DNA from: an uncultured Hyphomicrobiales bacterium
Lineage (GTDB): Bacteria; Bacteroidota; Ignavibacteria; Kapaibacteriales; Kapaibacteriaceae
Assembly: GCA_964620125.1 (NCBI GenBank)
Contig: CAZUGQ010000007.1
Coordinates: forward strand, 29,795 to 93,794
DNA length: 64,000 bases
Direction of reading: 5' to 3'
Shown here: positions 1-64,000 of the stretch, piece by piece
Position numbering within the stretch: the stretch's first letter is position 1
How the letters are laid out: each line of letters begins with the position of its first letter
Translations under genes and position numbers: made by a program
The notes under the pieces: model-generated
Told to the model about the DNA's origin: nothing
The model's input: the letters and a program-made list of their open reading frames with translations, nothing else
Databases searched by the model: none

Positions 1-2
1 CA

Positions 3-869
3 TTGGATCTTGCCATTCGTATGGCAGGACAATCGCTGGTGGGTACCTATGCTAGGGACTCCATCAACGCTCATGTGCTTTCGACGAAGATCGCGGTGGA
101 CCAGGACGTAACTCTAGCAACACTGGCAAGGCATGTTGGCTGTGACCACATCGTATTTGCCAATGTGAAGCGGTTTGCACGCCTTATCCGTGCAGAAGTT
201 GATGTCGTATACGGTGTGAATTTTGATCTTCGGAAGAAGGGTATTGGGTATGCCTCCATTACCTATGCCCGTGGAGAGAATGAGCTTATTGCCGATCCAG
301 CGATTCTTCTTGCAATGCAACGCGCTCTAGCAAGCGCCCTTACTACGAATCCGAGATTTGATACACTCGAGGCTGAGCTGCGAGCACTGCCTGCACCACT
401 GGTGTCCGTTGGTGGTATTGAGTTCATTAACGACCCTAATCTCGCACCATGGGAAATCTTTAAGCAGCAAATATTGTCGTCCTACGACCTGGCACAAACC
501 ATCGTCACCGCCTTGCAAGAAGTTGATACTTTGACGGTGATCGACATAGAAACTCGCGATTCGATGTATGCTCTGGCAGGCTTGTTATTGATTGAGAACA
601 ATCGGCCGATCTCTGCTCTCGAGATGCGCGTGTTACGTGGTTTCGATGTTGGTATTGTTGTAACTGGCACTCTCGAAAGAAACGGGCAAGGGGCTTTGCT
701 TACGTTATGCAATTCACGTCTTCGAGTGGATGGCACCTTCGATGTAGTGTCTCGTGTCCACGAACAACTAGAAGAAGATAGCAAGGTACAACTCCGCGAA
801 GCTGCATTTGGATGCATCCGCAGACTCTATGGCACCAATCCTACTGCACCACCAGCACAGGGTGACTGA
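3..869 (+). CDS. hypothetical protein, 5'-partial (continues upstream of the window)
   Basis: The ORF is open from the window edge. Its first codon is TTG, shown as M in the track. It is 288 aa, and I recognise no family motif. Confidence 0.4.
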   Translation: MDLAIRMAGQSLVGTYARDSINAHVLSTKIAVDQDVTLATLARHVGCDHIVFANVKRFARLIRAEVDVVYGVNFDLRKKGIGYASITYARGENELIADPAILLAMQRALASALTTNPRFDTLEAELRALPAPLVSVGGIEFINDPNLAPWEIFKQQILSSYDLAQTIVTALQEVDTLTVIDIETRDSMYALAGLLLIENNRPISALEMRVLRGFDVGIVVTGTLERNGQGALLTLCNSRLRVDGTFDVVSRVHEQLEEDSKVQLREAAFGCIRRLYGTNPTAPPAQGD

Positions 870-1698
870 ACCGACCGCCCCGTTGTGTGGTAATCTGTAA
901 TACGTAAAGTCCAGCTGGCAACACATTCACAGGAACCGACACTGTTGACGTTCCGGATGGCACCTGAATTCCAAGCGACCGATACACTACATTGCCGATT
1001 GCATCCACGAGCTCAACATCCAACTCTTCGGAATATGGAGCACGAACCTCAAAACGAACAGCATCATGAGCTGGTTGTGCTCCTACAGTTCTGACCGACG
1101 TTGGTGCCGCAAGTAGGATCATGTTGCGTGGACCACATACGTCAACCACTAGTAGTCCAGGATCATGCAGAATCATCACCGGTTCCTGGCTCCACAGCTC
1201 CGCATTACTAAAGCCGAATGCAGTGCTGTCTGGAATAGCTGGCAGTGCAGTACCCTCCATCACCACGATGGTACCAGGCAAACCAAAGTCTAACCCAAGC
1301 CCCCTCACAAGAACATTCAGCTTGCCATTGGCATAGGTGTGCTCCACTTGTGTACCAGGAAGATTGCCGGAATACACTGTGTCTACATTGTAGTGTAGTG
1401 GCGAAAACGAAACCTGAAAACTGAGAGAATCGGGACGTGCTGCCGTGATATTGTTTTCCCAGTGGATTGGAACAACAACTTTCTCGCCCGCTGCTACCTG
1501 GTATTCATCAATGCGGAGTCCCAACAGATGTTCAGGGGGGGGGGACGTAGGGTAGACCCACACCACGAACACCGATGTCGGTACTTGTGGTACAGCGCCC
1601 AGCTTCCACGAGTGATAAGGTTGTGGTACTGGGGCCCACGAGCGTAGGCTCGAACTGGAGTAGTACGGCAATGGTATCGGCTGGTGGTACCTGGACAC
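841..1698 (-). CDS. C-terminal fragment of a large T9SS-secreted protein, out of frame with 1532..5062 and probably the same gene interrupted at a G10 tract
   Basis: Its C-terminus (...LPAGLYVLQITTQRGGRFSHPVLVVQ) resembles a Por/T9SS C-terminal sorting domain. It overlaps the upstream ORF by 166 nt in a different frame, and the overlap spans a 10-nt homopolymer. Confidence 0.55.
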   Translation of the reverse strand: MSRYHQPIPLPYYSSSSLRSWAPVPQPYHSWKLGAVPQVPTSVFVVWVYPTSPPPEHLLGLRIDEYQVAAGEKVVVPIHWENNITAARPDSLSFQVSFSPLHYNVDTVYSGNLPGTQVEHTYANGKLNVLVRGLGLDFGLPGTIVVMEGTALPAIPDSTAFGFSNAELWSQEPVMILHDPGLLVVDVCGPRNMILLAAPTSVRTVGAQPAHDAVRFEVRAPYSEELDVELVDAIGNVVYRSLGIQVPSGTSTVSVPVNVLPAGLYVLQITTQRGGRFSHPVLVVQ

Positions 1699-4600
1699 CG
1701 ATCACATTGTCCAGCAGCAGCCACCCGGCTGCACTGGCTAATTGAAGATCAAGAATTGTTCGCGCTTCCTCGGTGGGATTAATGATGCGCGCAGCCACCT
1801 GTGTGGATCGTCCAACAACCACGCTGCCAGCATCAACAGGGTCAGGCTCAAGAATCAAGCCTCCGTCAATGCGTTGAGCCGACAGGCGAATGGTGATGCG
1901 ATTGCCGCAAGTCTCGTCAACCAAGGTCATGACGGCTGCAGATGTACCGATAGGCACACGCGATGGATCGCAAGTAACATTCACGGCCACGCTACCAAGG
2001 CCTGCAAGCGTAATGGGCAACCCGCTAACGGTAATCCATGGAGGTAACGCTGAAGCATCAAAGCCAATCGTCACCTCCGAAGTGTCTTTGTTCGTGATAG
2101 TGATAGTCTGAACAACTGGCGGATCGCAGGCACGGACATCAAGGTATTCGAGTGACTGAGGACTAGCAGTCCACGCAGCATAGGCTGCCGAACCAGTTAG
2201 CGGGATATCAACAACGGATCTTGTGCCTGACGATTCTAGCTGCAGAATGGCTTGTGCTTGCCTTTCGACTCTTGGATCGTAGGCAACAACAACCCATTCC
2301 GACGTTCCCTGAGGTAAGGAGAAAGCAGTTGTTGGACGAACCACAGTAAAGGCTGAGGGTACGGGGCTGATCACCGGGGTGTGGAAGGAAGCATCGGTGC
2401 TGTTGGCATGAATCTCCACACTGTCTATTCTAACAGCCGAATCGCATCCAGCATCGAAGTGTAATTCTGGAGTTTTCACCTGAAACTCGTTGCTCAGTGC
2501 CCTAAGGAGTATTTGCGCCGACGCAGTTGCCGCGCATGGACCTGAAAGGGTTACCAGGAGATCCGTTGAATATGTTCTTACGCTTGATGGAGTCCATGAT
2601 ACTGTTACGTCAATGGTTCTTCCAGATGGCAGGGTAACTGGTGGAGCAAAGTTCACAGAGAACTCCGCATCCATCTTTAGTGGTGCGATGCTACCGATGA
2701 CAACCGTTTCCATTCCTCCGTTTCGAATAGTCACTTGTCTCACCAGCGACTGACCTACGCTTACGGAGTCTATCAATGGATTCGGAGAAAGCTCAAGACT
2801 CAAGGATCGAATCTTTGCAGTGACTATCACAGCCACAGCCGTATCGCACGGTGTTATTCGCACGAGGATCGTATCTGAGACTACTCCAGTCCCGGTTGCA
2901 GTCCAGGTAAAACGATTACTCCTGTTCTCGCCACGCAACACTACCCTGGTACCCGACTGCAGATTGTTGATTCTTGCAGAGTTTTCGGTGGTTGTATATC
3001 TGAATAGTGATGGACCTTGATTGGAGATGGTGAAGCTTGTGTCTACAACTTCGCCTTCGCATACTTCTCCCAGATCAATCGCCAGGGGGCTAACGGAAGA
3101 GAGAACACTATTGGAGGTAGCGCGCAGGTTTACGTTCCATGGTTGTACGGAACCTCGTGCCGTTGTGGCATCATCATGATTAATCTGTAGGACGCCCGAA
3201 ACATCGGAGGAAGACGGAGTGACAACGATCAGGATGGTATCCGATTCTCCTGGCAGCACTCGCCATGGTGGTTGAGAACCTGCATTGCGCAGCCCAGTTA
3301 TTTGAAAGCTCTCCGGTGAAAGTCCGAGCACATTCATCGAGTACACCGTTAGGTCCATGTTGCCGGTGTTGGCAAGGGGAATGCGTAGCGTGTCGGACAT
3401 CTCGCATCCAATGGAAGCACTGGCAGTGGTATCTGACCTGATAATCGGCGATAGTCCGTATGCGCGTATTGTAATGTGTGTATCGCGCTGGCAGGGTGCA
3501 AGAGTTACCCGAAACCGAGCCTGCACCCAACCCGTGTCGGCCAGGGTGCCCCCTATAAAGGATTGTGCAACCGGTGGGCCTGCATTGATGATGGTAGGAT
3601 ATTCAGCGGCAAGACTTAGCTGCGTGGAGCCGCTATCGCGTTGTATGTCCACGATTGACTCAAGCGGTGGTGCTGCAGCCGTCCACTCGAGAACACGATT
3701 TATTGGGCTACCCGCTCGATGGTTAAACTGCACCAACGTGTCGGTAGGTTTGGCATTAAATGTTCTACGTTCACCTTCAAGCAGCACTGCCAGGGTGGTA
3801 TCTGGTTCTCGAATTCTGATAACCATCGATGCTTGCCTTCTGCCCGCAGCAAGAGCGCGGTACTCAACGATGACCCTGGTACGTGAGCATGCGGGCAAGG
3901 GGTCAGGGATCACATTTACAACCCTGTACATCCAGGCATGTTCACCCACGAGTTCGATAGACCACGGACTGGAGGAGAAGTTCACGTTGTTCACGTACAC
4001 GGTGTCGTACAGGTTTGAATCTGGGCATGCACCAAGAAACAGCAGAACGGAGTCACTGAGCTCGCGAAGGGGTTTTGCTAGGTAGTAGACGCCTTCTCCA
4101 ACCACCCAACCGGTGCTATCGTTTAGGAAGAAGACATCGTCCATGTGTCTACCATTCAAGCCACAATTTTTCAAGCTCCATTCACTTGCCAACGCTCCGC
4201 CTGTTTCCGTATACCAAACGTTTGCATTGGTACCTACAGCCCATGCCTTTTGATTGGTGATCATGAAAACGCCGAACATGTCGTTACCGGTTTCCACGTG
4301 TGACCATGTTGCTCCATCGTCGTGGCTTACGCGCATTCCCCCGCCTGAGTATCCACCTGATGCGCAATTGCTTGTTGCGCAGCTAACCATAAACGAGTTC
4401 CCAGATCGCGAGATTTCCTCGTGCCATGGTGAGTTGGCACCTGTGTAGGCTTCAACTGACCATGTAGCTCCGCTATCCTGCGACTTCCACAACGTGCCAT
4501 TGCCAGCGGCAAACACCGTACTAGCAGGAAGGTCGGGTTGCCACAGTGGATCGGCAAGATTCGATCGTTTGACACTCGTGTCTTGGTATCGCGTCCACGT

Positions 4601-5062
4601 AGACCCGCCATCAACTGTCCGGTAAAAGTTATTTACGCCACAGCCCCCTCCCGTGAGCCATCCATCGGTTTCCGATCGGAACCAGCCTCCCCAGATGTTT
4701 GTTGGCACGGTATCGAGTGTAAGGCGGGACCAGGTGGCACCACCATCGGTAGACTTGAAAGCGCCACACGGGCCGGAGCAGAATCCGACGGAGGTACTCA
4801 GGAACTGGATGTATTCCAGGTGGCACGCTGAGTCGGTTTGCGCGCCTTGCCAGGTGCGGCCACCATTGGTGGTGCGGATAACGTACCCATGATATCGGTC
4901 GCACGCCCAGCCGTAGTTTTGGTTGCTGGGAAGGAAGAAGATGTCGAGGTAGTATCCTGCGTCATAGGGAGCAGGTATCTGTGCGGGAGCCCATCGCTGC
5001 GAGAGAGCGGGAAGGGTTCCGCACAGAAAGAGTAGAGAGAGGATGGTCCTCTGAACGATCAT
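1532..5062 (-). CDS. large secreted protein with an N-terminal BNR/Ycf48-like beta-propeller followed by repeated Ig-like domains, probably fused with 841..1698 as one T9SS cargo of about 1460 aa
   Basis: Signal peptide MIVQRTILSLLFLCGTLPALSQ. Repeated S-x-D-x-G-x-T-W motifs (TNGGRTW, TDGGATW, VDGGSTW, QDSGATW, HDDGATW) are typical of BNR/sialidase-like propellers. A long beta-rich repeat region follows. The ORF stops directly after the C10 tract (PPP*). Confidence 0.6.
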   Translation of the reverse strand: MIVQRTILSLLFLCGTLPALSQRWAPAQIPAPYDAGYYLDIFFLPSNQNYGWACDRYHGYVIRTTNGGRTWQGAQTDSACHLEYIQFLSTSVGFCSGPCGAFKSTDGGATWSRLTLDTVPTNIWGGWFRSETDGWLTGGGCGVNNFYRTVDGGSTWTRYQDTSVKRSNLADPLWQPDLPASTVFAAGNGTLWKSQDSGATWSVEAYTGANSPWHEEISRSGNSFMVSCATSNCASGGYSGGGMRVSHDDGATWSHVETGNDMFGVFMITNQKAWAVGTNANVWYTETGGALASEWSLKNCGLNGRHMDDVFFLNDSTGWVVGEGVYYLAKPLRELSDSVLLFLGACPDSNLYDTVYVNNVNFSSSPWSIELVGEHAWMYRVVNVIPDPLPACSRTRVIVEYRALAAGRRQASMVIRIREPDTTLAVLLEGERRTFNAKPTDTLVQFNHRAGSPINRVLEWTAAAPPLESIVDIQRDSGSTQLSLAAEYPTIINAGPPVAQSFIGGTLADTGWVQARFRVTLAPCQRDTHITIRAYGLSPIIRSDTTASASIGCEMSDTLRIPLANTGNMDLTVYSMNVLGLSPESFQITGLRNAGSQPPWRVLPGESDTILIVVTPSSSDVSGVLQINHDDATTARGSVQPWNVNLRATSNSVLSSVSPLAIDLGEVCEGEVVDTSFTISNQGPSLFRYTTTENSARINNLQSGTRVVLRGENRSNRFTWTATGTGVVSDTILVRITPCDTAVAVIVTAKIRSLSLELSPNPLIDSVSVGQSLVRQVTIRNGGMETVVIGSIAPLKMDAEFSVNFAPPVTLPSGRTIDVTVSWTPSSVRTYSTDLLVTLSGPCAATASAQILLRALSNEFQVKTPELHFDAGCDSAVRIDSVEIHANSTDASFHTPVISPVPSAFTVVRPTTAFSLPQGTSEWVVVAYDPRVERQAQAILQLESSGTRSVVDIPLTGSAAYAAWTASPQSLEYLDVRACDPPVVQTITITNKDTSEVTIGFDASALPPWITVSGLPITLAGLGSVAVNVTCDPSRVPIGTSAAVMTLVDETCGNRITIRLSAQRIDGGLILEPDPVDAGSVVVGRSTQVAARIINPTEEARTILDLQLASAAGWLLLDNVIGVQVPPADTIAVLLQFEPTLVGPSTTTLSLVEAGRCTTSTDIGVRGVGLPYVPPP
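1535..1544. repeat. G10/C10 homopolymer at the junction of two overlapping ORFs; a +/-1 indel fuses them
   Basis: Read directly: ttca-gggggggggg-acgtag. On the minus strand, frame A reads ...YVPPP*. Frame B reads ...TSPPPEHLLG and continues to the T9SS CTD. Confidence 0.8.
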
Positions 5063-5135
5063 CAGAGGAACATAACAGTTTTTTTATCGTGTGGTTTCCC
5101 GGGGTAAGGGGGGAAAGCGTACAATTTCGTACTGG

Positions 5136-5200
5136 GTGCCGGGGACTTATGTGCCGGGTACTCAGCTGGGCTGAGTACCCGGCACATAAGTCCCCGGCAC
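5136..5200. repeat. perfect 31-bp inverted repeat (stem 5136-5166/5170-5200, 3-nt loop); each arm is two tandem 15-bp units of the GTGCCGGG repeat family
   Basis: Left arm gtgccggggacttat|gtgccgggtactcagc. The right arm is its exact reverse complement. It lies between the purA stop and the start of the 1532..5062 gene. The core octamer CCCGGCAC/GTGCCGGG occurs 4 times here. Confidence 0.85.
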
Positions 5201-5207
5201 TATCCTT

Positions 5208-6816
<1,609 letters not shown>

Positions 6817-6817
6817 G

Positions 6818-7765
6818 TTAGGCCTTGTTTGGCGCAGTGTGAACCTTGCCAATGTTCTTGTGCTTTACACGATCGGTGTACCATAACACGAATGACGAGG
6901 CAATGTAAATGGAAGAATACGTTCCAATGACAATGCCAACAAACATGGTAAAGGCAAACCCTTCCAGCACGTCGCCACCAAAGAATACCAACACTAGCAA
7001 TGCAGCTAAAACCGATATACCGGTGATAATCGTTCTGCTCAACGTTTCGTTGATGCTCAGGTTGATGAGGTCGCTCATGCTCATCCCCTTATGCTTCTCT
7101 CGGTTCTCACGAATACGGTCGAATACTACCACCTTGTCGTTGATTGAATAACCAAGTATTGTCAAGTAGGCAGCAATGGAATTGATGCTCAAATCCAGAT
7201 TGAGCAATCCTGTCTTATTGAACAATACGGATATCACAAAGGCAAGCACCACGTCGTGCAAGAGCGCTACGATGGCCCCAAGACCAAACACGAACTCGAA
7301 CCGTATGGCAATGTAGATGAGCATCACAACAAATGCCACCACCAAAGCAAGAATGGAGTTCAAGGCTAACTCAGACGAGACCTTTACAGCCACGTTGTCT
7401 GCCCCTAACAGTGTAACCGAATCGTTAGGAAACTTCTGCTGCAGGCCCGATACGATGCGTTGAGACACTTCGGTAGGGTTCCCCGTAACGCCAATTCGAA
7501 TGAGATACTCACCAGGTGCACCAAAACTCTTGAGTTCTGCACTACTGAATCCGAGTCTTCCGAGCGAAGCTCGGATCTGCTCCGTACTAGCAGAGTTCTT
7601 GGCAAACTTGACGGTTACCTGGGTTCCACCCGTGAAGTCAATTCCAAGATCTATCCCCAGCACGAAGCAGGCTATCAAGCCAACAACGCTGATGATGGCA
7701 GAGGTTAAGAATAGCTTTCCCCGCGAGGAGATAAAGTCAATGTTGGTTTTCTTGATCAGATCCAT
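6818..7765 (-). CDS. secF: protein translocase subunit SecF
   Basis: MDLIKKTNIDFISSRGKLFLTSAIISVVGL...GIDFTGGTQV is a SecF signature. It has six TM segments and lies adjacent to secD. Confidence 0.9.
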   Translation of the reverse strand: MDLIKKTNIDFISSRGKLFLTSAIISVVGLIACFVLGIDLGIDFTGGTQVTVKFAKNSASTEQIRASLGRLGFSSAELKSFGAPGEYLIRIGVTGNPTEVSQRIVSGLQQKFPNDSVTLLGADNVAVKVSSELALNSILALVVAFVVMLIYIAIRFEFVFGLGAIVALLHDVVLAFVISVLFNKTGLLNLDLSINSIAAYLTILGYSINDKVVVFDRIRENREKHKGMSMSDLINLSINETLSRTIITGISVLAALLVLVFFGGDVLEGFAFTMFVGIVIGTYSSIYIASSFVLWYTDRVKHKNIGKVHTAPNKA

Positions 7766-7794
7766 GGCTTTCCTCGTTCCGTTCTGCGTTGTCC

Positions 7795-9849
7795 TTAGGC
7801 CTTCTTCTGGCCAAGGTTGATTGTGGTTGCACCACGGGCAATGATGAGCTCAAACATGGCGCGCGTTACCACAATGGCTGTGAACAACGTCATCAATACA
7901 CCAATGATAAGCGTGACGGCAAAGCCCTTAACGGGGCCGGTGCCAAGGAAAATGAGCACGACGCCGGACAACATGTTGGTCACGTTCGAATCAAGCACTG
8001 CACTCCAGGCCTTGTCAAATCCTTGCTCAACAGCAGATCGCAACTGTCGGCCAGCTGCCAACTCCTCCCGGATGCGTTCGAATACAAGAATGTTAGCGTC
8101 AACCGCCATTGCTGTGGCCAATATGATACCGGCAATGCCGGGTAGTGTAAGCGTACCACCAAAACCAATGAGTGCTGCAACTACCAACAGTACGTTCATT
8201 AGCAGGGCGATATCGGCTAATGCACCACCAACTGCGTAGTACACCAGCATGAACACGATTACCAACCCTAAGGAGATGAGAGATGAGGTAATCCCCCGGC
8301 GAATGGAGTCCTCACCAAGTGATGGACCAACAACTCGCTCTTCAATAATTTTTACAGGTGCCTTCAGTGCACCAGCTTTCAATACAACTGCCAACAGATT
8401 GGCTTCAGCAGCACTCCGCGATCCGGTAATCTGTGAAGAGCCATTGGGAATCTTGTTGATCACGTTTGGAGCTGAGTACACCCTGTCGTCCAAAACGATG
8501 GCTATTCTCTTGCCAATGTTTGCTCCTGTGATCTGTGCCCATCGCTCCGATCCGAGTGCATCCATCTGCATCATCACGATAGGAGCATTGTTGGCTGGGT
8601 CAAAGCTGGGATACGCTTCTGTAATCACATCACCTGTAAGCTCTGCTTCCGACGCAACAGCGTACATGTAGTATGCCTTCTCGCTTTCAGGGGCATCATC
8701 AGCTCCCTCACTCGTTGCTCCTACAAGGATTTCCATGTCTACGGGAACCACTCGCTTGACATCTGGTCTGTCAAGAATGGCCAGAACCTTTGCAAGGTCG
8801 CGAGAGGAAATCATGAAGTTGTAGAAGCCTTCGGTCGGCAGTCCATCGACCTTCACACCTGCAAGGGAAAAACTTTGCGGTTGACTGTTCTCGGTTTGGG
8901 CATAATACCCAGCAATCATGTGCGAAAGCGGATAATCTGCACGTATCCTGCGAGTCCGCTCATCATCCGACAATCCTGCATACGGATCAGCTGTGTCCGC
9001 TGCCTTGGCACTGTCGGCCTTCGCACTATCAGTTGCCGTGGTGTCTGTTGCCGTTGCTGTTGCTAACGCAACGTTCCGTGTGCTATCGGCTGTTGTACTG
9101 TCCACTGTTGCCGTGTCAGCAGCTTCTTCCACCACACCTTTTAGCGCATTGTCAATGGCAAGTACTGCCTGAACAAAACGTGTTCCATTTAACACTCGCT
9201 TGAACTCCAGTCGAGCGGTGGTTTGCAGCAGCTTTCGAATTTCCGACTCGTCCTTTACGTCGGGTAGCTCTAGCTGAATACGGCGTGAGCCAACCTTCTC
9301 TATCGCAGCTTCCGATACGTCGTACTTATTAATACGCTGTTTGATCACCTGCAAGGCCTGATCAACGGCTTCATCCACATCCTTGCGCAATTTCTCTACA
9401 ACAGCTTCCTCGGTTACATCAAGCTGGTTGCTCACTGTAAAGTATTGCAGAAGCGACATTTTCCGTTTGCGGAAGTTCGCAAGGAAGGTTTCCAGTACGT
9501 CAAGGTCAGACTTGTCCGTTTGCTTACGCGTATCCTCCAGTACCTTCATGAACTCATCATCAATAGCATCCGACAATGCAGATTCCTCGATGAGCTTGAG
9601 CACGTCAACTTCCAGCGTAACGTACATGCCGCCACGCAGGTCAAGACCAAGCTTCATCCGTTTGGACTTTGCCTGATCGTACTCCTCTCCCTTCGACTCC
9701 TCCCACGCTTCTAAGGCTGCGGAGTCAGACTTGAGAGCAGATCGCTCGGCATCAAGCTGATAGAACTGATAGGTGGGGTAAAACAGGTATGCGGCCGCCG
9801 CCAATGGCAGGATGATGTACAACCAGCGACCTAATGACTTTTGATTCAA
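7795..9849 (-). CDS. secD: protein translocase subunit SecD
   Basis: GLDLRGGMYVTLEVD is the SecD signature, and the C-terminal membrane domain resembles SecD/F. The start is uncertain. I chose the TTG (MNQKSLGRWLYIILPLAAAAYL) preceded by AGGAGG. The ORF track allows up to 9987. Confidence 0.85.
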   Translation of the reverse strand: MNQKSLGRWLYIILPLAAAAYLFYPTYQFYQLDAERSALKSDSAALEAWEESKGEEYDQAKSKRMKLGLDLRGGMYVTLEVDVLKLIEESALSDAIDDEFMKVLEDTRKQTDKSDLDVLETFLANFRKRKMSLLQYFTVSNQLDVTEEAVVEKLRKDVDEAVDQALQVIKQRINKYDVSEAAIEKVGSRRIQLELPDVKDESEIRKLLQTTARLEFKRVLNGTRFVQAVLAIDNALKGVVEEAADTATVDSTTADSTRNVALATATATDTTATDSAKADSAKAADTADPYAGLSDDERTRRIRADYPLSHMIAGYYAQTENSQPQSFSLAGVKVDGLPTEGFYNFMISSRDLAKVLAILDRPDVKRVVPVDMEILVGATSEGADDAPESEKAYYMYAVASEAELTGDVITEAYPSFDPANNAPIVMMQMDALGSERWAQITGANIGKRIAIVLDDRVYSAPNVINKIPNGSSQITGSRSAAEANLLAVVLKAGALKAPVKIIEERVVGPSLGEDSIRRGITSSLISLGLVIVFMLVYYAVGGALADIALLMNVLLVVAALIGFGGTLTLPGIAGIILATAMAVDANILVFERIREELAAGRQLRSAVEQGFDKAWSAVLDSNVTNMLSGVVLIFLGTGPVKGFAVTLIIGVLMTLFTAIVVTRAMFELIIARGATTINLGQKKA

Positions 9850-9985
9850 GGATGCCTCCTGGAACGAACTGCAACGACCCTCCGAACAATGGAGGGTCGG
9901 GACAAGGACGGCAAATATACGGTAGCACCCTCTACTTAAATTGGTGCTCATGAGTTGGATGGAGCTCGACCTAAGCAAGTACCCC

Positions 9986-10657
9986 ATGCCCAGGGTTCGC
10001 CACCACGTTAGTCCGCAGAGTTATCTCCCGGCCAGTCAACAACATGTTCGTCCGGCATGGTATCCTCCGCCCATTAACCACATTCAGTGGAGTGCATGGT
10101 TTGGTAATGGGGCTCCGGCTGATGTGCTCGACATTGGGTGTGGCCGCGGCGGATTCCTATTACAGTATGCGCTGGCAAATCCAACACACAACGTTCTGGG
10201 CTTGGAAGTCCGCGAAACACTCGTCAACTGGATCAATAGCGTGATCCATGGTGAACGGCTAGCCAACGCACGGGCAGTTTGGTATTCCGTTGCAAACGGC
10301 CTTTCGTGGATTCCAACGGCCAGCATTCACACTGTTACCTATCTATTTGCTGATCCCTGGCCTAAAAAACGACACCACAAGCGGCGCGCCTTCACCGCCG
10401 AACTGTTAACGGAGCTGGATCGCATTCTCACACCAGACGGAACCATCTATCTGGCTACCGACCGCCACGACGTTGAAGCACACCAGGCCGAAGTGATTTC
10501 TCATCACGGAACATTCCTGCTCGAACACATCGATCCCACGTCCTGGCCTTTCCCATTCGCTACCGATCAACAACGTTTCTGCGAGCGCAAGGGAATCGCC
10601 TACACACTCGCAAAGGCATACCGCCGTTCAACACCCACCACTTCACTCACACCGTAG
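9986..10657 (+). CDS. trmB: tRNA (guanine46-N7)-methyltransferase
   Basis: VLDIGCGRGGF is a SAM-binding motif and FADPWPKKRHHKRR is the TrmB signature. The start MPRVRHH is placed about 48 aa before the G-rich motif, as in characterised TrmB. Confidence 0.85.
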   Translation: MPRVRHHVSPQSYLPASQQHVRPAWYPPPINHIQWSAWFGNGAPADVLDIGCGRGGFLLQYALANPTHNVLGLEVRETLVNWINSVIHGERLANARAVWYSVANGLSWIPTASIHTVTYLFADPWPKKRHHKRRAFTAELLTELDRILTPDGTIYLATDRHDVEAHQAEVISHHGTFLLEHIDPTSWPFPFATDQQRFCERKGIAYTLAKAYRRSTPTTSLTP

Positions 10658-10680
10658 CAACAATCCCCCGTCCACACTCA

Positions 10681-11280
10681 ATGCGCTACGACCGCAGCTC
10701 TACCACTCTGATGCCGGAAGTGATTCTCCTGGGATACCGCAACGGTTTTTTCCCCATGGCCGATCCGGACACAGATAGGGTGCACTGGCATCGTCCAGAC
10801 CCACGCGGGGTGCTGCCACTGGATCGTATTCACCTGTCGCGATCATTGCGACAAGTTGTTCGCAGAGGGACGTTTCGCGTTACGGTGAACGAATGTTTTC
10901 AAGACGTCATCGCAGCGTGTGCCAATCGCGAAGACACATGGATATCGGACGCCATCAAAGAAGCCTACACGGAGCTCCACAACCTTGGTTATGCACACAG
11001 CGTTGAAGCGTGGATTGGAACAGAACTCGTTGGTGGCTTGTATGGCGTTGCCATCAACGCAGCGTTCTTTGGCGAGAGCATGTTCTCCCACGTGAGCAAC
11101 GCCTCGAAAGTGGCTTTTGTGCACCTTGTACAGCAACTTCGGGAAAGGGGCTTTCGGTTGCTTGATACACAATACGTGAACGACTTTACACTTTCCCTCG
11201 GAGCGATTCAAATCCCTGATGTTCTATATCAGGTTATACTTGCCGACGCACTTAGCCACGACATTGCATTTATCGAGTGA
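10681..11280 (+). CDS. aat: leucyl/phenylalanyl-tRNA--protein transferase
   Basis: GYRNGFFPMADP...HW...PDPRGVLPLD...YGVAINAAFFGESMFS is the conserved L/F-transferase core. Confidence 0.85.
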   Translation: MRYDRSSTTLMPEVILLGYRNGFFPMADPDTDRVHWHRPDPRGVLPLDRIHLSRSLRQVVRRGTFRVTVNECFQDVIAACANREDTWISDAIKEAYTELHNLGYAHSVEAWIGTELVGGLYGVAINAAFFGESMFSHVSNASKVAFVHLVQQLRERGFRLLDTQYVNDFTLSLGAIQIPDVLYQVILADALSHDIAFIE

Positions 11281-12992
11281 AGTCTTCGATACCACGTTCT
11301 CTTGTCCGTCTGGCACTGCTCACTGTGTGGAGTATGGTTCTCGTTGCCTGTTCCACGGAGCGGATTTCCCGCGCTGTTCCTCCTTGCCCTCCCCCCCCTG
11401 CACCAGCAGCCTGCCTTCCAGGCTACACCAAAGAAGTTGTGTACGATACGTCGCGAGTCATGGACGGTGCCCGTTGGTCAATACGCCGAGTGTCGGGCGC
11501 AAACAGCTCCATTCATGAATGGGCGCTTTTGCCACAGTCGGGAGCATTTCTGCTACTGTCTGGCGAAAGACCAGGTGTTGCTACCTATAGGACAGTGAGC
11601 CGCGATAACGTTTCAACCATTTCCGTACAATCCATCGAGATTCCGGGCACCGTGTTTGTAACAAGCGTACTTGATAACAGGATTACGGGCGACGCATCCA
11701 TCGTGCTCGCCGAAGTCAGAAACGGCTACGCCGTTAGTACGTCGGAGATTGCTGCACCAGTAAATCTTCCTCTCCATTGGGATGGCCACCCAGCACTCAA
11801 TGCCGATGGCTCACTTCTTGTATTCGCGTCCGACAGACCGGGTGGTGAAGGTGGCACAGATCTCTACTACAGCAGACGCACCTCAGCAGGTTGGACGGAA
11901 CCACAACACGTTGTTGGTGTGATCAATACCCCGTGCGACGAGCTATCACCATCGTTTGCATCTGATTCGGTTTTACTGTTTGCATCTGCCGGACACAGTA
12001 CCGTTGGTGGGTACGACCTCTTTGCCGCAACGATCGATGCATCAGGAACTGAATTCTCCGTTGGTGAGCCCCGAAATCTGGGACAGCCAGTCAACACGCC
12101 GTACGATGAGCTGTTTCCCGTCTGGGCTGATGCAACCACACTCTATTACAGCAGTGATCAACCACTGCCGCAAGGCAGGCAACGCAAGGATTTCGATGTA
12201 TTCGTGCTTACCTCGAAGCGTTTGCCTACGATTGCCCCAGCCCCTTCCCTGCCTGTGTCAACACCAGTCCAACCTCCATCGCCGGAAGAACCCGTGCCTC
12301 AGGTTACGATCACGGGCACGGTGGTGCGCGAAGACACGCGTGAACCTGTGCAGGGTGCAGACGTAACAGCAACGGATCCGCAGGATAATCACGTGGTTGC
12401 GCAGACAATTACGGATACGGCCGGGAAGTATTCCATGGATGTACCTGCAGGCAAGCCTGTAGATGTTCAGGCCCAGACACCGGAGTTGTTCTTCGACAAG
12501 GTTCGTATCGACGTACCGGCCCAGCAGGATTCGGTTCAGGTGTCTGGAACTGTGCCTCGAGATACAATCACCATCAGTCAACCACTTTCGTTGCCCGCCA
12601 CATTTGTTCTCCGTGTAAACTTTCCCACGGCCATTTACGATGCCCCTTACCAGTACACCCTGGATAGTAATGGCATGGAAACCACGCAAACGTGGCAGCA
12701 GGCACTCGACGAACTTGCTACGAATGTGAAGCGCACCGGTAGCAGGCTTAAGCGTCTGGTGCTGATAGGGCATACTGACGATGTAGACTCCGACGCCAAC
12801 AACCTTGTGCTTGGACGCAACAGGGTAAACTTTATCATGGACCAGCTTGTGTCTCGTGGCGTGGATCGTTCAGTCCTTGAAGGTCGTTCAGCAGGTGAGT
12901 CCTTGCTGCCAAACAAACGCGCAAATGAGAGCATCGTGCTTTGGCGCAAGCGTGCTCGCAGGGTTGAACTCGTTAAGGTGCTACAGCAATGA
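11277..12992 (+). CDS. OmpA-family lipoprotein with TolB-like beta-propeller repeats
   Basis: Lipoprotein signal (LVACS). The repeated TolB-like motifs are 'ADGSLLVFASDRPGGEGGTDLY', 'DELSPSFASDSVLLFAS' and 'DELFPVWADATTLYYSS'. The C-terminus has an OmpA-like peptidoglycan-binding domain (LIGHTDDVDSDANNLVLGRNRVNFIMDQL). Confidence 0.75.
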   Translation: MKSSIPRSLVRLALLTVWSMVLVACSTERISRAVPPCPPPPAPAACLPGYTKEVVYDTSRVMDGARWSIRRVSGANSSIHEWALLPQSGAFLLLSGERPGVATYRTVSRDNVSTISVQSIEIPGTVFVTSVLDNRITGDASIVLAEVRNGYAVSTSEIAAPVNLPLHWDGHPALNADGSLLVFASDRPGGEGGTDLYYSRRTSAGWTEPQHVVGVINTPCDELSPSFASDSVLLFASAGHSTVGGYDLFAATIDASGTEFSVGEPRNLGQPVNTPYDELFPVWADATTLYYSSDQPLPQGRQRKDFDVFVLTSKRLPTIAPAPSLPVSTPVQPPSPEEPVPQVTITGTVVREDTREPVQGADVTATDPQDNHVVAQTITDTAGKYSMDVPAGKPVDVQAQTPELFFDKVRIDVPAQQDSVQVSGTVPRDTITISQPLSLPATFVLRVNFPTAIYDAPYQYTLDSNGMETTQTWQQALDELATNVKRTGSRLKRLVLIGHTDDVDSDANNLVLGRNRVNFIMDQLVSRGVDRSVLEGRSAGESLLPNKRANESIVLWRKRARRVELVKVLQQ

Positions 12993-15136
12993 CGCCCTCC
13001 ACCACCTGGCGAGTGCTTCTATACGCAACCATATCCTTGGTTGTGCTAACAGCGATCTACATCATCGTTGTACTCTCCAGTGGATTGCCAACGCTACAAG
13101 AACTTGAAAACCCCCGACAGGATCTGGCAACACAGGTACTAAGCTCCGACGGTGTTGTGCTCGACCACTTTGCTACCACGCGGCGCACGTACGTTCCGTA
13201 TGACAGCATTCCGACGGACTTCATCAATGCGCTTATTGCCACGGAGGACAGAGCATTTCGCAGTCATTGGGGTGTACACGTAACTCGAATAATCAAAGCA
13301 GCGGTAAAGAACATCGTTGCGATGGAAACGCGCGAAGGAGCTAGCACCATAACCCAGCAGTTGGCGCTCAATCTGTACTTCGCGCGCGAGCATTCTCTTG
13401 CTCGAAAGATCCGCGAGGCATGGACAGCCTTGCAAATCGAGCGAACGTACACGAAGAATGAAATCCTTGAGATGTACGCCAACACCGTGTATTATGGCAA
13501 AGGGGCTTTCGGTTTGCGCGTTGCCAGCAACACGTACTTCAATAAAGAGCCGATGCAGCTTACTACGGCTGAGTGTGCGTATCTGGTGGGCCTCTTCAAG
13601 GCACCTGAGCGATACAACCGCAATGACAGCGCTGGCATCTCGCGCAGGAACCTCATCCTGCACATGATGAGAGACGAGGGCTACATAACTGACGACCGGT
13701 ACGCTGCTGCCACAACAGAGCCGTTGGCAAAACCAAAGGCCACGGATATCTATCAAGGCATAGCTCCACACTTTGTGGAGATGATTCGGCAGCAGCTCGG
13801 AAGAGACGGAGAGTGGGCAGACAGGCTCGGTGGGCGCGACCTTTACCGTGACGGCCTGGTTATCACAACCACACTGAACTCGCGGATTCAGAAGTACGCC
13901 AATGAAGCCGTGGAGGCTCACCTGAAAGAGTATCAGCGCATGTTTGATAACACATGGTCGTGGCAACAGAACCGAAGCGTACTCTCAGCAATTGTCGACA
14001 AAGCAATCAAACAGCGCACGGACTACATATCAGCAGCACCCAGTGAACGTAAATCACTTATAAGTAAGCTCAAGAACAACAGAAAGTTTGTTGACAGCGT
14101 GAAGCGGAGTGCATCCACAATACAAACTGGCGTGGTGGTACTGGATGCTCGTACCGGAGCCATCCTTGCCCTCGTTGGAGCTTCACCACAGTCGATGAAA
14201 CTTGATGCCGCTGCCAGGTATTCACTTAACCATGTGACGCAAATCAAACGGCAGCCTGGTTCCGCATTCAAGCCATTCGTGTATGCATCGGCCCTCGAGG
14301 CAGGCATGTCTCCCGACTCGGTCGTGGAGAGTGGACCGTTCAGCATCACCCTACCGTCAGGTCAAGTATGGGCACCGCGCGGATCTAGTAAGGAGGGCGG
14401 TCCGATGTCGTTGCGCTCTGCTCTCAAGTATTCTACCAACACGGTTGCGGCACGATTGATCACTCAGGTTACTTCGCCTGGAGCGGTGATTGACGTGTGT
14501 AGGCGCATGGGTATCACCTCCAAACTGCAGGCTGTGCCCTCGATTGCTTTGGGTGCTGTGGAGGTTAGCCCTCTTGAACTCACCGCTGCATACATTCCCT
14601 TCACAAATCAAGGATTGTCCGTACCACCAGCAGCCATCACTAAAATCGAAGACAAGATGGGTAACGTGCTCTGGGAAGCAAAGCTGCCAACAAACATCAC
14701 CGATGCGATTGATAGCGAAGTTGCCTACAACATGCTGAGCATGATGAGGGGTGTGGTGGACGGAGGTACCGGATCTCGAGTTCGACAATACTTCAAACAG
14801 GAAGCGGCCGGCAAGACGGGTACCACCAACGACTTTGCCGACGCTTGGTTTGTTGGATTTACATCACGGCTGGTTGCAGGAGTCTGGACAGGCTTTGATG
14901 ACCGCAGGGTACACTTTACTGGCGACTATGGTCAGGGCGGGCGAGCAGCCGCGCCAATCTGGGGACGCATGATGGCACGCATCAGCACCGACTACACCCT
15001 TCCGTACACCAGAAGTACCTTTCCCGTGCAGGCGGCTTCTTCCGACACCCTTGATCCCGAAGCCATCTACAATCCGCCTTCTGAACAAAGTCCCACACAG
15101 GAAGAACCTCCCGATAGTGTCAGCACAAGACCATAA
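12989..15136 (+). CDS. mrcA: class A penicillin-binding protein (bifunctional transglycosylase/transpeptidase, PBP1A)
   Basis: N-terminal TM segment. GT51 motifs are EDRAFRSHWGV and GASTITQQLA. The transpeptidase domain has SAFKP, SxN and KTGT motifs. Confidence 0.9.
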   Translation: MTPSTTWRVLLYATISLVVLTAIYIIVVLSSGLPTLQELENPRQDLATQVLSSDGVVLDHFATTRRTYVPYDSIPTDFINALIATEDRAFRSHWGVHVTRIIKAAVKNIVAMETREGASTITQQLALNLYFAREHSLARKIREAWTALQIERTYTKNEILEMYANTVYYGKGAFGLRVASNTYFNKEPMQLTTAECAYLVGLFKAPERYNRNDSAGISRRNLILHMMRDEGYITDDRYAAATTEPLAKPKATDIYQGIAPHFVEMIRQQLGRDGEWADRLGGRDLYRDGLVITTTLNSRIQKYANEAVEAHLKEYQRMFDNTWSWQQNRSVLSAIVDKAIKQRTDYISAAPSERKSLISKLKNNRKFVDSVKRSASTIQTGVVVLDARTGAILALVGASPQSMKLDAAARYSLNHVTQIKRQPGSAFKPFVYASALEAGMSPDSVVESGPFSITLPSGQVWAPRGSSKEGGPMSLRSALKYSTNTVAARLITQVTSPGAVIDVCRRMGITSKLQAVPSIALGAVEVSPLELTAAYIPFTNQGLSVPPAAITKIEDKMGNVLWEAKLPTNITDAIDSEVAYNMLSMMRGVVDGGTGSRVRQYFKQEAAGKTGTTNDFADAWFVGFTSRLVAGVWTGFDDRRVHFTGDYGQGGRAAAPIWGRMMARISTDYTLPYTRSTFPVQAASSDTLDPEAIYNPPSEQSPTQEEPPDSVSTRP

Positions 15137-15779
15137 CACCTGGGATTTTCCCGGAAGCACGCTTGCAGTGGGTACGCTGTTTGCTATTGGACGCAACTAC
15201 TCTGCCCATGCTGCAGAGATGAATGCTGCCGTCGATGCAGAACCCATCGTTTTTCTCAAGCCCCCTACCGCATACCGTCCAACCGGCAGCATCATTCACC
15301 TGCCCACATGGAGTGCTACTGTGCATCACGAAGTGGAGGTTGTGGTTGTGATAGGCCAGAGTGTTTCTCGGATCTCCGAATCAGAAGCATGGGATGTTGT
15401 AGCTGGGATTGGAATCGGGTTAGACCTTACTGCTCGTGACGTACAGGCCAAGGCTAAATCAGAAGGAAACCCTTGGGCACGAAGTAAAGGATGGCCTGGA
15501 TCGGCTCCGGTAAGTCCACTGGTTCCTGTTGCACATGCTGGAAAGGGGCCATGGCAATTAAGTCTTTTGGTGAACACAGAAGTACGGCAGCGTGCCACAA
15601 CGGATCTGATGGAACACCCGATTCCTCGACTGATTTCGGAAGTAGCGAAGGTGTTTACGTTGCGTCCTGGAGATGCCATCTTTACCGGTACGCCTGAGGG
15701 CGTGGGACCCGTTGTTGCCGGTGATGTTGCCGTTGCACGACTTGATTCATTGACGGAGCTCACAGTGAGGTTTGCATGA
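15117..15779 (+). CDS. fumarylacetoacetate hydrolase (FAH)-family protein
   Basis: LAVGTLFAIGRNYSAHAAEM...EVEVVVVIG...GTPEGVG matches the FAH/HpcE fold. The start is uncertain: a GTG overlaps the PBP 3' end. Confidence 0.7.
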   Translation: MSAQDHNTWDFPGSTLAVGTLFAIGRNYSAHAAEMNAAVDAEPIVFLKPPTAYRPTGSIIHLPTWSATVHHEVEVVVVIGQSVSRISESEAWDVVAGIGIGLDLTARDVQAKAKSEGNPWARSKGWPGSAPVSPLVPVAHAGKGPWQLSLLVNTEVRQRATTDLMEHPIPRLISEVAKVFTLRPGDAIFTGTPEGVGPVVAGDVAVARLDSLTELTVRFA

Positions 15780-17164
15780 CCCTTTGGCGCTCAGCTCTCT
15801 TTTCTCTCATGTTCTCAGTGCTCCTTGCTGCGTGTGGCAGTTATACCAGGACGGAGCGCGACGTTTACACCATTACGGAACTGGACACCGTGGTTGTTGA
15901 TCAGGTTGTAAACCAGCCCAACGACCGTGACAATGGTGTGATCTATCCCTCATCAAGAACCGTTACGATGGATCGAAGCATGCTGCAATACGACAGTGTG
16001 GTGGTTCGCGAATACCCGGGCTTCATTCGTTTGGCGGCCTTCGAAGGTGTAGGCCTGATTGGATCGCAGCTTACCGGTAATAGCACGCAGACGGGTTTGT
16101 TCGGCGTTTTCTACGACATTGATGAGTTGCTCTTTGGTGATACGGCACCTGATGAAGGAGGGAAGCTTTTTGCCGGATACCACTATCGGATTGGCATTGG
16201 AGAATGGAAGATGAACTTCTTTGGTGATGACCCCAACTGGACCTATGGTATCACGCTATGGGAGCAGATTGCTCCAGACGATGATACTGACAACCTGCTA
16301 ACGGGCATTACCACACTTTCGGTACGCAAACGATTCTATCTGCGCGACAAGATTCCATACATTTCAATAACACCAGGTTTGCACCTCACTGCCTATCCTT
16401 CACAATACCTTCACGGAACGGTTAGTGCAGATGTAGGCAGCCTTAGCGGTGTGAATCTTCGGTTGTATACCGGTTATGTTTTCGGCCAAACCGGCTTTGG
16501 TGGCAATGCTCGGATGGTGAACTTTCCATACCTCGGTGTGGGTATCGGACTGCTGGACTTCCTAAATCGCGAAGAAGAATTGGAAGTTGAATGGAAGGAT
16601 CACGAGCACAGTGGATGGGAGATTGGAGCGATTGACTTCACGTTCCTTGGCTCCAGCGTAGACAGTTCATTCTTTTCGCGCCAGGATCCAGAAACACAAA
16701 CACAAAGCCCCATCAAAGGCTTCAGCCTCAGTGCGCTTAATGCACGTATTGCCATACCCATCCTTGACCATCGGTTGTATGCAGGTACGTCATTGGCGAG
16801 CTTCATCATAGCTGGAACAAACGAATACGTGCTTGGCTGCATTCCACTTCGAGTAGGATATTACTGGCAACCCCTTGGTGGGCGCTTTGTTCTCGAGCCG
16901 TTTGCCGAAACAGCGTTTGCACCTTCGTCCTACATACAGATCGGTGCTCGCGGCGCATTGCCATTGAGTGACCAGATGTCCCTACAGGTGGTAGCTGCAT
17001 ATCTGAGTGGCAATCCCGGATCAACGGCCAACTACAGTCTTACCGGACAACCCGGTGGCACTGGAGACTTCAGCGTGTTCTATGTTGGCGTTGGTGCCAG
17101 CCTGCTCGACAGAGTCTTTGGTCGCAACGAACTTCGATATGGGCGTGGGTTGCCACATGAATAA
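15776..17164 (+). CDS. hypothetical lipoprotein, possibly an outer-membrane protein
   Basis: Signal peptide with lipobox (VLLAACGS). 462 aa, rich in Gly and aromatic residues, beta-strand-like. No family assigned. Confidence 0.5.
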   Translation: MTLWRSALFSLMFSVLLAACGSYTRTERDVYTITELDTVVVDQVVNQPNDRDNGVIYPSSRTVTMDRSMLQYDSVVVREYPGFIRLAAFEGVGLIGSQLTGNSTQTGLFGVFYDIDELLFGDTAPDEGGKLFAGYHYRIGIGEWKMNFFGDDPNWTYGITLWEQIAPDDDTDNLLTGITTLSVRKRFYLRDKIPYISITPGLHLTAYPSQYLHGTVSADVGSLSGVNLRLYTGYVFGQTGFGGNARMVNFPYLGVGIGLLDFLNREEELEVEWKDHEHSGWEIGAIDFTFLGSSVDSSFFSRQDPETQTQSPIKGFSLSALNARIAIPILDHRLYAGTSLASFIIAGTNEYVLGCIPLRVGYYWQPLGGRFVLEPFAETAFAPSSYIQIGARGALPLSDQMSLQVVAAYLSGNPGSTANYSLTGQPGGTGDFSVFYVGVGASLLDRVFGRNELRYGRGLPHE

Positions 17165-17765
17165 CCGGTACTTCACCATAAAGTTGTGTGCGACACTCGT
17201 TTTCGTATTCACCTCTGTATCGTGCAGTCCGTGGCGATTTCAGTTGCAGAGAGCAGAGGACTATCCTATCGAAGGTCGAATCCTTTCCGCGGAGGATAGT
17301 GTGACTGTAGATGCAGACAATGCCATCGCTCTGGCTCATCCGGCACGAATCGCCTTTCGCAGTGAGCAGATCACCGACGGTGAATTTGATACCGAACTAT
17401 TGTTGAAAAGGGGCTCAGGTTTCGCGTTGGTGTTTCGGTCAACACCGTATGATGATAGTGCTTCTGGCGGCCCATCTGCACTGCGACTCCACATCGGGAG
17501 AGAGATATCCAGCCTTACAGGCAGAGGTATTGCTACAAGTGCCGAAGCCCCCTTACCATCCAACAAGCCTTTTCGCGTTGTTGTTGTTCAGCATGGACGA
17601 TGGATTGATGTTGAGGTAGCGTGTGTTAAGATCAGACGGTTCGCGGTGGAGACTCCATCAACACAATGGATAACACTTGAACCCGATCCAGATTCCCGGG
17701 TGGAACTGCGTGACCCACAATTCCGTTCGCTTGGGGATGTGTATGAGACGATTGGTGAATATTAG
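17157..17765 (+). CDS. hypothetical lipoprotein
   Basis: Internal start MNNRYFTIKLCATLVFVFTSVSC (lipobox) overlaps the upstream stop. About 202 aa. Confidence 0.5.
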   Translation: MNNRYFTIKLCATLVFVFTSVSCSPWRFQLQRAEDYPIEGRILSAEDSVTVDADNAIALAHPARIAFRSEQITDGEFDTELLLKRGSGFALVFRSTPYDDSASGGPSALRLHIGREISSLTGRGIATSAEAPLPSNKPFRVVVVQHGRWIDVEVACVKIRRFAVETPSTQWITLEPDPDSRVELRDPQFRSLGDVYETIGEY

Positions 17766-17789
17766 GGCACTTGCTCGAGGACTTCAGGA

Positions 17790-19181
17790 ATGAACGCGGA
17801 TCATAATCGCATTGCTATCGTGGGGGCTGGATTGGTTGGATCCCTTCTCGGAATCATGCTTGCACAGCGGGGGCATCGCGTAGCTATTTACGAACGACGC
17901 CAGGACATGCGCACAAATCGACTGAGTGCTGGCCGCTCCATCAACCTAGCGATGAGCGATCGTGGATTGCGTGCCCTAGAAATCGCCAACATTGCCGACC
18001 ACGTTCGAAAGATTTCCATTCCGATGTACGGAAGGATGATTCATGATGAAGTTGGCAATACTCGCTTCCAGCCGTATGGTGTTGGAGACCAAGCAATCAA
18101 CAGTGTTTCCCGCGCCGAACTGAATAAGACCTTGATGACGGCTGCAGAGAACCACGGTGTGAAGATTCATTTTGATCATCGATGCCAGCACGTGGATCTC
18201 GACGAACCATTTGTGGACTTCTACGACATTGCCGCTGGGAAAACCGTGCGCGTTCGGCCAGACCTGGTGTTTGGTGCCGACGGTGCGTTTAGTGCCGTTC
18301 GCAATGCAATGATGATAAGTGACCGATTCGACTACTCGCAGTCATATCTCGAACACTCGTACAAGGAACTACACATCCCTCCTGCAGTCAATGGTGGTTT
18401 CAAGATGGAGCAAAACGCTCTTCACATCTGGCCACGGCATAGCTTCATGCTCATCGCCCTGCCCAACCTTGATGGCTCCTTTACTTGCACGCTGTTCCTG
18501 GCTCACGAAGGCAACCCATCATTTGCCATGCTACAAACTGAGGCAGACGTGCTGCAGTTTTTCAGCACTCATTTCCCTGATGCGCTGCAGTTAATGCCCA
18601 CGTTGTGTGATGATTTCTTTGCCAATCCCGAATCTTCTCTTGTTACCGTCAAGTGTTCGCCCTGGGTGCGCAACACCACGGCGTTAATCGGCGACGCTGC
18701 TCATGCTATTGTGCCATTTTATGGTCAGGGCATGAATTGTGGTTTTGAGGATTGTTCGGTTCTTATGGAGTGTGTGGACGTATCCTCTTCCTGGAAGCAG
18801 GCCTTGGCTTTATACCAAGCGTATCGAAAACAGGATGCCGATGCCATTGCCGATCTCGCAGTTGAGAACTTTGTGGAGATGAGAGACAAAGTTGCTGACG
18901 AACACTTCCTTTTGCGCAAAAAACTGGAGGCATTCCTTCACGCTCAGTATCCGGATCGATTCATTCCACTGTATACGCTCGTTACCTTCTCAGCGCACGT
19001 TCCCTACCACGAAGCACAGAGGATAGGCAGGGAGAATGATGTGATCATCGACCTGTTGGTTGCTCACGAGGTGATAAGCAAGGACTGGAATTCTCCCGAA
19101 GCTCGAGAGGTGTTTGATTCGGTGATAGCAAGCCGAAAGCCCCTTGCCTTCAAACCACTTGGACCACGCACTAGCGCGTAA
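17790..19181 (+). CDS. kmo: kynurenine 3-monooxygenase (FAD-dependent)
   Basis: Rossmann motif IAIVGAGLVGSLLGIMLAQRGHRVAIYERR. The DAAH...YGQGMN region is typical of KMO/UbiH-type flavoprotein hydroxylases, and the C-terminal helices are as in bacterial KMO. Confidence 0.8.
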   Translation: MNADHNRIAIVGAGLVGSLLGIMLAQRGHRVAIYERRQDMRTNRLSAGRSINLAMSDRGLRALEIANIADHVRKISIPMYGRMIHDEVGNTRFQPYGVGDQAINSVSRAELNKTLMTAAENHGVKIHFDHRCQHVDLDEPFVDFYDIAAGKTVRVRPDLVFGADGAFSAVRNAMMISDRFDYSQSYLEHSYKELHIPPAVNGGFKMEQNALHIWPRHSFMLIALPNLDGSFTCTLFLAHEGNPSFAMLQTEADVLQFFSTHFPDALQLMPTLCDDFFANPESSLVTVKCSPWVRNTTALIGDAAHAIVPFYGQGMNCGFEDCSVLMECVDVSSSWKQALALYQAYRKQDADAIADLAVENFVEMRDKVADEHFLLRKKLEAFLHAQYPDRFIPLYTLVTFSAHVPYHEAQRIGRENDVIIDLLVAHEVISKDWNSPEAREVFDSVIASRKPLAFKPLGPRTSA

Positions 19182-21720
19182 TGATCAGGTTGTGATGCAT
19201 GGTGGTTAGTGGTGTGCTAAACACCACGGAGTACGCGCCACTCGGCCATCGCGCAACGTTCACTAGAGCCGATCGAGTCTCAGGTTCTTCGCCCGTCTTT
19301 ACGTACTCGAGCCGCTCCACCATCTGGCCCAGGTCATTGCTGATCGTGAGGACGTATGTACCTGGAATCGTTAGCTCCACTTCGACATTTGTTATCTCAG
19401 CTGCTGGATTCGGAGTTATCTCCGCTTTAGGGAAGCCATAGACCCTAATCTGTCTGCCTTGTTGAAAGCATACGGGCGAAACAACAAGCAAGCCATCGTC
19501 AACGTGGTTGATGGGGTACTGAAAAATGCTGTGATACTCAACGCTCTCAATGGTAAAGGGGCTTTGAGTAACGTAGCTGTTTAACACCGTTCCCACGATG
19601 GTTGTGAGTGTCATACTCGGGCCTACCAGATCCACAGAATCAATGGTGATTGTTAGCCTTCGTTTGCTTGCTACAACATCGATGATGTCGCTAACAATCC
19701 GCCCAGCAGTAACCAATGTTGGTGAGTAGATACGAGAGTCGAAGCTTACGCTCACCGTCATTGCTGTGGCTGGTAATACCAACGAATCTGGAAGCAATCG
19801 TAGGGTAATTGGCATGCCAAAGCCAGTCGATCCAACGAAGGCTGTGGTGTCTGGCATATCATAAAATGCTTCAACCAGATTCATCTCGGCCGAAAGAATG
19901 ATGATGCCGGTATCCGGGCATGGACTACCAATCACCACCATAAGCGTATCGAGATAATCCGATTCCTTGCTGGTGAACAACCGAATTGCTATGTCAAGCG
20001 ATCCATTGGCAGGAATGGTAACCGGAAAAGTCGTTGGAGCCACGAGAATTACGTCGGGCACTTGCGTAATCCGGGTAACAACGATGTCCTCATCATCTCG
20101 GTTAGTGAGTGTAATGGTGCGAATGTAGTTCCTGCGGTAGTCTACCTTTCCAAAGTCAATGACCTCGACCAGATCGTACTGCGGGCTGTTCTCCCACACG
20201 CGTATTGGGCCGCTCGCATGAACACACCCACTGGGATCCGTTGCTACAACGGTATACTCTCCAGGAGTATTTGTTTGGAAGGAAGCTGATGTATCTCCGT
20301 TGCTCCACCGATAAGAACTAAACCCAGGTGTGGCAGTGACCACAACTGATTGATCTCCGCAAAACGGGCCACCACCCCACGTATGCAATCCAATGCTAAG
20401 TGGCTTTTTCCATGCAAATCCCAGCACTACTGCGCCTGAATCACCAGTGGTAGCCCCCCATGGCAATCCCGTATAGCCGTGGCTTGTTCCCAAGTTCTTA
20501 CCCGTACTTCCACCACGTACATCTGTGGAAAGTGCGGGGAGCATCTTCCTGAGCACAACGGCACCACCACCTCCGCCACCTCCCGGCCCGTGGGGATTAA
20601 AGTGCGAAAGAATGTCTCCACTAGAACCGCCAGTTGCAACAACCGTTAGGGCAGATACAAGGGTATCTATATCAAGCAAAACAGTACCGCCAGCACCACC
20701 ACCTCCCGTTCCGTCGCCTGTTACAGCATCAGGGGTCGACAAAGTTGAAAGCCCCCTAGCGCTGATGGTTTTACCACGACCATGCACAACCTTGGCACGG
20801 ATAACAACGAGACCACCGCCGGCACCGCCAGCAGAACCCTTCGCGTCGTTCTGCTGCGCCCCGCCACCACCTCCGCCAAGGAAGAGTCTGCCACTTCGGA
20901 TAAGCGAGTCAAGCGGCTGACCCGGCAAACCACCTACCCGCCGGAACTGCTCGGAAGTGAAATAGGTGGCCCATCCGCCTTCGCCACCTCTTCCATAGTT
21001 ACTCCCCCCCCCGCCTCCAGCGTTGGTGCCATTTCCGCCGCCACCACCGTTGGCAAACTTTCCACGTCCAGCGATGGGATAAGGCCACATGTTTCTAGCG
21101 ATCCCTTCTCCTTTTTCTCCACTGAAGCCAAAGATCCAGTTGTAGAAGTAGTTGGCTTTGTCTACCTGTGTGATCTGCGGAGAAACGTTACCGCCAGCAA
21201 AGCCAGCACCGTCAACAACGATGTCGGCATCCATGATCAACGTGTCCTCCACTGCAATCACTACAACGCCACCTATTGTGCCGTTCCACCGCGGAGCTGA
21301 TACTGGTTGCGTTATGCGAGCGTTTGTGTGCCGAGGAACCTTGATCAGTTGTACGATACCGTCGGCTTGGTAGGCGTTTGCCATCCGCGTGGTAAAGATG
21401 ACTTTGTCTCCATCCACGCGCTCAATCGTGAGGAATTCACAATTACCAGCACTTCCTGCGCTCACAATGGTTCCAAATGTGCTGTCCTCCGCACTCACGA
21501 TCGAGGCCCCCTTCATCTGAATGAGGAACACAAGGTCTCCACTGCCGAGACCCGATGGATTGCCTACAACAACCGTACTATCGCAGGGGATTACATCAAT
21601 CACCGACACATACTGATTCACTACACCACCAATACTCGGTTGTGCATGCGCCATACCCCAGCCACACAGCATGGCTACAAGAGTTACGACGATGTGATGA
21701 GGTATCCGGCCCGGTCTCAT
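19171..21720 (-). CDS. glycine-rich beta-helix-like secreted protein with a T9SS C-terminal domain
   Basis: Signal peptide MRPGRIPHHIVVTLVAMLCGWGMAHAQP. Several poly-Gly tracts (GGGGGNGTNAGGGGGSNYGRGGEGG; GGGGGGAQQ; GGGGGGG). The C-terminus ...SGAYSVVFSTPLTTMHHNLIITR resembles a Por_Secre_tail. Confidence 0.6.
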   Translation of the reverse strand: MRPGRIPHHIVVTLVAMLCGWGMAHAQPSIGGVVNQYVSVIDVIPCDSTVVVGNPSGLGSGDLVFLIQMKGASIVSAEDSTFGTIVSAGSAGNCEFLTIERVDGDKVIFTTRMANAYQADGIVQLIKVPRHTNARITQPVSAPRWNGTIGGVVVIAVEDTLIMDADIVVDGAGFAGGNVSPQITQVDKANYFYNWIFGFSGEKGEGIARNMWPYPIAGRGKFANGGGGGNGTNAGGGGGSNYGRGGEGGWATYFTSEQFRRVGGLPGQPLDSLIRSGRLFLGGGGGGAQQNDAKGSAGGAGGGLVVIRAKVVHGRGKTISARGLSTLSTPDAVTGDGTGGGGAGGTVLLDIDTLVSALTVVATGGSSGDILSHFNPHGPGGGGGGGAVVLRKMLPALSTDVRGGSTGKNLGTSHGYTGLPWGATTGDSGAVVLGFAWKKPLSIGLHTWGGGPFCGDQSVVVTATPGFSSYRWSNGDTSASFQTNTPGEYTVVATDPSGCVHASGPIRVWENSPQYDLVEVIDFGKVDYRRNYIRTITLTNRDDEDIVVTRITQVPDVILVAPTTFPVTIPANGSLDIAIRLFTSKESDYLDTLMVVIGSPCPDTGIIILSAEMNLVEAFYDMPDTTAFVGSTGFGMPITLRLLPDSLVLPATAMTVSVSFDSRIYSPTLVTAGRIVSDIIDVVASKRRLTITIDSVDLVGPSMTLTTIVGTVLNSYVTQSPFTIESVEYHSIFQYPINHVDDGLLVVSPVCFQQGRQIRVYGFPKAEITPNPAAEITNVEVELTIPGTYVLTISNDLGQMVERLEYVKTGEEPETRSALVNVARWPSGAYSVVFSTPLTTMHHNLIITR

Positions 21721-21948
21721 AACAGCGATGGTCCCGTTGTTTGGGGAAGGGGTCTCCTCCAAACAGCGTGCCATTCATTAGTGAAGGGTCGCAATTTTAC
21801 GGAACAACTGCTGTAAGTCTATGTATACTATACAGCTACATTCCGATTATCCACACATAATCTTCATGTAATCCACATGATTGGTGACAATTGACAAGAG
21901 TTTTCCACACGCTGATGACAATTTTCCAATCTTCTCGACACCATAGAT

Positions 21949-22893
21949 TTGACGATGCAAAAACTCTTTCCTCGCAGGCTCCCACGCAGAGCTACGATTG
22001 GCATCATTGCACCAGCCTCCCCTCAGCGAGATGAAAGGAGACTTGAGCGTGGCATTCGATATCTGGAATCGCTAGGGCACACTGTTGTTCTTGGGAAGAA
22101 TCTGTACGAGGTTCACGGTGGCTACCTGGCAGGCACCGATGAGCAGAGGGTGGCAGATCTGCATACCATGTTTGCTGACAGGCGGATTGATGCGATTTTT
22201 TGTTCCCGTGGTGGGTATGGTAGTGGTCGCCTGTTGGACAAGGTTGATTACGCACTCCTGCGCCGTAATCCGAAAATCTTTGTTGGCTTTTCGGATATCA
22301 CTGCTTTGCAGCTGGCCATGTATCGCCGTGCTGGACTCGTTACGTTCAGTGGTGCCTTGCCCAGTGTGGATATGGCTGATGAGTTCGATTCGAATGCCGA
22401 AGAGTGGTTCTGGCGAGCACTGCAGAGCACCCGTCCTTTAGGCAACGTTCAGCAGCCAGAGCAGCTCGTGCGCCTACGAAAGGGTGCAGCCGAGGGAGTT
22501 CTGCTTGGTGGCAACCTGAGTGTTCTAATAACTCTACTGGCAACACCATACCTACCTTCCCTTCGAGGAGCAGTTGTTGTTTTGGAAGACATCGGCGAAG
22601 ACACTTACCGGCTGGATCGCATGTTCAATCACCTGCGCCTTGCTGGCGTTTTCGGTGCATGTGCAGGACTAGTGTTCGGACAATGGACGCAAAGGGAAAC
22701 CAACCGCACAACTCCACCACGAGACATCAATGAAGTTTTGGCTGAAGTTGCCGCGGTTACGTCAGCTCCTGTTCTTTCTAACCTGATGTATGGCCACCAG
22801 CCCGATAAACTCACCCTGCCAATGGGCGTACGGGTTCGAGTTGGCGGATCGGGTACGGGAATGCGATTCCTGGAGTCGGCTGTTACGAAGTAA
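21949..22893 (+). CDS. ldcA: LD-carboxypeptidase (muramoyltetrapeptide carboxypeptidase, peptidase S66)
   Basis: IGIIAPAS...GYLAGTDEQRVADL...IDAIFCSRGGYGSGRLL...FVGFSDITAL matches the conserved S66 core including the catalytic Ser region. Confidence 0.85.
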   Translation: MTMQKLFPRRLPRRATIGIIAPASPQRDERRLERGIRYLESLGHTVVLGKNLYEVHGGYLAGTDEQRVADLHTMFADRRIDAIFCSRGGYGSGRLLDKVDYALLRRNPKIFVGFSDITALQLAMYRRAGLVTFSGALPSVDMADEFDSNAEEWFWRALQSTRPLGNVQQPEQLVRLRKGAAEGVLLGGNLSVLITLLATPYLPSLRGAVVVLEDIGEDTYRLDRMFNHLRLAGVFGACAGLVFGQWTQRETNRTTPPRDINEVLAEVAAVTSAPVLSNLMYGHQPDKLTLPMGVRVRVGGSGTGMRFLESAVTK

Positions 22894-23788
22894 GTCTTAC
22901 TGCTGCGGCAGAGAGCAGATCGGACATGTGCCGTGTAGCAAGGCCTCTGCCGACTTCCAGCTCCCGGCGTGTTAGTTCAAGAAAGGCCTCGTTAGCAAAG
23001 AGTGACCCATGCAGCACCACGTGCTCCGAAACATCGGTAGAAGGTTCGAGTGCATCTACCAACAGCATAAGCTCTACAATGGCGCGGTCGCGAATGCGCA
23101 TTGCTACAACATCCCCATCTGCTGCATACGTAACAACGGCTTGCGCCAGGCGCGCGCTACGCTCTATCGAAGCGTTACGTACGGCATTAGCCAACTGACG
23201 CGTGTTGTTTGCGTCAACCCGAAGGAAGGCTGCAACTGGTATGCGTAACTGTGTTTCAGGCCCTCGGCCGTCCAGTGATCGAGCCACGGCACCTAGTGCT
23301 TCCCTACCCATCCAGAATCCTCCTCCTGCATCGTCGATGCGGGGTCCCCAGCCTCCCGCCCTCCGCACATCGCCTTCTGGTGTTCTGCGGGCAGCGATAC
23401 TTCCAGTCCCAGCAATGAGTAGTGTTCCTGCTTCGGCACCCAAACCGGCAAACATTGCCAGCTCCAGGTCGCTGAGAACAGAAGTTCTCGGCACAACGTC
23501 GGCAACGTAACTCAGCCAATCATCAGTGAAAGAATTCAAGTACACCTGTCGTTCGATGGCATCCCACACGCCCGCAACACCCAGAAGCACGAAGCCAGGT
23601 GTAAGGAACTCGGGCGACACACTTGCAAGCCATGCACCAAGCGATTTGCAGAGGTCGGCGGTTTGCTGGTTAGGGGGCTTTGGTTTATAGGATGGCAGCT
23701 CAGTTCGTGCTACCACTGCTCCATTTTGAGCAACAGCCACCTGTGTGGTGGTGCCACCTATATCGATAATCAGGTGATAGCCGGTCAC
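22883..23788 (-). CDS. BadF/BadG/BcrA/BcrD-type ATPase (N-acetylglucosamine kinase-like)
   Basis: LIIDIGGTTTQVAV is the ASKHA phosphate-1 motif. Length is about 300 aa. It lies adjacent to ldcA, which suggests murein recycling. Confidence 0.65.
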   Translation of the reverse strand: MTGYHLIIDIGGTTTQVAVAQNGAVVARTELPSYKPKPPNQQTADLCKSLGAWLASVSPEFLTPGFVLLGVAGVWDAIERQVYLNSFTDDWLSYVADVVPRTSVLSDLELAMFAGLGAEAGTLLIAGTGSIAARRTPEGDVRRAGGWGPRIDDAGGGFWMGREALGAVARSLDGRGPETQLRIPVAAFLRVDANNTRQLANAVRNASIERSARLAQAVVTYAADGDVVAMRIRDRAIVELMLLVDALEPSTDVSEHVVLHGSLFANEAFLELTRRELEVGRGLATRHMSDLLSAAAVRLTS

Positions 23789-24567
23789 GACCTAGCTTGT
23801 GGGGGCCTCCAGGATCCACGCTTCCAGCTTTGCAGCTCAATCGTCACGGAGCCAACGTACAAGTTCATCTTGGCTCGGATGGGAATGCGTGCTTCGTCGT
23901 CAGAGAACCAACCTTCGAATCTTCCGGTAAGCCCATAAATGCCAGTCCAGTTAGCATCGCCGTTCAGATACACGGTGCGGACCGGGTACTCCACAGCGTC
24001 AATCTCCGTCTCAGCCTTGTTTCCTGCAAAGTTTATAACGGTGCTTACTCGTTCCTCCATGATCACTGTGGGAATGTTGTAGCTCTTACCCGAGTACAAC
24101 ATGGCCCGTGCGCAAAAGAGGAGCGAGGATCCGTCGTTCAAATGTTTGGTGATGTCGAACTGCTTGGAGGCCAACTTCTCTTTCTTTCGCCACTTTTCAA
24201 GCGTGGCCTTACGACTCGTGTAATCGAAGAGGTATTGGTCGAACTCCCACACGTTGTCTTCAACCATGGTGTTCGCGTTGAACTTGTACGAAAACGTTAC
24301 CGATGTATCAATCCAGCTTTCGTAGATGCTGTGCAGACTCACAAAGGGAATATTAGGATGTGAATCGATGAAGATTTTAACCTTGGCCACCTTTCGGCCA
24401 TCAAGAGTTGTGTACGGCTCCGTTACGGTTTTTATCGTACCCAGCGAAATGTTGAGGTACGAAACCCGATACACAAGCTCTTCTCCTGGATAAATCAAGC
24501 CCGTGCCTGCTGTAAGCATGGATGTACCCATCACCAGCATGGCAACCCAAACCAATACCGTGTTCAT
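23785..24567 (-). CDS. DUF3108 domain protein
   Basis: Signal peptide. The pattern (GEELVYRVSY...LGTI...) matches the DUF3108 family common in Bacteroidota. There is a 4-nt overlap with the downstream gene. Confidence 0.55.
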   Translation of the reverse strand: MNTVLVWVAMLVMGTSMLTAGTGLIYPGEELVYRVSYLNISLGTIKTVTEPYTTLDGRKVAKVKIFIDSHPNIPFVSLHSIYESWIDTSVTFSYKFNANTMVEDNVWEFDQYLFDYTSRKATLEKWRKKEKLASKQFDITKHLNDGSSLLFCARAMLYSGKSYNIPTVIMEERVSTVINFAGNKAETEIDAVEYPVRTVYLNGDANWTGIYGLTGRFEGWFSDDEARIPIRAKMNLYVGSVTIELQSWKRGSWRPPQARS

Positions 24568-24590
24568 GTGTGGTGTGCAGAGTGGACGAA

Positions 24591-26213
24591 CTACTGTAGC
24601 TGGGCGATCTTTTTCGCCTCGTCGAATAATTCCAAGGACTTCTTGGTTTGAGCATCTATCTGCAGCATCACTGCGGTGTACCCGTTGTTGTTAAAGATGG
24701 CCCGACCTATTTGGGCCTTCACAACGGTCTTGAGGAAACGTTCGTCAAAGGCATATTCGTCTGCCTTCCACTCAATGCTGTCCTGTTTTGCAAAGTCGCG
24801 CATAATGTCCATGTCTGCTTCACTTACAGAGAAGCTTTTCAGGAACTTGGACAAATTCCCTTCATAAGCAGAACGTATTTCACGACCTCGTTGCTTCATA
24901 ATCTGGTCAGCCGTCTTCCAGAAGAGATTTCGTGCACGAAGCTTTCGGGCAAGTAGGCCGATGGTGTCGGACTTAACGATGTAGTCAGGTGTAATACCAC
25001 CACCGCCATATACCGTGCGACCTTTGGAGGTTTTGTACTTGGGCCTCGTATTCACATTGTCGTCCGACACATCTTGCTGGTGTTCGATGTTATCGCCCTC
25101 AGCTCCCTCTTCTCGTCCTTCGCCGCTGTAATAAGCTTCTTTGTCCTTGTATGGACGCTGTATGAGTCTGCCTGAAGGAGTATAGTATCGAGAAACCGTT
25201 AGTCGAATGGCGGATCCATCACCGAGTGGGTACTGGCGTTGTACGAGCCCCTTTCCAAAAGAAGTCTGACCAACAACGATTCCTCGATCAAGGTCTTGCA
25301 CAGCACCTGACACGATTTCGCTTGCTGAAGCTGAACCACCGTTGATCATCACCACCAAGGGAATGTTTTCGAGCTCTCCCATGCTAGTGGCAATCATGTC
25401 TTCGTCGAACTCAGGTCGGCGCCCCTTGGTATATACGATTTTCTTTCCGTCCGCGATAAACTCGTCGGCAATGCGGTATGCTTGATCCAAGTAGCCGCCA
25501 GGATTGCCACGCAAGTCCAACAGCAGTTTTTTCATGCCTTGCGCCCGTAGGTTACGCGCTGCAGTTACAATCTCGTCATGTGTTGTAGCACTAAACCTGT
25601 TGGCAGTGATATACCCAACGTCCGTTCCGTCGATGATAAACGATGCGTCGACTGAATTGAGTGGAATCTTGTCGCGCGTGATGTCGAATGCCAGCAACTC
25701 CTGCTCGCCTGCTCTGCGGATATGAACACGAACCTTAGTACCCTTCGGGCCGCGCAACTTCTTTGGTACGGTGCTGCGGGTAAGGCCTATAGCTGTTGAG
25801 TCGTCAATCCGAACAATCTTGTCGCCAGCAAGAATTCCCAATGCCTCGCTTGGACCACCAGCGATGGGTGATACGATGGTTATGGTATCGTTGATAATGT
25901 CGAACTCTACACCGATACCCTCGAACGAGCCGGAGAATTCCTCCTCTACACGCTCCATTTCCTTGGCGGGTATGTACACCGAGTGCGGATCCAGTTCCTC
26001 GAGCATTCCACGTAGGGCAGCTTCGGTAAGCTTTTGCGTGTCTACTTCCTCAACGTATCCTTTGGCTGCCAAAGAAAGCACCTCACTGAACTTTCGTGCC
26101 TGCTCAAATACGGAATCACCACTTACGGCGGGTTGTACGTAGAACGCCAATCCAATGCCAACGGCAATGGATACGAGAACAAGGGCGGTTAGCCGAGATG
26201 GATTCATCTTCAT
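24591..26213 (-). CDS. ctpA: carboxyl-terminal processing protease (peptidase S41)
   Basis: PDZ region, then LLLDLRGNPGGYL and GGSASASEIVSGA...GQTSFGKGLVQ, which are the S41 catalytic Ser/Lys motifs. Confidence 0.88.
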   Translation of the reverse strand: MKMNPSRLTALVLVSIAVGIGLAFYVQPAVSGDSVFEQARKFSEVLSLAAKGYVEEVDTQKLTEAALRGMLEELDPHSVYIPAKEMERVEEEFSGSFEGIGVEFDIINDTITIVSPIAGGPSEALGILAGDKIVRIDDSTAIGLTRSTVPKKLRGPKGTKVRVHIRRAGEQELLAFDITRDKIPLNSVDASFIIDGTDVGYITANRFSATTHDEIVTAARNLRAQGMKKLLLDLRGNPGGYLDQAYRIADEFIADGKKIVYTKGRRPEFDEDMIATSMGELENIPLVVMINGGSASASEIVSGAVQDLDRGIVVGQTSFGKGLVQRQYPLGDGSAIRLTVSRYYTPSGRLIQRPYKDKEAYYSGEGREEGAEGDNIEHQQDVSDDNVNTRPKYKTSKGRTVYGGGGITPDYIVKSDTIGLLARKLRARNLFWKTADQIMKQRGREIRSAYEGNLSKFLKSFSVSEADMDIMRDFAKQDSIEWKADEYAFDERFLKTVVKAQIGRAIFNNNGYTAVMLQIDAQTKKSLELFDEAKKIAQLQ

Positions 26214-26309
26214 GCGGTTTTATCGGAAGTAGGCTGCAAAACTACAATTAGCCTGATGCGTAGCCACCTGACGTACAGCCAAAGGGGCCAGTGTACCTCG
26301 GGCTACGCT

Positions 26310-29300
26310 CTACCTAACCACAACGCTCGAGGTTTCAGTTCCCCCATCATGCACGGCGATAAGCAGGTACGTGCCCTGAGCCATGTGGCGAACATCCAAT
26401 TGGAAGTCTGAGCTAGCGCCGCCACGCCAGGTTCTGCGCGAAATCAAAGCCCCCTGCACATCAACAACATCAAGCGTGAGCGCAGTCGTTGGCGTCTTCG
26501 TTCGGATGTACAGCACATCCGTTGCGGGCAAGGGCATGGTAAGGAGCCTATTCGTGATGGAGGTGGTGTTGGCGAAGACGGGTACATCACAGCGACTAAG
26601 CCCCTGGAACGTGACTGCCTGTGCATTGCTAGCAACTTCCAGCAGCTTTGCAAGGCAGCCATTCGAGAATGCCAGCGTGTCCAGATCGGTTTGCCCGTTC
26701 ACTACCAAGGGTTCATAACAAACCATCAGTGGTACACGACCTCCGGGCGGAATAGTAATGGGCAACTGATGCGCAGGTACGGAGAATAGCAGATTACGGT
26801 AAACGAATACACTGCTTACAGTTTGGTCGAAGTACCCATAGTTGGAAAGCCAAACACTGTCGCACATCACCTCACCAAGAGGTGTACTGCCAAGTGGTAC
26901 ACTACTGAACCAACCTTGCTCATCAACAATTGCAAGGGTGAAGCCCGGTATCGTATCATAGATCTCGCGTCTGTTACCAGCAGAGTCCTCAGCCATGATG
27001 CCATAAATGGCATCGTGTAGTGGATCCTGAACAACAACGGTGTAGCGGTGAACCTGCACGGATTGCGAAACGGGTTCAACTGTGCAGTTCACCAACGACG
27101 CATCGATAACTGATGTAAACAGAATGCCGTAGTCCAGGTCTCGATCGTCACCAACAACGAGTACATGGTTGGAATCACATGGAGCTGCCGAGAGCACGGT
27201 ATAGGGTGGTTCGGTGTCGGCACGAACATCCACAAGCAACCGGTATGCGGCACGCCTTACACATGTATCACCGATGTACAGCGTGTCTTCGGCAACACCG
27301 ATGCTCTCTATCTGACTACATATCACCACAGCCACAGTCTCGCCAGGCTGTACCACACGTGGTAGCATCGGCTCCGTAATGGTGGCACCCAAGGCTGTTG
27401 ATAGTGCGGTAATAGCGTGAGCAGTCTGCCCGTAGTTCTCGATAAGCACGGTATCACATCGCAAACGATTGATCGGAACAACCACAGAAATAGTCGCGGG
27501 TTCCAGGTCGCTACCGCGCCCAACGGCACCGATGGTATAACCAGGGATGGTGTACGTTTCTGACGATACCTGACGCACATTGTCCGTTGCCTCCACAGCA
27601 AACTGACCATCCATATACGGATTGTTGAGTGTGGCTGTGAATCCAACAACTGATACGGGTGGAGAGAATGTATCTAGGGTCACGGTGGCGTTTACTTCGG
27701 ACCCAGGCAGCACGCGAGCACTGCGGATGCGCGAGTCCCCCAGTACACTATCTGATACCACACCTCTAAAAACGCCACAGGCGGCTGACCCGGAAATCTC
27801 TGGCGGAAGTACGTCCAAAGGGCGGAATGCCATACCTCCGATGTAACCATAAGAATTTGCTTCACCGTAGCCGTACACGTAAATGCCAAACGTGGTGTCG
27901 GCTGTAATGTGGTGAATGCCATCGGTCATGTTCACTTGCAGGTAGGAGTAATCCGTTCCACCAATAGGAAAGGCACTAACGGCGGGAAAGGGAGCTCCAT
28001 CAAGCTGCAACGAGCTTACACTCGCAGTGGGAATAACAACGTTGAGGAACTGCTCAACATAAATCCGTTCGCCCTGAACAACAGTGCCACTAATGGATAG
28101 CGAATACTCATGCGCTTGAATGCTCACAAATCGGTACGAATCCATGAATTGTTCTGCCGGCGGTACAAGCATCATGAATGGATCTCCAAGTCTGGCTCCA
28201 CCAACGCCGGGAGCGCCACCCGATTTTTTAAGCATTGCCACCATCGAAGGTTTTGTTGTGCGTACCTCGGCGGCCTGCACAAGCAAACCTTCGTAAAAAC
28301 TGCCTGCATTAAGATTTGCAACGGGCATTCCATCTACGAACACTTCGGTACTGTCGAAAGCAGCGATCACGCGAAACCGCGAATCACTTCCTGGCAGTTC
28401 ATTACTGCTAAGTGCAAGCGGAAAAATGAACGCTGTTTTACCCCAGGTTCGAATGGGATTCATCTGTTCAATCAAACAGTCACGCGAGCCAAGGAATGAC
28501 TGATCTTCAATTGGCAATACTGCGCGCTGGTGTCCACCGAATACTGCCACCGGCTTGCTAGCACGAACTTGCGTCCCCGTGAGGTCGGCAAAACGGTCAA
28601 TATCTGGGTGAATCTGCACCAGGTACACCTGACCCTGATTCAGAGTTATCGTCTGTGCCTCACCTGCCTCACTCTTCATAGTGGCAGCGGTTGGCCGAAA
28701 CGTCACCGTGGTATTATCCTCTGTAGCCACAATGCAGAACTGCGATGGTGTGGAGGTGCCCTCCAGTGGAAGACCAACCGACAACCCGCCATCAATGTCG
28801 CTTGTATAGGATGCAACAACGTAATCTTCGGCAAGAGCATCTGTTGGAAGAACAAGGAATGCTTCCGACGTGAGCACGCCCTGGTTAAGGGCATACACGG
28901 TTACATCCGAATCCGCGGTCACGTGAATCGTGTTCTCAGCAATCTCTTCCGTTTGCATTGTGCTGAAATCGATTTGACCGCTTCGATTCCACCCAACAAG
29001 CTCGTACGGTTTCACGTAGGTATGGAACTCGTACATCTGTGTGGGATCCGTAATCTGAAATGGTTCAACCCGCACTGCACCCGCTGCATCCTTCAAGATG
29101 ATCCTGCCACGAGTGGGTTGCTCGGCGCCGATGTAGATGAACACCTCATGTTGCAGCCTCAATGCCGGGTTTTCATCCAACACATCGTACTGGTTATGAA
29201 AGTTTGGCATAAGGGCAAACCAGAAATCCCTACCCTTGCTGTCAGGCACGTCTTGCCCAAACACCGGCTGCACACACCCAACAAGTACGGTGCCGATTAT

Positions 29301-29324
29301 CCAGCGCACGAAGACTTTGGCAAC
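26310..29324 (-). CDS. large secreted protein with an IgGFc-binding-like N-terminal domain and a T9SS C-terminal sorting domain
   Basis: Predicted signal peptide from a GTG start (MAKVFVRWIIGTVLVGCVQPVFGQD); the ORF track extends to 29465. N-terminal GRDFWFALMPNF... is paralogous to 42974..45346 and 49401..50768. The C-terminus ...DVRHMAQGTYLLIAVHDGGTETSSVVVR resembles a T9SS CTD. Confidence 0.65.
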   Translation of the reverse strand, partial: VAKVFVRWIIGTVLVGCVQPVFGQDVPDSKGRDFWFALMPNFHNQYDVLDENPALRLQHEVFIYIGAEQPTRGRIILKDAAGAVRVEPFQITDPTQMYEFHTYVKPYELVGWNRSGQIDFSTMQTEEIAENTIHVTADSDVTVYALNQGVLTSEAFLVLPTDALAEDYVVASYTSDIDGGLSVGLPLEGTSTPSQFCIVATEDNTTVTFRPTAATMKSEAGEAQTITLNQGQVYLVQIHPDIDRFADLTGTQVRASKPVAVFGGHQRAVLPIEDQSFLGSRDCLIEQMNPIRTWGKTAFIFPLALSSNELPGSDSRFRVIAAFDSTEVFVDGMPVANLNAGSFYEGLLVQAAEVRTTKPSMVAMLKKSGGAPGVGGARLGDPFMMLVPPAEQFMDSYRFVSIQAHEYSLSISGTVVQGERIYVEQFLNVVIPTASVSSLQLDGAPFPAVSAFPIGGTDYSYLQVNMTDGIHHITADTTFGIYVYGYGEANSYGYIGGMAFRPLDVLPPEISGSAACGVFRGVVSDSVLGDSRIRSARVLPGSEVNATVTLDTFSPPVSVVGFTATLNNPYMDGQFAVEATDNVRQVSSETYTIPGYTIGAVGRGSDLEPATISVVVPINRLRCDTVLIENYGQTAHAITALSTALGATITEPMLPRVVQPGETVAVVICSQIESIGVAEDTLYIGDTCVRRAAYRLLVDVRADTEPPYTVLSAAPCDSNHVLVVGDDRDLDYGILFTSVIDASLVNCTVEPVSQSVQVHRYTVVVQDPLHDAIYGIMAEDSAGNRREIYDTIPGFTLAIVDEQGWFSSVPLGSTPLGEVMCDSVWLSNYGYFDQTVSSVFVYRNLLFSVPAHQLPITIPPGGRVPLMVCYEPLVVNGQTDLDTLAFSNGCLAKLLEVASNAQAVTFQGLSRCDVPVFANTTSITNRLLTMPLPATDVLYIRTKTPTTALTLDVVDVQGALISRRTWRGGASSDFQLDVRHMAQGTYLLIAVHDGGTETSSVVVR

Positions 29325-29491
29325 GGAACGTTGCGCTCTCTGGATCTCTGGTGAATCTATTGGCACCCTGTACTCCGCAGCGACGTTGATCGTGATGGAG
29401 ATTGCCAGACCGACGATGGTGAAAAGAGTTTCAATTAGTTCATCGGCATATTGTAATGTACGCAACCTAACACCAACAATCCCCCAGCTTC

Positions 29492-30022
29492 ATGCGCCGT
29501 TACACGTACTCCGAACTACTAGCTCAGCGCCTTACCGAGGAACAGGCTACCAGACTGCCCCGCCACCCGATAACTGTGGTGCTGCAGAACGTTCGAAGTT
29601 TGTACAACGTAGGAAGCATTTTTCGATCAGCTGACGCATTTCGAATCCAGAAACTCATCCTCGCTGGGTACACGCCATCGCCCCCTTCCGCAGAGATCAG
29701 CAAGACGGCCTTGGGGTCGGTTAACACGGTGCCGTTCCTTCATGCACCTTCCATTCACTCTGCATTGGATGAATTGTTGGAAGGGGGCTGGAGGCTCTGC
29801 GCAGTGGAGCTGGCAACTCCATCCAGACAAATGAGTGCTATAACACCGGAGATGTATCCACTGGCACTGATACTTGGCAACGAACTTACTGGTGTTACCG
29901 AGGATGTTCTTGACAGGTGTAGCCTTGCCGTGCACATTCCGATGTACGGCGTTAAACACAGCCTGAATGTTGCCGTTGCTGCTGGAATAGCCATGTACGA
30001 AGCCGTGCGGTTGATGCCGTAA
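29492..30022 (+). CDS. SpoU/TrmH-family RNA 2'-O-methyltransferase
   Basis: VVLQNVRSLYNVGSIFRSADAF...LILGNELTGV...HIPMYGVKHSLNVAVAAGIAMYE are SPOUT motifs 1-3. Confidence 0.8.
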   Translation: MRRYTYSELLAQRLTEEQATRLPRHPITVVLQNVRSLYNVGSIFRSADAFRIQKLILAGYTPSPPSAEISKTALGSVNTVPFLHAPSIHSALDELLEGGWRLCAVELATPSRQMSAITPEMYPLALILGNELTGVTEDVLDRCSLAVHIPMYGVKHSLNVAVAAGIAMYEAVRLMP

Positions 30023-30030
30023 CTTTAGGC

Positions 30031-30834
30031 ATGCGCATAGCCATTCCGGACCATCCGCTCGTTGCACCGCTGGTGCAAAACGCTGTCGGCGTTTGTGAAC
30101 GTCTGGGCTGGACGTTGCTCCGCGTTTCTGCTGACCAAGCCGAGGATATGCTCGCAACAAACCGAGCTGACGTTGCCCTCGTTAGCCCGCTTGCTTATGG
30201 CAAGGCATCAGGTATCGTTGAATACAACATCGTTCCAAACACCTGTGTAGCGCTTTCGGAGTATACCGCTACGATGGGGATCATCTTCCCACATGATGTG
30301 GCATCGATTCGTAAGATCGGTGCTGAAAACCCAAACAACTTTCTTGTGGTTATCGGAGCTTTGATGTTGCGCGAGCGTTACGAGGCTTCGGCAGAGCCAG
30401 TACTTCGAATACCATCAGAATCGACGGCACGTGAATCAGCAGTAACGGTTGACTGTATCATCGGTGAACCGCAGTCATCGTCTCGAAACGCTCTGCTGGA
30501 CGTAAGTGAGGAGTTCTACGACTTCGTGGAAAGCCCTCTTCCCGTTTTTCTCTGGGTATGCAGACTTGACGGTGAAACAGACAAGCTTTCCGAAGCAATA
30601 CAGTCGATGGCCAATCGAGATCTACCTGAAGTTGTTGTTACCGAGCAGATTCCACTGTACGGCGACTCTTTCCCACGTGAAGGCAAAATTCTGTACCGGT
30701 GGTCGGACGACGTAGAAGAAGGACTCACTGCCGTTTTGAACCTCCTCTACTTTCACCAAACCCTCAACAACCTTCCAGAAATCAAACTGCTCCCTTCGGA
30801 GTTTTCAACGGATGATCACTCACCAACACAATAA
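30031..30834 (+). CDS. MqnA/MqnD-family protein (futalosine-pathway menaquinone biosynthesis, periplasmic-binding-protein-like fold); family assignment tentative
   Basis: Judged by remembered similarity to Thermus/Streptomyces MqnA: RADVALVSPLAYGK vs LDVSAISSIAYAE, and LPVFLWVCR vs LPMVFAVWAVR. Length about 267 aa. Not verifiable without a search. Confidence 0.4.
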   Translation: MRIAIPDHPLVAPLVQNAVGVCERLGWTLLRVSADQAEDMLATNRADVALVSPLAYGKASGIVEYNIVPNTCVALSEYTATMGIIFPHDVASIRKIGAENPNNFLVVIGALMLRERYEASAEPVLRIPSESTARESAVTVDCIIGEPQSSSRNALLDVSEEFYDFVESPLPVFLWVCRLDGETDKLSEAIQSMANRDLPEVVVTEQIPLYGDSFPREGKILYRWSDDVEEGLTAVLNLLYFHQTLNNLPEIKLLPSEFSTDDHSPTQ

Positions 30835-30842
30835 CACCAGCC

Positions 30843-31502
30843 ATGCAACTCTACGTAGACAGTGCCAACCTTAAGGACATTCGTCATGCAGCCTCGCTGG
30901 GCTTCATCAGCGGCGTAACCACCAACCCTTCTCTCCTTGCGAAGGAAGATCCATCATTGGACATCAAGGAGCTTATCCTTGATATTCACAGAACCGTTGG
31001 CGGGCATGTAAGTGTGGAAGTTGTTAGTACGGATACCGATGGCATGCTTCGTGAAGCTGACGACATCCTCAGCTGGTTCCCAGATGCCACCATCAAGATC
31101 CCGTTCATACCCGCCGGACTTGCTGCAGTACGCGAGCTCTCCAACCGTGATATTCCAACGAACGTTACGCTGTGCTTCACCGCTCTGCAGGCTCTTGTAG
31201 CTGCCAATGCTGGTGCCACCTATGTAAGCATCTTTCTTGGCAGGCTGGATGATATAGGAACCGATGGTGTGCAGGCTATTGAAGACGCTGCGGAGATATG
31301 GGACGTTCATCAACTTGATGCCATTATCATTGCCGCATCTCTCAGACATCCAATGCATGTACTGGCCTGTGCCAAGGCTGGGGCACACATCGCAACGGTT
31401 CCATACAAAGTGTTGCTGCAATGCCTGAATCACCCACTCACTGACAAGGGGCTTGAGGCATTCCTGGCTGATGCTCAAAGGATGAATGCGGCAAAGGCAT
31501 GA
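30843..31502 (+). CDS. tal: transaldolase / fructose-6-phosphate aldolase (short Tal/Fsa family)
   Basis: MQLYVDSANLKDI...GVTTNPSLL...KIP...TLCFT...ATYVSIFLGRLDD matches the class I aldolase TIM-barrel signature, with the Schiff-base Lys in the KIP region. Confidence 0.85.
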   Translation: MQLYVDSANLKDIRHAASLGFISGVTTNPSLLAKEDPSLDIKELILDIHRTVGGHVSVEVVSTDTDGMLREADDILSWFPDATIKIPFIPAGLAAVRELSNRDIPTNVTLCFTALQALVAANAGATYVSIFLGRLDDIGTDGVQAIEDAAEIWDVHQLDAIIIAASLRHPMHVLACAKAGAHIATVPYKVLLQCLNHPLTDKGLEAFLADAQRMNAAKA

Positions 31503-31990
31503 TGTTCACAACCATCCTTGTCTGGACACTTCTTGCTGCATTTCCCTCCCAGCCCAAGAGCATTGGTCTGCAGGCAATGCCGTTTACGCTCCAAGACCAG
31601 TTTGAAAATGAATGGAAATGGGAAAACCACTGGAAGGGTAAACCCGTTGTCCTGGTACTGAGCGACTGGAAAGGCAGTGACTACACTACAGCGTGGACTG
31701 ACCCACTTACCCAGCGGTTCAAGGATAAAGTTCAGTTTGTTGCCGTTGCTGATGTATCCCTTGCACCTTCCTTCGTTCACGGCCTCATACGTTCGCGCTT
31801 TCGTGATGCCTATTCGTACTCCATCCTTCTGGACTGGGAGGGTGATGTGTGCCGCTATTATAAAATGCAGGAAGGTTTGCCCAACGTGTTGTTCATTGAC
31901 GGAAGTGGCCAGGTCCGTTTGCATACGTGGGGCAAAGGATCGAAGGATCATGTTGAGACCTTTGCCACTCAACTGGAAAGAATGCTCTAG
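31499..31990 (+). CDS. thioredoxin-fold (redoxin-like) secreted protein lacking the CxxC motif
   Basis: Signal peptide. The pattern GKPVVLVLSDW...FIDGSGQV is typical of a TlpA/AhpC-like fold, but no cysteine pair is present. Confidence 0.4.
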   Translation: MMFTTILVWTLLAAFPSQPKSIGLQAMPFTLQDQFENEWKWENHWKGKPVVLVLSDWKGSDYTTAWTDPLTQRFKDKVQFVAVADVSLAPSFVHGLIRSRFRDAYSYSILLDWEGDVCRYYKMQEGLPNVLFIDGSGQVRLHTWGKGSKDHVETFATQLERML

Positions 31991-32650
31991 ATGCCGACAA
32001 TCGTAGACAAGGACAAGAAGCGGCTTGACATCATCAATGCCGCCGCCAACGTTTTTGCACAGGCGGGCTATCACTCTTCCACGATACAGGACATTGCCAA
32101 CAAGGCAGAGATTGGCAAGGGCACCGTATACGAATACTTCCGAACCAAGGAAGACCTGTTCCTTGCAGTGTACGATGTATGGATGAGTCAGTACGAAAAC
32201 ATCGTTCGGCAGCGAGTAGCCGCCGCCTCCGACGCACTTGCCAAGGTTGATGCAGTGCGAGAGAGTGCCGTTGAGTTTTATCGGCAGCGCGCTGCCCAAG
32301 CCCCCTTACTTCTTGAGTTCTGGGCACATGCCTTGCGCACTGACAATCCAGCCTTCCTTGAGCGCATCAACAGCACAAGGCGCTTTCTTCGGGAACTTGG
32401 TGAACAGCTTACGATGGAACTCGTAGCTGCCAACTGGTTCACATCCGTTGATGCATCTGCATTTGCGCTTCTCGAAGCGGGGATCAGTGATGGCATCTTT
32501 CTTACGTGGGTGCTTGACGGTCAGACGTTCCCACTCGAAAAAGCCTATACGTTCAGGCAAAGTCTTATCGGGCTCGGACTTCTCTCTGATGATGCACGTG
32601 CTGCGCTTGGTTCAAAACTCACTATCAAGTTGGAAAGGGGCTTGAAATAA
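31991..32650 (+). CDS. TetR/AcrR-family transcriptional regulator
   Basis: N-terminal HTH: IINAAANVFAQAGYHSSTIQDIANKAEIGKGTVYEYFRTKEDLF. Confidence 0.85.
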   Translation: MPTIVDKDKKRLDIINAAANVFAQAGYHSSTIQDIANKAEIGKGTVYEYFRTKEDLFLAVYDVWMSQYENIVRQRVAAASDALAKVDAVRESAVEFYRQRAAQAPLLLEFWAHALRTDNPAFLERINSTRRFLRELGEQLTMELVAANWFTSVDASAFALLEAGISDGIFLTWVLDGQTFPLEKAYTFRQSLIGLGLLSDDARAALGSKLTIKLERGLK

Positions 32651-32714
32651 CGCTGGTGAGTCACGTGCACACTTGCGTTCGCGAGTCCGCGTGAGTTCGA
32701 TTACGTTGAGAATG

Positions 32715-33947
32715 TTATATCACCAGTATCAAGCCTACTACCGCATACGCAGCCCACATGAAGCGCTGCTTCCACGTAGCAGCCCACGGCTGACGTGCAC
32801 ACCAGTCAAACAGCCAGGCCATTGCCAGTGTGAGCACGATGATGCACAATGCCGCCACCATGCTTGCACCAATGGACAAGGAATGGTAATGCGTACGACC
32901 AATGCTTGATACCCAAGGCGTTCCGAACAACAGCACTAGATGGATTACATAGATCCAGAGCGACTTGGTTCCGAACACGGTGTACCACTTGCGCAGTGAC
33001 CAGGTTCGTTCCAGCACCCAGACTGCCGTGCTAAACACGACTAACACCACGCCAACTCTACGAATGAACAGTGGAATGCTCATTGGTCCCTCCAACTCGG
33101 CGTTTGAAACGCCTGCCATCACAAGTCCTGCTTGGAGTGCTAGACCTGCTAGTGCGATAACACTTCCATATCGCCAACCCATACGCATCAGAACAGAGTC
33201 GCGCGTGGCTGCTGGAGCAACAGCAAGGCGTGAACCAATAAAGAGACCAACGAAGAAATAGGCACTGAACGGAAAGATGGGAAATAGCGACCCGGTGGAG
33301 GTGTTTACGTAGGCACGAATGAATGCTGGCATATCGTTCAATACTGCAAGATGCTGCATCAGCGGTGTTGCAAGAACGATGACAACTGCCGTGATCAGTG
33401 CACGTTGGCCCAGTTGATGCACACTTCGTGTTGACGAAGCAATCACGGCAAGCAGCAGAATCGTAACGCCGGTGAGGTGGAGGATATTCACGGCAAGAAA
33501 TCCATTCCATACAGGCTGCGGCACATAGGGAAGATCCCAAACACTGCTGGCTGGAAACATCATGAAGTAACCGATACCCATGATGGTAAATGCCCACCGA
33601 ATACGCTTATTCAGCACATCCTCGCGCACGCGTCCGTCCTTCTCACGTTTGGTTGCAAAGGCATGAACGGCACCCGACACCATGAGAAAGATTGGTGCTG
33701 TAAAGCCACGAATTACATGCCACACGTTCCAAGGGAATTCCGTGAGCACGAGTTCTGTTCTCACCGCCAGCGCGTCGATCACATGCCCCTGCATCATGAA
33801 CACCATTGCCACAAATCGCGCCAGGTCCAGTGCATACAACCGTCCATCGGATACGCGAACACGCTCGGTTGCCGAAGCTCGGCTCAAGCCAAGCCATTCT
33901 AGTGGCAGTGCAACTGCACTGCGCATGATCAGGATAAGTTCAGACAC
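32715..33947 (-). CDS. polytopic membrane protein, DUF1624/HGSNAT-like acyltransferase family
   Basis: About 11 TM helices. The N-terminal RLYALDLARFVAMVFMMQGHV motif is characteristic of the DUF1624/heparan-alpha-glucosaminide N-acetyltransferase-like family. Confidence 0.5.
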   Translation of the reverse strand: MSELILIMRSAVALPLEWLGLSRASATERVRVSDGRLYALDLARFVAMVFMMQGHVIDALAVRTELVLTEFPWNVWHVIRGFTAPIFLMVSGAVHAFATKREKDGRVREDVLNKRIRWAFTIMGIGYFMMFPASSVWDLPYVPQPVWNGFLAVNILHLTGVTILLLAVIASSTRSVHQLGQRALITAVVIVLATPLMQHLAVLNDMPAFIRAYVNTSTGSLFPIFPFSAYFFVGLFIGSRLAVAPAATRDSVLMRMGWRYGSVIALAGLALQAGLVMAGVSNAELEGPMSIPLFIRRVGVVLVVFSTAVWVLERTWSLRKWYTVFGTKSLWIYVIHLVLLFGTPWVSSIGRTHYHSLSIGASMVAALCIIVLTLAMAWLFDWCARQPWAATWKQRFMWAAYAVVGLILVI

Positions 33948-34028
33948 AGTAGTGCAAATTCGCTGACGTTAACAGTAGTTCCACATGAACTGAAATTCAC
34001 CGTTCCTTCACCCAGGTAGTATTGCCTC

Positions 34029-35501
34029 ATGAAATGTCTCGTGATTGGTTCAGGTTTTGGCGGGCTCACCGCTGCCCTTCGACTCCTGGCGAAAGGGTAC
34101 GAGGTGCAGATTCTTGAACGTCGCGACAAACCCGGTGGCCGTGCATACGTGTACGAGCAGGACGGTTTTGTTTTCGATGGTGGTCCCACGATCATCACTG
34201 CACCTTGGCTTATCCACCAGCTCTTTGAACTGTTCAGCGTTTCCACGGCTGATTACGTGGAGCTTGTACCGATTGACCCATTCTATAACGTGAGGTTTGA
34301 AGACGGAACGGTATTCAGATACAATGGCAAGCGAGAAGATGTTCTTGCACAGGTTGCCAGCTTCAACAAGGCTGACGTTGAAGGTTACAGTACGTTCTAT
34401 GAAAAGACTGCCGACATCTTTCGTGCTGGCTTCAATCTCATTGATCAGCCATTCACGACTCTTGGCTCTATGCTCAGGGTCTTGCCAGATCTTGTTCGTT
34501 TACGCAGTGACCGCAGCGTAGCATCGTTCGTGAACTCACACATCAAAGATCATCGGTTGCGGCAGGTGTTCAGTTTCCACCCGCTTCTTGTTGGAGGTAA
34601 TCCCTTTCGCACTACGAGCATCTATGCTCTCATTCACCGTTTGGAACAAGAGTGGGGCGTGTGGTTTGCCAAGGGTGGAATGGGAGCATTGGTGCGAGCA
34701 CTAGTTCGGCTGTTCCAAGATCACGGAGGAGTAATCACCTACAATGCTCATGTTCGCCAGATTAACGTAGAGAGTAATGTTGCAAATGGCGTATGGCTAG
34801 AGGATGGTTCATTTATACCTGCCAACGCAGTAATCAGCAACGCCGATGTTGCAACAACCTATTTGCGGCTTGTTCCGCAAGAGTACCGACGTCGCAACTC
34901 AGATGCTCGAATCAAACGACTGCGATACAGCATGAGTTTGTTTGTGCTGTATTTCGGTACGAATCGGACATACGACACGATTGCACATCACGAGATTCTG
35001 ATGGGTCCGCGGTACAAGGAACTACTGGAGGACATCTTTACGCGCAAGGTACTGGCTGATGACTTTTCGCTCTACCTGCACCGCCCAACCGCTACCGACC
35101 CTTCCTTAGCTCCTCCTGGCTGTGATGCTTGGTATGTTCTCTCGCCAGTACCACATTTGGAGAGCGGCACGGATTGGTCTGTTATGGCGCCAGTATACAA
35201 GGAGAGGATACTGCAGTATCTGGAAGAACGATACCTTCCTGACCTGCGAAGTCACATTGTAACGCAGCATTACATCGACCCGATTCACTTCGAGACTACA
35301 TTACAATCATACTTGGGTAGCGCATTCAGTGTTGAGCCAGTCCTCACGCAGAGTGCGTGGTGGCGTCCGCACAACAAGAGTGAAGATGTTGACAGGCTGT
35401 ACTTCGTTGGAGCAGGTACACATCCGGGGGCTGGACTTCCAGGTGTAATGAGCAGTGGTGCCATTGTAGCCAGACTCATTTCCGAGGAATTGTCGCGCTA
35501 A
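34029..35501 (+). CDS. crtI: phytoene desaturase-family FAD oxidoreductase (CrtI/CrtD-like)
   Basis: MKCLVIGSGFGGLTAALRLLAKGYEVQILERRDKPGGRA is the dinucleotide-binding motif. The C-terminal ...GAGTHPGAGLPGV is the CrtI-family signature. Confidence 0.85.
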   Translation: MKCLVIGSGFGGLTAALRLLAKGYEVQILERRDKPGGRAYVYEQDGFVFDGGPTIITAPWLIHQLFELFSVSTADYVELVPIDPFYNVRFEDGTVFRYNGKREDVLAQVASFNKADVEGYSTFYEKTADIFRAGFNLIDQPFTTLGSMLRVLPDLVRLRSDRSVASFVNSHIKDHRLRQVFSFHPLLVGGNPFRTTSIYALIHRLEQEWGVWFAKGGMGALVRALVRLFQDHGGVITYNAHVRQINVESNVANGVWLEDGSFIPANAVISNADVATTYLRLVPQEYRRRNSDARIKRLRYSMSLFVLYFGTNRTYDTIAHHEILMGPRYKELLEDIFTRKVLADDFSLYLHRPTATDPSLAPPGCDAWYVLSPVPHLESGTDWSVMAPVYKERILQYLEERYLPDLRSHIVTQHYIDPIHFETTLQSYLGSAFSVEPVLTQSAWWRPHNKSEDVDRLYFVGAGTHPGAGLPGVMSSGAIVARLISEELSR

Positions 35502-36175
35502 TCAAGCCACACGTACTCGAAAACGAATGCGCTAATGATTGTTACCAGGCCACTGTAAACGAACATCAGAACAAGGTTTGGGAGAGACTCCTGCAGATCG
35601 AACCCGGCCAAGGAGAGCAGCATACTTCTGGTACCTAGCAACAGGATTGGTACGAGGATTGGGAAGCCAAGCACGGGTAGAATCGGTGAGCGAGCGCCTG
35701 CTTTTGCAATGATTGCACTAACGATGGTAAGCACACATGCCAGCCCAACACTGCCCAACAGTACTACCGCAATAAGTCCTGCAAATGATCCTGGAACAAA
35801 ACCAGAAACGAACACCAACATCAGCAGTGTGGCTAATACATTGGCGCCAACACTCAGTAGAATGTTCGTAAGCAGTTTGCCCCCAAACACTGCAAGAGGT
35901 GTGCTATTGATTCGCAGGAATAATGCCGTGCCCCTCTCTTCTTCGGTAAGGAAGCTTCTGCCAAGTCCGGTCATTGCTGTAAACATCATGATGATCCACA
36001 GCAACGCCACCGTGAGTGGCGGCGGAAGTGGCTCGTCTGCAACACTGAACACAACAAGGGAAACAGCCGTTATCACAAACAGCAGTAGTGCTGTGATTCC
36101 GTACCGTGTTCTGAGTTCGGAGCGGACGTCCTTGGCCGTAACTGCCAGAAGTCTGCGTATGGAGGTTGCCAGCAT
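35498..36175 (-). CDS. CcmB-like ABC-2 permease (heme exporter protein B family)
   Basis: Six TM segments, about 225 aa. Similar to E. coli CcmB: FLTEEERGTALFLRINSTPLAVFGGKLL vs FRDDLQDGSLEQLMLLPLPLPAVVLAKVM. Confidence 0.5.
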   Translation of the reverse strand: MLATSIRRLLAVTAKDVRSELRTRYGITALLLFVITAVSLVVFSVADEPLPPPLTVALLWIIMMFTAMTGLGRSFLTEEERGTALFLRINSTPLAVFGGKLLTNILLSVGANVLATLLMLVFVSGFVPGSFAGLIAVVLLGSVGLACVLTIVSAIIAKAGARSPILPVLGFPILVPILLLGTRSMLLSLAGFDLQESLPNLVLMFVYSGLVTIISAFVFEYVWLD

Positions 36176-36190
36176 GTGTTCGATGGCAGA

Positions 36191-37525
36191 CTAGATCAGT
36201 CCGCGCGTTTTGAGTTCCAGATATCGATCAATTGAAGCGATGCTGAGTTGTGTTGGGGCTGCAAGTACACAGTGTATGCCACGGTGCCGAAGTTCCATGG
36301 CAATGTCACGCTTTTGCTGAAGAAAGTCGCGAGCTACTGTTCTCTTATAGACGTCTTCGATCGTTGCAGCACGAGAGGCTGCAAGTGCTCGAACTTCGAC
36401 ATTCTCGAAAATGACTACAACAAGAACATGCCGTGTTGCAATGAGCTGGAAGTATGGCAGCCTGCGGTGCAATGCACTCATCGAGTCTATGTTGGTAAAC
36501 AACATCACCAATGACCGATGGCGCAGTGAAGTTCGAATGCGCAGCACCAGATGCTCATCATTGGTTTCTTCAAAGTCTGTCTGCAATGCATACAACGTTT
36601 CATTTATCTGAACGATCTGTTCAGGCTTGCTTCCCGGGGTAACCATCGAACTACCATGAGCACCATAGGTTATCAACCCTGCTCTGTCGTGCTTCTTGAT
36701 AACCACGTTGCTAAAGGCCAGTGCTGCGTTTATAGCATAGTCCAACGACGTCATCCCGTCAAACGGTGCTCGCATGATACGGCCGGTATCAAGCACCGCT
36801 ACAACGTCCTGCGACCGTTCATCCTGATACTGGTTTACCATCAGGTTCCCACTGCGTGCTGTGGCTTTCCAGTTTAAGGACCGTACGTCGTCACCACTTA
36901 CATAGTTCTTGATCTTCTCGAAATCCATGGTGTGACCGAGTCTGCGCAAACGTCGCTGACCATGTTTGACGAGACGGTTGGAGAAGGCATGGAGTTCAGC
37001 TTTTCTCATCACGGTAACCGAAGGATACACCTTGCATTCGTGATCGGCATCCCACCGAAACCGTCGCTCGACCAAACCCAAAGGTCCTTTAACGAACACG
37101 TTTACCGCGCCGAAGGAGTATACACCACGTTCGACCGGCCGAACCGAGTATGATACATCGCGCTCCTGTCCACCATCTAGCCGAACGTGGAGATGAAAGT
37201 CGCGCTCCTGAAACTGAATCGGAAGCTCATCAACAACCGATGCAGTAATCGTTGAGGGATAAAGGCTTTTGAGGCGTATGCGCACAATATTTGGTTCACC
37301 ATTATTCAACCGTTCTTCCAATCTTCTTCTTGCGTGAACCATTCGCCCCTTACTCCAGAGCCACGTGGTGTCAATAAGGATGGCGATGGTAAACAGAACG
37401 AGGGCTGCGAGCGTAACTGGATACAACACATTCACCCACACGGACAGTACTGCCGGAACGCTAAGTCCGAACAGTATGATGTACGCACGTGGTGTTAGAA
37501 ACCAGCCTTTCCAAAAGGAAATCAT
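36191..37525 (-). CDS. DUF58 domain protein (vWA-like, partner of MoxR)
   Basis: N-terminal TM segments. DFEKIKNYVSGDDVRSLNWKATARSGNLMVNQYQDERSQDVVAVLD is the canonical DUF58 core. There is a 4-nt overlap with moxR. Confidence 0.85.
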   Translation of the reverse strand: MISFWKGWFLTPRAYIILFGLSVPAVLSVWVNVLYPVTLAALVLFTIAILIDTTWLWSKGRMVHARRRLEERLNNGEPNIVRIRLKSLYPSTITASVVDELPIQFQERDFHLHVRLDGGQERDVSYSVRPVERGVYSFGAVNVFVKGPLGLVERRFRWDADHECKVYPSVTVMRKAELHAFSNRLVKHGQRRLRRLGHTMDFEKIKNYVSGDDVRSLNWKATARSGNLMVNQYQDERSQDVVAVLDTGRIMRAPFDGMTSLDYAINAALAFSNVVIKKHDRAGLITYGAHGSSMVTPGSKPEQIVQINETLYALQTDFEETNDEHLVLRIRTSLRHRSLVMLFTNIDSMSALHRRLPYFQLIATRHVLVVVIFENVEVRALAASRAATIEDVYKRTVARDFLQQKRDIAMELRHRGIHCVLAAPTQLSIASIDRYLELKTRGLI

Positions 37526-38457
37526 CGAGGAACGTCCAGTGAGCGAAGTATGTCGCCGATAACGAGATCAGATGAAAATCCTTCGAGCTCACGTTCAGGC
37601 GCAACTTGCACTCGATGCCGGAGTACGGGCTTGGCAACTGCTTGCACATCGTCGGGCAGCACAAAGGTTCTCCCTTCCAGAGCTGCTCGAGCCTTTGCCG
37701 ACATCAACATGCCAATGCTTGCTCGGGGGGAGGCCCCAAGATCGAGGGATGGTGTGTTGCGTGTTGCTTGGGTTATCGAAGCCACATACCCGATGATGCT
37801 GTCTTCAACTACAACATTCTTCACACTCTGCCGAAGTGCTGCTAACTGATCAAGGCCGAGGATTGGACTGATGCTGTTTACGTCAGGCGCCGTACCTACA
37901 ATGTGATGGCGACGCAGGATCTCCACTTCTTCATTAACATCCGGATACGTTACAACAACCTTCATGAGGAATCGATCAAGCTGTGCCTCGGGTAAGCGAT
38001 ACGTTCCTTCCTGTTCTATCGGATTCTGGGTTGCAATCACCATGAAAGGAGATGGCAGAAGATGGGTTGCGCCGTCAACACTAATCTGTCGCTCTTCCAT
38101 TGCCTCGAAAAGTGCGCTCTGCGTTTTAGCCGGCGCCCTGTTGATCTCGTCTGCAAGAACAAGGTTTGCGAATACCGGTCCTTTGCGAAAGTGAAATTCC
38201 AGCGTTCGCGGGTCGAATACGCTTGTGCCAATGATGTCGGCTGGCATAAGGTCTGGTGTAAACTGGATTCGCGTGAACGTGCAATCAAGGAGTCTTGCTG
38301 TTAACCGCGCTGCAAGTGTCTTTGCAACACCCGGAACACCTTCTAGCAAGACGTGACCGTTGGAGAGCATGGCAATGAGCAGGTGATCAATCAGATCGGA
38401 CTGACCAACGATGATCCGGCTTACCTGCTCACGAAACGTGGTGATAGTGTCTTGCAT
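37522..38457 (-). CDS. MoxR-family AAA+ ATPase
   Basis: IVGQSDLIDHLLIAMLSNGHVLLEGVPGVAKTLAARLTARLL is the Walker A region. LADEINRAPAKTQSALFEAMEE is the Walker B/sensor region. Length about 311 aa. Confidence 0.92.
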   Translation of the reverse strand: MQDTITTFREQVSRIIVGQSDLIDHLLIAMLSNGHVLLEGVPGVAKTLAARLTARLLDCTFTRIQFTPDLMPADIIGTSVFDPRTLEFHFRKGPVFANLVLADEINRAPAKTQSALFEAMEERQISVDGATHLLPSPFMVIATQNPIEQEGTYRLPEAQLDRFLMKVVVTYPDVNEEVEILRRHHIVGTAPDVNSISPILGLDQLAALRQSVKNVVVEDSIIGYVASITQATRNTPSLDLGASPRASIGMLMSAKARAALEGRTFVLPDDVQAVAKPVLRHRVQVAPERELEGFSSDLVIGDILRSLDVPR

Positions 38458-38474
38458 GGTGATGGTGGATTAGT

Positions 38475-39683
38475 TCAGATTGACGTTGCAGAGAAGAATG
38501 TGTGGATGTCGGCGTGTGCTGACTTAAGCTCGGCGTCTGATACCTTGTTGTGTACTGATCTCTGAGCCAGCGTAACCAGCCGCAGAACAACGTCGGGTGC
38601 AACACCGGAGGAAGCACTCACCATTTTGGCAATGTGGTTAGGATCACCGTCTACTGGGAGCCTGAGCTTTCTTGTTACATGTTTTCTAAACTGTGCTGCG
38701 ATTCGGCTCAGGATAGCCGCATGATCCTTTCGCAGCCAATACAACGATGTGATGCTGTCGAGGAAGTCGAGGGTTGTGTTCACAATCGGAGGCTTGCTCG
38801 GGATGGCACGCTGCCTCCTCTTCCCAGCAACAATGAGGTACATGCCCAAGCCCCCTAACAGAATCAAGTATGCAAGCATAAGGCCTTTGTGAGACTTCAG
38901 GTAGCTGAGTGGTGCTAGTTGCTCAGATGCTTGCATTGGTTTGTAATGTTCATCCCAGTAGACGACACCCTCTGGCATATAGCTCAGCACTGCCATCGAG
39001 CTGTGCCAAAGTTCATCGTACAACAATCCATAGTTGGTGAACAACTGCGGGGCCGAGCATAGTAGGAGCTGTCCTTTGCCGTAGGTCTTGCGAGCTGCAA
39101 CAGTGCTACCTTCAGGATAGACCTTATTGATGATAGCACGCCATCCTGCTTCCAGAGGTTGATACTCGTAACTTCGCCCAACGCTGTCGTACGTCGTCAC
39201 CCGTTTCTCTGAGAACGTGTATCGGAATCCTGGTGCACTGGAGTGTTCGGTAAGAATGCGGCTGGGGTATCGTGCGTCAAACAGAGGAAAGGCACCTGTG
39301 TAGATGTAAGAGTCGTCAATCTCACACGCGTCCAATATGGTGTCTGCAAACGTGATTGCGCTTAGGATAATCGTACTTCCGCGATCGAGAAGTGTGAACA
39401 TCGCATCAAGGCTAGCGTCGTCAAGCTCTAGATGGTCCGTGGCAAGCAAGAGGATCACTGGACCCGTGGTCTTCCGGCTCAACTGGTCCAGTGTACCCGT
39501 AGATACGGTAACAGTACGATTGTGCTGATACCGAAGCCATTCAACAACTGCCTTGGATCCGTAAGGTGCCTTGCTTGTTGACCTGAAATCTGGATAAAAC
39601 TTATCTGCATCCTGCAACTGTACTCGCATGAGTATTAGAAACACGATAAGCAAAACGGCCAATATCCAACCGATCCTGTTCAT
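38475..39683 (-). CDS. DUF4350 domain protein
   Basis: N-terminal TM segment (MNRIGWILAVLLIVFLIL), then a periplasmic domain. Assigned by its position in the conserved DUF4129/DUF4350/MoxR/DUF58 cluster. Confidence 0.55.
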   Translation of the reverse strand: MNRIGWILAVLLIVFLILMRVQLQDADKFYPDFRSTSKAPYGSKAVVEWLRYQHNRTVTVSTGTLDQLSRKTTGPVILLLATDHLELDDASLDAMFTLLDRGSTIILSAITFADTILDACEIDDSYIYTGAFPLFDARYPSRILTEHSSAPGFRYTFSEKRVTTYDSVGRSYEYQPLEAGWRAIINKVYPEGSTVAARKTYGKGQLLLCSAPQLFTNYGLLYDELWHSSMAVLSYMPEGVVYWDEHYKPMQASEQLAPLSYLKSHKGLMLAYLILLGGLGMYLIVAGKRRQRAIPSKPPIVNTTLDFLDSITSLYWLRKDHAAILSRIAAQFRKHVTRKLRLPVDGDPNHIAKMVSASSGVAPDVVLRLVTLAQRSVHNKVSDAELKSAHADIHTFFSATSI

Positions 39684-40309
39684 ACATGGTGCCGAATAGT
39701 GGCACGAACGGCATCGAAGGCTTGCTGTGCACGGTGAAAGTCGGCCATGCTTACCTGTTCCAGTCCATACCACGCTGACTGGAACATTCGGACTGCCTGC
39801 CGATAGGAATCGCCGAAAGCAGTTCCAGCGAGATCTCGAACGTATTCTGCATCGGTTCTTTCCGGTCGGAAGTTGATCATCCCAAGGTCCTTGAGCTCTG
39901 AGAGCGTTCGACGATATAGAAGTCGAATTGCAAGCCTGTAGTTGCCATCATTCACGGCAACCCCGATCAGTCGATCGAGGTCCTCTGGTGCTTCAAGTTG
40001 TTCTTCCTGCACAAGGGCAAGCCTAGAACCTGATGATGCAAACAGTCCCTGTTTTCGGGACTTCATGATAAAGAGAATCACGAGTGTGAGAACGCCAACG
40101 ACGATGATGAAGCCCACCAGATCGGGGAGTCCATTGAAATCGCCATCGAAGAGTTCGGCAATCCAATGCTGCAACCAATCGAACAGTTTGTCCATCGCGC
40201 TCTCACCACCCTTTTTAAGGATGTATTTGTACGAAGGGTCATCAAGCATGGCATCTTGCCACGCTCGCTGTACGATTGGATCAGCAGCAATGATTGTATC
40301 AGGCTTCAT
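39680..40309 (-). CDS. DUF4129 domain protein
   Basis: TM segment followed by ...YRRTLSELKDLGMINFRPERTDAEYVRDL...FQSAWYG..., which is typical of DUF4129. ATGA overlap with the downstream gene. Confidence 0.6.
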   Translation of the reverse strand: MKPDTIIAADPIVQRAWQDAMLDDPSYKYILKKGGESAMDKLFDWLQHWIAELFDGDFNGLPDLVGFIIVVGVLTLVILFIMKSRKQGLFASSGSRLALVQEEQLEAPEDLDRLIGVAVNDGNYRLAIRLLYRRTLSELKDLGMINFRPERTDAEYVRDLAGTAFGDSYRQAVRMFQSAWYGLEQVSMADFHRAQQAFDAVRATIRHHV

Positions 40310-40317
40310 GGCATGGT

Positions 40318-41214
40318 TCAGGCAGGATGAGAACCAGGATCGATCAGAGCTAGTCTGCGACCAAGCTCGACACCTTCAATACGTTCGCTATGCTGATAGT
40401 AGAGCACGGCATGGGATATGTAGGTTATGAAGCTTGCGAATACCAAAAGTATGGGGATGGCAATCGCAGCCACACCGGCAAGTATTGGCACAACCGGACC
40501 AAGCTCAGTAGTTGGAAGGATTGAGAGAGTACCAATGGACAGAATAGTTCCTGGTATCATCAGCGACAGCAGTAGTGCTGCCTGCGCCAGCCCAACAACC
40601 AGAATGATGCCAAACGAGTACCACCAACGATCCTTAATCAGAACAAAGACGCGCGATAGCGCTTTGCCTACATCGGCATCTTCTGCAACGACGGTAAATG
40701 CCAGCAACCCGAGCGGCACGGAAAGGTATATACCAGGTAGATAGAAGAACTGTGTTGCAATGTTGATCATGATGGCTGATGCGGCGGCGGCAAAGAATGT
40801 TCGCCAGAAATACTTACCAATCGCTGAGCGGAGCCATTCATAATCAGGATAAGAGCCTTGTTCTGCATAGTGTTTTACCGCAAGGTAAACGATGCACATC
40901 TGCAAGGCAGAGCCAGCTGATAGTGCTATCAATGCTAAGAGCAGACCTATGATAATGCCAGGCAGCGAGGATAGAAATGTGTCCGAATACATAGGCGACC
41001 ACTCATTATTCCCACCATATTGGTCGGCTATCATGCCAAAGAATTCGGAAAACAAGAAGGCCGTTGCAACCGCGCCGATGATAAGCCAGGGAGCACAAAT
41101 GCGAACGGTTGCACGCATCATTGGCTTGAAACCGCTTCTCGCAACCTCGAATATTACTGTGATCGTGTCAGAAAATGACCGAACCTCTCTAAGCCGATAC
41201 TCTTCGATCGCCAT
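40318..41214 (-). CDS. hypothetical polytopic membrane protein in the MoxR cluster
   Basis: About 6-7 TM helices and no soluble domain. Probable start is MAIEEYRL. Confidence 0.5.
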   Translation of the reverse strand: MAIEEYRLREVRSFSDTITVIFEVARSGFKPMMRATVRICAPWLIIGAVATAFLFSEFFGMIADQYGGNNEWSPMYSDTFLSSLPGIIIGLLLALIALSAGSALQMCIVYLAVKHYAEQGSYPDYEWLRSAIGKYFWRTFFAAAASAIMINIATQFFYLPGIYLSVPLGLLAFTVVAEDADVGKALSRVFVLIKDRWWYSFGIILVVGLAQAALLLSLMIPGTILSIGTLSILPTTELGPVVPILAGVAAIAIPILLVFASFITYISHAVLYYQHSERIEGVELGRRLALIDPGSHPA

Positions 41215-42181
41215 TGACAGACCTATTGATGATTGTTCGAGGAAGAACGACAACGTACCAGATAACCAATGCTGCTGAGCCCACGATGATACCAGCATTG
41301 AGCAAGGGTGATAAACCGTAGAGACGAGTAACGAAGCTCTCGAGAACAGCGGCAAGGAACAACAGCGGAACCATACCCAACGCTACGAGCGTTGCCGTTC
41401 GGATGCCACGAATGAAGGCTTCTCTGCGTGGATAGGTGCCCGGATGAAGAACGGCATGAGTAACTCTGATGGCTGCCGCTCCTCCAACAACGATAGAGGA
41501 AAGTTCGAGCGTGCCATGGATCCATATTCCCAGTGTAGCCGTTGCCAACTGATTGTACTGGGCAAAGAGACCATGGAAACAACCAACCATCACGGCATTC
41601 GGGATAAGAAGGTATGCCGCACCAACCACTGGTATCAAGCCGAGACCAACAGATCGAAGAAGGATCATGATATTGTTCAATGCAATGTAGAACAACATCT
41701 CCACGGGATCGGTCCTGCCATACACAGCCAGGGTTTCACCAGACTTGATGTTGGCAATGGTCATGTCTACGTAGAAGTCACCGAGTATGCTTCGAGCCAG
41801 ATCCTCGTTCTGACTGCCAGCAACGAAACCAAGGGTGCATCCAAGTACAAAAACGACTGTAGAGATCAGCAGGTGAGGCCGCACCTCGTACATAGCCTTG
41901 GGAACTTCGTAAAAGCATACCTGCCGCAAGCGGTGCTGCCGCAGCCTTTGGTTCCGGGAGATGGCCTCGTGCACCTTTCTGGACATTGCATTTAAGTACA
42001 ACAACGTTTGTGAACCGGGGAACTGTGCACGGGCAAAGGCAAGGTCGTCCATAAGCTGTACATAGGCTCCGGCCATCTCTTGAGCGTTGCATGCATCCGG
42101 CTTGTTTACAATCTCCTCGAATGCCTTCCATCGCTCTTGATTTTTTCTAATGAACGTCACTTCTCGCATTATTGCTCCCAA
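41189..42181 (-). CDS. SpoIIM-like (stage II sporulation protein M family) membrane protein
   Basis: N-terminal cytoplasmic helix-rich region, then about 5 TM helices. Assigned by its synteny with the RDD, DUF4129, DUF4350, MoxR and DUF58 genes. Confidence 0.5.
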   Translation of the reverse strand: MGAIMREVTFIRKNQERWKAFEEIVNKPDACNAQEMAGAYVQLMDDLAFARAQFPGSQTLLYLNAMSRKVHEAISRNQRLRQHRLRQVCFYEVPKAMYEVRPHLLISTVVFVLGCTLGFVAGSQNEDLARSILGDFYVDMTIANIKSGETLAVYGRTDPVEMLFYIALNNIMILLRSVGLGLIPVVGAAYLLIPNAVMVGCFHGLFAQYNQLATATLGIWIHGTLELSSIVVGGAAAIRVTHAVLHPGTYPRREAFIRGIRTATLVALGMVPLLFLAAVLESFVTRLYGLSPLLNAGIIVGSAALVIWYVVVLPRTIINRSVNGDRRVSA

Positions 42182-42236
42182 GGCAAATGTACTCTGTGAC
42201 TCTCACGCTAACTTGGTACAATCTTTGGAATACAAC

Positions 42237-42962
42237 ATGTCAACTCTCGGTATCACCACAACGCAGAATGTTGTTATCGAAGTCGAATCGGCTTCAGTTC
42301 TTCACCGTGCTGGCGCGTGGGCAGTCGATGGGTTTATCCTAATTGTCGGATTGATTTTCTTGTCCTTCGTTGTTTATGCTACCAACAACGTTGTGTCCGA
42401 CGATTTCTATCCCTGGGCCTTCTATCTCCTCCTGTGGATTTTTTATCCCTTGCTCTTTGAATCGATGATGGAGGGACAAACACCCGGAAAACGCCTCATG
42501 GGAATTAAGGTGACGATGCTTGATGGATCCAGGCCAACCTTTGGGGCATACTTCATGCGGTGGCTGATTGGACTGTTCGAGATTGGCTTCACGACGGGTG
42601 CTCTTGCCTTCCTTGTTGTGCTGTTCAGTAAGTACAGTCAGCGATTGGGCGACATGGCCGCGGGAACAACGGTAGTGCGAGTAAAACCTGCCGTTTCATT
42701 GTCAACGCTCATGATGGAAGTGGATGTGGACCGTACCAAAGCCCCCTATCCAGAAGCCATGAATCTCACTGACACGGAGGTGCAGGTTTTACGAGATGTT
42801 CTACTGGCACGGCAGCGAGGGATGTCGTCGCAACGAGCTATGGAACTGTTGTACGATGCGGTAGGCATCGTGGAACGTAAGCTCGGAGTGAAGAACTCGA
42901 CCCTACCGGAGAGCTTTCTGGCCGAAGTGATACGTTCTTACGGCATCATGCACGCGCGGTAA
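42237..42962 (+). CDS. RDD-family membrane protein
   Basis: HRAGAWAVDGFILIVGLIFLSF...GQTPGKRLMGIKV...RLGDMAAGTTVV is the RDD motif pattern. Transcribed divergently from the SpoIIM-like gene. Confidence 0.75.
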   Translation: MSTLGITTTQNVVIEVESASVLHRAGAWAVDGFILIVGLIFLSFVVYATNNVVSDDFYPWAFYLLLWIFYPLLFESMMEGQTPGKRLMGIKVTMLDGSRPTFGAYFMRWLIGLFEIGFTTGALAFLVVLFSKYSQRLGDMAAGTTVVRVKPAVSLSTLMMEVDVDRTKAPYPEAMNLTDTEVQVLRDVLLARQRGMSSQRAMELLYDAVGIVERKLGVKNSTLPESFLAEVIRSYGIMHAR

Positions 42963-42973
42963 CCTGCACTTGG

Positions 42974-45346
42974 CTACAAGCGGTACAATAAGCCAAGGTT
43001 GATACCGAATGACTGGAGAGTCCAGTTTACGTCACTAGCCATGGATCCGAATCTCTTTGTGTAGAGAGTCTCCATAAATGCCGATGCTCGGAACGAGATT
43101 GGATAGCTGAATCCAATTCCACCGAGCAGTTCGAACCCAAGAGTGCTTAGGGTAGTGACTGATTGACTACCAACCGGTTGAGAGGTTCCGCCTCCAGGCA
43201 ATTCCCATCCTGTTGGTCGCAGTACTTCGCGTTGTGTTTCAGCAGAATTGCCCAGCGCTACCGCGATGTTAAGACCACCTGTGATGTAGAAGAAACGCTG
43301 CAAAAACCACTGCGCCATACCCCCAAAACGAAGGTATGAGTTTGTGAGAGCAACGGTTGTTGCTTCTTGATAGGGAATGAACTGGCCGCTGGTTAAATCG
43401 AACACCGTCCCGATTGTGGTGTCCGGTGAGATCAACTTTCCGCCAACGCCAGCAACGGACAGGCGTGCCTGTAGGATTACGCTAGGAAGCACGCGCCTAC
43501 CTAACAGTAGGCCGAAGCCCCATCCCGGTCCTTCACTCTCGCCAAATTCGGCTTGACCTGATAGGTCGCCAATGGAGGTAAAGTCTGCTGTATGAACGTA
43601 GTTGGCAAGCGACCCATACGCACCAACGATCCACGTTTCTTCGCCTACGCATTGCACCAAGGGATCATCACTGAGAGAGAACACGTACCGTTCTATCCGG
43701 CTATCAAACACGTAGCATACAGCAAACTGTGATCGGTTTCCCGCCACGTCCAGTGCTTCAAGTACAAGGCGTCCGCTCTTACCGGACACTGCTGGTCGTA
43801 CACGAATGGAAACTTGTGGGGCACCTTGTTCGACCTTTGGGATGTCGGCTTCGAGTGAAACGGTGTTTACGATGTTCACTGCGGCAAGGCCACGATCCAT
43901 AACCCGGTCATCACGCAGCGTCACAACAAAATCGTCTCGTACGTTAGCGGCTTCAGCCATCGGTGGCACTGTATCGACCAATTTGTTCAGTTCCAGAAAA
44001 CTCTGGCCAGCCATGTTGCCATAGGCATCGTAGGCGTCACTCTTGAAGCCAAAGCCATACGAATACAAGCCAAACGGGACTTCGGATCGGATAACGTGGG
44101 TACCGTACGGTATCGGAACCTGAGCAATGGAATATCGGCTTTCACCCAGGACGGTAAAGAGTGTGGAGTCAACTCGACGGCCATTTAACCGAATCTGCCC
44201 AATGCTTTCTGTTGGAGCAACAACGTTGATGTAATGGTGCCAGTCTCCACTTATTGGCGTTGCAAATCGATACTCATTCAGAAACTGCTGAGTAGGACTT
44301 ACAAGAATCATCATTGGATCGCCTACACTATCGCCATTCTTAAAGCCTTGTGCAAACTGCGCCACAAGAACTGGCTTGTCGGCCGTGATCTGAACATGCT
44401 GCTGCGTGTTCAGACTCTCGTAGAATTCACCAGCGTTGAGAACAACGGCAAGTCGACTATTCTCAAACACTCGAGTATTGTTTTCTGAGGCAACAACGCG
44501 AAACGTATAACGTGAACGTTCCTTGAGCATGCCAACATAGTAATGCAATCCCCACGCCGAAACGGGAGGCAATTGTTCAATAAGGTGATTGCACGCCTCT
44601 ACTTTCGGTGGCACGTAGGCACAATTATGTCCGCTAAACACCGATATTTTTTTGTTGGCCACGATGCGAGTTCCTGTAAGGTCGCATTGCCCGATACTTT
44701 CCCATCTGGCTCCAATGCTGTAAACATCACCTTGGCGCAAACGAATCTTGAATGGCTTTCCCGCAGGGCGTCCTGTTGACGTTGTAGCTGTTGGTGTGAT
44801 TTCGACTTCCGTGTCGTTTTCCGTTGCAACAATTGATAGAGCAGAAAGCAGATCGCTGGCCAACTTGGTATACCCAATAGCTCGATACTCGCGGCCGATA
44901 ACAGAGATTGGAAGCCCTACGAAGGCGTCGGTGGTTTGGTATCGACTATTCAGTCCGTACACAGAAATCGCGGTATCGGCTGTAATGTGAACAGCCAGTC
45001 GTTCTGCTGTTTCCAAGGCACGGAGTTGGGCTCGTGCTGGAATCTGAACCGGTACAACGCTGTTTGCCCGCACTTCGATGGTGGACTTATAGCCAATCTC
45101 TTCAATTTCGATTTCTACTTTAGCATCGAAGCTACTTGTAATGAACAGTTGCAAACGCAGAGCTGCACCACGATTCTGAACGTCGGTTCCGGCTGATCGG
45201 AAGTTCTTCATGAAGCATAGCCAGAACTCCTTACCCTCAGAATTTTTGGTGATGTATTCTGGATCACGAGCACTTGTTAGGGATGTGAGGCTCACCATCA
45301 GCAGCAGACTCAACGGTACGAATGCCATGCGGGTGATCATGTTCAC
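42974..45346 (-). CDS. IgGFc-binding-like N-terminal domain protein with a C-terminal beta-barrel-like outer-membrane region
   Basis: Signal peptide. KEFWLCFMKNF and CAYVPPKVEACNHLIEQLPPVSAWG are paralogous to 26310..29324 and 49401..50714. The C-terminal about 250 aa are Gly- and aromatic-rich with alternating hydrophobic residues, ending ...FGINLGLLYRL. Confidence 0.6.
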   Translation of the reverse strand: MNMITRMAFVPLSLLLMVSLTSLTSARDPEYITKNSEGKEFWLCFMKNFRSAGTDVQNRGAALRLQLFITSSFDAKVEIEIEEIGYKSTIEVRANSVVPVQIPARAQLRALETAERLAVHITADTAISVYGLNSRYQTTDAFVGLPISVIGREYRAIGYTKLASDLLSALSIVATENDTEVEITPTATTSTGRPAGKPFKIRLRQGDVYSIGARWESIGQCDLTGTRIVANKKISVFSGHNCAYVPPKVEACNHLIEQLPPVSAWGLHYYVGMLKERSRYTFRVVASENNTRVFENSRLAVVLNAGEFYESLNTQQHVQITADKPVLVAQFAQGFKNGDSVGDPMMILVSPTQQFLNEYRFATPISGDWHHYINVVAPTESIGQIRLNGRRVDSTLFTVLGESRYSIAQVPIPYGTHVIRSEVPFGLYSYGFGFKSDAYDAYGNMAGQSFLELNKLVDTVPPMAEAANVRDDFVVTLRDDRVMDRGLAAVNIVNTVSLEADIPKVEQGAPQVSIRVRPAVSGKSGRLVLEALDVAGNRSQFAVCYVFDSRIERYVFSLSDDPLVQCVGEETWIVGAYGSLANYVHTADFTSIGDLSGQAEFGESEGPGWGFGLLLGRRVLPSVILQARLSVAGVGGKLISPDTTIGTVFDLTSGQFIPYQEATTVALTNSYLRFGGMAQWFLQRFFYITGGLNIAVALGNSAETQREVLRPTGWELPGGGTSQPVGSQSVTTLSTLGFELLGGIGFSYPISFRASAFMETLYTKRFGSMASDVNWTLQSFGINLGLLYRL

Positions 45347-46104
45347 TTAAGCACCATGAAAGGATGCAGGTAGGTGCCTGTTGACGTTTGCAGGGACATG
45401 AGGTAAGAACCCTGAGCCAATTCCCAGGAATTGGCTGCAAAGTCGTAGCTGTTTTCACCGGCACGACCCTGCATTTGTCCTAAATCCAGAATCGTGCGTC
45501 CCTGCATGGTACAAACGGAGAGGTGCACAGGCTGAGCCGACTCCAACATAAAAACGAACGTGCTCTGACTTGAAAACGGATTGGGATAGTTGCCCGTAAA
45601 CCCCTCTGCGGGTGTTGGTATCGCAGGGCTTCCGTCGGCGGTAATGAGACCACTTTGGAATTCGACTGTAGGAACAGGAGTCTTCTCTCTGTCCATCCTG
45701 ATTGGCTGCAAATAGCCGCTGGTGCCCGGTCCATTCAGAAACTCCATCACAAGCATACACACCAATCCATTGGTTGTTGGCTGCACATCCCAACACTCTA
45801 CCGTTAGGCGGCCTCTGGTGCCATCAACAATTGTGTCGGCTCCCACATAAGCCTGAGGACATCGGAATGATGCGTTTGGTCCACCGGTACACCGAACGAA
45901 ACGAATCACATTGGCCGGGTAATCGAACACAAGACGAAGGTGTCCCAGACTGGAGATTGTGCCGGTAACAGGAATCTCCACTATTGACTGCCGTGCGCCC
46001 GACGTAGAGCTTGGCACACTGATCCGCTCCTGAGAATGCGCGGGGTGAACCGCCAGAAGCAGTGAGAGGAGAAGCAGACGTAGGTACGTGGTAACGAGCT
46101 GCAT
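45343..46104 (-). CDS. small secreted protein with a T9SS C-terminal sorting domain
   Basis: Signal peptide. The C-terminus NYPNPFSSQSTFVFMLESAQPVHLSVCTMQGRTILDLGQ...GSYLMSLQTSTGTYLHPFMVLK is a classic Por_Secre_tail. ATGA overlap with the downstream gene. Confidence 0.7.
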   Translation of the reverse strand: MQLVTTYLRLLLLSLLLAVHPAHSQERISVPSSTSGARQSIVEIPVTGTISSLGHLRLVFDYPANVIRFVRCTGGPNASFRCPQAYVGADTIVDGTRGRLTVECWDVQPTTNGLVCMLVMEFLNGPGTSGYLQPIRMDREKTPVPTVEFQSGLITADGSPAIPTPAEGFTGNYPNPFSSQSTFVFMLESAQPVHLSVCTMQGRTILDLGQMQGRAGENSYDFAANSWELAQGSYLMSLQTSTGTYLHPFMVLK

Positions 46105-46133
46105 GAATCCTTCGAAGATACGGCGGTAGCCAA

Positions 46134-48128
46134 CTAGAACTCTTGGAGTGAAATCACCTCGTATCCGCTCTCTTTGCGTCCAACAACGATGAGTGAATAG
46201 CTATTACCAAGAGGTCCCAGCACGATGGGAAGTGTGTAAACAAGCTTGCGCTGAGTTGCATCGTACACATACATAGATCCTCTGCGGTCACGTTGAAGCA
46301 CGTGTATGGGAGATGCCGTCGCAAAGGCTACGTCGCGTGCGACTACTTCCGAGCTGTCGGGATGTTGTGCATACACAGTATCATACGTCACAGAAACCAG
46401 CGGGAGGTCGAATGTGGCATTAATCACACGTCTATCACTCTGGCCAGGTATCTGGCGAAGAGGGTCGGAGGTAATGTTTACGATTATTTCTTGCGAACCT
46501 TGTTGCGTATAGATCAGCAAGGTTCGCTGACCTTGCAGCGATGCCGCCTGAATGGTAGCACCTGCCGCACTTACCACTGCTGATCCATAGGCAACGCTTG
46601 TGGTTAGAGAATTGCGGTAGAATACGTTACCATTTTCGACCACGGATGCAATCGTTGTATTAACAAAATCTGATGTTGGCGAGCCATTCACGAAGCGGAA
46701 CAGAGCAGCATCCGTCTGTTGTTGGATCGTTCCTGGCTGATCGCGTTCTGCGAGAAGATAGGTGACGGGCAAACCGTCTGGTGTTTCGCCTACAACGAGT
46801 AAGTACGCTTGATCGGGCTGAACCGTACCAACCGAAGCATGGAGGAGAGCCGTCGGGAGTACGGACGTTGTAACCGTGAGGGGCAAGGCGCCTGGCTCGA
46901 TCACTGTCGGATTGCTGATACTGCCATAGGTGAGATCTGCTGCTAACGTTGTACCCGAGCTAACAGATGTAGCACTCGAGGCATCGGTTCGAGCACCGGC
47001 GCTAATCGTTATCTGCCTATTGCGAGGTGCAGCATGAACAGTGCGGATAATTGCCTTTCCGGCAGTGTTGAATAGCACTGGAAGTGGTGGTACGATGATC
47101 ATTGCTTTTGTGTCGCTGCTAGTTGCAATCACTGTATACAAACCTCTCAGTGTGAGCGACGTGCTGTCAGTCGCCGTTCGGCCATCCTGAAACCGAAGCT
47201 CCACGACGTCGGCTTCTTCTTGTTCACACGTAGGAACCGAAGCATAGGCTGAGAGTACGAAAGGTTCGACGTTCGAGGCAACCACCTGCCCAGTTCGCGT
47301 CAAACTCAGTGTTACTGGTGAACCACTCAGGTTGCAAACACGCATGTTTGCATCACGCATGTTCACTGGAAGAAAAGGTCGGTCCGCTGCATTGGTAAAA
47401 TCCGACTCATTCAATAGCATGAATTCAACGTTAGAGTTCCCAGTTGTTCGATGGGCAATAATCGTGTAGGGCGTGTACTGGTCTAGCGTGCACTCAAAGG
47501 TGCCAATTGGAATGGTTTCTCCAAATTGAATCTGCTGAATGCTGAACACCGCAGTACCAGGATTCACTTCTTGGTAGAGTGAAACGCTGCGGTATGATAG
47601 CGGTGTTGCTGTCAGTGGTTTACCATTAGGACACCCTAGGCGTACCTCGAACTGCACCGTTGTATCGGGGAACATGTTTGCCACGCGAACCTGTGCAACG
47701 GGTAGGGTTGTGAGCGAGCGGTTCGCGTTGATAACAACGATCGTATCAAACCTATCCTGGTTGTTTGGTAGCCCGGTGGTAAAAACATCATACACACTTT
47801 GTTGTGCGAATCGTACTCGGTCCGGAGTTGAAAACTCCGTGACTCCACCTGCCAAGATTTGCACGTAACTAGAATCAGCCGGTGCATTCACCGTAGCACT
47901 CATTCTACTAGCGGGCACTACTTCAGTCTGGTAACCAAGTTCCAGGACCATGCGCCTATCGGTGCCATCAGGTACCAAGTTGAGCATTCTAACAACGATT
48001 CTGGCCGAACCCGGTGGTGGATTCACGATGTTAGGATCCTCACTTGCACAGCCGCCAGCCAAGCAGATCATGACAGCAAGAGCGGTTGAAAGTGGGCTTC
48101 GGTACAAGTGTTGCGATTGAGTAGTCAT
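46134..48128 (-). CDS. large hypothetical lipoprotein, first gene of a three-gene surface-protein operon
   Basis: Lipobox LAGGCAS. 664 aa, beta-rich, Thr/Ser/Val-rich. The start codon lies 5 bp from the tandem repeat array. Confidence 0.55.
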   Translation of the reverse strand: MTTQSQHLYRSPLSTALAVMICLAGGCASEDPNIVNPPPGSARIVVRMLNLVPDGTDRRMVLELGYQTEVVPASRMSATVNAPADSSYVQILAGGVTEFSTPDRVRFAQQSVYDVFTTGLPNNQDRFDTIVVINANRSLTTLPVAQVRVANMFPDTTVQFEVRLGCPNGKPLTATPLSYRSVSLYQEVNPGTAVFSIQQIQFGETIPIGTFECTLDQYTPYTIIAHRTTGNSNVEFMLLNESDFTNAADRPFLPVNMRDANMRVCNLSGSPVTLSLTRTGQVVASNVEPFVLSAYASVPTCEQEEADVVELRFQDGRTATDSTSLTLRGLYTVIATSSDTKAMIIVPPLPVLFNTAGKAIIRTVHAAPRNRQITISAGARTDASSATSVSSGTTLAADLTYGSISNPTVIEPGALPLTVTTSVLPTALLHASVGTVQPDQAYLLVVGETPDGLPVTYLLAERDQPGTIQQQTDAALFRFVNGSPTSDFVNTTIASVVENGNVFYRNSLTTSVAYGSAVVSAAGATIQAASLQGQRTLLIYTQQGSQEIIVNITSDPLRQIPGQSDRRVINATFDLPLVSVTYDTVYAQHPDSSEVVARDVAFATASPIHVLQRDRRGSMYVYDATQRKLVYTLPIVLGPLGNSYSLIVVGRKESGYEVISLQEF

Positions 48129-48133
48129 GGTTT

Positions 48134-48283
48134 GCTATGAACCCGGCACCTATGAACCCGGCACCTATGTTCCCGGCACCTATGTTCCCGGCACCTAAGA
48201 ACCCGGCACCTATGTTCCCGGCACCTATGTTCCCGGCACCTATGTACCCGGCACCTATGTTCCCGGTACATTCGTCCCCGGCA
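48134..48283. repeat. tandem array of about ten 15-bp repeats (consensus CTATGTTCCCGGCAC; minus-strand reading GTGCCGGGAACATAG)
   Basis: Read directly: nine near-perfect units plus one degenerate unit, with variants AA/TT/TA at two positions. It occupies the divergent intergenic region between the lipoprotein operon (-) and prfA (+). Confidence 0.9.
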
Positions 48284-48361
48284 ACGTATGGCAAGTTGCG
48301 ATATTTTTGCCCTTTCATCCCTGCCCAAGCCCCCTTAACCTTTAATGTTGCACACGTTAAC

Positions 48362-49411
48362 GTGGAAGAACGCCTTCAACACCTGCTTGATGAGTTTGCT
48401 GCTGCAGAGCAGGCCTTGAATGATCCCGATGTTGTTACTGATCAACAAAAACTGCGTGATGCATCACGTTTGTACAAGGCTCTGCTACCAGTTGCCGAGG
48501 CCGCTCGTGCATACCTGAAGCTCAACGAACGTTTGCAGGAAGCTCGGGCAATGGCTAATGATCCTGCGCTGGATCGAGAGTTGAGAGACCTTGCATACGA
48601 AGAACTTCATGCCCTTGAAGATCAAAAAGCTGCAGCCGAGGCCGAACTTCTCGTCCTGTTGGTTCCCAAAGATCCAAATGACCTGAAAGATTGCATCGTT
48701 GAAGTTCGAGCGGGTACGGGTGGTGATGAAGCTGCGTTGTTTGCGGGTGACCTGTATCGTATGTACGTACGATTCGCTGAACGGCAAGGATGGGCGGTGG
48801 ATGTAATAGACTTCACGGAAGGTGAGCGCGGTGGCTATAAAGAAATCATCTTCGCCCTAAGTGGAAACGAAGCCTATGGTATGATGAAGTATGAAAGCGG
48901 TGTTCATCGTGTGCAACGAGTACCTGAAACAGAAGCTCAAGGCCGTATCCACACAAGTGCTGCTACAGTAGCCGTGCTGCCAGAGGCAGAAGAAGTCGAC
49001 GTGCAGATAAACGAGAGTGATTTGCGAATCGACATCTTCAGGTCAGGTGGCAAGGGAGGCCAGAATGTGAACAAGGTAGAAACCGCCGTTCGCATTGTTC
49101 ATAACCCATCGGGCATTGTTGTGCAATGCCAGGACGAGAGATCGCAACTCAAGAATAAAGAGAAGGCCATGAAGGTGTTGCGCGCCCGCCTGTACGAAAT
49201 GGAATTGGAAAAGCAACAGTCAGCTGTTGCAGGTTCCCGCAAAGAAATGGTGAGAAGCGGCGACCGTTCCGAGAAGATTCGCACCTATAACTTTCCGCAG
49301 AACCGCGTTACAGACCACCGGCTTGAAGGGGAACACAAGAATCACCAGTTGGATCAAGTCATCAACGGAGACTTAGCTGATTTGATAGCTGCCCTGCGCG
49401 CTACCAACTAG
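48362..49411 (+). CDS. prfA: peptide chain release factor 1
   Basis: PKDPNDLKDCIVEVRAGTGGDEAALFAGDL...RVQRVPETEAQGRIHTSAATVAV...SGGKGGQNVNKVETAVRIVH carries the GGQ motif and the PxT-equivalent (PET). The start is set at the GTG giving MEERLQHLL. The ORF track extends it to 48137 through the repeat array. Confidence 0.88.
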   Translation: MEERLQHLLDEFAAAEQALNDPDVVTDQQKLRDASRLYKALLPVAEAARAYLKLNERLQEARAMANDPALDRELRDLAYEELHALEDQKAAAEAELLVLLVPKDPNDLKDCIVEVRAGTGGDEAALFAGDLYRMYVRFAERQGWAVDVIDFTEGERGGYKEIIFALSGNEAYGMMKYESGVHRVQRVPETEAQGRIHTSAATVAVLPEAEEVDVQINESDLRIDIFRSGGKGGQNVNKVETAVRIVHNPSGIVVQCQDERSQLKNKEKAMKVLRARLYEMELEKQQSAVAGSRKEMVRSGDRSEKIRTYNFPQNRVTDHRLEGEHKNHQLDQVINGDLADLIAALRATN

Positions 49412-50714
49412 CTACATGGCCATACGCGTCGTACGACCCATCTAGATTACCGGATTGGGCAGTTGCCAAAACCAACATGTTATAACCACTGGATATCGTT
49501 GCCTCGGCTCCCGTCATCGGTACATTCAATTGAACAAGATCCGTTCCAATGTTCACCACTGCCGGATCTTCAATGAACGAGCCGTTTACCGTGAGCGACG
49601 GAAGCGCCTCCGGCCGAGTAACGATAACAAGCGTCGGCGTCCACGGACGGGCTACAGATACATTTACAATGGCCGATCTGGTCCAACGGTTTACCGGTGG
49701 AACAAGTATCATACAGGGATCTCCAGCCAGGTTACCATCCTTTTCGGTTTCAGATTTGAAGCCCTCAGAGTACATGGCAACAAGAACTGGATTTGATGCA
49801 CGCAATCGTATTGGCACCGAGCTTGCAATTTCCTTGAACTCTCCCTGTCCAAGCACATGAACTTCGGTACTGTCGGCGTTAACAGTTACGTTCGTTTCCG
49901 GTCTTGTGCCGATGATTCGAATTCTCGTGCGAAGTCGGCCCGGGAAGGCAGGAATAACGTAGTCCGTTCCCAATCGTTCATACGGAGGTGTGTGCTCAAG
50001 CAAGTAGTTGCAGGCCTCTACCTTTTCCGGGATGTATGCACAACGATGACTTGACATGACGGAGATTTTCCTGTTCGCCAGCACATGAACACCTGTAAGG
50101 TCAAACGCGGGATCCTTAGCCGGCAGCCCTTCATTTGTATCCCGCGCAATTACCGCACACTGCCCTGCTTGCAACGCATACTCGCGAGTTTCACCGTCTC
50201 TAAACGTAACCTTGATCGAAGTGAAGTCTTCATACGCAGCAACAGTTGCTGTTGAAATGAGATCTTGTGCCATAGGAGAATAACTAGCTAGCCAGTAGTC
50301 ACGCCCGCACATTTCCGAAGGAAGCAGTGATGTCGATTCAGTGGTCTGGTACTTTGAATAGGTTATCGAAATCACAACCGGTGAGGTTGACCGAATGCGT
50401 ATCGTCTTGCTACCAATGCCAGTCCTGTTTGCAACAAGTGACTCAGGTATGTCAACATGCTGAGCTGTTCCGCGGTCAACGTGTACCGTAGTAGTCCAAC
50501 CAATTCCTTCGCTTGTTAACTCGACATCTGCGGCAGAAACAGCACTAATCGTGGCAACTAAATACTCTGGATGTTTTGAACCCCCATCCGATGTGCTGCG
50601 AAAGTTTTGAGGAATGGCAAAAAGAAAGTCCTTACCGGCAAGACCTTGGCCGGATGACAACACCGGTACCAGAAAAACACATACCACAGATATCAAACAT
50701 TTCACGGCCGACAT
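49401..50714 (-). CDS. IgGFc-binding-like N-terminal domain protein (short paralogue, no anchoring module)
   Basis: Signal peptide MSAVKCLISVVCVFLVPVLSSGQG. GKDFLFAIPQNF and CAYIPEKVEACNYLLEHTPPYERLG are paralogous to the 42974 and 26310 genes. It ends at ...GSYDAYGHVASW, where the paralogue continues. Confidence 0.55.
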   Translation of the reverse strand: MSAVKCLISVVCVFLVPVLSSGQGLAGKDFLFAIPQNFRSTSDGGSKHPEYLVATISAVSAADVELTSEGIGWTTTVHVDRGTAQHVDIPESLVANRTGIGSKTIRIRSTSPVVISITYSKYQTTESTSLLPSEMCGRDYWLASYSPMAQDLISTATVAAYEDFTSIKVTFRDGETREYALQAGQCAVIARDTNEGLPAKDPAFDLTGVHVLANRKISVMSSHRCAYIPEKVEACNYLLEHTPPYERLGTDYVIPAFPGRLRTRIRIIGTRPETNVTVNADSTEVHVLGQGEFKEIASSVPIRLRASNPVLVAMYSEGFKSETEKDGNLAGDPCMILVPPVNRWTRSAIVNVSVARPWTPTLVIVTRPEALPSLTVNGSFIEDPAVVNIGTDLVQLNVPMTGAEATISSGYNMLVLATAQSGNLDGSYDAYGHVASW

Positions 50715-50810
50715 ACTTCCTCCTACGGAGTTATACCAATGTAGACAAACCATCTCACCGTTGTTCACTATGTGTGTTGCAACACGAATATTTCCCCGTT
50801 ATCTTCGCGT

Positions 50811-51272
50811 ATGGGAGAATACCTCCGAAGCCGACTAAAACAGCAACGATTTTCCTCTGTTTACCAGGAGGCATTCCTTAGCCTGCTTGTTGCTGCCGAT
50901 GCGCTCCAACGCCGAGTTTCTGAATTATGTGAAGCACATGGAATTACACACCCACAGTACAACGTACTCAGAATTTTGCGGGGTGTGTACCCAGGCGGAC
51001 ACCCCCGGTGCGAAATCATTGACCGCATGGTACATGTAAGCCCCGACGTTACTCGTTTGATCAACCGGCTCGAAGCAAGTGGCTTGGTTGTTCGGGGTAA
51101 GTCCGACGACGACAAAAGGCTATCGCTTACATACATCACACAGAGCGGGCTGGACCTGCTAGAACGAATGCGGCCGGACGTTGAATCCATCGAGGCAGAA
51201 ATGGCTGCCAAGATTTCACAGCAGGATGCCAGCACACTTACTAACATCTGTGAGTCCATTGCGCGTGATTGA
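50811..51272 (+). CDS. MarR-family transcriptional regulator
   Basis: Winged-HTH region: QYNVLRILRG...RCEIIDRMVHVSPDVTRLINRLEASGLVVRGKSDDDKRLSLTYITQSG. Confidence 0.8.
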   Translation: MGEYLRSRLKQQRFSSVYQEAFLSLLVAADALQRRVSELCEAHGITHPQYNVLRILRGVYPGGHPRCEIIDRMVHVSPDVTRLINRLEASGLVVRGKSDDDKRLSLTYITQSGLDLLERMRPDVESIEAEMAAKISQQDASTLTNICESIARD

Positions 51273-51870
51273 TGTTAGCAGGGGGCTATGGCTTCTTGTT
51301 CTTGGTTTCGTGTTTCATGCGTATAGCATGATTGCACAGCCTACCGACTCGGCCGATGACTCACTGGCTATGGCGTTCATTCAAGAGCTCAATGACATGA
51401 GAGCCAATCCAAAATCCTACATACCTAAAATTGATGCATATCAGCAACAGGTAAGCTCCTTTACACCCGATAAAAAGGCATTACGGAAGGCGGTTAAGGA
51501 AATCAAAACTGAACTCGCGAAACTCAAGCCCCTTCCCCCGCTTGTATTTGACTCAGCACTAGCCAAGGCTGCAATGGATCATGTGGAAGACGCTGCCAGA
51601 ACAGGAATTGTAGGACATATCGGCTCAGATCGGTCAGATCCTGCGCTGCGTGTAGCCAAATACGGACGGTTTACCTCTCTGGCAGAGTCGATAACGTACG
51701 GCCACCTGAGCACAAGCCTCATGCTCGCAGCATTTCTGGTTGACGAAGGCACACCGTCGCGTGGACATAGAAAGGCAATGCTTACAAGTGATTTACTCCT
51801 CATTGGAGCCGCAACAGGTATCCATCCCAAGTACAATACTCAAATAGTGGTGGTCACAGGACGGAGATAA
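51263..51870 (+). CDS. CAP/SCP/PR1-like secreted protein
   Basis: GTG start giving a signal peptide. GHIGSDRSDP...GHRKAMLTSDLLLIGAA matches CAP domain motifs. It overlaps the marR stop. Confidence 0.6.
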
Positions 51871-51968
51871 GTACAAGCAAAACAATATGTTAGAAACTTA
51901 TACGAGATATTACGTACGCTTTTTCACGTAGCGTCGTATTTTCAGGCCCACTGATACCGGAGGGCCAA

Positions 51969-52919
51969 ATGATCAAACTCCATCGGATCCTTGCTTCAGC
52001 ATTGGCAAGTGCCGTTAGTCTTTTTGTGGTTTCCTGTTCCAACCCCGAATTGGTGGTTGATACGCCATCAGCATCGGTAAGTCGAAACACGAATTCCGAT
52101 ATCCGATTCCAACTCGTTGCAAAAGTTGGCGTCGACGAGGCAGAGAACATTCTTTCACCCAACTATATCCGCACAAAGGGTGAAAGTGTGCAAGCTACTG
52201 TTGAGTATGCAGCAGAAATCTGCAACGGAACGGTAGAAGGTACCTCGACACGAAATGCGATCAACGACCCTGCGGCATGGAGTTATTACAAGTTTTACGG
52301 CACGGCTGGTGACGTTATTACTATCACGGTAAATCGGACTGGCTGTGGAATAGATCCCGCATTTTCCTTGTTCAAGGGTGTTACCACGTCAACCGATGGT
52401 CTCTCCGTTAACTCCGGCAATTCCGATATGGAGTGGATTGCATGGCAAGACGACGACTTCACATCACTCCTGGGTTGTGGATGCCAGTTTGATCCAACGC
52501 TCGTGGATTACGAAATCGAGGAAAGTGGTTGGTACACGATAGCCGTGTATGATTTCCGCGGCTGCGGCGACGATATCACCTTCGAACTCGAAGTATCCGG
52601 ACTCACCTGTGATGAGCCAGATGGCGGTTCAACCGATACGGATGGCGATGGTGTTGCCGATGATGCAGATCCATTTCCAGACTCAGATGATCAAGCGACT
52701 ATCGTGATTGACGGACGTGACACCGATGTTGAGAACGAGTATCTGTCCGATGGTGCATACATGATGGACAAGATCCTGTACGTTCGAGACAACACGAACA
52801 AGCACGGAAAGTTTGTTGCTGGAGTAACGCTTCTTGCTTGCAAATGGAAGAAGGCAGGTCTCATTACTAACAAGGAACGTGTAAAGATCATCTGGGCAGC
52901 AGCAAAGTCTAGTTGGTAA
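51969..52919 (+). CDS. hypothetical lipoprotein with an Asp-rich thrombospondin-type-3-like segment
   Basis: Lipobox LFVVSCS. DTDGDGVADDADPFPDSDD is a calcium-binding-type repeat. Confidence 0.5.
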   Translation: MIKLHRILASALASAVSLFVVSCSNPELVVDTPSASVSRNTNSDIRFQLVAKVGVDEAENILSPNYIRTKGESVQATVEYAAEICNGTVEGTSTRNAINDPAAWSYYKFYGTAGDVITITVNRTGCGIDPAFSLFKGVTTSTDGLSVNSGNSDMEWIAWQDDDFTSLLGCGCQFDPTLVDYEIEESGWYTIAVYDFRGCGDDITFELEVSGLTCDEPDGGSTDTDGDGVADDADPFPDSDDQATIVIDGRDTDVENEYLSDGAYMMDKILYVRDNTNKHGKFVAGVTLLACKWKKAGLITNKERVKIIWAAAKSSW

Positions 52920-52953
52920 GCCAGGCGCACGGTACCTTATGATTAACAGTGAT

Positions 52954-52993
52954 CTCGGTGCATGTGATCAACTCATGCACCGAGATTTTTGTT
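52954..52993 (+). terminator. rho-independent terminator for the 51969..52919 gene
   Basis: CTCGGTGCATG-tgatcaact-CATGCACCGAG is an 11-bp stem, followed by ATTTTTGTTGTTG. Confidence 0.7.
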
Positions 52994-53083
52994 GTTGTGC
53001 AGGATTGGTGCACTACAGCACTAGGTTCTGGTTGCACAGTTGTACCCAAACTTTCACATTGTTGCCCAAGCTGTATGGCATTG

Positions 53084-54655
53084 CTACAATGGTATGTTTC
53101 CGTGCTTGCGCCATGGGTTTGCATCAACCTTTGTTTTCAGTCGGTGCAAGGCGATGATGAGTTCTCTTCGAGTATCCTGCGGCTCAATAACGTCGTCTAC
53201 ATACCCTCGCTCAGCCGCTTCGTAGGGGTTAGCAAATTGGCGGTTGTACTCATCAATCAGCTGTTGTGTGTGTTCTTCATCGGTCGCCGCGCCATTCTCG
53301 GATGACTGATTCTTGCTACCGGCTCCCTTCTTGTAGAGAATCTCAACTGCCCCTTTTGCACCCATCACGGCAATTTCTGCTGTGGGCCACGCCACGTTGT
53401 AATCTCCCCGAATATGACGGGAACTCATCACGTCGTACGCTCCGCCATAAGCCTTGCGAGTGATGACGGTAAGCTTAGGTACAGTAGCCTCGCAGTAGGC
53501 ATACAGAAGTTTGGCCCCATGGCGTATGATGCCGCGCCATTCCTGGTCGGTACCGGGAAGGAAACCTGGTACATCTTCAAATGTGATGATGGGGATGTTG
53601 AAGGCGTCGCAGAACCGCACAAATCGGCCACCCTTTATGCTGCTCATAATGTCCAACACACCGGCAAGCGAGGCAGGCTGATTTGCTACAACACCTACTG
53701 GCATGCCGTCAAGTGTGGCAAACCCAACCACAATATTCGTGGCAAAGTCTGCATGCACCTCCATGAAGTCTCCCTCATCCACCACATCCTTTATCACCTC
53801 TTTCATGTCGTACGGCTGGTTGGGGTTTGCTGGTATGATTGTTACGAGAGCAGTATTGGACCTGTCGATCTGATCGAGCGTAGGCCGCACTGGAGGTTTC
53901 TCTCGATTGTTGGAAGGCAGAAACGATACCAGCTTGCGTACTCCAAGTAGGCAGGTGATCTCATCTTCCATAGCAAAGTGGGCTACTCCACTACGCGTGG
54001 CGTGGGTTTCTGCTCCACCGAGCTCCTCGAACGTTACTTCTTCGTGTGTTACGGTTTTTACAACGTCGGGACCAGTTACGAACATGTAACTGGTTCCCTT
54101 TACCATGAAGACAAAGTCGGTGAGTGCAGGTGAGTACACCGCACCTCCCGCACATGGGCCAAGGATCACCGATATCTGCGGTACAACACCACTTGCTAGT
54201 GTGTTACGCAGAAAGATATCTGCATACCCACCAAGCGAAACCACACCCTCTTGAATACGAGCCCCGCCACTGTCGTTGAGTCCAATAATGGGTGCACCAA
54301 TCTTCATTGCATGATCCATCACCTTGCAGATCTTCTCTGCGAACACTTCACTCAGTGAGCCACCGAAGACTGTGAAATCCTGAGAGAAAACACAAACGTG
54401 CCTACCGTTGATGGTACCCACTCCGGTTACCACTCCATCGCCAAGCGGCCGATTGGCATCAAGGCCAAATCGGGAACTGCGATGTCTTGCCAGCATATCG
54501 AACTCACGGAACGATCCTTCATCCAGCAAAACTTGCAGGCGCTCACGTGCGGTAAGTTTTCCCTTCGCATGCTGTTGTGCGATGCGCTTCTCACCACCAC
54601 CAAGCAAGGCCTCGGCCTTCAGTGATCGTAGATGCTCAATTCTCTTGTCCATCAT
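53084..54655 (-). CDS. pccB: acyl-CoA carboxylase carboxyltransferase subunit (propionyl-CoA carboxylase beta / methylmalonyl-CoA decarboxylase alpha family)
   Basis: [21 protein letters not shown]...GKLTARERL...[30 protein letters not shown]...GGARIQEG. It has both carboxyltransferase N and C domains. Confidence 0.9.
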
Positions 54656-54753
54656 CACTCCTGTGGTGAACGCTGTAAATACTACTCCCTCTCGGAATTG
54701 CACGCAAAACATCTGCGTGCAGGCGGCCGAAGATACGAGCCGTAATTTGCGCC

Positions 54754-55131
54754 ATGACCTATCGTATTCTTCTCATCGTTAGTGGCCTTACGATGATGTT
54801 TGCCGTCTATGGCCTGGTGATGACGATCGGTGCACTCGTTGATGAAAGTGATGCATGGATCGGAAATCTTACCCTTGGCGGCACCTTCACAGTGATTTCG
54901 GCTTCCTGCGTGACCATCGGAATGATGATGCGAAAGAAAGTACAGAAACGCCTGGATCAGGAGATTGACCGCGAATTCTTGGATCTCGGATATGTAGAGG
55001 CCTCCTTGTTTGCCAAGGAGGCCGGTGTGAGTCTTGATGATGCTCGGGACCAACTCGATAGGCGTATGCGCGACCTTGGATGGAAGCGCACAGAGTTGGA
55101 AAGCTACAATGCCAGGTATTATCGCTTGTGA
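54754..55131 (+). CDS. small hypothetical membrane protein
   Basis: Two predicted TM helices, then a charged C-terminal tail. 125 aa. Confidence 0.4.
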
Positions 55132-57206
55132 AGCATGATGCTTGCAGTATGGTGTTGAGTCTTGATTAACAACACATAACTGCCGGCAGCTCCTGGCACG
55201 TTCAACGCTGTTATCTCGGAGTTAACCGTTGCTGCAAGGATTTGCCTTCCAAGAAGGTCCATCACAACAACTTCCGAGCCCAGAGCCCCCTTCAACGTGA
55301 CTTGCTGATCGAATGGATTGGGGTAAACGCTTATTCCTAGATCAGACAGGTCAACAACATGGGTAGTGCCAACCAGGAAGTTATCGGACCATCGGGTGCA
55401 GCCCCTGCTGTCGGTGATGAGTACGCGATAATTACCTTCACCTTGAATCTCGATGGTTTGGCTGGTAGCTCCCGCAATTGGCCTGCCTTCGCGATACCAC
55501 TGGTACACCACATCCGGTACGGAGCAGCCAAGGAAATTTCCAACCTTACTGATCTCTGGCTCCGGTGCTCCAGGCATAACAACAATGGTAATGGTATCGC
55601 TATTACCCAAACAACCATAGTTGTCTACGATCTGAACATACACGGAATGTGTGCCTTCCTCCAGTGTATTCATATTCAGAACAGGTCGAATCGGCGTTTG
55701 GCGAGACTGGCCGTCAACAAACCAAGTGTATTCGATGTAGCCACCTGGTGCACGTACAACGGTGTCTGCACCATAACACACTTCGATGGTATCAAGCTTG
55801 GGTATCAAGGCTGTGTTTGGACCACATTCGAGTGCTGCTACAAACGCATCTGTAAATCGCTCGCCCTTAACAAGCTGATCATCGAACCATGCTTCGGTAT
55901 CGAACGTGCCACTGAAGTACGTTACGCCCGAAGCATCAACCACCACACTCCTTCCTACGTCATCGTGGATGCCCCCGGCTGATCGAGCCCACTCTACATC
56001 TCCATTCGGAAATGTGCGGATGATGAAGATATCGCTGCCACCATTGGAGTTCACAGTTGTGCCACCAAAGGTTGCGGTTGAGTCAAACGAACCAGTTATG
56101 TAAATGGCACCACGACTGTCGGAAGTCACAGCCATACCAGTCTCAGCATACCCACCACCATAATTGCGAAGAAGGTCAATGTCGCCAGACTTCGTAAACC
56201 TGCACAGGAATACGTCACTATATACCCCACCATTGGCACTGAGCGTCGTAGCATCAAACATGGTTGCGCCGTGCATTGCCCCAGTCACAAGGAGCTTTCC
56301 GGTTGCGTCGGCAAAACAGCTTATCTGATCATCCTTTTCTCCATAACCGATGCGCCTCAGCCACTCATAACCACCATTTGCGTCCAACGCCCAAACAAAC
56401 AAATCCTGCTTTCCCGAAAAGCTCTGGATTGGTTGAAGTCCGCCAAACTCTACACTGCCCGTAAACACACCAGCCACATAAACGCGGTCACCGTTTGGGC
56501 TCACAGCAACGTCACGTGCCATGTCCAAACTGGAGCTACCGGCTGACTTCACCCACACAACGTCGCCAGACGGGGAGATCTTGGCTACGTATATATCTGA
56601 CTCACCATCAGACGTAATGCTCTTCGTACCAAAGGTGGCAGTAGAGCCAAAGCCCCCTGCCAGATATACGTTGCCAACGGAGTCCACGGCCACATGTGGT
56701 GGTGACTCATCGTAATCCGTTGCTCCAAAGACTTTAACCCACTGCAGCACACCCATCTTATCGAACTTGGCAACGAAGATGTCGATGGTGAACTCTTCAA
56801 TCGTCACGATGTTCTGTCCACCAATCACTGCAACGTCGTCAAAGTTGCCTGCGATGTAATAGTTGCCTTTGTTGTCAACAGCAATGGACCGAGTTTCATC
56901 GGAGAAAAAGCCGCCATAGGCGTCCCACGCTATGGGACGTCCCGCACCGTTGAAACGAACAGAAAATCCATCATAGGAGCCTATACCTCCCAACGTGGCA
57001 CTATCTATGTGCACGGAGTCGGAGAAGATGCCCAGAACATGAATATGGCCATCCGGCCCAATTCCCATGTCGAGGCCTTCGTCGAAGCTCTTCCCAGTAA
57101 TGGTCTTGATCCACTGAAACCGAGGCTGACTCTGCATGATGCCCGAAGCACATACCATGACGAGTGCAGTTAGTACAATGGCTCTTGCGATGTTGCTATT
57201 CTTCAT
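55119..57206 (-). CDS. SBBP beta-propeller-repeat protein with a T9SS C-terminal sorting domain
   Basis: Signal peptide. Repeated motifs ...GNxYxAGxF...FVAKxxxxG...W.. (SBBP-like). The C-terminus ...VYPNPFDQQVTLKGALGSEVVVMDLLGRQI...[21 protein letters not shown] is a Por_Secre_tail. Confidence 0.7.
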   Translation of the reverse strand: MKNSNIARAIVLTALVMVCASGIMQSQPRFQWIKTITGKSFDEGLDMGIGPDGHIHVLGIFSDSVHIDSATLGGIGSYDGFSVRFNGAGRPIAWDAYGGFFSDETRSIAVDNKGNYYIAGNFDDVAVIGGQNIVTIEEFTIDIFVAKFDKMGVLQWVKVFGATDYDESPPHVAVDSVGNVYLAGGFGSTATFGTKSITSDGESDIYVAKISPSGDVVWVKSAGSSSLDMARDVAVSPNGDRVYVAGVFTGSVEFGGLQPIQSFSGKQDLFVWALDANGGYEWLRRIGYGEKDDQISCFADATGKLLVTGAMHGATMFDATTLSANGGVYSDVFLCRFTKSGDIDLLRNYGGGYAETGMAVTSDSRGAIYITGSFDSTATFGGTTVNSNGGSDIFIIRTFPNGDVEWARSAGGIHDDVGRSVVVDASGVTYFSGTFDTEAWFDDQLVKGERFTDAFVAALECGPNTALIPKLDTIEVCYGADTVVRAPGGYIEYTWFVDGQSRQTPIRPVLNMNTLEEGTHSVYVQIVDNYGCLGNSDTITIVVMPGAPEPEISKVGNFLGCSVPDVVYQWYREGRPIAGATSQTIEIQGEGNYRVLITDSRGCTRWSDNFLVGTTHVVDLSDLGISVYPNPFDQQVTLKGALGSEVVVMDLLGRQILAATVNSEITALNVPGAAGSYVLLIKTQHHTASIMLHKR

Positions 57207-57233
57207 AGTTGATAACCGGATTAGTGATCTGTT

Positions 57234-57893
57234 TCATTCGATGAGTCCGCGGCCCGATTTGCGGATCAAACCGGCCTCCTTCAGCTCGGCGGTGATGGCA
57301 TCCAAGATGCCATTGATGAACGTGCCACTCTTATCTGTGCTGTACCGCTTGGCTAGCTCGATTACTTCGTTGATCGTGACCTTCACGGGAACGTCTGGGC
57401 ACGCCGTGAGTTCGGCAATTGCAAGCTGTATAAGCACTCTATCCAACATTGCTATGCGCTCCACTTCCCAATTCTGAGCGTTCCGTTCAATGAGTTCACG
57501 CGTGCGCTCTCTATTGTCGCGCGCCGCCTCCACCACTCGAATCGCGTAGTCCATGTCTTCTTTCGACCACTCAATCGGTACGTCAGCTTCTAGCTCCAGA
57601 ACCTCGTCTGGACGTAGGATCCGTCCGGTTTCACCTTCACTTTTATCGGAGTCGAAGTTGAACTGTCGAAAGAACACATGGGGAAATACATCGTCGAGCG
57701 ATACCTGCCCATCACCCGCAGCCGACAACACTTGTAACACCTTTTCCCGCGCAAGGTGACGGGTACCCTTCACGGTGCGGGTTTGGCTTAGCGGGAAACG
57801 CCGATCGTTGGGAAGGGGGCTCACGGTTTGGTGGATGTAAGCGGAATCATGCGCCGCGAATAATGGGGGTACCAGTGTAGGTACCATGCACAT
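57234..57893 (-). CDS. nusB: transcription antitermination factor NusB (with N-terminal extension)
   Basis: The C-terminal about 140 aa (RHLAREKVLQVLSA...IAMLDRVLIQLAIAEL...INEVIELAKRYSTDKSGTFINGILD) is the NusB fold. The start is uncertain, because the ORF overlaps the 3' end of the upstream gene. Confidence 0.75.
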   Translation of the reverse strand: MCMVPTLVPPLFAAHDSAYIHQTVSPLPNDRRFPLSQTRTVKGTRHLAREKVLQVLSAAGDGQVSLDDVFPHVFFRQFNFDSDKSEGETGRILRPDEVLELEADVPIEWSKEDMDYAIRVVEAARDNRERTRELIERNAQNWEVERIAMLDRVLIQLAIAELTACPDVPVKVTINEVIELAKRYSTDKSGTFINGILDAITAELKEAGLIRKSGRGLIE

Positions 57894-58935
57894 GTCTCAC
57901 CTTGCGGATACGTTCCTCGGCAATAGCATTGCTTGCCTCGATGGTGAGAACGTTGCGGTCGCGCGCTGTTACAAGGATGTTCATGGTAATGTCGTAGATG
58001 CCTTCTGCCTGTCTGGTAACGCTAGCAGCGTCGTAACCTGTTACTTCGGAGGCAACATTCATCAGTCCGCCGCTATTCACCACATAGTCTGGTGCATAAA
58101 CGATGTTACGCTCACGCAGCATTCGCGCATGCCTGTCTTCCTGCTGCAACTGATTGTTTGCACCACCACACACGATTGCACACGTGAGTTGGGGAATGGT
58201 TTCATCATTCAGCACCGCTCCCAGAGCGTTAGGAGAGAACACATCACATTCTGTTACAAACACGTCTTCTGGTGCAATAACGGTAGCACCAGTCTCGGTA
58301 GCAACCTGTCGTGCCTTATCTGCATAGATATCCGTGATAAACACTGTGGCACCTTCTTTCACCAGATGCTGCACCAGGTGCGAAGCAACATTGCCTGCAC
58401 CCTGGACAACAATTCGTTTTCCGCTCAAACTGTCTGTGCCCCATGTATACTTGGCAGATGCTTTCATGCCAGAGTATACTCCCAAGGCTGTGATGGGTGA
58501 TGGGTCGCCGGAGCCTCCTGCTCCTCCCACACCCGTTACGAACCTGGTTTCCATGCGTATCCACTCCATATCCCGCACACTGGTGCCAACATCTTCGGCG
58601 GTGATGTAGCGTCCGCGAAGGCTATCAACTGACCGACCGTAAGCTCTGAAGAGTGCCTCACTCTTGTCTATGCGTGGGTCACCAATAATCACAGCCTTGC
58701 CACCACCAAGGTTCACACCGCTCACGGCTGCCTTGTACGTCATGCCTCGCGACAAACGGAGGGCATCAACGAGTGCCTGCTCGTCCGACTCGTACTTCCA
58801 CATGCGGGTACCTCCCAGAGCGGGGCCCAACGACGTATCGTGAATGGCTACGATGGCACGAAGGCCGGTAACAGGATCTGAGCACAGAACAACCTGTTCG
58901 TGCCCCATGGTGTGGAGTGTGTCAAAGAGCTTCAT
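57847..58935 (-). CDS. ldh: leucine (branched-chain amino acid) dehydrogenase, Glu/Leu/Phe/Val dehydrogenase family
   Basis: GGTRMW...NLGGGKAVIIGDP is the catalytic Lys motif. GAGNVASHL is the NAD-binding GxGxxG. Length 362 aa. Confidence 0.85.
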   Translation of the reverse strand: MKLFDTLHTMGHEQVVLCSDPVTGLRAIVAIHDTSLGPALGGTRMWKYESDEQALVDALRLSRGMTYKAAVSGVNLGGGKAVIIGDPRIDKSEALFRAYGRSVDSLRGRYITAEDVGTSVRDMEWIRMETRFVTGVGGAGGSGDPSPITALGVYSGMKASAKYTWGTDSLSGKRIVVQGAGNVASHLVQHLVKEGATVFITDIYADKARQVATETGATVIAPEDVFVTECDVFSPNALGAVLNDETIPQLTCAIVCGGANNQLQQEDRHARMLRERNIVYAPDYVVNSGGLMNVASEVTGYDAASVTRQAEGIYDITMNILVTARDRNVLTIEASNAIAEERIRKVRHVHGTYTGTPIIRGA

Positions 58936-58971
58936 GATCGTGCTTCAGTTCGGAGAATCGCGCAAAATAAA

Positions 58972-58996
58972 ACGGCCGTCTTATTAAGACGGCCGT
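58972..58996 (-). terminator. rho-independent terminator downstream of the RRM-protein gene
   Basis: ACGGCCGTCTTA-t-TAAGACGGCCGT (12-bp stem), followed on the minus strand by TTATTTTG. Confidence 0.7.
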
Positions 58997-59022
58997 GTGA
59001 ACTCGCGATCTGGTTTCGTAAA

Positions 59023-59304
59023 TCAGTAGCGAGGGCCGCGATCACGATCGAAACGCGGACGTTGTTCGCGTGGACGAGCCTCATTTACCACGAGGTTACG
59101 GCCACCAACGCTGCGACCATTGGTCGCATCAATCGCTGCACCGCCTTCAGAATCCGGCATCTCAACGAAGCCGAATCCACGACTGCGGCCAGTGAACTTG
59201 TCCTTGACCACAGACGCAGAGTCTACAGTACCATACTCTTCAAAAACCGAACGAAGCTCAGCATCGTCCATTGAGTACGGAAGGTTTCCAACATAGATAT
59301 TCAT
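59023..59304 (-). CDS. RRM-type RNA-binding protein
   Basis: MNIYVGNLPYSMDDAELRSVFEEYGTV...RGFGFVEM contains the RNP2 and RNP1 motifs, and an Arg/Gly/Asp-rich tail. The ORF track allows an upstream start at 59373. Confidence 0.85.
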   Translation of the reverse strand: MNIYVGNLPYSMDDAELRSVFEEYGTVDSASVVKDKFTGRSRGFGFVEMPDSEGGAAIDATNGRSVGGRNLVVNEARPREQRPRFDRDRGPRY

Positions 59305-59488
59305 ACAACAAACCCTTTGCGAACCAATCTCGACGCCGTCACCATTCACTGATTTATTTCGACGCGACGTCATCGGCTCGACGATCCGCCCACGAGCCGA
59401 TGCCGCAAGTTATGGGGGAAATGCTCACGTCAAGCGTCCGACAAAGAATTATGTTTTATTCACCAATTAGAAATCGTGCAACACCCAC

Positions 59489-60202
59489 TCACATCATCGC
59501 TGATCGAAGATTGTCTTCCACCTGCTTCCAGTTCACAACATTCCACCAATTGTTGATGTACGCCCCTCTGTCGTTCTTGTATTTGAGGTAGTAGGCATGT
59601 TCCCACACATCAATACCTAGAATGGGAACGAGCTGCCAGCTACTCAGCTTGTGCTGATTCTCAACCTGAAGTACGAGAAGTCGTTTGTCTTGTGTATGGT
59701 AGTGAAGTAGTGCCCACCCACTACCTTCAACTGCCTTTGCACTTGCGCTGAAATGTTGCTTGAATGAATCAAATGAACCGAATGATTCGGTGAGTGCATC
59801 AGCCATGAATCCAGATGGAGCAGAGCCCCCTCCCACGCTCGGAGGAGCCATCACAGTCCAGAACATCGAATGCAGAGCGTGGCCTCCACCATGAAATGCT
59901 GCTTGCCTGGACCAGTGCTGAATGAGGGAGTAATCACCACTCTCACGTGCACGAGCCATCTGGCCCTCTGCATGTGCAAGACCATCAACGTATGCTTGGT
60001 GGTGCTTGCTATGGTGCAGCTTCATCGTCTCGGCATCAATGAATGGCTCCAAGGCATCATAGGAATATGGCAATGGAGGCAATACCGGGAGTAACGTCGA
60101 AGATGCTGCATCGGGTACGGGTGTAGATCTGGCTGCATGTGCGCCCATAACTCCAGCGATTGATAAACCCGTAGCAGCTAGAAACGTCCGCCGTGTTGTC
60201 AT
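59489..60202 (-). CDS. sodA: Fe/Mn superoxide dismutase with a twin-arginine signal peptide
   Basis: MTTRRTFLAATGLSIAGVMGAHA is a Tat motif. LPPLPYSYDALEP...HHSKHHQAYV...DVWEHAYY is the Fe/Mn SOD signature. Confidence 0.9.
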   Translation of the reverse strand: MTTRRTFLAATGLSIAGVMGAHAARSTPVPDAASSTLLPVLPPLPYSYDALEPFIDAETMKLHHSKHHQAYVDGLAHAEGQMARARESGDYSLIQHWSRQAAFHGGGHALHSMFWTVMAPPSVGGGSAPSGFMADALTESFGSFDSFKQHFSASAKAVEGSGWALLHYHTQDKRLLVLQVENQHKLSSWQLVPILGIDVWEHAYYLKYKNDRGAYINNWWNVVNWKQVEDNLRSAMM

Positions 60203-61230
60203 TGTTCGTCTCCATGTTGTGCAAGAAAGTGCTCGGCTTCGAGCACATCTTCGGTACTACCCATAAAGCATGGAATGCGCTGATGCAGAGAGGATGGCTG
60301 AACGTCCATCACTCGTTGAGTACCTGTGGATGCTCTGCCTCCAGCCTGCTCAATGATGAATGCCATCGGATTCACTTCGTACACTAATCGCAGTTTTCCA
60401 TTTGGAGCCGTTTCATCTGCAGGATACATGAAGATGCCACCGTAGTGCAACGTTCGGTGGATATCGGCAACCATGGTTCCCACGTAGCGAAGGGAGTAGG
60501 GCCGACTTCCATCTTCACTTGGAGTAAGCAAGTGCCGTACATACCTCCGAACGGGTTCCGGCCATTTATGAGAGTTGCCGCTATTCACACTATAGATTCT
60601 TCCCCGTGGTGGGATACGAATGTTCTCAAAGGTGAGAAGGAATTCTCCAATCGTGGGATCGAAGGTGAATACATTCACGCCCTGCCCTGTGGTATACACT
60701 AGCTGAGTGCTCGATCCATACATGGCATACCCTGCAGCAACCTGTTTGAAACCAGGCTGCAGAACGTCTTCGATGGTGCCATCAGCAGTGGACAGTGGGT
60801 CAATACGCTTGTACACCGAAAAAATCGTACCGATGGATACATTCACATCGATGTTGCTTGACCCATCGAGTGGATCGAACACCAGCACGTACTTTCCCTT
60901 GGAGAATTCTTCTGGTATCGTTATCAGATTTTCATCCTCTTCCGATGCCATTACGCAGAGATGTCCACCATGATCCATGGCTCTGAAAACAACGTCATTG
61001 GCATGGATGTCTAGCCGCTTCACCCGCTCGCCATGCACATTGGTGGACTCAGTAAGCCCGAGAATATCATTGAGGCCTGAACGGCGAACGTCTCGCGCTA
61101 GGATGCGAATGGCAAGCGTCAGGTCTCGCAAAAGTCGAGAGAACTCTCCGGTTGCCTCGGGATGGAGAGCACCTTGCTCAACGATGTGCCGTTCAATAGT
61201 AACAAGGCGCGAAGTCTTGACGAGAGGCAT
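60199..61230 (-). CDS. fbp: fructose-1,6-bisphosphatase class 1
   Basis: Length 343 aa. DPLDGSSNIDVNVSIGTIFS is the metal-binding motif. GKLRLVYEVNPMAFIIEQAGG is the FBPase signature. Confidence 0.9.
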   Translation of the reverse strand: MPLVKTSRLVTIERHIVEQGALHPEATGEFSRLLRDLTLAIRILARDVRRSGLNDILGLTESTNVHGERVKRLDIHANDVVFRAMDHGGHLCVMASEEDENLITIPEEFSKGKYVLVFDPLDGSSNIDVNVSIGTIFSVYKRIDPLSTADGTIEDVLQPGFKQVAAGYAMYGSSTQLVYTTGQGVNVFTFDPTIGEFLLTFENIRIPPRGRIYSVNSGNSHKWPEPVRRYVRHLLTPSEDGSRPYSLRYVGTMVADIHRTLHYGGIFMYPADETAPNGKLRLVYEVNPMAFIIEQAGGRASTGTQRVMDVQPSSLHQRIPCFMGSTEDVLEAEHFLAQHGDEQ

Positions 61231-61242
61231 CAGGCAACGCTA

Positions 61243-61701
61243 TCAATGGGTTTTGTTTGATTCCAAGCGTACCGACAGCACTGGACACGGAGACTTTCGC
61301 AACACACGCTCTGTTGTGCTACCAAACAGGAAATGTTCGAATCCACTTCGTCCATGAGTACCGATCGTGATGATACTGATACCATGCTCGATAGCATAGG
61401 AACAGATTTCATCGCTGGCACGTCCGCGGCGAACCGAAGCCACAACCTTGAACCCTTCGGCGCGCAGTGCATCAGCTAGCTTTTGGATTTCCTGCTCACT
61501 GTTTTGTTGGAGTTCGGCTTCGATATCAGCGAATCCAACCTGGGCGTAACTCCAGTCGGCCGGGTACACAACTGGTTCAACTACATGCAGCAGGTGCAAC
61601 TCTGCACCAGTACCGCGTGCAACCTCCTTGGCAAGAGCGATAGCACGCAAGCTATTTTCTGAGAAGTCTGTAGGTACTAGGAGTGAAGCAACCGTAAACA
61701 T
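61243..61701 (-). CDS. uspA: universal stress protein (UspA family)
   Basis: ILVPTDFSENSLRAIALA...LHLLHVVEP...IITIGTHGRSGFEHFLFGSTTERVLRKSPCPVLSVR contains the ATP-binding G-2x-G-9x-G(S/T) motif. Confidence 0.85.
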   Translation of the reverse strand: MFTVASLLVPTDFSENSLRAIALAKEVARGTGAELHLLHVVEPVVYPADWSYAQVGFADIEAELQQNSEQEIQKLADALRAEGFKVVASVRRGRASDEICSYAIEHGISIITIGTHGRSGFEHFLFGSTTERVLRKSPCPVLSVRLESNKTH

Positions 61702-61747
61702 GTGTGTTTGCTAGGTTTGTTATCAAGATGGCGCAATGTAGCAAACG

Positions 61748-64000
61748 ATGATCGTTCCAAGGGTTACCGTGATTACAAATCCGTTCGTATCCGTTCTAGC
61801 ATGCATCATTTCCATTCTCGGATTTGTCTCCCCCGCTCTTGCAGGCGAGCGAACAAACCGGGGGTGGGAATTCTTGATTTCAAACAACGAAGTTTCTGCC
61901 ATTGAAGAGTTCGAGGCTGCGGTGCGTGAGGATCCGTCCGACCTGCGAGCCTACCTAGGCATGAGCTATGCCTACGAACTCCAGCTCGACTTCCGTAATG
62001 CCTGGAGTGCATTCCGCAGGGGGCTTGAAGTTGCCGAGAATCCGCATCCCTACATCTTCGCTGCTCAATACACACGGAGATTTACCGGTAATCTCTATGA
62101 CCGCCAGAGCGGAATACGTGAAGTTGTTCGCAACATCATAGATGACCCAGACAGCCTTGGCATTCTTCGTGCCATGGGCTACGAGATGTTGGGCGGCATG
62201 GAGGAACGTGCTGGCGATGTGGAGCAGGCACGGCGATTCTATAATCTTATCGGCTCGATCGACACGTGGCGCCTCATCGGACCTTTCAACAACATCTCGG
62301 GATCCGGCTTGGATAAGCCTTGGCCGCCTGAGCTGGAAGACGCTGATAGTATTTACAGCGGTGCCGACCTTCGCAAGGTTTGGTGGTTCGATCCACCAAA
62401 TTCTAGGATTGATGGTTGGGTTGATTTCGCCCGCCACTTTCCCGGTGTGTACGGCGTTTTTTACGCTCGTTGCTACGTGAAGTCGGCTGAACAGCAGCGT
62501 GTACACTTGCGGCTTGGTACATCTGGTGCATACAGACTTTTCCTGAATAATGAGCTGGTGTCGGAAACCTACGAGGAGCACAATAACGACCTCGACACCT
62601 ACATCACGGAAGTAACGCTTCAGGCAGGCTGGAACAGCATTGTGGTAAAGTGCGCGAATAGCAAGCTGGATCGTTGCAATTTCCTGCTCCGCATCACCGA
62701 TCAATCTGGTGTACCGATACCGAACCTGGAATCAACATCAACCAAGCAGGTGATCAAGGAAGCTAGCGCACAAGCACGTACAATCAGCAATCCTTTTATT
62801 GAATACTTCAGGGAGCAGATTCGGCTCTATCCCGAGCGATTGGAAAACTATCTGCAGCTCATTGAAGCACACTTACGCAATGATCAGGTGGACGATGCAG
62901 AAACCGTACTCCGGCCAGCACTGAAAAAATATCCGGATTGTATTGCTCTGCTGATGCTTGGTCTGGACACATACCAGCGTGGTTCTCGATCAGATGAAGT
63001 TGTGTCTACCATCGAACATATCAACGCTCTGCGGCCAGATTTGCCTTCCTCTCTGGTTTACACGTTTATGCGTGATCGTGCAACCAATCAGCTTGACTCA
63101 GCTACAGCAACCTTGGAAAGAATCAAGCTCAGGTTGCCGGGATCAATCGATTATTATGATGCCGCCATATCACTTGCACGAGCCAAGGATGACCAAGGTC
63201 TGGTGGTAGAACTCCAAGCACAAGCATTTAATGATCATCGTGAGAACATAACGTACGCCACGGCAGCAGCGATAATGGCATCGCGTGGTGAACGTGGTTA
63301 TGACGGCGCGCTGGATGTGGTTAACAGCCACCTTTCAGTGAACTACGGTGAGTCGGGCCTGCTGCTCAAGGCGAACATTCTCGAGGATGCTAAACGGTAC
63401 GACGAGTGGGAAAAGGTGTTCGTTCAGCTATTCGAACTTTCACCAGCCGCACCAGGATACCATTCGCGAATGTCTGACTCGTACGCAGAACGAAAGAGAT
63501 GGGAAGACGCTCTTCGAAGTATTGAACTTGCACTGCTGGACGCTCCCTGCGTAACCTGGCTTTGGCAACGATCGGCTACGTACCGCCGAACACTCCGCGA
63601 TACGGCTGGAGCCATGTCTGACTTTACTAAAGCCATTGATTGTGATCCGGCAAACTTCGACGTACGAACGGCGTTGCGCGAACTAAGGGGTGAGCCATCT
63701 GCCTTCAGTGTGATGAAGGGTAATGCAATCGACAGTTTGATACGCAATGCTCCAGATGCTGAACAGCTCCCTGATGAACACAGCGTTACGTTGCTGTTCG
63801 ATGTGCAGAGAGTTGTACGGGACGGCAGCCGATGTGCCGTGAAGTATGAATACTTGGTTCGTGTGCTAACGAAGGACGGTATTGACCGGTATAAAGAAAT
63901 GTCGCTTCCCGGAGGAAACGACATGAACGTTGAAAAGGCTGTGGTCATTAAAGCGAATGGGCGTGAGATTCCAGCTGACAGAAGCGGCAGATATGCCGTA
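61748..64000 (+). CDS. TPR-repeat protein with a signal peptide and a DUF3857-like domain toward its C-terminus, 3'-partial (runs off the window end)
   Basis: Translated by hand in frame 2 from the ATG at 61748, after an in-frame TAG at 61739-41. No stop occurs to position 63999, which is over 750 codons. Signal peptide MIVPRVTVITNPFVSVLACIISILGFVSPALAGE, then helical TPR-like repeats. The end YEYLVRVLTKDGIDRYKEMSLPGGNDMNVEKAVVIKANGREIP resembles DUF3857. This ORF is absent from the supplied track. Confidence 0.7.
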   Translation, partial: MIVPRVTVITNPFVSVLACIISILGFVSPALAGERTNRGWEFLISNNEVSAIEEFEAAVREDPSDLRAYLGMSYAYELQLDFRNAWSAFRRGLEVAENPHPYIFAAQYTRRFTGNLYDRQSGIREVVRNIIDDPDSLGILRAMGYEMLGGMEERAGDVEQARRFYNLIGSIDTWRLIGPFNNISGSGLDKPWPPELEDADSIYSGADLRKVWWFDPPNSRIDGWVDFARHFPGVYGVFYARCYVKSAEQQRVHLRLGTSGAYRLFLNNELVSETYEEHNNDLDTYITEVTLQAGWNSIVVKCANSKLDRCNFLLRITDQSGVPIPNLESTSTKQVIKEASAQARTISNPFIEYFREQIRLYPERLENYLQLIEAHLRNDQVDDAETVLRPALKKYPDCIALLMLGLDTYQRGSRSDEVVSTIEHINALRPDLPSSLVYTFMRDRATNQLDSATATLERIKLRLPGSIDYYDAAISLARAKDDQGLVVELQAQAFNDHRENITYATAAAIMASRGERGYDGALDVVNSHLSVNYGESGLLLKANILEDAKRYDEWEKVFVQLFELSPAAPGYHSRMSDSYAERKRWEDALRSIELALLDAPCVTWLWQRSATYRRTLRDTAGAMSDFTKAIDCDPANFDVRTALRELRGEPSAFSVMKGNAIDSLIRNAPDAEQLPDEHSVTLLFDVQRVVRDGSRCAVKYEYLVRVLTKDGIDRYKEMSLPGGNDMNVEKAVVIKANGREIPADRSGRYAV

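Follow-up and report, generated by a model that had tools for sequence, protein, structure and literature searches.

A 15-nucleotide repeat module forms a perfect palindrome behind purA and a tandem array beside prfA in a Kapabacteria-like genome

The DNA analyzed here (hereafter the window) is a 64-kb stretch of a metagenome-assembled contig from a bacterium of the FCB group; database matches to its PurA point to Kapabacteria/Ignavibacteria-like members of that group. Comparison of about 45 open reading frames of the window with Pfam gave housekeeping, regulatory, surface-protein and unassigned genes, with no transposase domain among them. Toward one end, on the minus strand, lies purA (5208..6476), which encodes a 422-residue adenylosuccinate synthetase (Pfam PF00709, E = 3e-183); a database protein, P0001, is 100% identical to this PurA. 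From secD through secF and a STAS gene to purA, neighboring genes either overlap or have 29 nt between them, and the Bacteroidota-type -7 motif TANNTTTG precedes secD (9912-9919, minus strand) as well as prfA, with no match to it between purA and the following giant gene in a motif scan. Because of this tight spacing and the missing -7 box, the palindrome described below probably sits inside a secD-secF-STAS-purA-giant-gene operon, in its only sizeable spacer. Across the window TANNTTTG is depleted (10 copies, 25.7 expected), and about half of its copies stand in the right orientation just before gene starts, namely those of secD, 21949.., 24591..26213, 41189..42181 and prfA.

The gene that follows purA encodes a large secreted BNR/ASH-Ig protein and extends over 841..5062 on the minus strand, as two open reading frames (1532..5062 and 841..1698). 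The T9SS sorting domain (TIGR04183) resides in the second of these, so that the earlier description of a giant T9SS gene is correct for the interrupted gene 841..5062 but not for the frame 1532..5062 itself, which has no such domain. A 1407-residue homolog from a relative matches frame -3 over 5059..1535 and continues in frame -1 over 1539..844; since its alignment spans both frames, they represent one T9SS gene with a frameshift near 1535-1539. The split could be due to a pseudogene, a sequencing error or recoding, and in one relative (L120) the giant gene is likewise split, into 415 and 894 residues. Where relatives have their conserved giant-gene start (GTTATGTTC...), the window reads ATG TTC CTC TGA, so that a stop codon follows in frame behind the third codon. 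This leaves the overlapping ATG (5062) as the usable start, equivalent to the second Met in the protein of the relatives. All lineages retain a short motif, GTTATGTT, where the ancestral start codon lies.

Between purA and the giant gene lies a perfect palindrome of 65 nt (5136..5200, no strand assigned). Its two arms (5136-5166 and 5170-5200) are 31 nt each and 100% complementary, and they enclose a 3-nt loop (TGG, 5167-5169), exactly as an earlier note on this DNA had described. The palindrome reads GTGCCGGGGACTTAT GTGCCGGGTACTCAGC tgg GCTGAGTACCCGGCAC ATAAGTCCCCGGCAC, with its left end joined as ...actgg to GTGCC... and its right end as ...GGCAC to tatcc. Each arm is built from two 15/16-nt units, GTGCCGGGGACTTAT and GTGCCGGGTACTCAGC, around the core GTGCCGGG, giving four units in all, two in one direction (5136-5150 and 5151-5166) and two inverted (5170-5185 and 5186-5200). 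The two units of one arm differ at 4 positions, yet the pairing from arm to arm is perfect. No other perfect stem longer than 13 bp occurs in the 64 kb, the next two being 13 and 12 bp, and an origin by chance (roughly 64000 x 4^-31) is excluded. The perfection of the arms is compatible with a recent origin as well as with selection for pairing. The palindrome starts 8 nt past the purA stop codon (5208-5210) and is therefore first of all a purA 3' element; ATG 5062 of the giant gene is 73 nt away, one less than the 74 nt given before.

As RNA, the hairpin alone has a predicted folding energy of -67.8 kcal/mol, and in its sequence context it reaches a z-score of -12. Two hairpins followed by T-runs provide an internal standard for the terminators of this organism: one with a 13-bp perfect stem (52952-52986, -21.7 kcal/mol, then TTTTGTTG) and one with a 12-bp perfect stem (58972-58996, -18.2 kcal/mol, then TTTATTTTG). 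The palindrome stem is three times as stable as either. On the sense strand, no U-run follows the palindrome, where the tail reads CCAGTACGAAATTG, and a terminator scan of 4900-5400 found nothing; nor did Rfam covariance models give any match at gathering score over the whole window. The palindrome is not an ordinary intrinsic terminator, because it has no U-run, whereas the two canonical terminators of the window each have one. Both the missing U-run and the excess stem length had been recognized in the earlier note, whose fallback suggestion, that the element is simply the purA terminator, is unlikely for a canonical terminator, given also that relatives have no hairpin there. A functional, selected terminator or attenuator of purA, of a U-tract-less, 'I-shaped' type that would insulate the giant gene from purA transcription, would agree with the start 8 nt past the stop codon and with the very stable hairpin. 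However, the organism uses hairpins with U-runs for termination, relatives lack a hairpin at the same position, no -7 promoter box lies between the palindrome and the giant gene, and the link to the array family described below would be left unexplained; we regard such a selected terminator as distinctly unlikely.

The second locus lies 43 kb away, in the spacer from which a DUF4397 lipoprotein gene (46134..48128, minus strand; 664 residues, with an LAGGC lipobox) and prfA (48362..49411, plus strand) diverge; the latter encodes a 349-residue RF1 with Pfam PCRF and RF-1 domains and has a GTG start. This start at 48362 fits the length of RF1 in relatives (346-354 residues). A database version of the lipoprotein, P0121 (630 residues), is 34 residues shorter than the open reading frame and is without the signal peptide that its homologs keep. 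One of three IgGFc_binding (PF17517) paralogs in the window (26310-29465, 42974-45346 and 49401-50768) comes after the genes for the DUF4397 lipoprotein and for a small protein with a T9SS tail (45343..46104), a gene set that is kept in relatives. Upstream of prfA, alignment with relatives and the TANNTTTG scan delineate a conserved promoter block (CGGCAACG.A.GGCAAGTTGCGATATTTT.G; 48285..48314, plus strand), with a Bacteroidota-type -7 box, TATTTTTG, at 48302-48309.

A tandem array of 10 units of 15 nt (48135..48284, minus strand) fills this spacer, beginning at the edge of the promoter block and ending 6 nt (rather than the 5 nt stated earlier) from the lipoprotein ATG at 48128. Both repeat elements thus do stand upstream of minus-strand genes, as had been noted. 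Read on the minus strand, the units are TTGCCGGGGACGAAT, GTACCGGGAACATAG and then eight copies of GTGCCGGG(TA/AA/TT)C(A/T)TAG; the two degenerate units are those on the prfA side, and the units at the edges are the most diverged. Tandem Repeats Finder (TRF) reports a higher-order period of 45 nt with 94% matches, compared with 91% for the 15-nt period. The first unit reuses a TTGCCG of the ancestral promoter block. The copy number comes from a metagenome assembly and may be wrong. Owing to the array, the leader or promoter region of the lipoprotein gene is longer by 135 nt, and the array RNA folds weakly (z = -2.7 and -0.2).

The array is open in two reading frames per strand, and an open reading frame on the plus strand (48137-49411) begins within it (MNPAPMNPAPMFPAP...) in frame with prfA. 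Gene callers could therefore lengthen RF1 by about 75 spurious residues. Translations of the open frames, compared with a protein database to find mis-annotated frames over other copies, had no match there, probably owing to low-complexity filtering. A coding repeat was rejected as an explanation: every unit carries an in-frame TAG in the VPG frame, and the sequence is absent in relatives.

The two loci are connected by the core and the spacing that they have in common. In 64 kb, GTGCCGGG occurs 12 times, with 4 copies in the palindrome, 8 in the array and none elsewhere; shuffled sequences hold 2.44 copies on average, and 0 of 100 shuffles reach 12. The relationship that the earlier note saw between palindrome and array is borne out by this distribution, although the 12-13 of 15 matching positions it quoted is the upper end of the range: individual palindrome and array units agree at 10-13 of 15 positions. 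Against the array consensus GTGCCGGGWWCWTAG, the palindrome units show 2 and 1 mismatches. Because the 8-nt core and the 15-nt phase are common to both elements and the 64 kb hold no further copies, we assign palindrome and array to one repeat family with a 15-nt module, GTGCCGGGnnCnnAn, where the label of an interspersed family refers to two loci within 64 kb.

Among 185,579 species genomes, the loose pattern GTGCCGGGNNCNNANGTGCCGGG matched at least 119 loci; the matches listed are either fortuitous or coding repeats of VPGxx type from GC-rich Actinobacteria, and the source genome is not among them. With the tighter pattern GTGCCGGGNWCWNANGTGCCGGG, a metagenome scan returned 24 loci, none of them identifiable as a relative, as composition or sequence context differs, and a scan of viral sequences for the repeat gave no matches. 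Further repeats were noticed in other genomes and contigs. In a Kiritimatiellaeota metagenome-assembled genome from termite gut (L092, 1380-1430 and 6040-6420), 15-nt units, GTGCCGGGAGCGCAA, are clustered in tandem in what looks like intergenic DNA; they occur in both orientations and adjoin a repeated hairpin, GCAGGGCTTCCGCCCTGC. This combination of tandem and inverted copies is analogous but comes from an unrelated phylum, and the 8-nt core it shares with our repeat is forced by the search pattern. On three JGI metagenome contigs with a GC content of 0.55 (L127, 2400-2560; L138, 880-1312; L142, 1150-1200), GTGCCGGGGTCA(C/G) is followed by GTCTGACATTAAGACACGAGCTCTGCGATGATCCGGCATCTTG, and this repeat recurs in the same context on several contigs, which looks like a larger interspersed element. 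A further termite-gut contig (L141, 1840-2050; GC 0.44) holds two arrays of GTGCCGGGCACTGAA with 4-5 units each, 132 nt apart inside a higher-order repeat, which would give a VPGTE pentapeptide if coding.

The order secD-secF-(STAS)-purA-giant gene is kept in four related lineages, which have neither the palindrome nor the core. In relatives whose PurA is 83%, 82% and 80% identical, the spacers between purA and the giant gene measure 81, 146 and 56 nt, and all three are free of the core, of the palindrome and of perfect hairpins with 12 bp or more; the 81-nt spacer folds like its shuffles (z = -0.5). Subtraction of the 65 nt of the palindrome brings the spacer of the window to about the length of this 81-nt spacer. 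The divergent prfA/lipoprotein pair is likewise kept in two relatives (lipoproteins 61% and 57% identical), where the 30-nt block GAAAATATCGCAaCTTGCCGTTCGTTGCCG is followed by 15 nt and then the ATG. In the window, 150 nt separate the same block from the ATG, which corresponds to exactly 9 extra 15-nt units. Because the syntenic spacers of relatives hold neither element, both are recent lineage-specific insertions or expansions in conserved spacers. The contig of the relative with the closest PurA (L153, 86%) stops 10 nt past the purA stop codon; these final 10 nt (1390-1399, TGCTCTGATG) do not match the repeat family, and the contig end could be an assembly break at a repeat.

This comparison bears directly on the proposal of the earlier note that the two elements are a shared cis-regulatory site tying together the expression of surface-protein loci. 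In such a scheme, a protein binding GTGCCGGG would co-regulate the giant T9SS protein and the DUF4397 lipoprotein. Both loci do lie upstream of minus-strand genes for exported proteins; GTGCCGGG is contained in a partial dyad, GTnCCnGGnAC, of which units with AAC, TAC or GAC carry 8 of 11 positions; and the promoter block beside the array has two core-like TTGCCG motifs. However, the sites are absent at the syntenic loci of every relative examined, where the genes and the promoter block are conserved. Relatives that have the same gene pairs without both elements imply that the genes function without the repeat. Moreover, five or more other genes for secreted or T9SS proteins in the window have no such motif upstream, including those for the IgGFc_binding paralogs, an SBBP protein (55119..57206) and the T9SS-tailed protein (45343..46104). 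The geometry also differs between the loci: behind purA the element is a hairpin past a stop codon, and in the prfA spacer it is a direct array that abuts a start codon and the promoter block. Ten tandem sites on the one hand and a 65-nt perfect hairpin on the other would be unusual operators for one regulator, and protein binding does not need perfect complementarity at non-core positions. Hence, a surface-protein regulon is not supported, and we consider co-regulation through these sites very unlikely.

Given that the contig is metagenome-assembled and that short-read assemblies often mis-size tandem arrays, an assembly or sequencing artifact, such as a chimeric inverted join or a collapsed or expanded repeat, has to be weighed as well. 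The palindrome, however, is internal, only 65 nt long and set between unique flanks within a conserved gene order, and its units belong to a family that is seen independently 43 kb away, which makes an artifact highly improbable. An origin from a SMRTbell or other adapter was rejected, as the palindrome is, we presume, unlike the SMRTbell adapter sequence. Three further candidates were set aside: the two loci are not the ends of a 43-kb mobile element, as the genes flanking both are syntenic in relatives; an integron attC site would come with core sites, of which there are none, and purA is no cassette; and an invertible promoter is incompatible with a 3-nt loop, which cannot invert.

Short intergenic repeats of other bacteria offer several points of comparison. 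Our repeat is like the REP, BIME and REPIN elements of Proteobacteria and other phyla (PMC3733652, PMC3116915, PMC3337134) in being short, intergenic, lineage-specific and placed, as these often are, on the 3' side of a gene or inside an operon, and in forming inverted dimers as long hairpins and tandem clusters; the effects proposed for these elements include protection of mRNA 3' ends and attenuation. REP elements occur as singletons, inverted dimers and tandem clusters and are candidates for mRNA stabilization and termination, according to PMC3733652. The REP unit is a 20-40-bp imperfect palindrome with a stem of 6-13 bp and a loop of 2-5 nt (PMC3733652). Unlike it, the 15-nt unit has at most a 4-bp mini-stem (GTGC-CGG-GTAC), and this in some units only; neither the GTAG nor the CGTC tag that marks REPs is present at the ends of the palindrome or of the regular units, with CGTC found within the array only inside the degenerate end unit. 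The hairpin, moreover, is perfect with a 31-bp stem, and no RAYT is seen in the 64 kb. REPs and REPINs are spread in many copies through the extragenic space of a genome, and the 64 kb show two loci; a genome with REPINs also has a cognate RAYT (Y1 transposase) gene, usually with the repeats on its flanks, and the roughly 45 window frames compared with Pfam include no transposase domain. The inverted pair of copies whose pairing makes the REPIN hairpin is, in contrast, present in the palindrome. A MITE has terminal inverted repeats, a target-site duplication and a related autonomous insertion sequence; here the whole palindrome is the inverted repeat, no direct repeat is visible by eye in its flanks (...tactgg, tatcct...), and the window contains no insertion sequence that could serve as the related autonomous element of a MITE. 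The dispersed REP/MITE-like repeat proposed earlier is a fair description of behavior, with membership among REPs or MITEs not supported by the features compared here.

These likenesses would allow for a REPIN-like mobile element, in which the palindrome is the transposable form, copied as a single-stranded hairpin, and the array is a cluster of half-sites; the copying would be done by a transposase from elsewhere in the genome, either a tyrosine (RAYT-like) enzyme in single copy or one of another kind. An intergenic, lineage-specific inverted doublet with a long hairpin, in both tandem and inverted arrangement, combines traits of REPINs and BIMEs (PMC3733652), and the same module is found at two unlinked sites. 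Against this, the 15-nt unit forms no stem-loop and has neither of the two tags (GTAG, CGTC), the perfect stem far exceeds the 6-13 bp of REP stems, the Y1 transposase is absent from the 64 kb, in which one palindromic copy is seen, and the 45-nt higher-order structure of the array suggests slippage over repeated insertion. We thus hold this reading to be unlikely. A more speculative variant, for which the probability seems lower still, is that the 15-mer is the module of an undescribed REPIN-like mobile system in Kapabacteria. Here, a single-strand-specific enzyme recognizing GTGCCGGG would copy the element and would prefer core-like targets, of which the ancestral TTGCCG at the array site would be an example, and the transposable form would be a perfect hairpin with two tandem modules per arm.

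The array in turn resembles minisatellites. Intergenic minisatellites and VNTR arrays grow by slippage, develop higher-order periods and differ between close lineages; mycobacterial MIRUs are 40-100 bp long, and cyanobacterial STRRs are arrays of 7-bp heptamers. Like MIRUs and STRRs, our repeat places short units head to tail in spacers that separate genes or lie inside operons, with the same unit family at several loci; unlike either, its units are of 15 nt, and we know of no perfect inverted doublets for MIRUs or STRRs. A last comparison is with the DNA uptake sequences of Neisseria (DUS) and Pasteurellaceae (USS), which occur about once per kb, also inside genes, and whose inverted pairs form terminators. 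An 8-10-nt core that forms a hairpin as an inverted pair right behind a gene is reminiscent of these sequences, but the phasing of the units at 15 nt, the 10-unit direct array and the confinement of the core to two loci in 64 kb are not. A DUS/USS element was rejected, as the core is not dispersed, with 0 copies in the other roughly 63.8 kb. Overall, the repeat is of an ordinary intergenic kind, short and lineage-specific, with REP/REPIN-like and minisatellite-like behavior.

We favor, with moderate confidence, a young lineage-specific repeat with two copies that grew by slippage and fold-back and that most likely acts at the level of RNA, not as a conserved regulatory site. The 15-nt module GTGCCGGGnnCnnAn would have reached two intergenic spacers of a conserved housekeeping region. 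At the prfA/lipoprotein spacer, between the conserved promoter block and the lipoprotein ATG, it would then have expanded in place to 10 units by replication slippage or unequal exchange; the 45-nt period and the first unit reusing TTGCCG are both typical of such in-place growth, and the stronger divergence of the edge units speaks for it as well. Behind purA, a two-unit copy may have been duplicated in inverted orientation, giving the palindrome with its 31-bp stem. That the arms pair without a mismatch, in spite of 4 differences between the two units of each arm, is most readily accounted for by a single fold-back or template-switch duplication. As a speculation, the palindromic CAGCTG at the center could have primed the fold-back. 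Neither a mobilizing enzyme in the window nor a target-site duplication for the module was found. The array could also have arisen by local growth from the ancestral TTGCCG, in which case the origin of the purA copy would be unexplained.

Once transcribed, the hairpin after the purA stop codon could serve as a REP-like barrier to 3'-5' exonucleases and thereby protect the upstream purA mRNA. In addition, its stem could be a substrate of RNase III, which would uncouple purA from the downstream giant gene. RNase III needs roughly two helical turns; the 31 perfect pairs exceed this need, so that cleavage uncoupling the two genes is plausible.

No new regulatory principle is revealed and no surface-protein regulon is defined by the repeat. 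The coupling of purA to the gene for the large T9SS protein may be changed by the hairpin, and for annotation the array lets gene callers extend prfA by 75 codons. If our preferred reading of a young repeat holds, the two loci would provide a clean example of a short repeat invading conserved housekeeping spacers in a poorly studied phylum, and of one module yielding both a minisatellite and a perfect hairpin.

Follow-up and report, generated by a model that had tools for sequence, protein, structure and literature searches.

Organization of the locus

The window, which is the whole 64,000-nucleotide stretch of DNA that was analysed, contains three co-directional open reading frames (ORFs) on the minus strand: gene 1 (46134..48128, 664 aa), gene 2 (45343..46104, 253 aa) and gene 3 (42974..45346, 790 aa). 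These are the three packed genes of the original prediction, and its domain calls of a lipoprotein, a T9SS cargo and a PF17517 domain joined to an outer-membrane barrel were borne out by Pfam/NCBIfam searches and AlphaFold2 (AF2) modelling. The stop codon of gene 1 and the start of gene 2 are separated by 29 nt, and no terminator-like site was found in this same-strand gap. The ATGA overlap previously described for genes 2 and 3 is not present; the junction reads aaGTGAacATG, and gene 3 can start either at the GTG at 45346, which overlaps the TGA stop of gene 2 (GTGA), or at the ATG at 45340, which lies 2 nt past that stop. The public record gives the product of gene 3 as 788 aa, in agreement with the ATG start at 45340. 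Given the tight gene spacing, co-transcription of the three genes is plausible.

The lipoprotein and its upstream region

Gene 1 encodes a 664-aa lipoprotein with approximately six tandem DUF4397-like repeats, as identified from the ORF, Pfam and hhalign. DUF4397 (PF14344) is matched in three stretches at 69.7 bits, against a Pfam cut-off of 30.6, and an hhalign self-comparison detects internal repeats at offsets of ~100-218 residues with a probability of 93-96%. The lipobox L-A-G-G-C27 is followed by A-S-E-D-P-N (48030..48062, minus strand), which resembles a lipoprotein export signal, and an alignment of 34 orthologue N-termini shows A-[SQE]-E-[DN] after the lipobox cysteine in most of them. 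In Bacteroidota, surface export of lipoproteins is signalled by a polar or basic residue with two or more acidic residues after it, all within positions +2 to +6 (PMC5080379, PMC12578637), and the orthologue pattern fits the form of this signal that has one polar and then two acidic residues at +3 to +5. C-A-S-E-D-P of gene 1 matches this rule for surface export in sequence, suggesting that the C-A-S-E-D motif should route the lipoprotein to the cell surface.

Between the gene 1 ATG and a prfA promoter-like element lies a 15-bp tandem repeat of 8.8 copies (48135..48266; TRF score 201-236), which sits 7 nt upstream of the ATG and is flanked by degenerate copies that adjoin a conserved intergenic element. 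The intergenic gap upstream of gene 1 is 233 bp, compared with an estimated 0-96 bp in 34 relatives, and neither the 83 related loci nor a scan of metagenome contigs contains the repeat. The array is an expansion specific to this strain, located in the 5' region of gene 1 and outside the conserved system; because it is absent from all related loci, it is not a conserved regulator of the operon, whose expression had been attributed to a repeat-filled leader. The adjoining element, GGCAAGTTGCGATATTTTTGCCC (48290..48312, plus strand), is conserved in loci L004, L005, L006 and L023 and contains a candidate Bacteroidota-type -7 box, TATTTTTG (48302..48309, plus strand), that faces prfA (GTG start at 48362). 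The Bacteroidota -7 consensus is TAnnTTTG, and on this basis the element is a putative prfA promoter.

A predicted T9SS cargo with a cohesin-like module

Gene 2 (minus strand) encodes a protein, predicted to be secreted, that consists of a signal peptide, a cohesin-like module and a T9SS type-A C-terminal sorting domain (CTD), which refines the earlier description of a small T9SS-CTD protein. The N-terminus is hydrophobic, with residues 2-17 modelled as a helix by AF2, and qualifies as a Sec signal. The CTD spans residues 170-253 (45346..45597, minus strand) and was assigned from TIGR04183 and sequence motifs. The assignment stands on TIGR04183 (27.6 bits, NCBIfam cut-off 23) and not on PF18962, which at 22.9 bits falls under the Pfam cut-off of 27. 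TIGR04183 matches 44 of the 45 members of the family, in which the motifs NYPNPF, GxY and a terminal K are kept, and the family profile also matches the solved Por CTD 8glj_D. The protein is thus predicted to be a type-A T9SS cargo; other CTD-bearing ORFs are present in the window and in relatives.

The module at residues 27-157 (45634..46026, minus strand) is a beta-sandwich in the AF2 model (pLDDT 86) and was recognized as cohesin-like by Foldseek (2w1n, E 5e-9; 1aoh, TM 0.67; 6kgf, TM 0.64) and by the family profile, which weakly matches seven cohesin sequences in the PDB (E 0.002-0.03). Cohesin (PF00963) gives no Pfam match to the protein at E<=1, and no Dockerin family is matched among four neighbouring proteins at the same threshold.

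Domain architecture of gene 3

The 790-aa product of gene 3 (minus strand) consists of a signal peptide, a PF17517 (IgGFc_binding) N-domain at residues 33-455 (43982..45250, minus strand), an Ig-like domain and a C-terminal outer-membrane barrel. The PF17517 domain that had been proposed is strongly matched by Pfam (E 5.1e-77, 259.5 bits against 25.6) at residues 140-431, covering model positions 1-297 of 297, and is matched in all 43 aligned homologues. The N-domain, originally described as a beta-helix, is all-beta in the AF2 model and no PDB match to it was found, nor was any functional or structural literature on the bacterial PF17517 domain. Invariant motifs include H240-x-C242...C252-N and G-D343-P-M-M. 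Identity to the window protein is 65-87% over this domain, compared with 66-78% for RF1 in the same loci, and mean identity is 0.63-0.66 (pairwise) for PF17517, 0.35 for the barrel and 0.24 for the cohesin-like module of gene 2. An Ig-like beta-sandwich, delimited from AF2 secondary structure, occupies residues 463-559 (43670..43960, minus strand) and is followed by a 12-residue linker that contains Cys566; C544 and C566 are both invariant.

AF2 modelled the whole protein with a mean pLDDT of 84.7 and, in line with the original prediction, placed a beta-barrel at the C-terminus, at residues 572-790 (42977..43633, minus strand), ending in ...G-L-L-Y-R-L. Ten strand segments, with turns of 2-4 residues on the C-terminus side, were parsed from the AF2 DSSP string; the strand count and the side of the N-domain are taken from this string and from homology, not from model geometry. 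Ends of the outer-membrane protein (OMP) type, ...YRL, ...YRW and ...WRF, occur across the family. The best Foldseek matches of the barrel among PDB structures are OmpA, NspA, Ail and OmpX, with a probability of 1.00 (OmpA 9a2m, 9fzd and 1bxw, E 1e-6 to 6e-5), whereas the autotransporter EspP reaches a TM of only 0.27. A search for outer-membrane barrel families was successful in part: PF13568 is matched in six of the 43 homologues, PF13505 in four and OmpA_membrane in one, but the window protein has no OMP family match in Pfam at E<=1, including PF13568, PF13505 and PF01389, an observation that tells against the model proposed below.

In a search of 1.84 billion representatives with a profile of the barrel, PF17517 accompanied all C-terminal copies that were examined. 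After these, the closest relatives were barrels at the N-terminus of OMP_b-brl_2 + OmpA_C proteins (E 1e-21 to 1e-10). No alpha-helical linker precedes the barrel, as the AF2 model has no helix between residues 445 and 572. The barrel is accordingly modelled as a small OmpA/OmpX-type barrel of approximately 10 strands and not as an autotransporter. Two other assignments were rejected: a type Va autotransporter, given the strand number, the missing helical linker, the low EspP score and the lack of an Autotransporter family in Pfam matches at E<=1, and a PorP/SprF shuttle barrel, which has no Pfam/NCBIfam match at E<=1 in gene 3 and none at E<=0.1 in the 43 homologues.

A conserved gene pair and its PF17517 paralogues

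The CTD gene has a PF17517 gene after it in 74 of 75 loci, and the two genes overlap by 4 nt in 43 loci. Lipoprotein orthologues lie upstream of this pair in 35 of 83 loci, all of which belong to the nearer subclade, where prfA, MarR and CAP are also conserved next to the lipoprotein gene; in other clades, the gene upstream of the pair encodes SecA, a conserved 420-aa protein or an OmpA-like protein. The conserved unit is therefore the two-gene pair of CTD protein and PF17517 protein, with the lipoprotein confined to the nearer subclade. This distribution, and in particular the shared synteny of prfA, MarR and CAP, makes it possible, though on balance doubtful, that genes 2 and 3 alone form the functional unit and that the lipoprotein gene stands beside them in one subclade through conserved synteny. 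Against this stand the short same-strand gap with no terminator-like site, the conserved export-signal-like motif, which argues that the lipoprotein goes to the same membrane, and the presence upstream of the pair, in distant-clade locus L044, of a 346-aa protein with another, unrelated DUF4397 architecture, namely two DUF4397 domains and a T9SS CTD. The upstream proteins of loci L045 and L047 are like this protein in size and sequence, and the architecture appears to be a second surface route for the same domain.

Two PF17517 paralogues are encoded in the window on the minus strand. The first (49401..50768, 455 aa; PF17517 E 4e-40) has a Sec signal and a PF17517 domain only, with neither CTD nor barrel; it has the H-x-C...C-N loop in common with gene 3, and its gene is not found at this position in syntenic relatives. 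The second (26310..29465, 1051 aa; PF17517 E 2e-64) is a secreted form that combines PF17517 with a T9SS CTD (Por_Secre_tail 26.1 bits, slightly below the Pfam cut-off of 27) and lacks both loop cysteines. As a T9SS cargo, PF17517 is present both in this genome and in relatives, once joined to a lectin, and the domain can thus work outside the cell, which is a point against the model below.

In six loci with an inserted PF17517-only gene, the CTD gene is coupled to the insert rather than to the gene for the barrel form, and in four of these loci the overlap is 4 nt. Coupling therefore tracks PF17517 rather than the barrel, and cohesin modules serve protein-protein docking, both of which would suit a functional pairing of the cohesin-like protein with the PF17517 domain itself in the periplasm. 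PF17517 might act as a dedicated dock or chaperone, keeping the gene 2 product close to the outer membrane until the T9SS exports it; alternatively, the gene 2 product might be a carrier that exports CTD-less PF17517 proteins by hitch-hiking. Such a pairing is improbable: no dockerin-like segment is found in the operon proteins (Pfam E<=1), the two supposed partners evolve at very different rates, the barrel-tethered form of PF17517 cannot be carried out, and hitch-hiking through the T9SS has no established precedent known to us.

Topology of the barrel protein

The even strand count, together with homology to barrels that precede a periplasmic OmpA_C domain, suggests that both barrel ends are periplasmic, as in standard OMP topology. 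From this it follows that the 540-residue PF17517 and Ig-like region would be periplasmic and not displayed, and the large conserved domain of gene 3 probably faces the periplasm. The slow evolution of PF17517, alongside a barrel and a cohesin-like module that evolve fast, suits a protected periplasmic module with fast-evolving exposed partners. The PF17517-only paralogues, which have a Sec signal and nothing more, are in keeping with this placement.

An adhesin or S-layer-like role, which had initially been raised, would require the opposite orientation, in which PF17517 and the Ig-like domain are a passenger anchored at the surface by its own C-terminal barrel, either in the manner of an autotransporter or assisted by the T9SS or by the extracellular dome of the Bacteroidota BAM, and form a coat together with the two surface partners. 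The order of signal peptide, passenger and C-terminal barrel fits type V secretion, both partner proteins carry surface-targeting signals, and the paralogues that carry a T9SS CTD, one of which also has a lectin domain, are clearly secreted. Surface display is nonetheless unlikely, since the barrel matches the 8-10-stranded OmpA, OmpX and Ail and resembles neither EspP nor any Autotransporter family, the helical linker is absent, and homologous barrels continue at their C-terminal end into the periplasmic OmpA_C domain. The supposed passenger is also the slowest-evolving part of the protein, which would be unusual in an exposed adhesin, and same-subfamily paralogues with neither CTD nor barrel have no way out of the periplasm. 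With an OmpA-type barrel, the PF17517 and Ig-like region would not be a displayed passenger, and the adhesin or S-layer proposal is not upheld.

Proposed model

Domain identities, barrel type, gene coupling and conservation are shown by the data; adding topology, surface exposure and physical association by inference, we propose, as an evenly poised reading, that the locus encodes an envelope module that is centred on the barrel, has a surface and a periplasmic face, and occurs across the lineage of Kapabacteria-type Bacteroidota. Genes 2 and 3 would be made in a fixed ratio via translational coupling. The gene 3 protein would be exported by Sec and inserted by BAM via its C-terminal OmpA-type barrel, so that the PF17517 and Ig-like domains are suspended on the periplasmic side of the outer membrane, with only the long hairpins and loops of the barrel exposed at the surface. 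The cohesin-like module of gene 2 would cross the outer membrane through the type IX secretion system using its type-A CTD, and in the nearer subclade the gene 1 lipoprotein, with its DUF4397 repeats, would be sent to the surface by C-A-S-E-D. The three proteins would most likely assemble as a Bacteroidota-style complex of a barrel and surface proteins, in which the outer side bears the cohesin-like and DUF4397 binding modules and the inner side the PF17517 module.

The pairing of a fast-evolving cohesin-like module with a very conserved PF17517 domain is awkward for a tight interface, about half of the loci lack the lipoprotein, and its adjacency in the nearer clade may reflect nothing more than synteny. 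An envelope complex remains the most reasonable interpretation of what was originally described as a cell-surface complex, but barrel homology would place the PF17517 and Ig-like region in the periplasm. Genes 2 and 3 are a conserved, uncharacterised pair, and probably not the surface adhesin first suggested.

Comparison with known systems

The PF17517 domain takes its Pfam name from the N-terminal domain of animal FCGBP, and gene 3 matches the HMM strongly across all 297 model positions. The gene 3 domain, however, occurs in a bacterium as part of a membrane-barrel protein, and an IgG-related role cannot be assumed. Type Va autotransporters have the same order of signal peptide, large beta-rich region and C-terminal barrel, but their PF03797 barrels have 12 strands and a helical linker through the pore, unlike the approximately 10 OmpA-type strands and linker-free architecture of gene 3.

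Cellulosomal cohesins (1aoh, 6kgf, 2w1n) and the gene 2 module have in common a nine-stranded jelly-roll fold (TM 0.6-0.67) and weak profile similarity, whereas Pfam Cohesin does not match the gene 2 module, none of the operon proteins was detected as a dockerin partner, and the host is a diderm bacterium in which the module is fused to a T9SS CTD. In the SusCD-like complexes of Bacteroidota (reviewed in PMC12578637), as here, a lipoprotein with an acidic export-signal-like motif adjoins a barrel gene, but the gene 3 barrel does not belong to the TonB-dependent transporters, the lipoprotein is of the DUF4397 and not the SusD-like type, and association at this locus is a prediction.

In T9SS systems with type-B CTD cargo, a cognate PorP/SprF-like barrel anchors or targets the cargo (PMC9143113, PMC12618676), and these systems likewise have a T9SS cargo gene directly followed by an outer-membrane barrel gene. 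The CTD of gene 2, in contrast, belongs to type A (TIGR04183), for which the paradigm names PorV, and the gene 3 barrel is OmpA-type, has no PorP/SprF match and carries the 540-residue extra region. The barrel of gene 3, which folds like the transmembrane domain of OmpA, is homologous to that of the OmpA-family proteins of Bacteroidota/Kapabacteria (OMP_b-brl_2 + OmpA_C), and each of these combines one barrel with one large periplasmic module, as gene 3 is predicted to do. In gene 3, however, the order is reversed, with the soluble module before the barrel; this module is PF17517 and Ig-like rather than the peptidoglycan-binding OmpA_C; and gene 3 has a T9SS cargo gene as its obligate partner.

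Organization of the three-gene cluster

The three genes of the original prediction are present as minus-strand ORFs encoding proteins of 664 aa (gene 1, 46134..48128), 253 aa (gene 2, 45343..46104) and 790 aa (gene 3, 42974..45346), with 29 nt separating genes 1 and 2. Genes 2 and 3 had been described as overlapping by ATGA, but the junction reads aaGTGAacATG, which allows two starts for gene 3: a GTG at 45346, giving a GTGA overlap, or an ATG at 45340 after a gap of 2 nt. The ATG option agrees with the 788-aa call in the public record; an exact-sequence look-up of the public protein P0001 (100% identical) returned no contig on record. Gene 3 is convergent with an RDD gene (42150..42962, plus strand) across an 11-nt gap; in 8-9 relatives the RDD gene is a neighbour as well. 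The window's RDD gene belongs to a cluster at 39680..42962 that further contains minus-strand genes for a SpoIIM-like protein (41189..42181), an unannotated membrane protein (40318..41355) and a DUF4129 protein (39680..40309), beyond which lie ORFs that are probably MoxR-like and DUF58-like (37522..38457 and 36191..37525).

Genes 2 and 3 form a conserved pair. Across 83 related loci, a homologue of the gene 2 product (247-288 aa), which carries a T9SS C-terminal sorting domain (CTD), is encoded immediately 5' of the PF17517 gene in 74 of the 75 loci having one, and the two genes share a 4-nt start/stop overlap in 43 loci. In six loci a PF17517-only gene is inserted between the pair members, and the CTD gene is coupled to the inserted gene instead.

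Architecture and topology of the 790-aa protein

As predicted, the 790-aa protein contains a PF17517 (IgGFc_binding) domain (Pfam, E 5.1e-77) and a C-terminal barrel. Its homologues comprise 639 full-length matches of ~785 aa, and those with names come from Kapabacteria/Ignavibacteria-type MAGs, Kapaibacterium being placed in Bacteroidota by NCBI. An AlphaFold2 model built on a 43-sequence alignment is all-beta (mean pLDDT 84.7, pTM 0.66) and consists of an N-domain (~residues 33-445), an Ig-like sandwich (463-559), a 12-residue linker and a beta-barrel (572-790). A Foldseek search of the full model against the PDB matched the barrel alone, the best matches being the OmpA transmembrane domain (E 1e-6), NspA, Ail, OmpX, OmpW and Pla; against BFVD viral structures, too, the barrel accounted for every match, so that neither search gave anything usable for the PF17517 domain, and a PDB sequence search with the family profile gave no match. 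The DSSP string indicates ten barrel strands, the first four of ~20 residues each, with turns of 2-4 residues on the C-terminus side and longer loops and hairpin tips on the opposite side. Family C-termini end in ...YRL, ...YRW or ...WRF, as in outer-membrane proteins.

A barrel-only profile searched against 1.84 billion representatives found 750 proteins. Four of the longer proteins with a C-terminal barrel copy were checked (P0166, P0176, P0181 and P0184), and all have PF17517 in front of it. The next-best group comprises the N-terminal barrels of 650-730-aa, PF13568-positive proteins in which a periplasmic OmpA_C domain forms the C-terminus; barrels standing alone, of ~260 aa, were also matched. 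Because of the fold matches and the homology to the barrels of OmpA_C proteins, the barrel is assigned to the OmpA type, even though no Pfam OMP family matches the window protein. The C-end is periplasmic in the barrel's relatives and the strand count is even; therefore, the N-end of the barrel should be periplasmic too. We infer from topology rules and homology, rather than from coordinates, that PF17517 and the Ig-like domain are located on the periplasmic side. The reading of the N-domain as an adhesin passenger is attractive, but it is probably wrong, given that a barrel of this type would place the large domain in the periplasm.

Three other readings of gene 3 were rejected. Autotransporter features were not found; the EspP autotransporter is a weak Foldseek match (TM 0.27), and the model has no helix ahead of the barrel. 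A PorP/SprF reading of the barrel was considered and dismissed, and a Hop-like split barrel was discarded since the conserved N-terminal strand EFWLCF also occurs in barrel-less paralogues and therefore belongs to the N-domain.

Conservation and paralogues of PF17517

Mean pairwise identity within the family is 0.66 for the PF17517 domain, 0.43 for the Ig-like domain, 0.35 for the barrel and 0.24 for the cohesin-like module of the 253-aa partner. In the same loci, identity to the window is 65-87% for the N-domain versus 66-78% for RF1. Residues H240, E257 and D343 of the domain are invariant. This regional pattern supports the proposed periplasmic placement of the PF17517 and Ig-like domains. 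Genuine exposure of PF17517 on the cell surface, as the prediction of a cell-surface complex would have it, is unlikely beside this pattern and the barrel topology, even with a CTD-bearing form encoded in the same genome.

That form is a 1051-aa paralogue with a T9SS CTD (26310..29465, minus strand). A second paralogue, of 455 aa (49401..50768, minus strand), is PF17517-only and has a Sec signal, without a CTD or a barrel. These architectures indicate that one genome sends PF17517 to at least two destinations. The 455-aa gene sits between prfA, the RF1 gene, and marR, its 3' end overlapping that of prfA by 11 bp; in syntenic relatives prfA adjoins marR with no PF17517-only gene between them, and the gene is therefore an insertion specific to the window genome, like the repeat across prfA. 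The loop H-x-C-A-Y-x-P-x5-C-N is common to the barrel and domain-only forms, and the CTD-bearing forms, including the 1051-aa protein, lack both loop cysteines; the two groups are therefore distinct PF17517 subfamilies. PF17517 proteins of ~930-1016 aa are encoded within a few kb of the pair in two relatives, L078 (2563..5613) and L083 (7452..10247), and a scan of the L078 protein identified PF17517, an L-type lectin domain and a T9SS CTD. The L078 architecture suggests that secreted PF17517 forms may bind carbohydrate. To our knowledge, PF17517 is a large and widespread domain without a known bacterial function, and a literature search for such a function of PF17517/IgGFc_binding returned nothing.

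The 253-aa partner and further probable T9SS cargo

The CTD predicted for the 253-aa protein is confirmed as type A (TIGR04183, 27.6 bits versus a cut-off of 23), with a Pfam CTD score just under the Pfam cut-off. An alignment of 45 gene 2 family members from related loci contains the classic CTD motifs, and 44 of these match TIGR04183. The AlphaFold2 model (pLDDT 86) comprises a signal helix, a nine-strand sandwich (27-157) and the CTD, and cohesin modules are its top Foldseek matches (2w1n, E 5e-9; 1aoh, TM 0.67; 6kgf, TM 0.64). The family profile also matches the sequences of seven cohesins and one Por CTD of known structure. Pfam Cohesin does not match the 253-aa protein, Pfam identified no dockerin in neighbouring proteins, and the module is termed cohesin-like, not cohesin. 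A periplasmic interaction between PF17517 and the cohesin-like protein, with the former as dock or the latter as carrier, would suit the coupling of the CTD gene to the inserted PF17517-only gene in six loci; with no dockerin nearby, we regard it as unlikely.

No further CTD was picked up in the window by a family-specific HMM, but this model was too narrow: a Pfam scan of the window yielded three weaker candidates that it had missed. Minus-strand genes at 19171..21774 (21.7 bits) and 55119..57206 (23.3 bits; also with SBBP beta-propeller repeats) have weak Por_Secre_tail matches under the Pfam cut-off, and their products are likely to be additional T9SS cargo. The extra candidates suggest that the organism possesses a T9SS.

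The DUF4397 lipoprotein and genes upstream of the pair

The assignment of the 664-aa protein as a lipoprotein holds: most of 34 orthologue N-termini have a lipobox cysteine with A-[SQE]-E-[DN] after it. In Bacteroidota, lipoproteins are exported by a signal made up of a polar residue and then two acidic ones (PMC5080379, PMC12578637), and the motif fits this signal. We infer that the lipoprotein is exposed on the surface. It matches DUF4397 (69.7 bits), and self-comparison indicates about six repeats of ~105 aa each; a PDB sequence search gave no match, and a literature search for a bacterial DUF4397 function found nothing. In L004 (79% identity), the nearest of the relatives with data, the orthologue (5882..7872) is split into two ORFs of 248 and 379 aa and is thus frameshifted, a pseudogene or misassembled.

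The lipoprotein is confined to a nearer subclade (35 of the 83 loci) with syntenic prfA, MarR and CAP genes. In other loci the gene upstream of the pair is unrelated and encodes SecA, an OmpA-like protein or a conserved 420-aa protein, which would fit a lipoprotein that is a mere neighbour. In one distant clade the gene upstream of the pair encodes a 346-aa product that combines two DUF4397 domains with a T9SS CTD (scanned in L044; L045 and L047 are similar), a protein type missed by a narrow DUF4397-repeat HMM, which recovered orthologues only. The pair is therefore associated with DUF4397 in two forms, both of which bear a surface-targeting signal, and mere neighbourhood, though a serious alternative, is the less probable reading. 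The ~420-aa protein is secreted and encoded co-directionally upstream of the CTD gene in the distant loci L048, L051, L054, L057, L059, L064, L068, L075, L078, L079, L081 and L083; it is highly conserved (62-88% identity), ends in ...NSPGYRLILNN[IV]LFPAAKKKKQKT and has no Pfam match.

The 15-bp repeat upstream of the lipoprotein gene

A 15-bp tandem repeat of 8.8 copies (48135..48266) lies 7 nt upstream of the lipoprotein ATG. The proposal that this repeat-filled leader governs the operon does not describe a feature of the system, as a pattern search found the repeat in none of the 83 related loci and in no metagenome contig; it may affect expression in the window strain. The gap between prfA and the lipoprotein gene is 233 bp in the window versus an estimated 0-96 bp in 34 relatives. 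On the prfA strand, the element TTGCGATATTTTTG (48290..48312) is common to four relatives and looks like a Bacteroidota-type -7 box when compared with the consensus; the GTG at 48362, downstream of it, lines up with the GTG starts of four relatives. The repeat, with degenerate copies on its flanks, is located between this element and the lipoprotein gene and resembles a local amplification that lengthened the element-to-ATG distance from ~25-42 nt to ~160 nt. A 424-aa ORF (48137..49411, plus strand), in which the repeat is in frame as (NPAPM)n fused to RF1, is almost certainly an ORF-calling artefact, because the repeat precedes the promoter-like element and the conserved GTG is the start of prfA.

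Comparison with known T9SS arrangements

A barrel-centred envelope module is the favoured explanation of genes 1-3, at even odds. The OmpA-type barrel would hold the constrained PF17517 module in the periplasm, the cohesin-like partner, made in fixed ratio, would be exported via the T9SS, and in one subclade the DUF4397 surface lipoprotein would join both. PF17517 is here fused to an OmpA-type barrel, with RF1-like conservation across a class-level lineage. If the 253-aa and PF17517 proteins interact, T9SS cargo would here be connected in a new way to an anchor in the outer membrane, which would also offer a first clue to what PF17517 does. More speculatively, and with little probability at present, the pair would constitute a third arrangement for handling T9SS cargo, distinct from PorV and PorP/SprF, in which a type-A cohesin-like cargo is permanently partnered with a dedicated OmpA-type barrel and a periplasmic PF17517 of near-housekeeping conservation links the surface module to the cell interior, as a lineage-wide trans-outer-membrane device of Kapabacteria. 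Type-B CTD cargo is known with PorP/SprF shuttles (PMC9143113, PMC12618676). The pair resembles these systems in that a CTD gene is followed by a barrel gene, but differs from them in that its CTD is type A and its barrel is not PorP/SprF.

Follow-up and report, generated by a model that had tools for sequence, protein, structure and literature searches.

An array of 15-bp tandem units separates the start codon of a three-gene surface-protein operon from prfA in an uncultured bacterium, and no such array occupies this position in 17 syntenic relatives. Within the window, the 64,000-nucleotide stretch of DNA that was analyzed, the same 15-nt module is found at a second site in the form of a long perfect hairpin. 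We consider the array to be a minisatellite (VNTR) of this module in the leader of the operon, whose copy number may tune expression stepwise; to this reading, which is built on sequence comparison, we give about an even chance.

The repeat array and its counterparts in relatives

The array and the operon beside it have the following layout.

48135..48269: nine units of 15 bp in tandem; + strand CTATG[WW]CCCGGCAC, operon-sense strand GTGCCGGG[WW]CATAG
48270..48284: tenth unit, degenerate, ATTCGTCCCCGGCAA, placed by the register layout and by comparison with relatives
48129..48134, - strand: spacer between the array and the lipoprotein ATG, 6 nt, CAAACC on the operon strand, with A at -3
46134..48128, - strand: DUF4397 lipoprotein, 664 aa, operon gene 1, with a signal peptide and the invariant lipobox Cys27
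45343-46104, - strand: 253-aa protein with a T9SS C-terminal sorting domain, operon gene
42974-45346, - strand: 790-aa IgGFc_binding-domain protein, operon gene

Read in register, the array (48135-48284) consists of nine good units arranged head-to-tail and a degenerate tenth, as the sequence-only reading had described it, and Tandem Repeats Finder recovers it at 48135-48266 with a period of 15, 8.8 copies, 91% matches and a score of 201; the copy number comes from one metagenome assembly (MAG) and may be off by a few units. The unit consensus is CTATG[AA/TT/TA]CCCGGCAC, and the variants follow one another in the order AA AA TT TT (CTAAG)AA TT TT TA TT(GGTAC). Four units are identical, and the longest perfect run spans two units. 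Tandem Repeats Finder also reports a 45-bp higher-order period over the array (94% matches, score 236), and the higher match than at period 15 indicates duplications of three-unit blocks. The array is the sole strong tandem repeat of the window, all others scoring 44 or less. Allowing up to three mismatches, the pattern CTATGWWCCCGGCAC matched 15 times against 4.4 expected, a number reached in 0 of 100 shuffles. Two details of the earlier description need correction: an ATG had been assigned to every unit, and the fifth (CTAAG) and the tenth have none; and the array, which was said to fill nearly the whole gap, takes up 150 of the 233 bp between the real start codons, the other 78 bp being the promoter and leader of prfA.

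Near-identical 15-bp units over 150 bp are hard for de Bruijn assemblers, and the array was read from a single MAG contig of 109 kb. It could accordingly be an assembly artefact, or its copy number could be mis-estimated in a short-read MAG. Against this, the aperiodic order of the variants (AA AA TT TT AA' TT TT TA TT'), the unique syntenic flanks and the related second locus indicate that the array exists and that its exact copy number alone is in doubt, and we judge this explanation very unlikely.

The operon ATG lies at 48128, 6 nt from the first unit, and the array thus stands where the tracts of contingency loci stand, in the promoter, 5'-UTR or 5' coding region of a surface gene. The three-gene surface operon proposed beside the array is borne out by the genes for the DUF4397 lipoprotein, the protein with the T9SS tail and the IgGFc_binding protein, which are conserved in relatives. 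Elsewhere, the window carries the genes of an ordinary chromosome (among others purA, secDF, a class A PBP (PBP1), transaldolase, FBPase, SOD, accD-like), and no transposase, rep or par genes were found in the 64 kb, where about 46 ORFs were scanned for families. The iteron and partition centromere class (parC/parS-like) was rejected for this array because the window is a housekeeping chromosome without rep or par genes, and readings of it as a G-quadruplex, i-motif, iteron, centromere, CRISPR or Tn7 end were dropped for want of any supporting feature.

For comparison, we used 17 syntenic loci, with lipoprotein identities of 35-61% and RF1 identities of 66-83%. Judged by the names of homologues, the organism belongs among Kapabacteria, Ignavibacteria and Chlorobi-like Bacteroidota. 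In every relative with enough flanking sequence, prfA and the DUF4397 operon are kept as a divergent pair. In the 17 relatives the distance from start codon to start codon is 27-111 bp, against 233 bp in the window, and neither the array nor any 15-bp repeat occurs in that gap in any of the 17. Where independent assemblies of the same relative were available, the array-free spacer was identical between samples. The absence of the array from all 17 loci, together with their shorter gaps, indicates a young insertion or expansion specific to this lineage. Its promoter-side edge is marked by the tenth unit, as the 3' part of that unit, CGGCAA, runs on into sequence that the closest relatives have kept (CGGCAACGAAC). 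An origin in situ from an ancestral TTGCCGAGCCATCAT (L001) was considered and set aside, since about 7-10 of 15 positions match and such an origin is not separable from insertion of the module beside a similar sequence. No second assembly of the source species was found: exact-protein look-ups of window proteins gave no other contig, the clusters of the public proteins P0001, P0047 and P0145 have one member each, on one contig, and two adjacent array units had 0 hits in JGI metagenomes and IMG/VR.

Repeats of other kinds are present in several relatives. In the distant relative represented by L134 and L135, an independent 34-bp tandem duplication of 2.3 copies (5846-5922) spans the prfA start codon, and the prfA intergenic region has thus gained a tandem repeat more than once. 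Locus L129 carries about 24 copies of (GAATAGC)n directly past a stop codon, interrupted by a small hairpin (264-432), and a long hairpin just 3' of prfA whose arms are built of 7-mers, (AATGACY)n/(RGTCATT)n (4720-4833); it pairs a direct array with a repeat-built hairpin as the window does, with an unrelated unit. Tandem 92-bp elements lie downstream of prfA in the Chlorobi/OLB-like relative L127 (3623-3930 and 4495-4720), each of them containing a hairpin GGGCGACC...GGTCGCCC.

Beyond prfA, a 455-aa IgGFc_binding gene (49401-50768, - strand) separates prfA from marR and shares 11 nt with the prfA stop end. Given that marR directly follows prfA in L121, L153 and L154, this paralogue looks like a local insertion or rearrangement. 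A perfect palindrome GTGTTGCAACAC (50774-50785) overlaps the start of the marR-family gene (50772-51272) and is conserved upstream of marR in a relative (L129 4699-4713); it is a likely autoregulatory operator. At 48345-48355, the leader of prfA contains a near-copy of this palindrome, ATGTTGCACAC.

The prfA start and the divergent promoter

Two features lie between the array and the body of prfA.

48292..48309, + strand: invariant block CAAGTTGCGATATTTTTG in the alignment of 13 loci, with the -7 box of Bacteroidetes/Chlorobi type, TATTTTTG, at 48302-48309
48362..49411, + strand: prfA (RF1), 349 aa, from the conserved GTG start (VEERLQHLLDEF...), with PCRF and RF-1 domains

The block CAAnnTGCGATATTTTnG (48292-48309 of the window) is invariant across the 13 aligned prfA loci, and the TATTTTTG within it is a perfect match to the Bacteroidetes -7 element TAnnTTTG. 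This element occurs 10 times in the window, against 31 expected under uniform composition, and one copy alone lies near the locus. In Flavobacterium, the final G of the -7 element TAnnTTTG is at -5 (PMC6847099), and a TTG/TANNTTTG-like RpoD motif was reported by dRNA-seq in Chlorobaculum (10.1101/172254). Six relatives (L129, L131, L132, L133, L138, L146) have the prfA GTG only 3-7 nt after the G of the -7 box. This spacing matches the published -5 geometry and marks the block, which lies downstream of the array, as the promoter of prfA; leaderless prfA mRNAs are predicted for these six relatives. In the window, transcription of prfA is predicted to start near 48314, which leaves 30 bp to the degenerate unit on one side and 48 nt to the GTG at 48362 on the other.

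Of the 17 relatives, 16 share the GTG start (VEE[RK]L...), and 6 have an in-frame stop upstream of it with no alternative prfA start. These observations bear on whether the array encodes an N-terminal (M-F/N-P-A-P)n extension of RF1. The frame is open as had been noted, from ATG 48137 for 75 codons in the prfA frame, and an automated public model of RF1 starts inside the array. This model (P0145) has 414 aa, with its start at ATG 48167 and 65 extra residues. However, the -7 box lies between the array and the GTG, so the ATGs of the array would not be on the prfA mRNA, and no relative has such an extension. Five of the six frames through the array are open, as expected for a 15-bp unit, and the peptide reading is therefore a by-product of the unit. 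The doubt that had been voiced about translation of the array is thus strengthened by the conserved GTG and the invariant -7 box; the extension is close to refuted, and the comparison indicates that RF1 does not include a translated array. In a parallel case on the other strand, the public model of the lipoprotein (P0001) has 630 aa and starts at Val35 (48026), whereby the signal peptide and the lipobox Cys27 are lost.

The divergent promoter of the operon probably has its core in the block at 48292-48309 as well, shared with prfA. Neither a sigma-70-like site nor a Bacteroidetes -7 box was found inside the array or in the 6 nt before the operon ATG, and in the relatives the lipoprotein gene has no upstream -7 box of its own; their operon ATG lies 2-45 nt from the reverse complement of the invariant block. 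On the simplest reading, the spacer between prfA and the operon would be a compact bidirectional promoter. Bidirectional promoters with symmetric AT-rich cores are reported to be common in prokaryotes (PMC10268837, PMC12825309). Because the operon ATG stands beside the shared block in relatives and the array lies between the two here, the array is most likely the 5' leader of the operon, and the operon mRNA most likely begins with a leader of about 160 nt that is almost entirely (GUGCCGGGAACAUAG)n. A leader running through the array had been proposed earlier, and the missing promoter motifs inside the array and the position of the ATG in relatives support it by inference. The array RNA was not significantly more structured than shuffled sequences (z = -1.76), and no specific leader structure is indicated. 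Rfam gave 0 matches in the whole window at gathering thresholds and 0 in 47900-48600 at E <= 1. Sigma-54 sites at the unit junctions (cGGCAC-N5-TTcC) were rejected because they lack the GC that a -12 element requires and because the TT is missing from the AA units.

On the operon strand, each unit could also be read as a minimal uORF, GUG-CCG-GGA-ACA-UAG, that couples translation of the operon to RF1 activity. Ten GUG...UAG units are in frame with the lipoprotein AUG, with 6 nt between the last UAG and this AUG. RF1 alone reads UAG, and prfA is the divergent neighbor. Several points weigh against such coupling. The units at 5136-5200 have no stop, so UAG is not a feature of the family, and the relatives keep the synteny of prfA and the operon without any such uORF. 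Initiation at GUG in GC-rich repeats is unlikely where A-rich unstructured leaders are used, and a start and a stop within one 15-mer are not improbable by chance. The mini-ORF pattern is probably incidental, and the coupling is highly improbable.

A second site of the 15-nt module

The module, written as GTGCCGGGNACNNAK or as the pattern GTGCCGGGNAC, recurs once in the window and as a stem core in two relatives.

5136..5200: second member of the module family, an inverted repeat of perfectly matched 31-nt arms around a 3-nt loop
L140 4801-4832: hairpin GGTGCCGGGGACC/GGTCCCCGGCACC with the module stem core (GTGCCGGGGAC), just 3' of prfA
L154 13770-13797: hairpin GTGCCGGGATC/GATCCCGGCAC with the module stem core, between convergent genes

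Each arm of the site at 5136-5200 contains two 15-nt units, GTGCCGGGGACTTAT GTGCCGGGTACTCAG. The site follows the purA stop at a distance of 7 nt and precedes the gene of a large secreted protein by 73 nt, and its hairpin (-70 kcal/mol, z = -12.9) is the most prominent inverted repeat of the window. The core CCCGGCAC occurs 12 times in the window, against 2.1 expected, and every time in either the array or this site. When the 30-nt arm was compared with the array, 23-25 of 30 positions matched at every two-unit register, and elsewhere in the window at most 18 of 30 did. The gap downstream of purA is 145 bp in the window and 50 bp in the nearest relative, where there is no hairpin, which indicates that this site is a lineage-specific insertion too. 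A relaxed scan for single modules over about 320 kb of relatives returned noise only, save the hairpins of L140 and L154, which are terminator-like and both at gene 3' ends.

In the same part of the window, a secreted BNR/Ig-like protein (1532-5062, - strand) has 1176 aa, about 230 aa fewer than all its homologues (about 1400 aa), whose ends are formed by a T9SS sorting domain. In the window, that domain is carried by a 285-aa ORF of a different frame (841-1698, - strand), which overlaps the end of this gene. There is a frameshift near 1532-1698, which may reflect a pseudogene, an assembly error or recoding.

The second site can be weighed in two ways. In one, each unit would be an operator bound by a dimeric protein at the 11-mer GTNCCSGGNAC, and the iterated sites would co-regulate the surface operon and the secreted-protein gene. 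The dyad skeleton GTNCCNGGNAC matches 10 times against 0.92 expected, with every match in the two sites; both sites precede genes of secreted or surface proteins, which share one strand, and the units occur in direct and inverted orientation, as in ribbon-helix-helix operators, whose heptads are found in both orientations. Iterated operators of the ribbon-helix-helix type include those of omega of pSM19035, the metboxes of MetJ and ParR-parC. The array resembles them in its contiguous short repeats by a promoter and in a quasi-palindromic core, and differs in having a 15-bp unit instead of 7-11 bp, no cognate regulator gene and no plasmid or partition context, and in that its second site is shaped like a hairpin of RNA or ssDNA. 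The dyad is broken in three units (GAACCCGGCAC), and a spacing of 15 bp would place successive sites on nearly opposite faces of the helix. No isolated copies are present at other promoters in the 64 kb, and no candidate regulator is nearby except a MarR with a different palindrome of its own. At 5136-5200, a hairpin of 31 perfectly paired nt, whose complementarity extends to the non-core positions, stands 7 nt past a stop codon, and the hairpins of L140 and L154 are likewise at gene 3' ends, which points to a function at the level of single strands or RNA. The family of regulator sites suggested by the sequence-only reading thus gains one further copy of its motif in the window, a weak argument in its favor, and this copy, a hairpin after a stop codon, as in the relatives, fits a hairpin or REP-like module better than a regulator site. 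We regard iterated operators as improbable.

In the other, the module looks like a primarily hairpin-stem element, REP- or terminator-like, and the array like a direct-repeat amplification of it. The REP, REPIN and BIME extragenic palindromes reportedly described by Bertels & Rainey 2011 and by Gilson et al. offer a likeness: a short GC-rich extragenic module, an inverted-doublet hairpin just past a stop (5136-5200), restriction to a lineage, and similar hairpins in related genomes. The site at 5136-5200 is palindromic, extragenic and at a gene 3' end, as REP/REPIN hairpins are; the direct-repeat array is not, and ten head-to-tail units without spacers are not a REP or BIME arrangement. REP/REPIN elements are present in tens to hundreds of copies per genome and have a cognate RAYT, whereas the module has two loci in the 64-kb window, its hairpin is perfect where REPs are imperfect, and no RAYT gene (IS200/IS605-like Y1 transposase) is found among the roughly 46 ORFs scanned in this window.

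The motif TNNGNNCCCGGCACNTNNGNNCCCGGCAC was also searched in GTDB genomes, where among the matches listed there were high-GC actinobacterial and other genomes, mostly with 15-bp periodic arrays. In the unrelated Kiritimatiellaeota MAG WRJS01 (L009, L027, L044, L055), a hairpin GCAGGGCGGAAGCCCTGC is followed by 2-6 tandem 15-bp units GCTCCCGGCACTTGC; the family is dispersed over at least six loci that differ in copy number, and the shared core is forced by the search pattern, implying no homology. A crude look at the ORF context of these arrays (65% GC) added no information.

Copy number and expression of the surface operon

The GC-rich 15-nt module, which also forms a hairpin stem elsewhere in the genome, may have given rise to the array by tandem amplification, with replication slippage or unequal exchange as the mechanism and three-unit blocks among the segments duplicated. 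The 45-bp super-period and the degenerate edges would be traces of this growth. The array stands between the block at 48292-48309, the compact divergent promoter of the ancestor, and the ATG of the surface operon. It abuts the -30 region of the prfA promoter and is most likely transcribed as the repetitive 5' leader of about 160 nt. Gain or loss of 15-nt units would then alter the length and structure of the leader and tune operon expression in steps. If the array is transcribed, hypermutable and of influence on expression in this manner, it would act as a rheostat of the hmw1A type and not as an on/off frameshift switch.

In Haemophilus influenzae hmw1A/hmw2A, (ATCTTTC)n repeats likewise lie between the promoter and the start codon of a surface gene (PMC12721329, PMC8262952); those of hmw1A are transcribed in the leader, and expression is graded by repeat number (PMC12721329). 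The likeness is one of position and repeat form. The unit of the array described here is 15 bp, in about 10 copies of lower purity, against 7 bp in 11-30 or more copies in hmw1A; neither a G-rich partner arm nor a long hairpin in the leader is predicted; and the organism is an environmental member of the Bacteroidota group, unlike the host-adapted pathogen that carries hmw1A. Tandem repeats in promoters of Mycobacterium tuberculosis vary in copy number within populations in a phase-variable manner and are obscured in short-read assemblies (PMC12817950). These are likewise longer-unit tandem duplications in a promoter region, but they duplicate promoter elements, whereas the unit here contains no promoter motif.

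Several observations temper a role of copy number in tuning expression. The copy number comes from the sole assembly of the species, the purity is moderate with a longest perfect run of two units, 15-bp units slip far less often than repeats of 1-7 bp, the transcription start of the operon is itself inferred, and the predicted structure of the array RNA does not significantly exceed that of shuffles. A neutral insertion with no effect on expression would fit the data equally well. Such a selectively neutral minisatellite would be a slippage product of the hairpin-derived module, whose copy number has no regulatory effect. The array is absent from 17 of 17 syntenic relatives, so that the operon and prfA work without it, and the units are partly degenerate. 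In addition, the intergenic DNA of relatives has unrelated lineage-specific repeats (7-mers in L129, 34 bp in L134, 92 bp in L127), which suggests mutational noise in the clade. On the other side, translation initiation in this phylum relies on an unstructured A-rich leader and not on Shine-Dalgarno pairing (PMC6847099), and a 150-nt GC-rich insertion right before the start codon is for this reason unlikely to be neutral for expression. The interior units are also highly homogeneous, which argues for recent turnover. Taken with these points, neutrality is a serious but less probable explanation than tuning of the operon by copy number.

A broader version of the tuning model may be entertained, in which a REP-like dispersed hairpin module of Kapabacteria-group genomes seeds head-to-tail arrays, and the array here, as a hypervariable leader, would be a contingency locus that makes a conserved T9SS-linked surface operon phase- or dose-variable. 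We see an outside chance for it. If it were true, a free-living environmental bacterium would possess a contingency locus, and the repeat family would be a source of new ones.

The consequences differ in their reach. Public annotation already suffers from the array: one gene model makes RF1 65 aa too long, and another deprives the lipoprotein of its signal peptide. From the comparison of relatives emerges a divergent promoter of prfA that is very compact and invariant, with leaderless prfA mRNAs predicted in several relatives. The array itself may be taken as a further example of a VNTR in a regulatory region, here linked to a dispersed hairpin module. To our knowledge, contingency loci have hardly been described in uncultured, non-pathogenic organisms of the Bacteroidota/Chlorobi group. 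If the copy number of the array varies, a member of this group would have a surface operon tuned by repeats, and a repeat module of the hairpin type would have given rise to a regulatory minisatellite.
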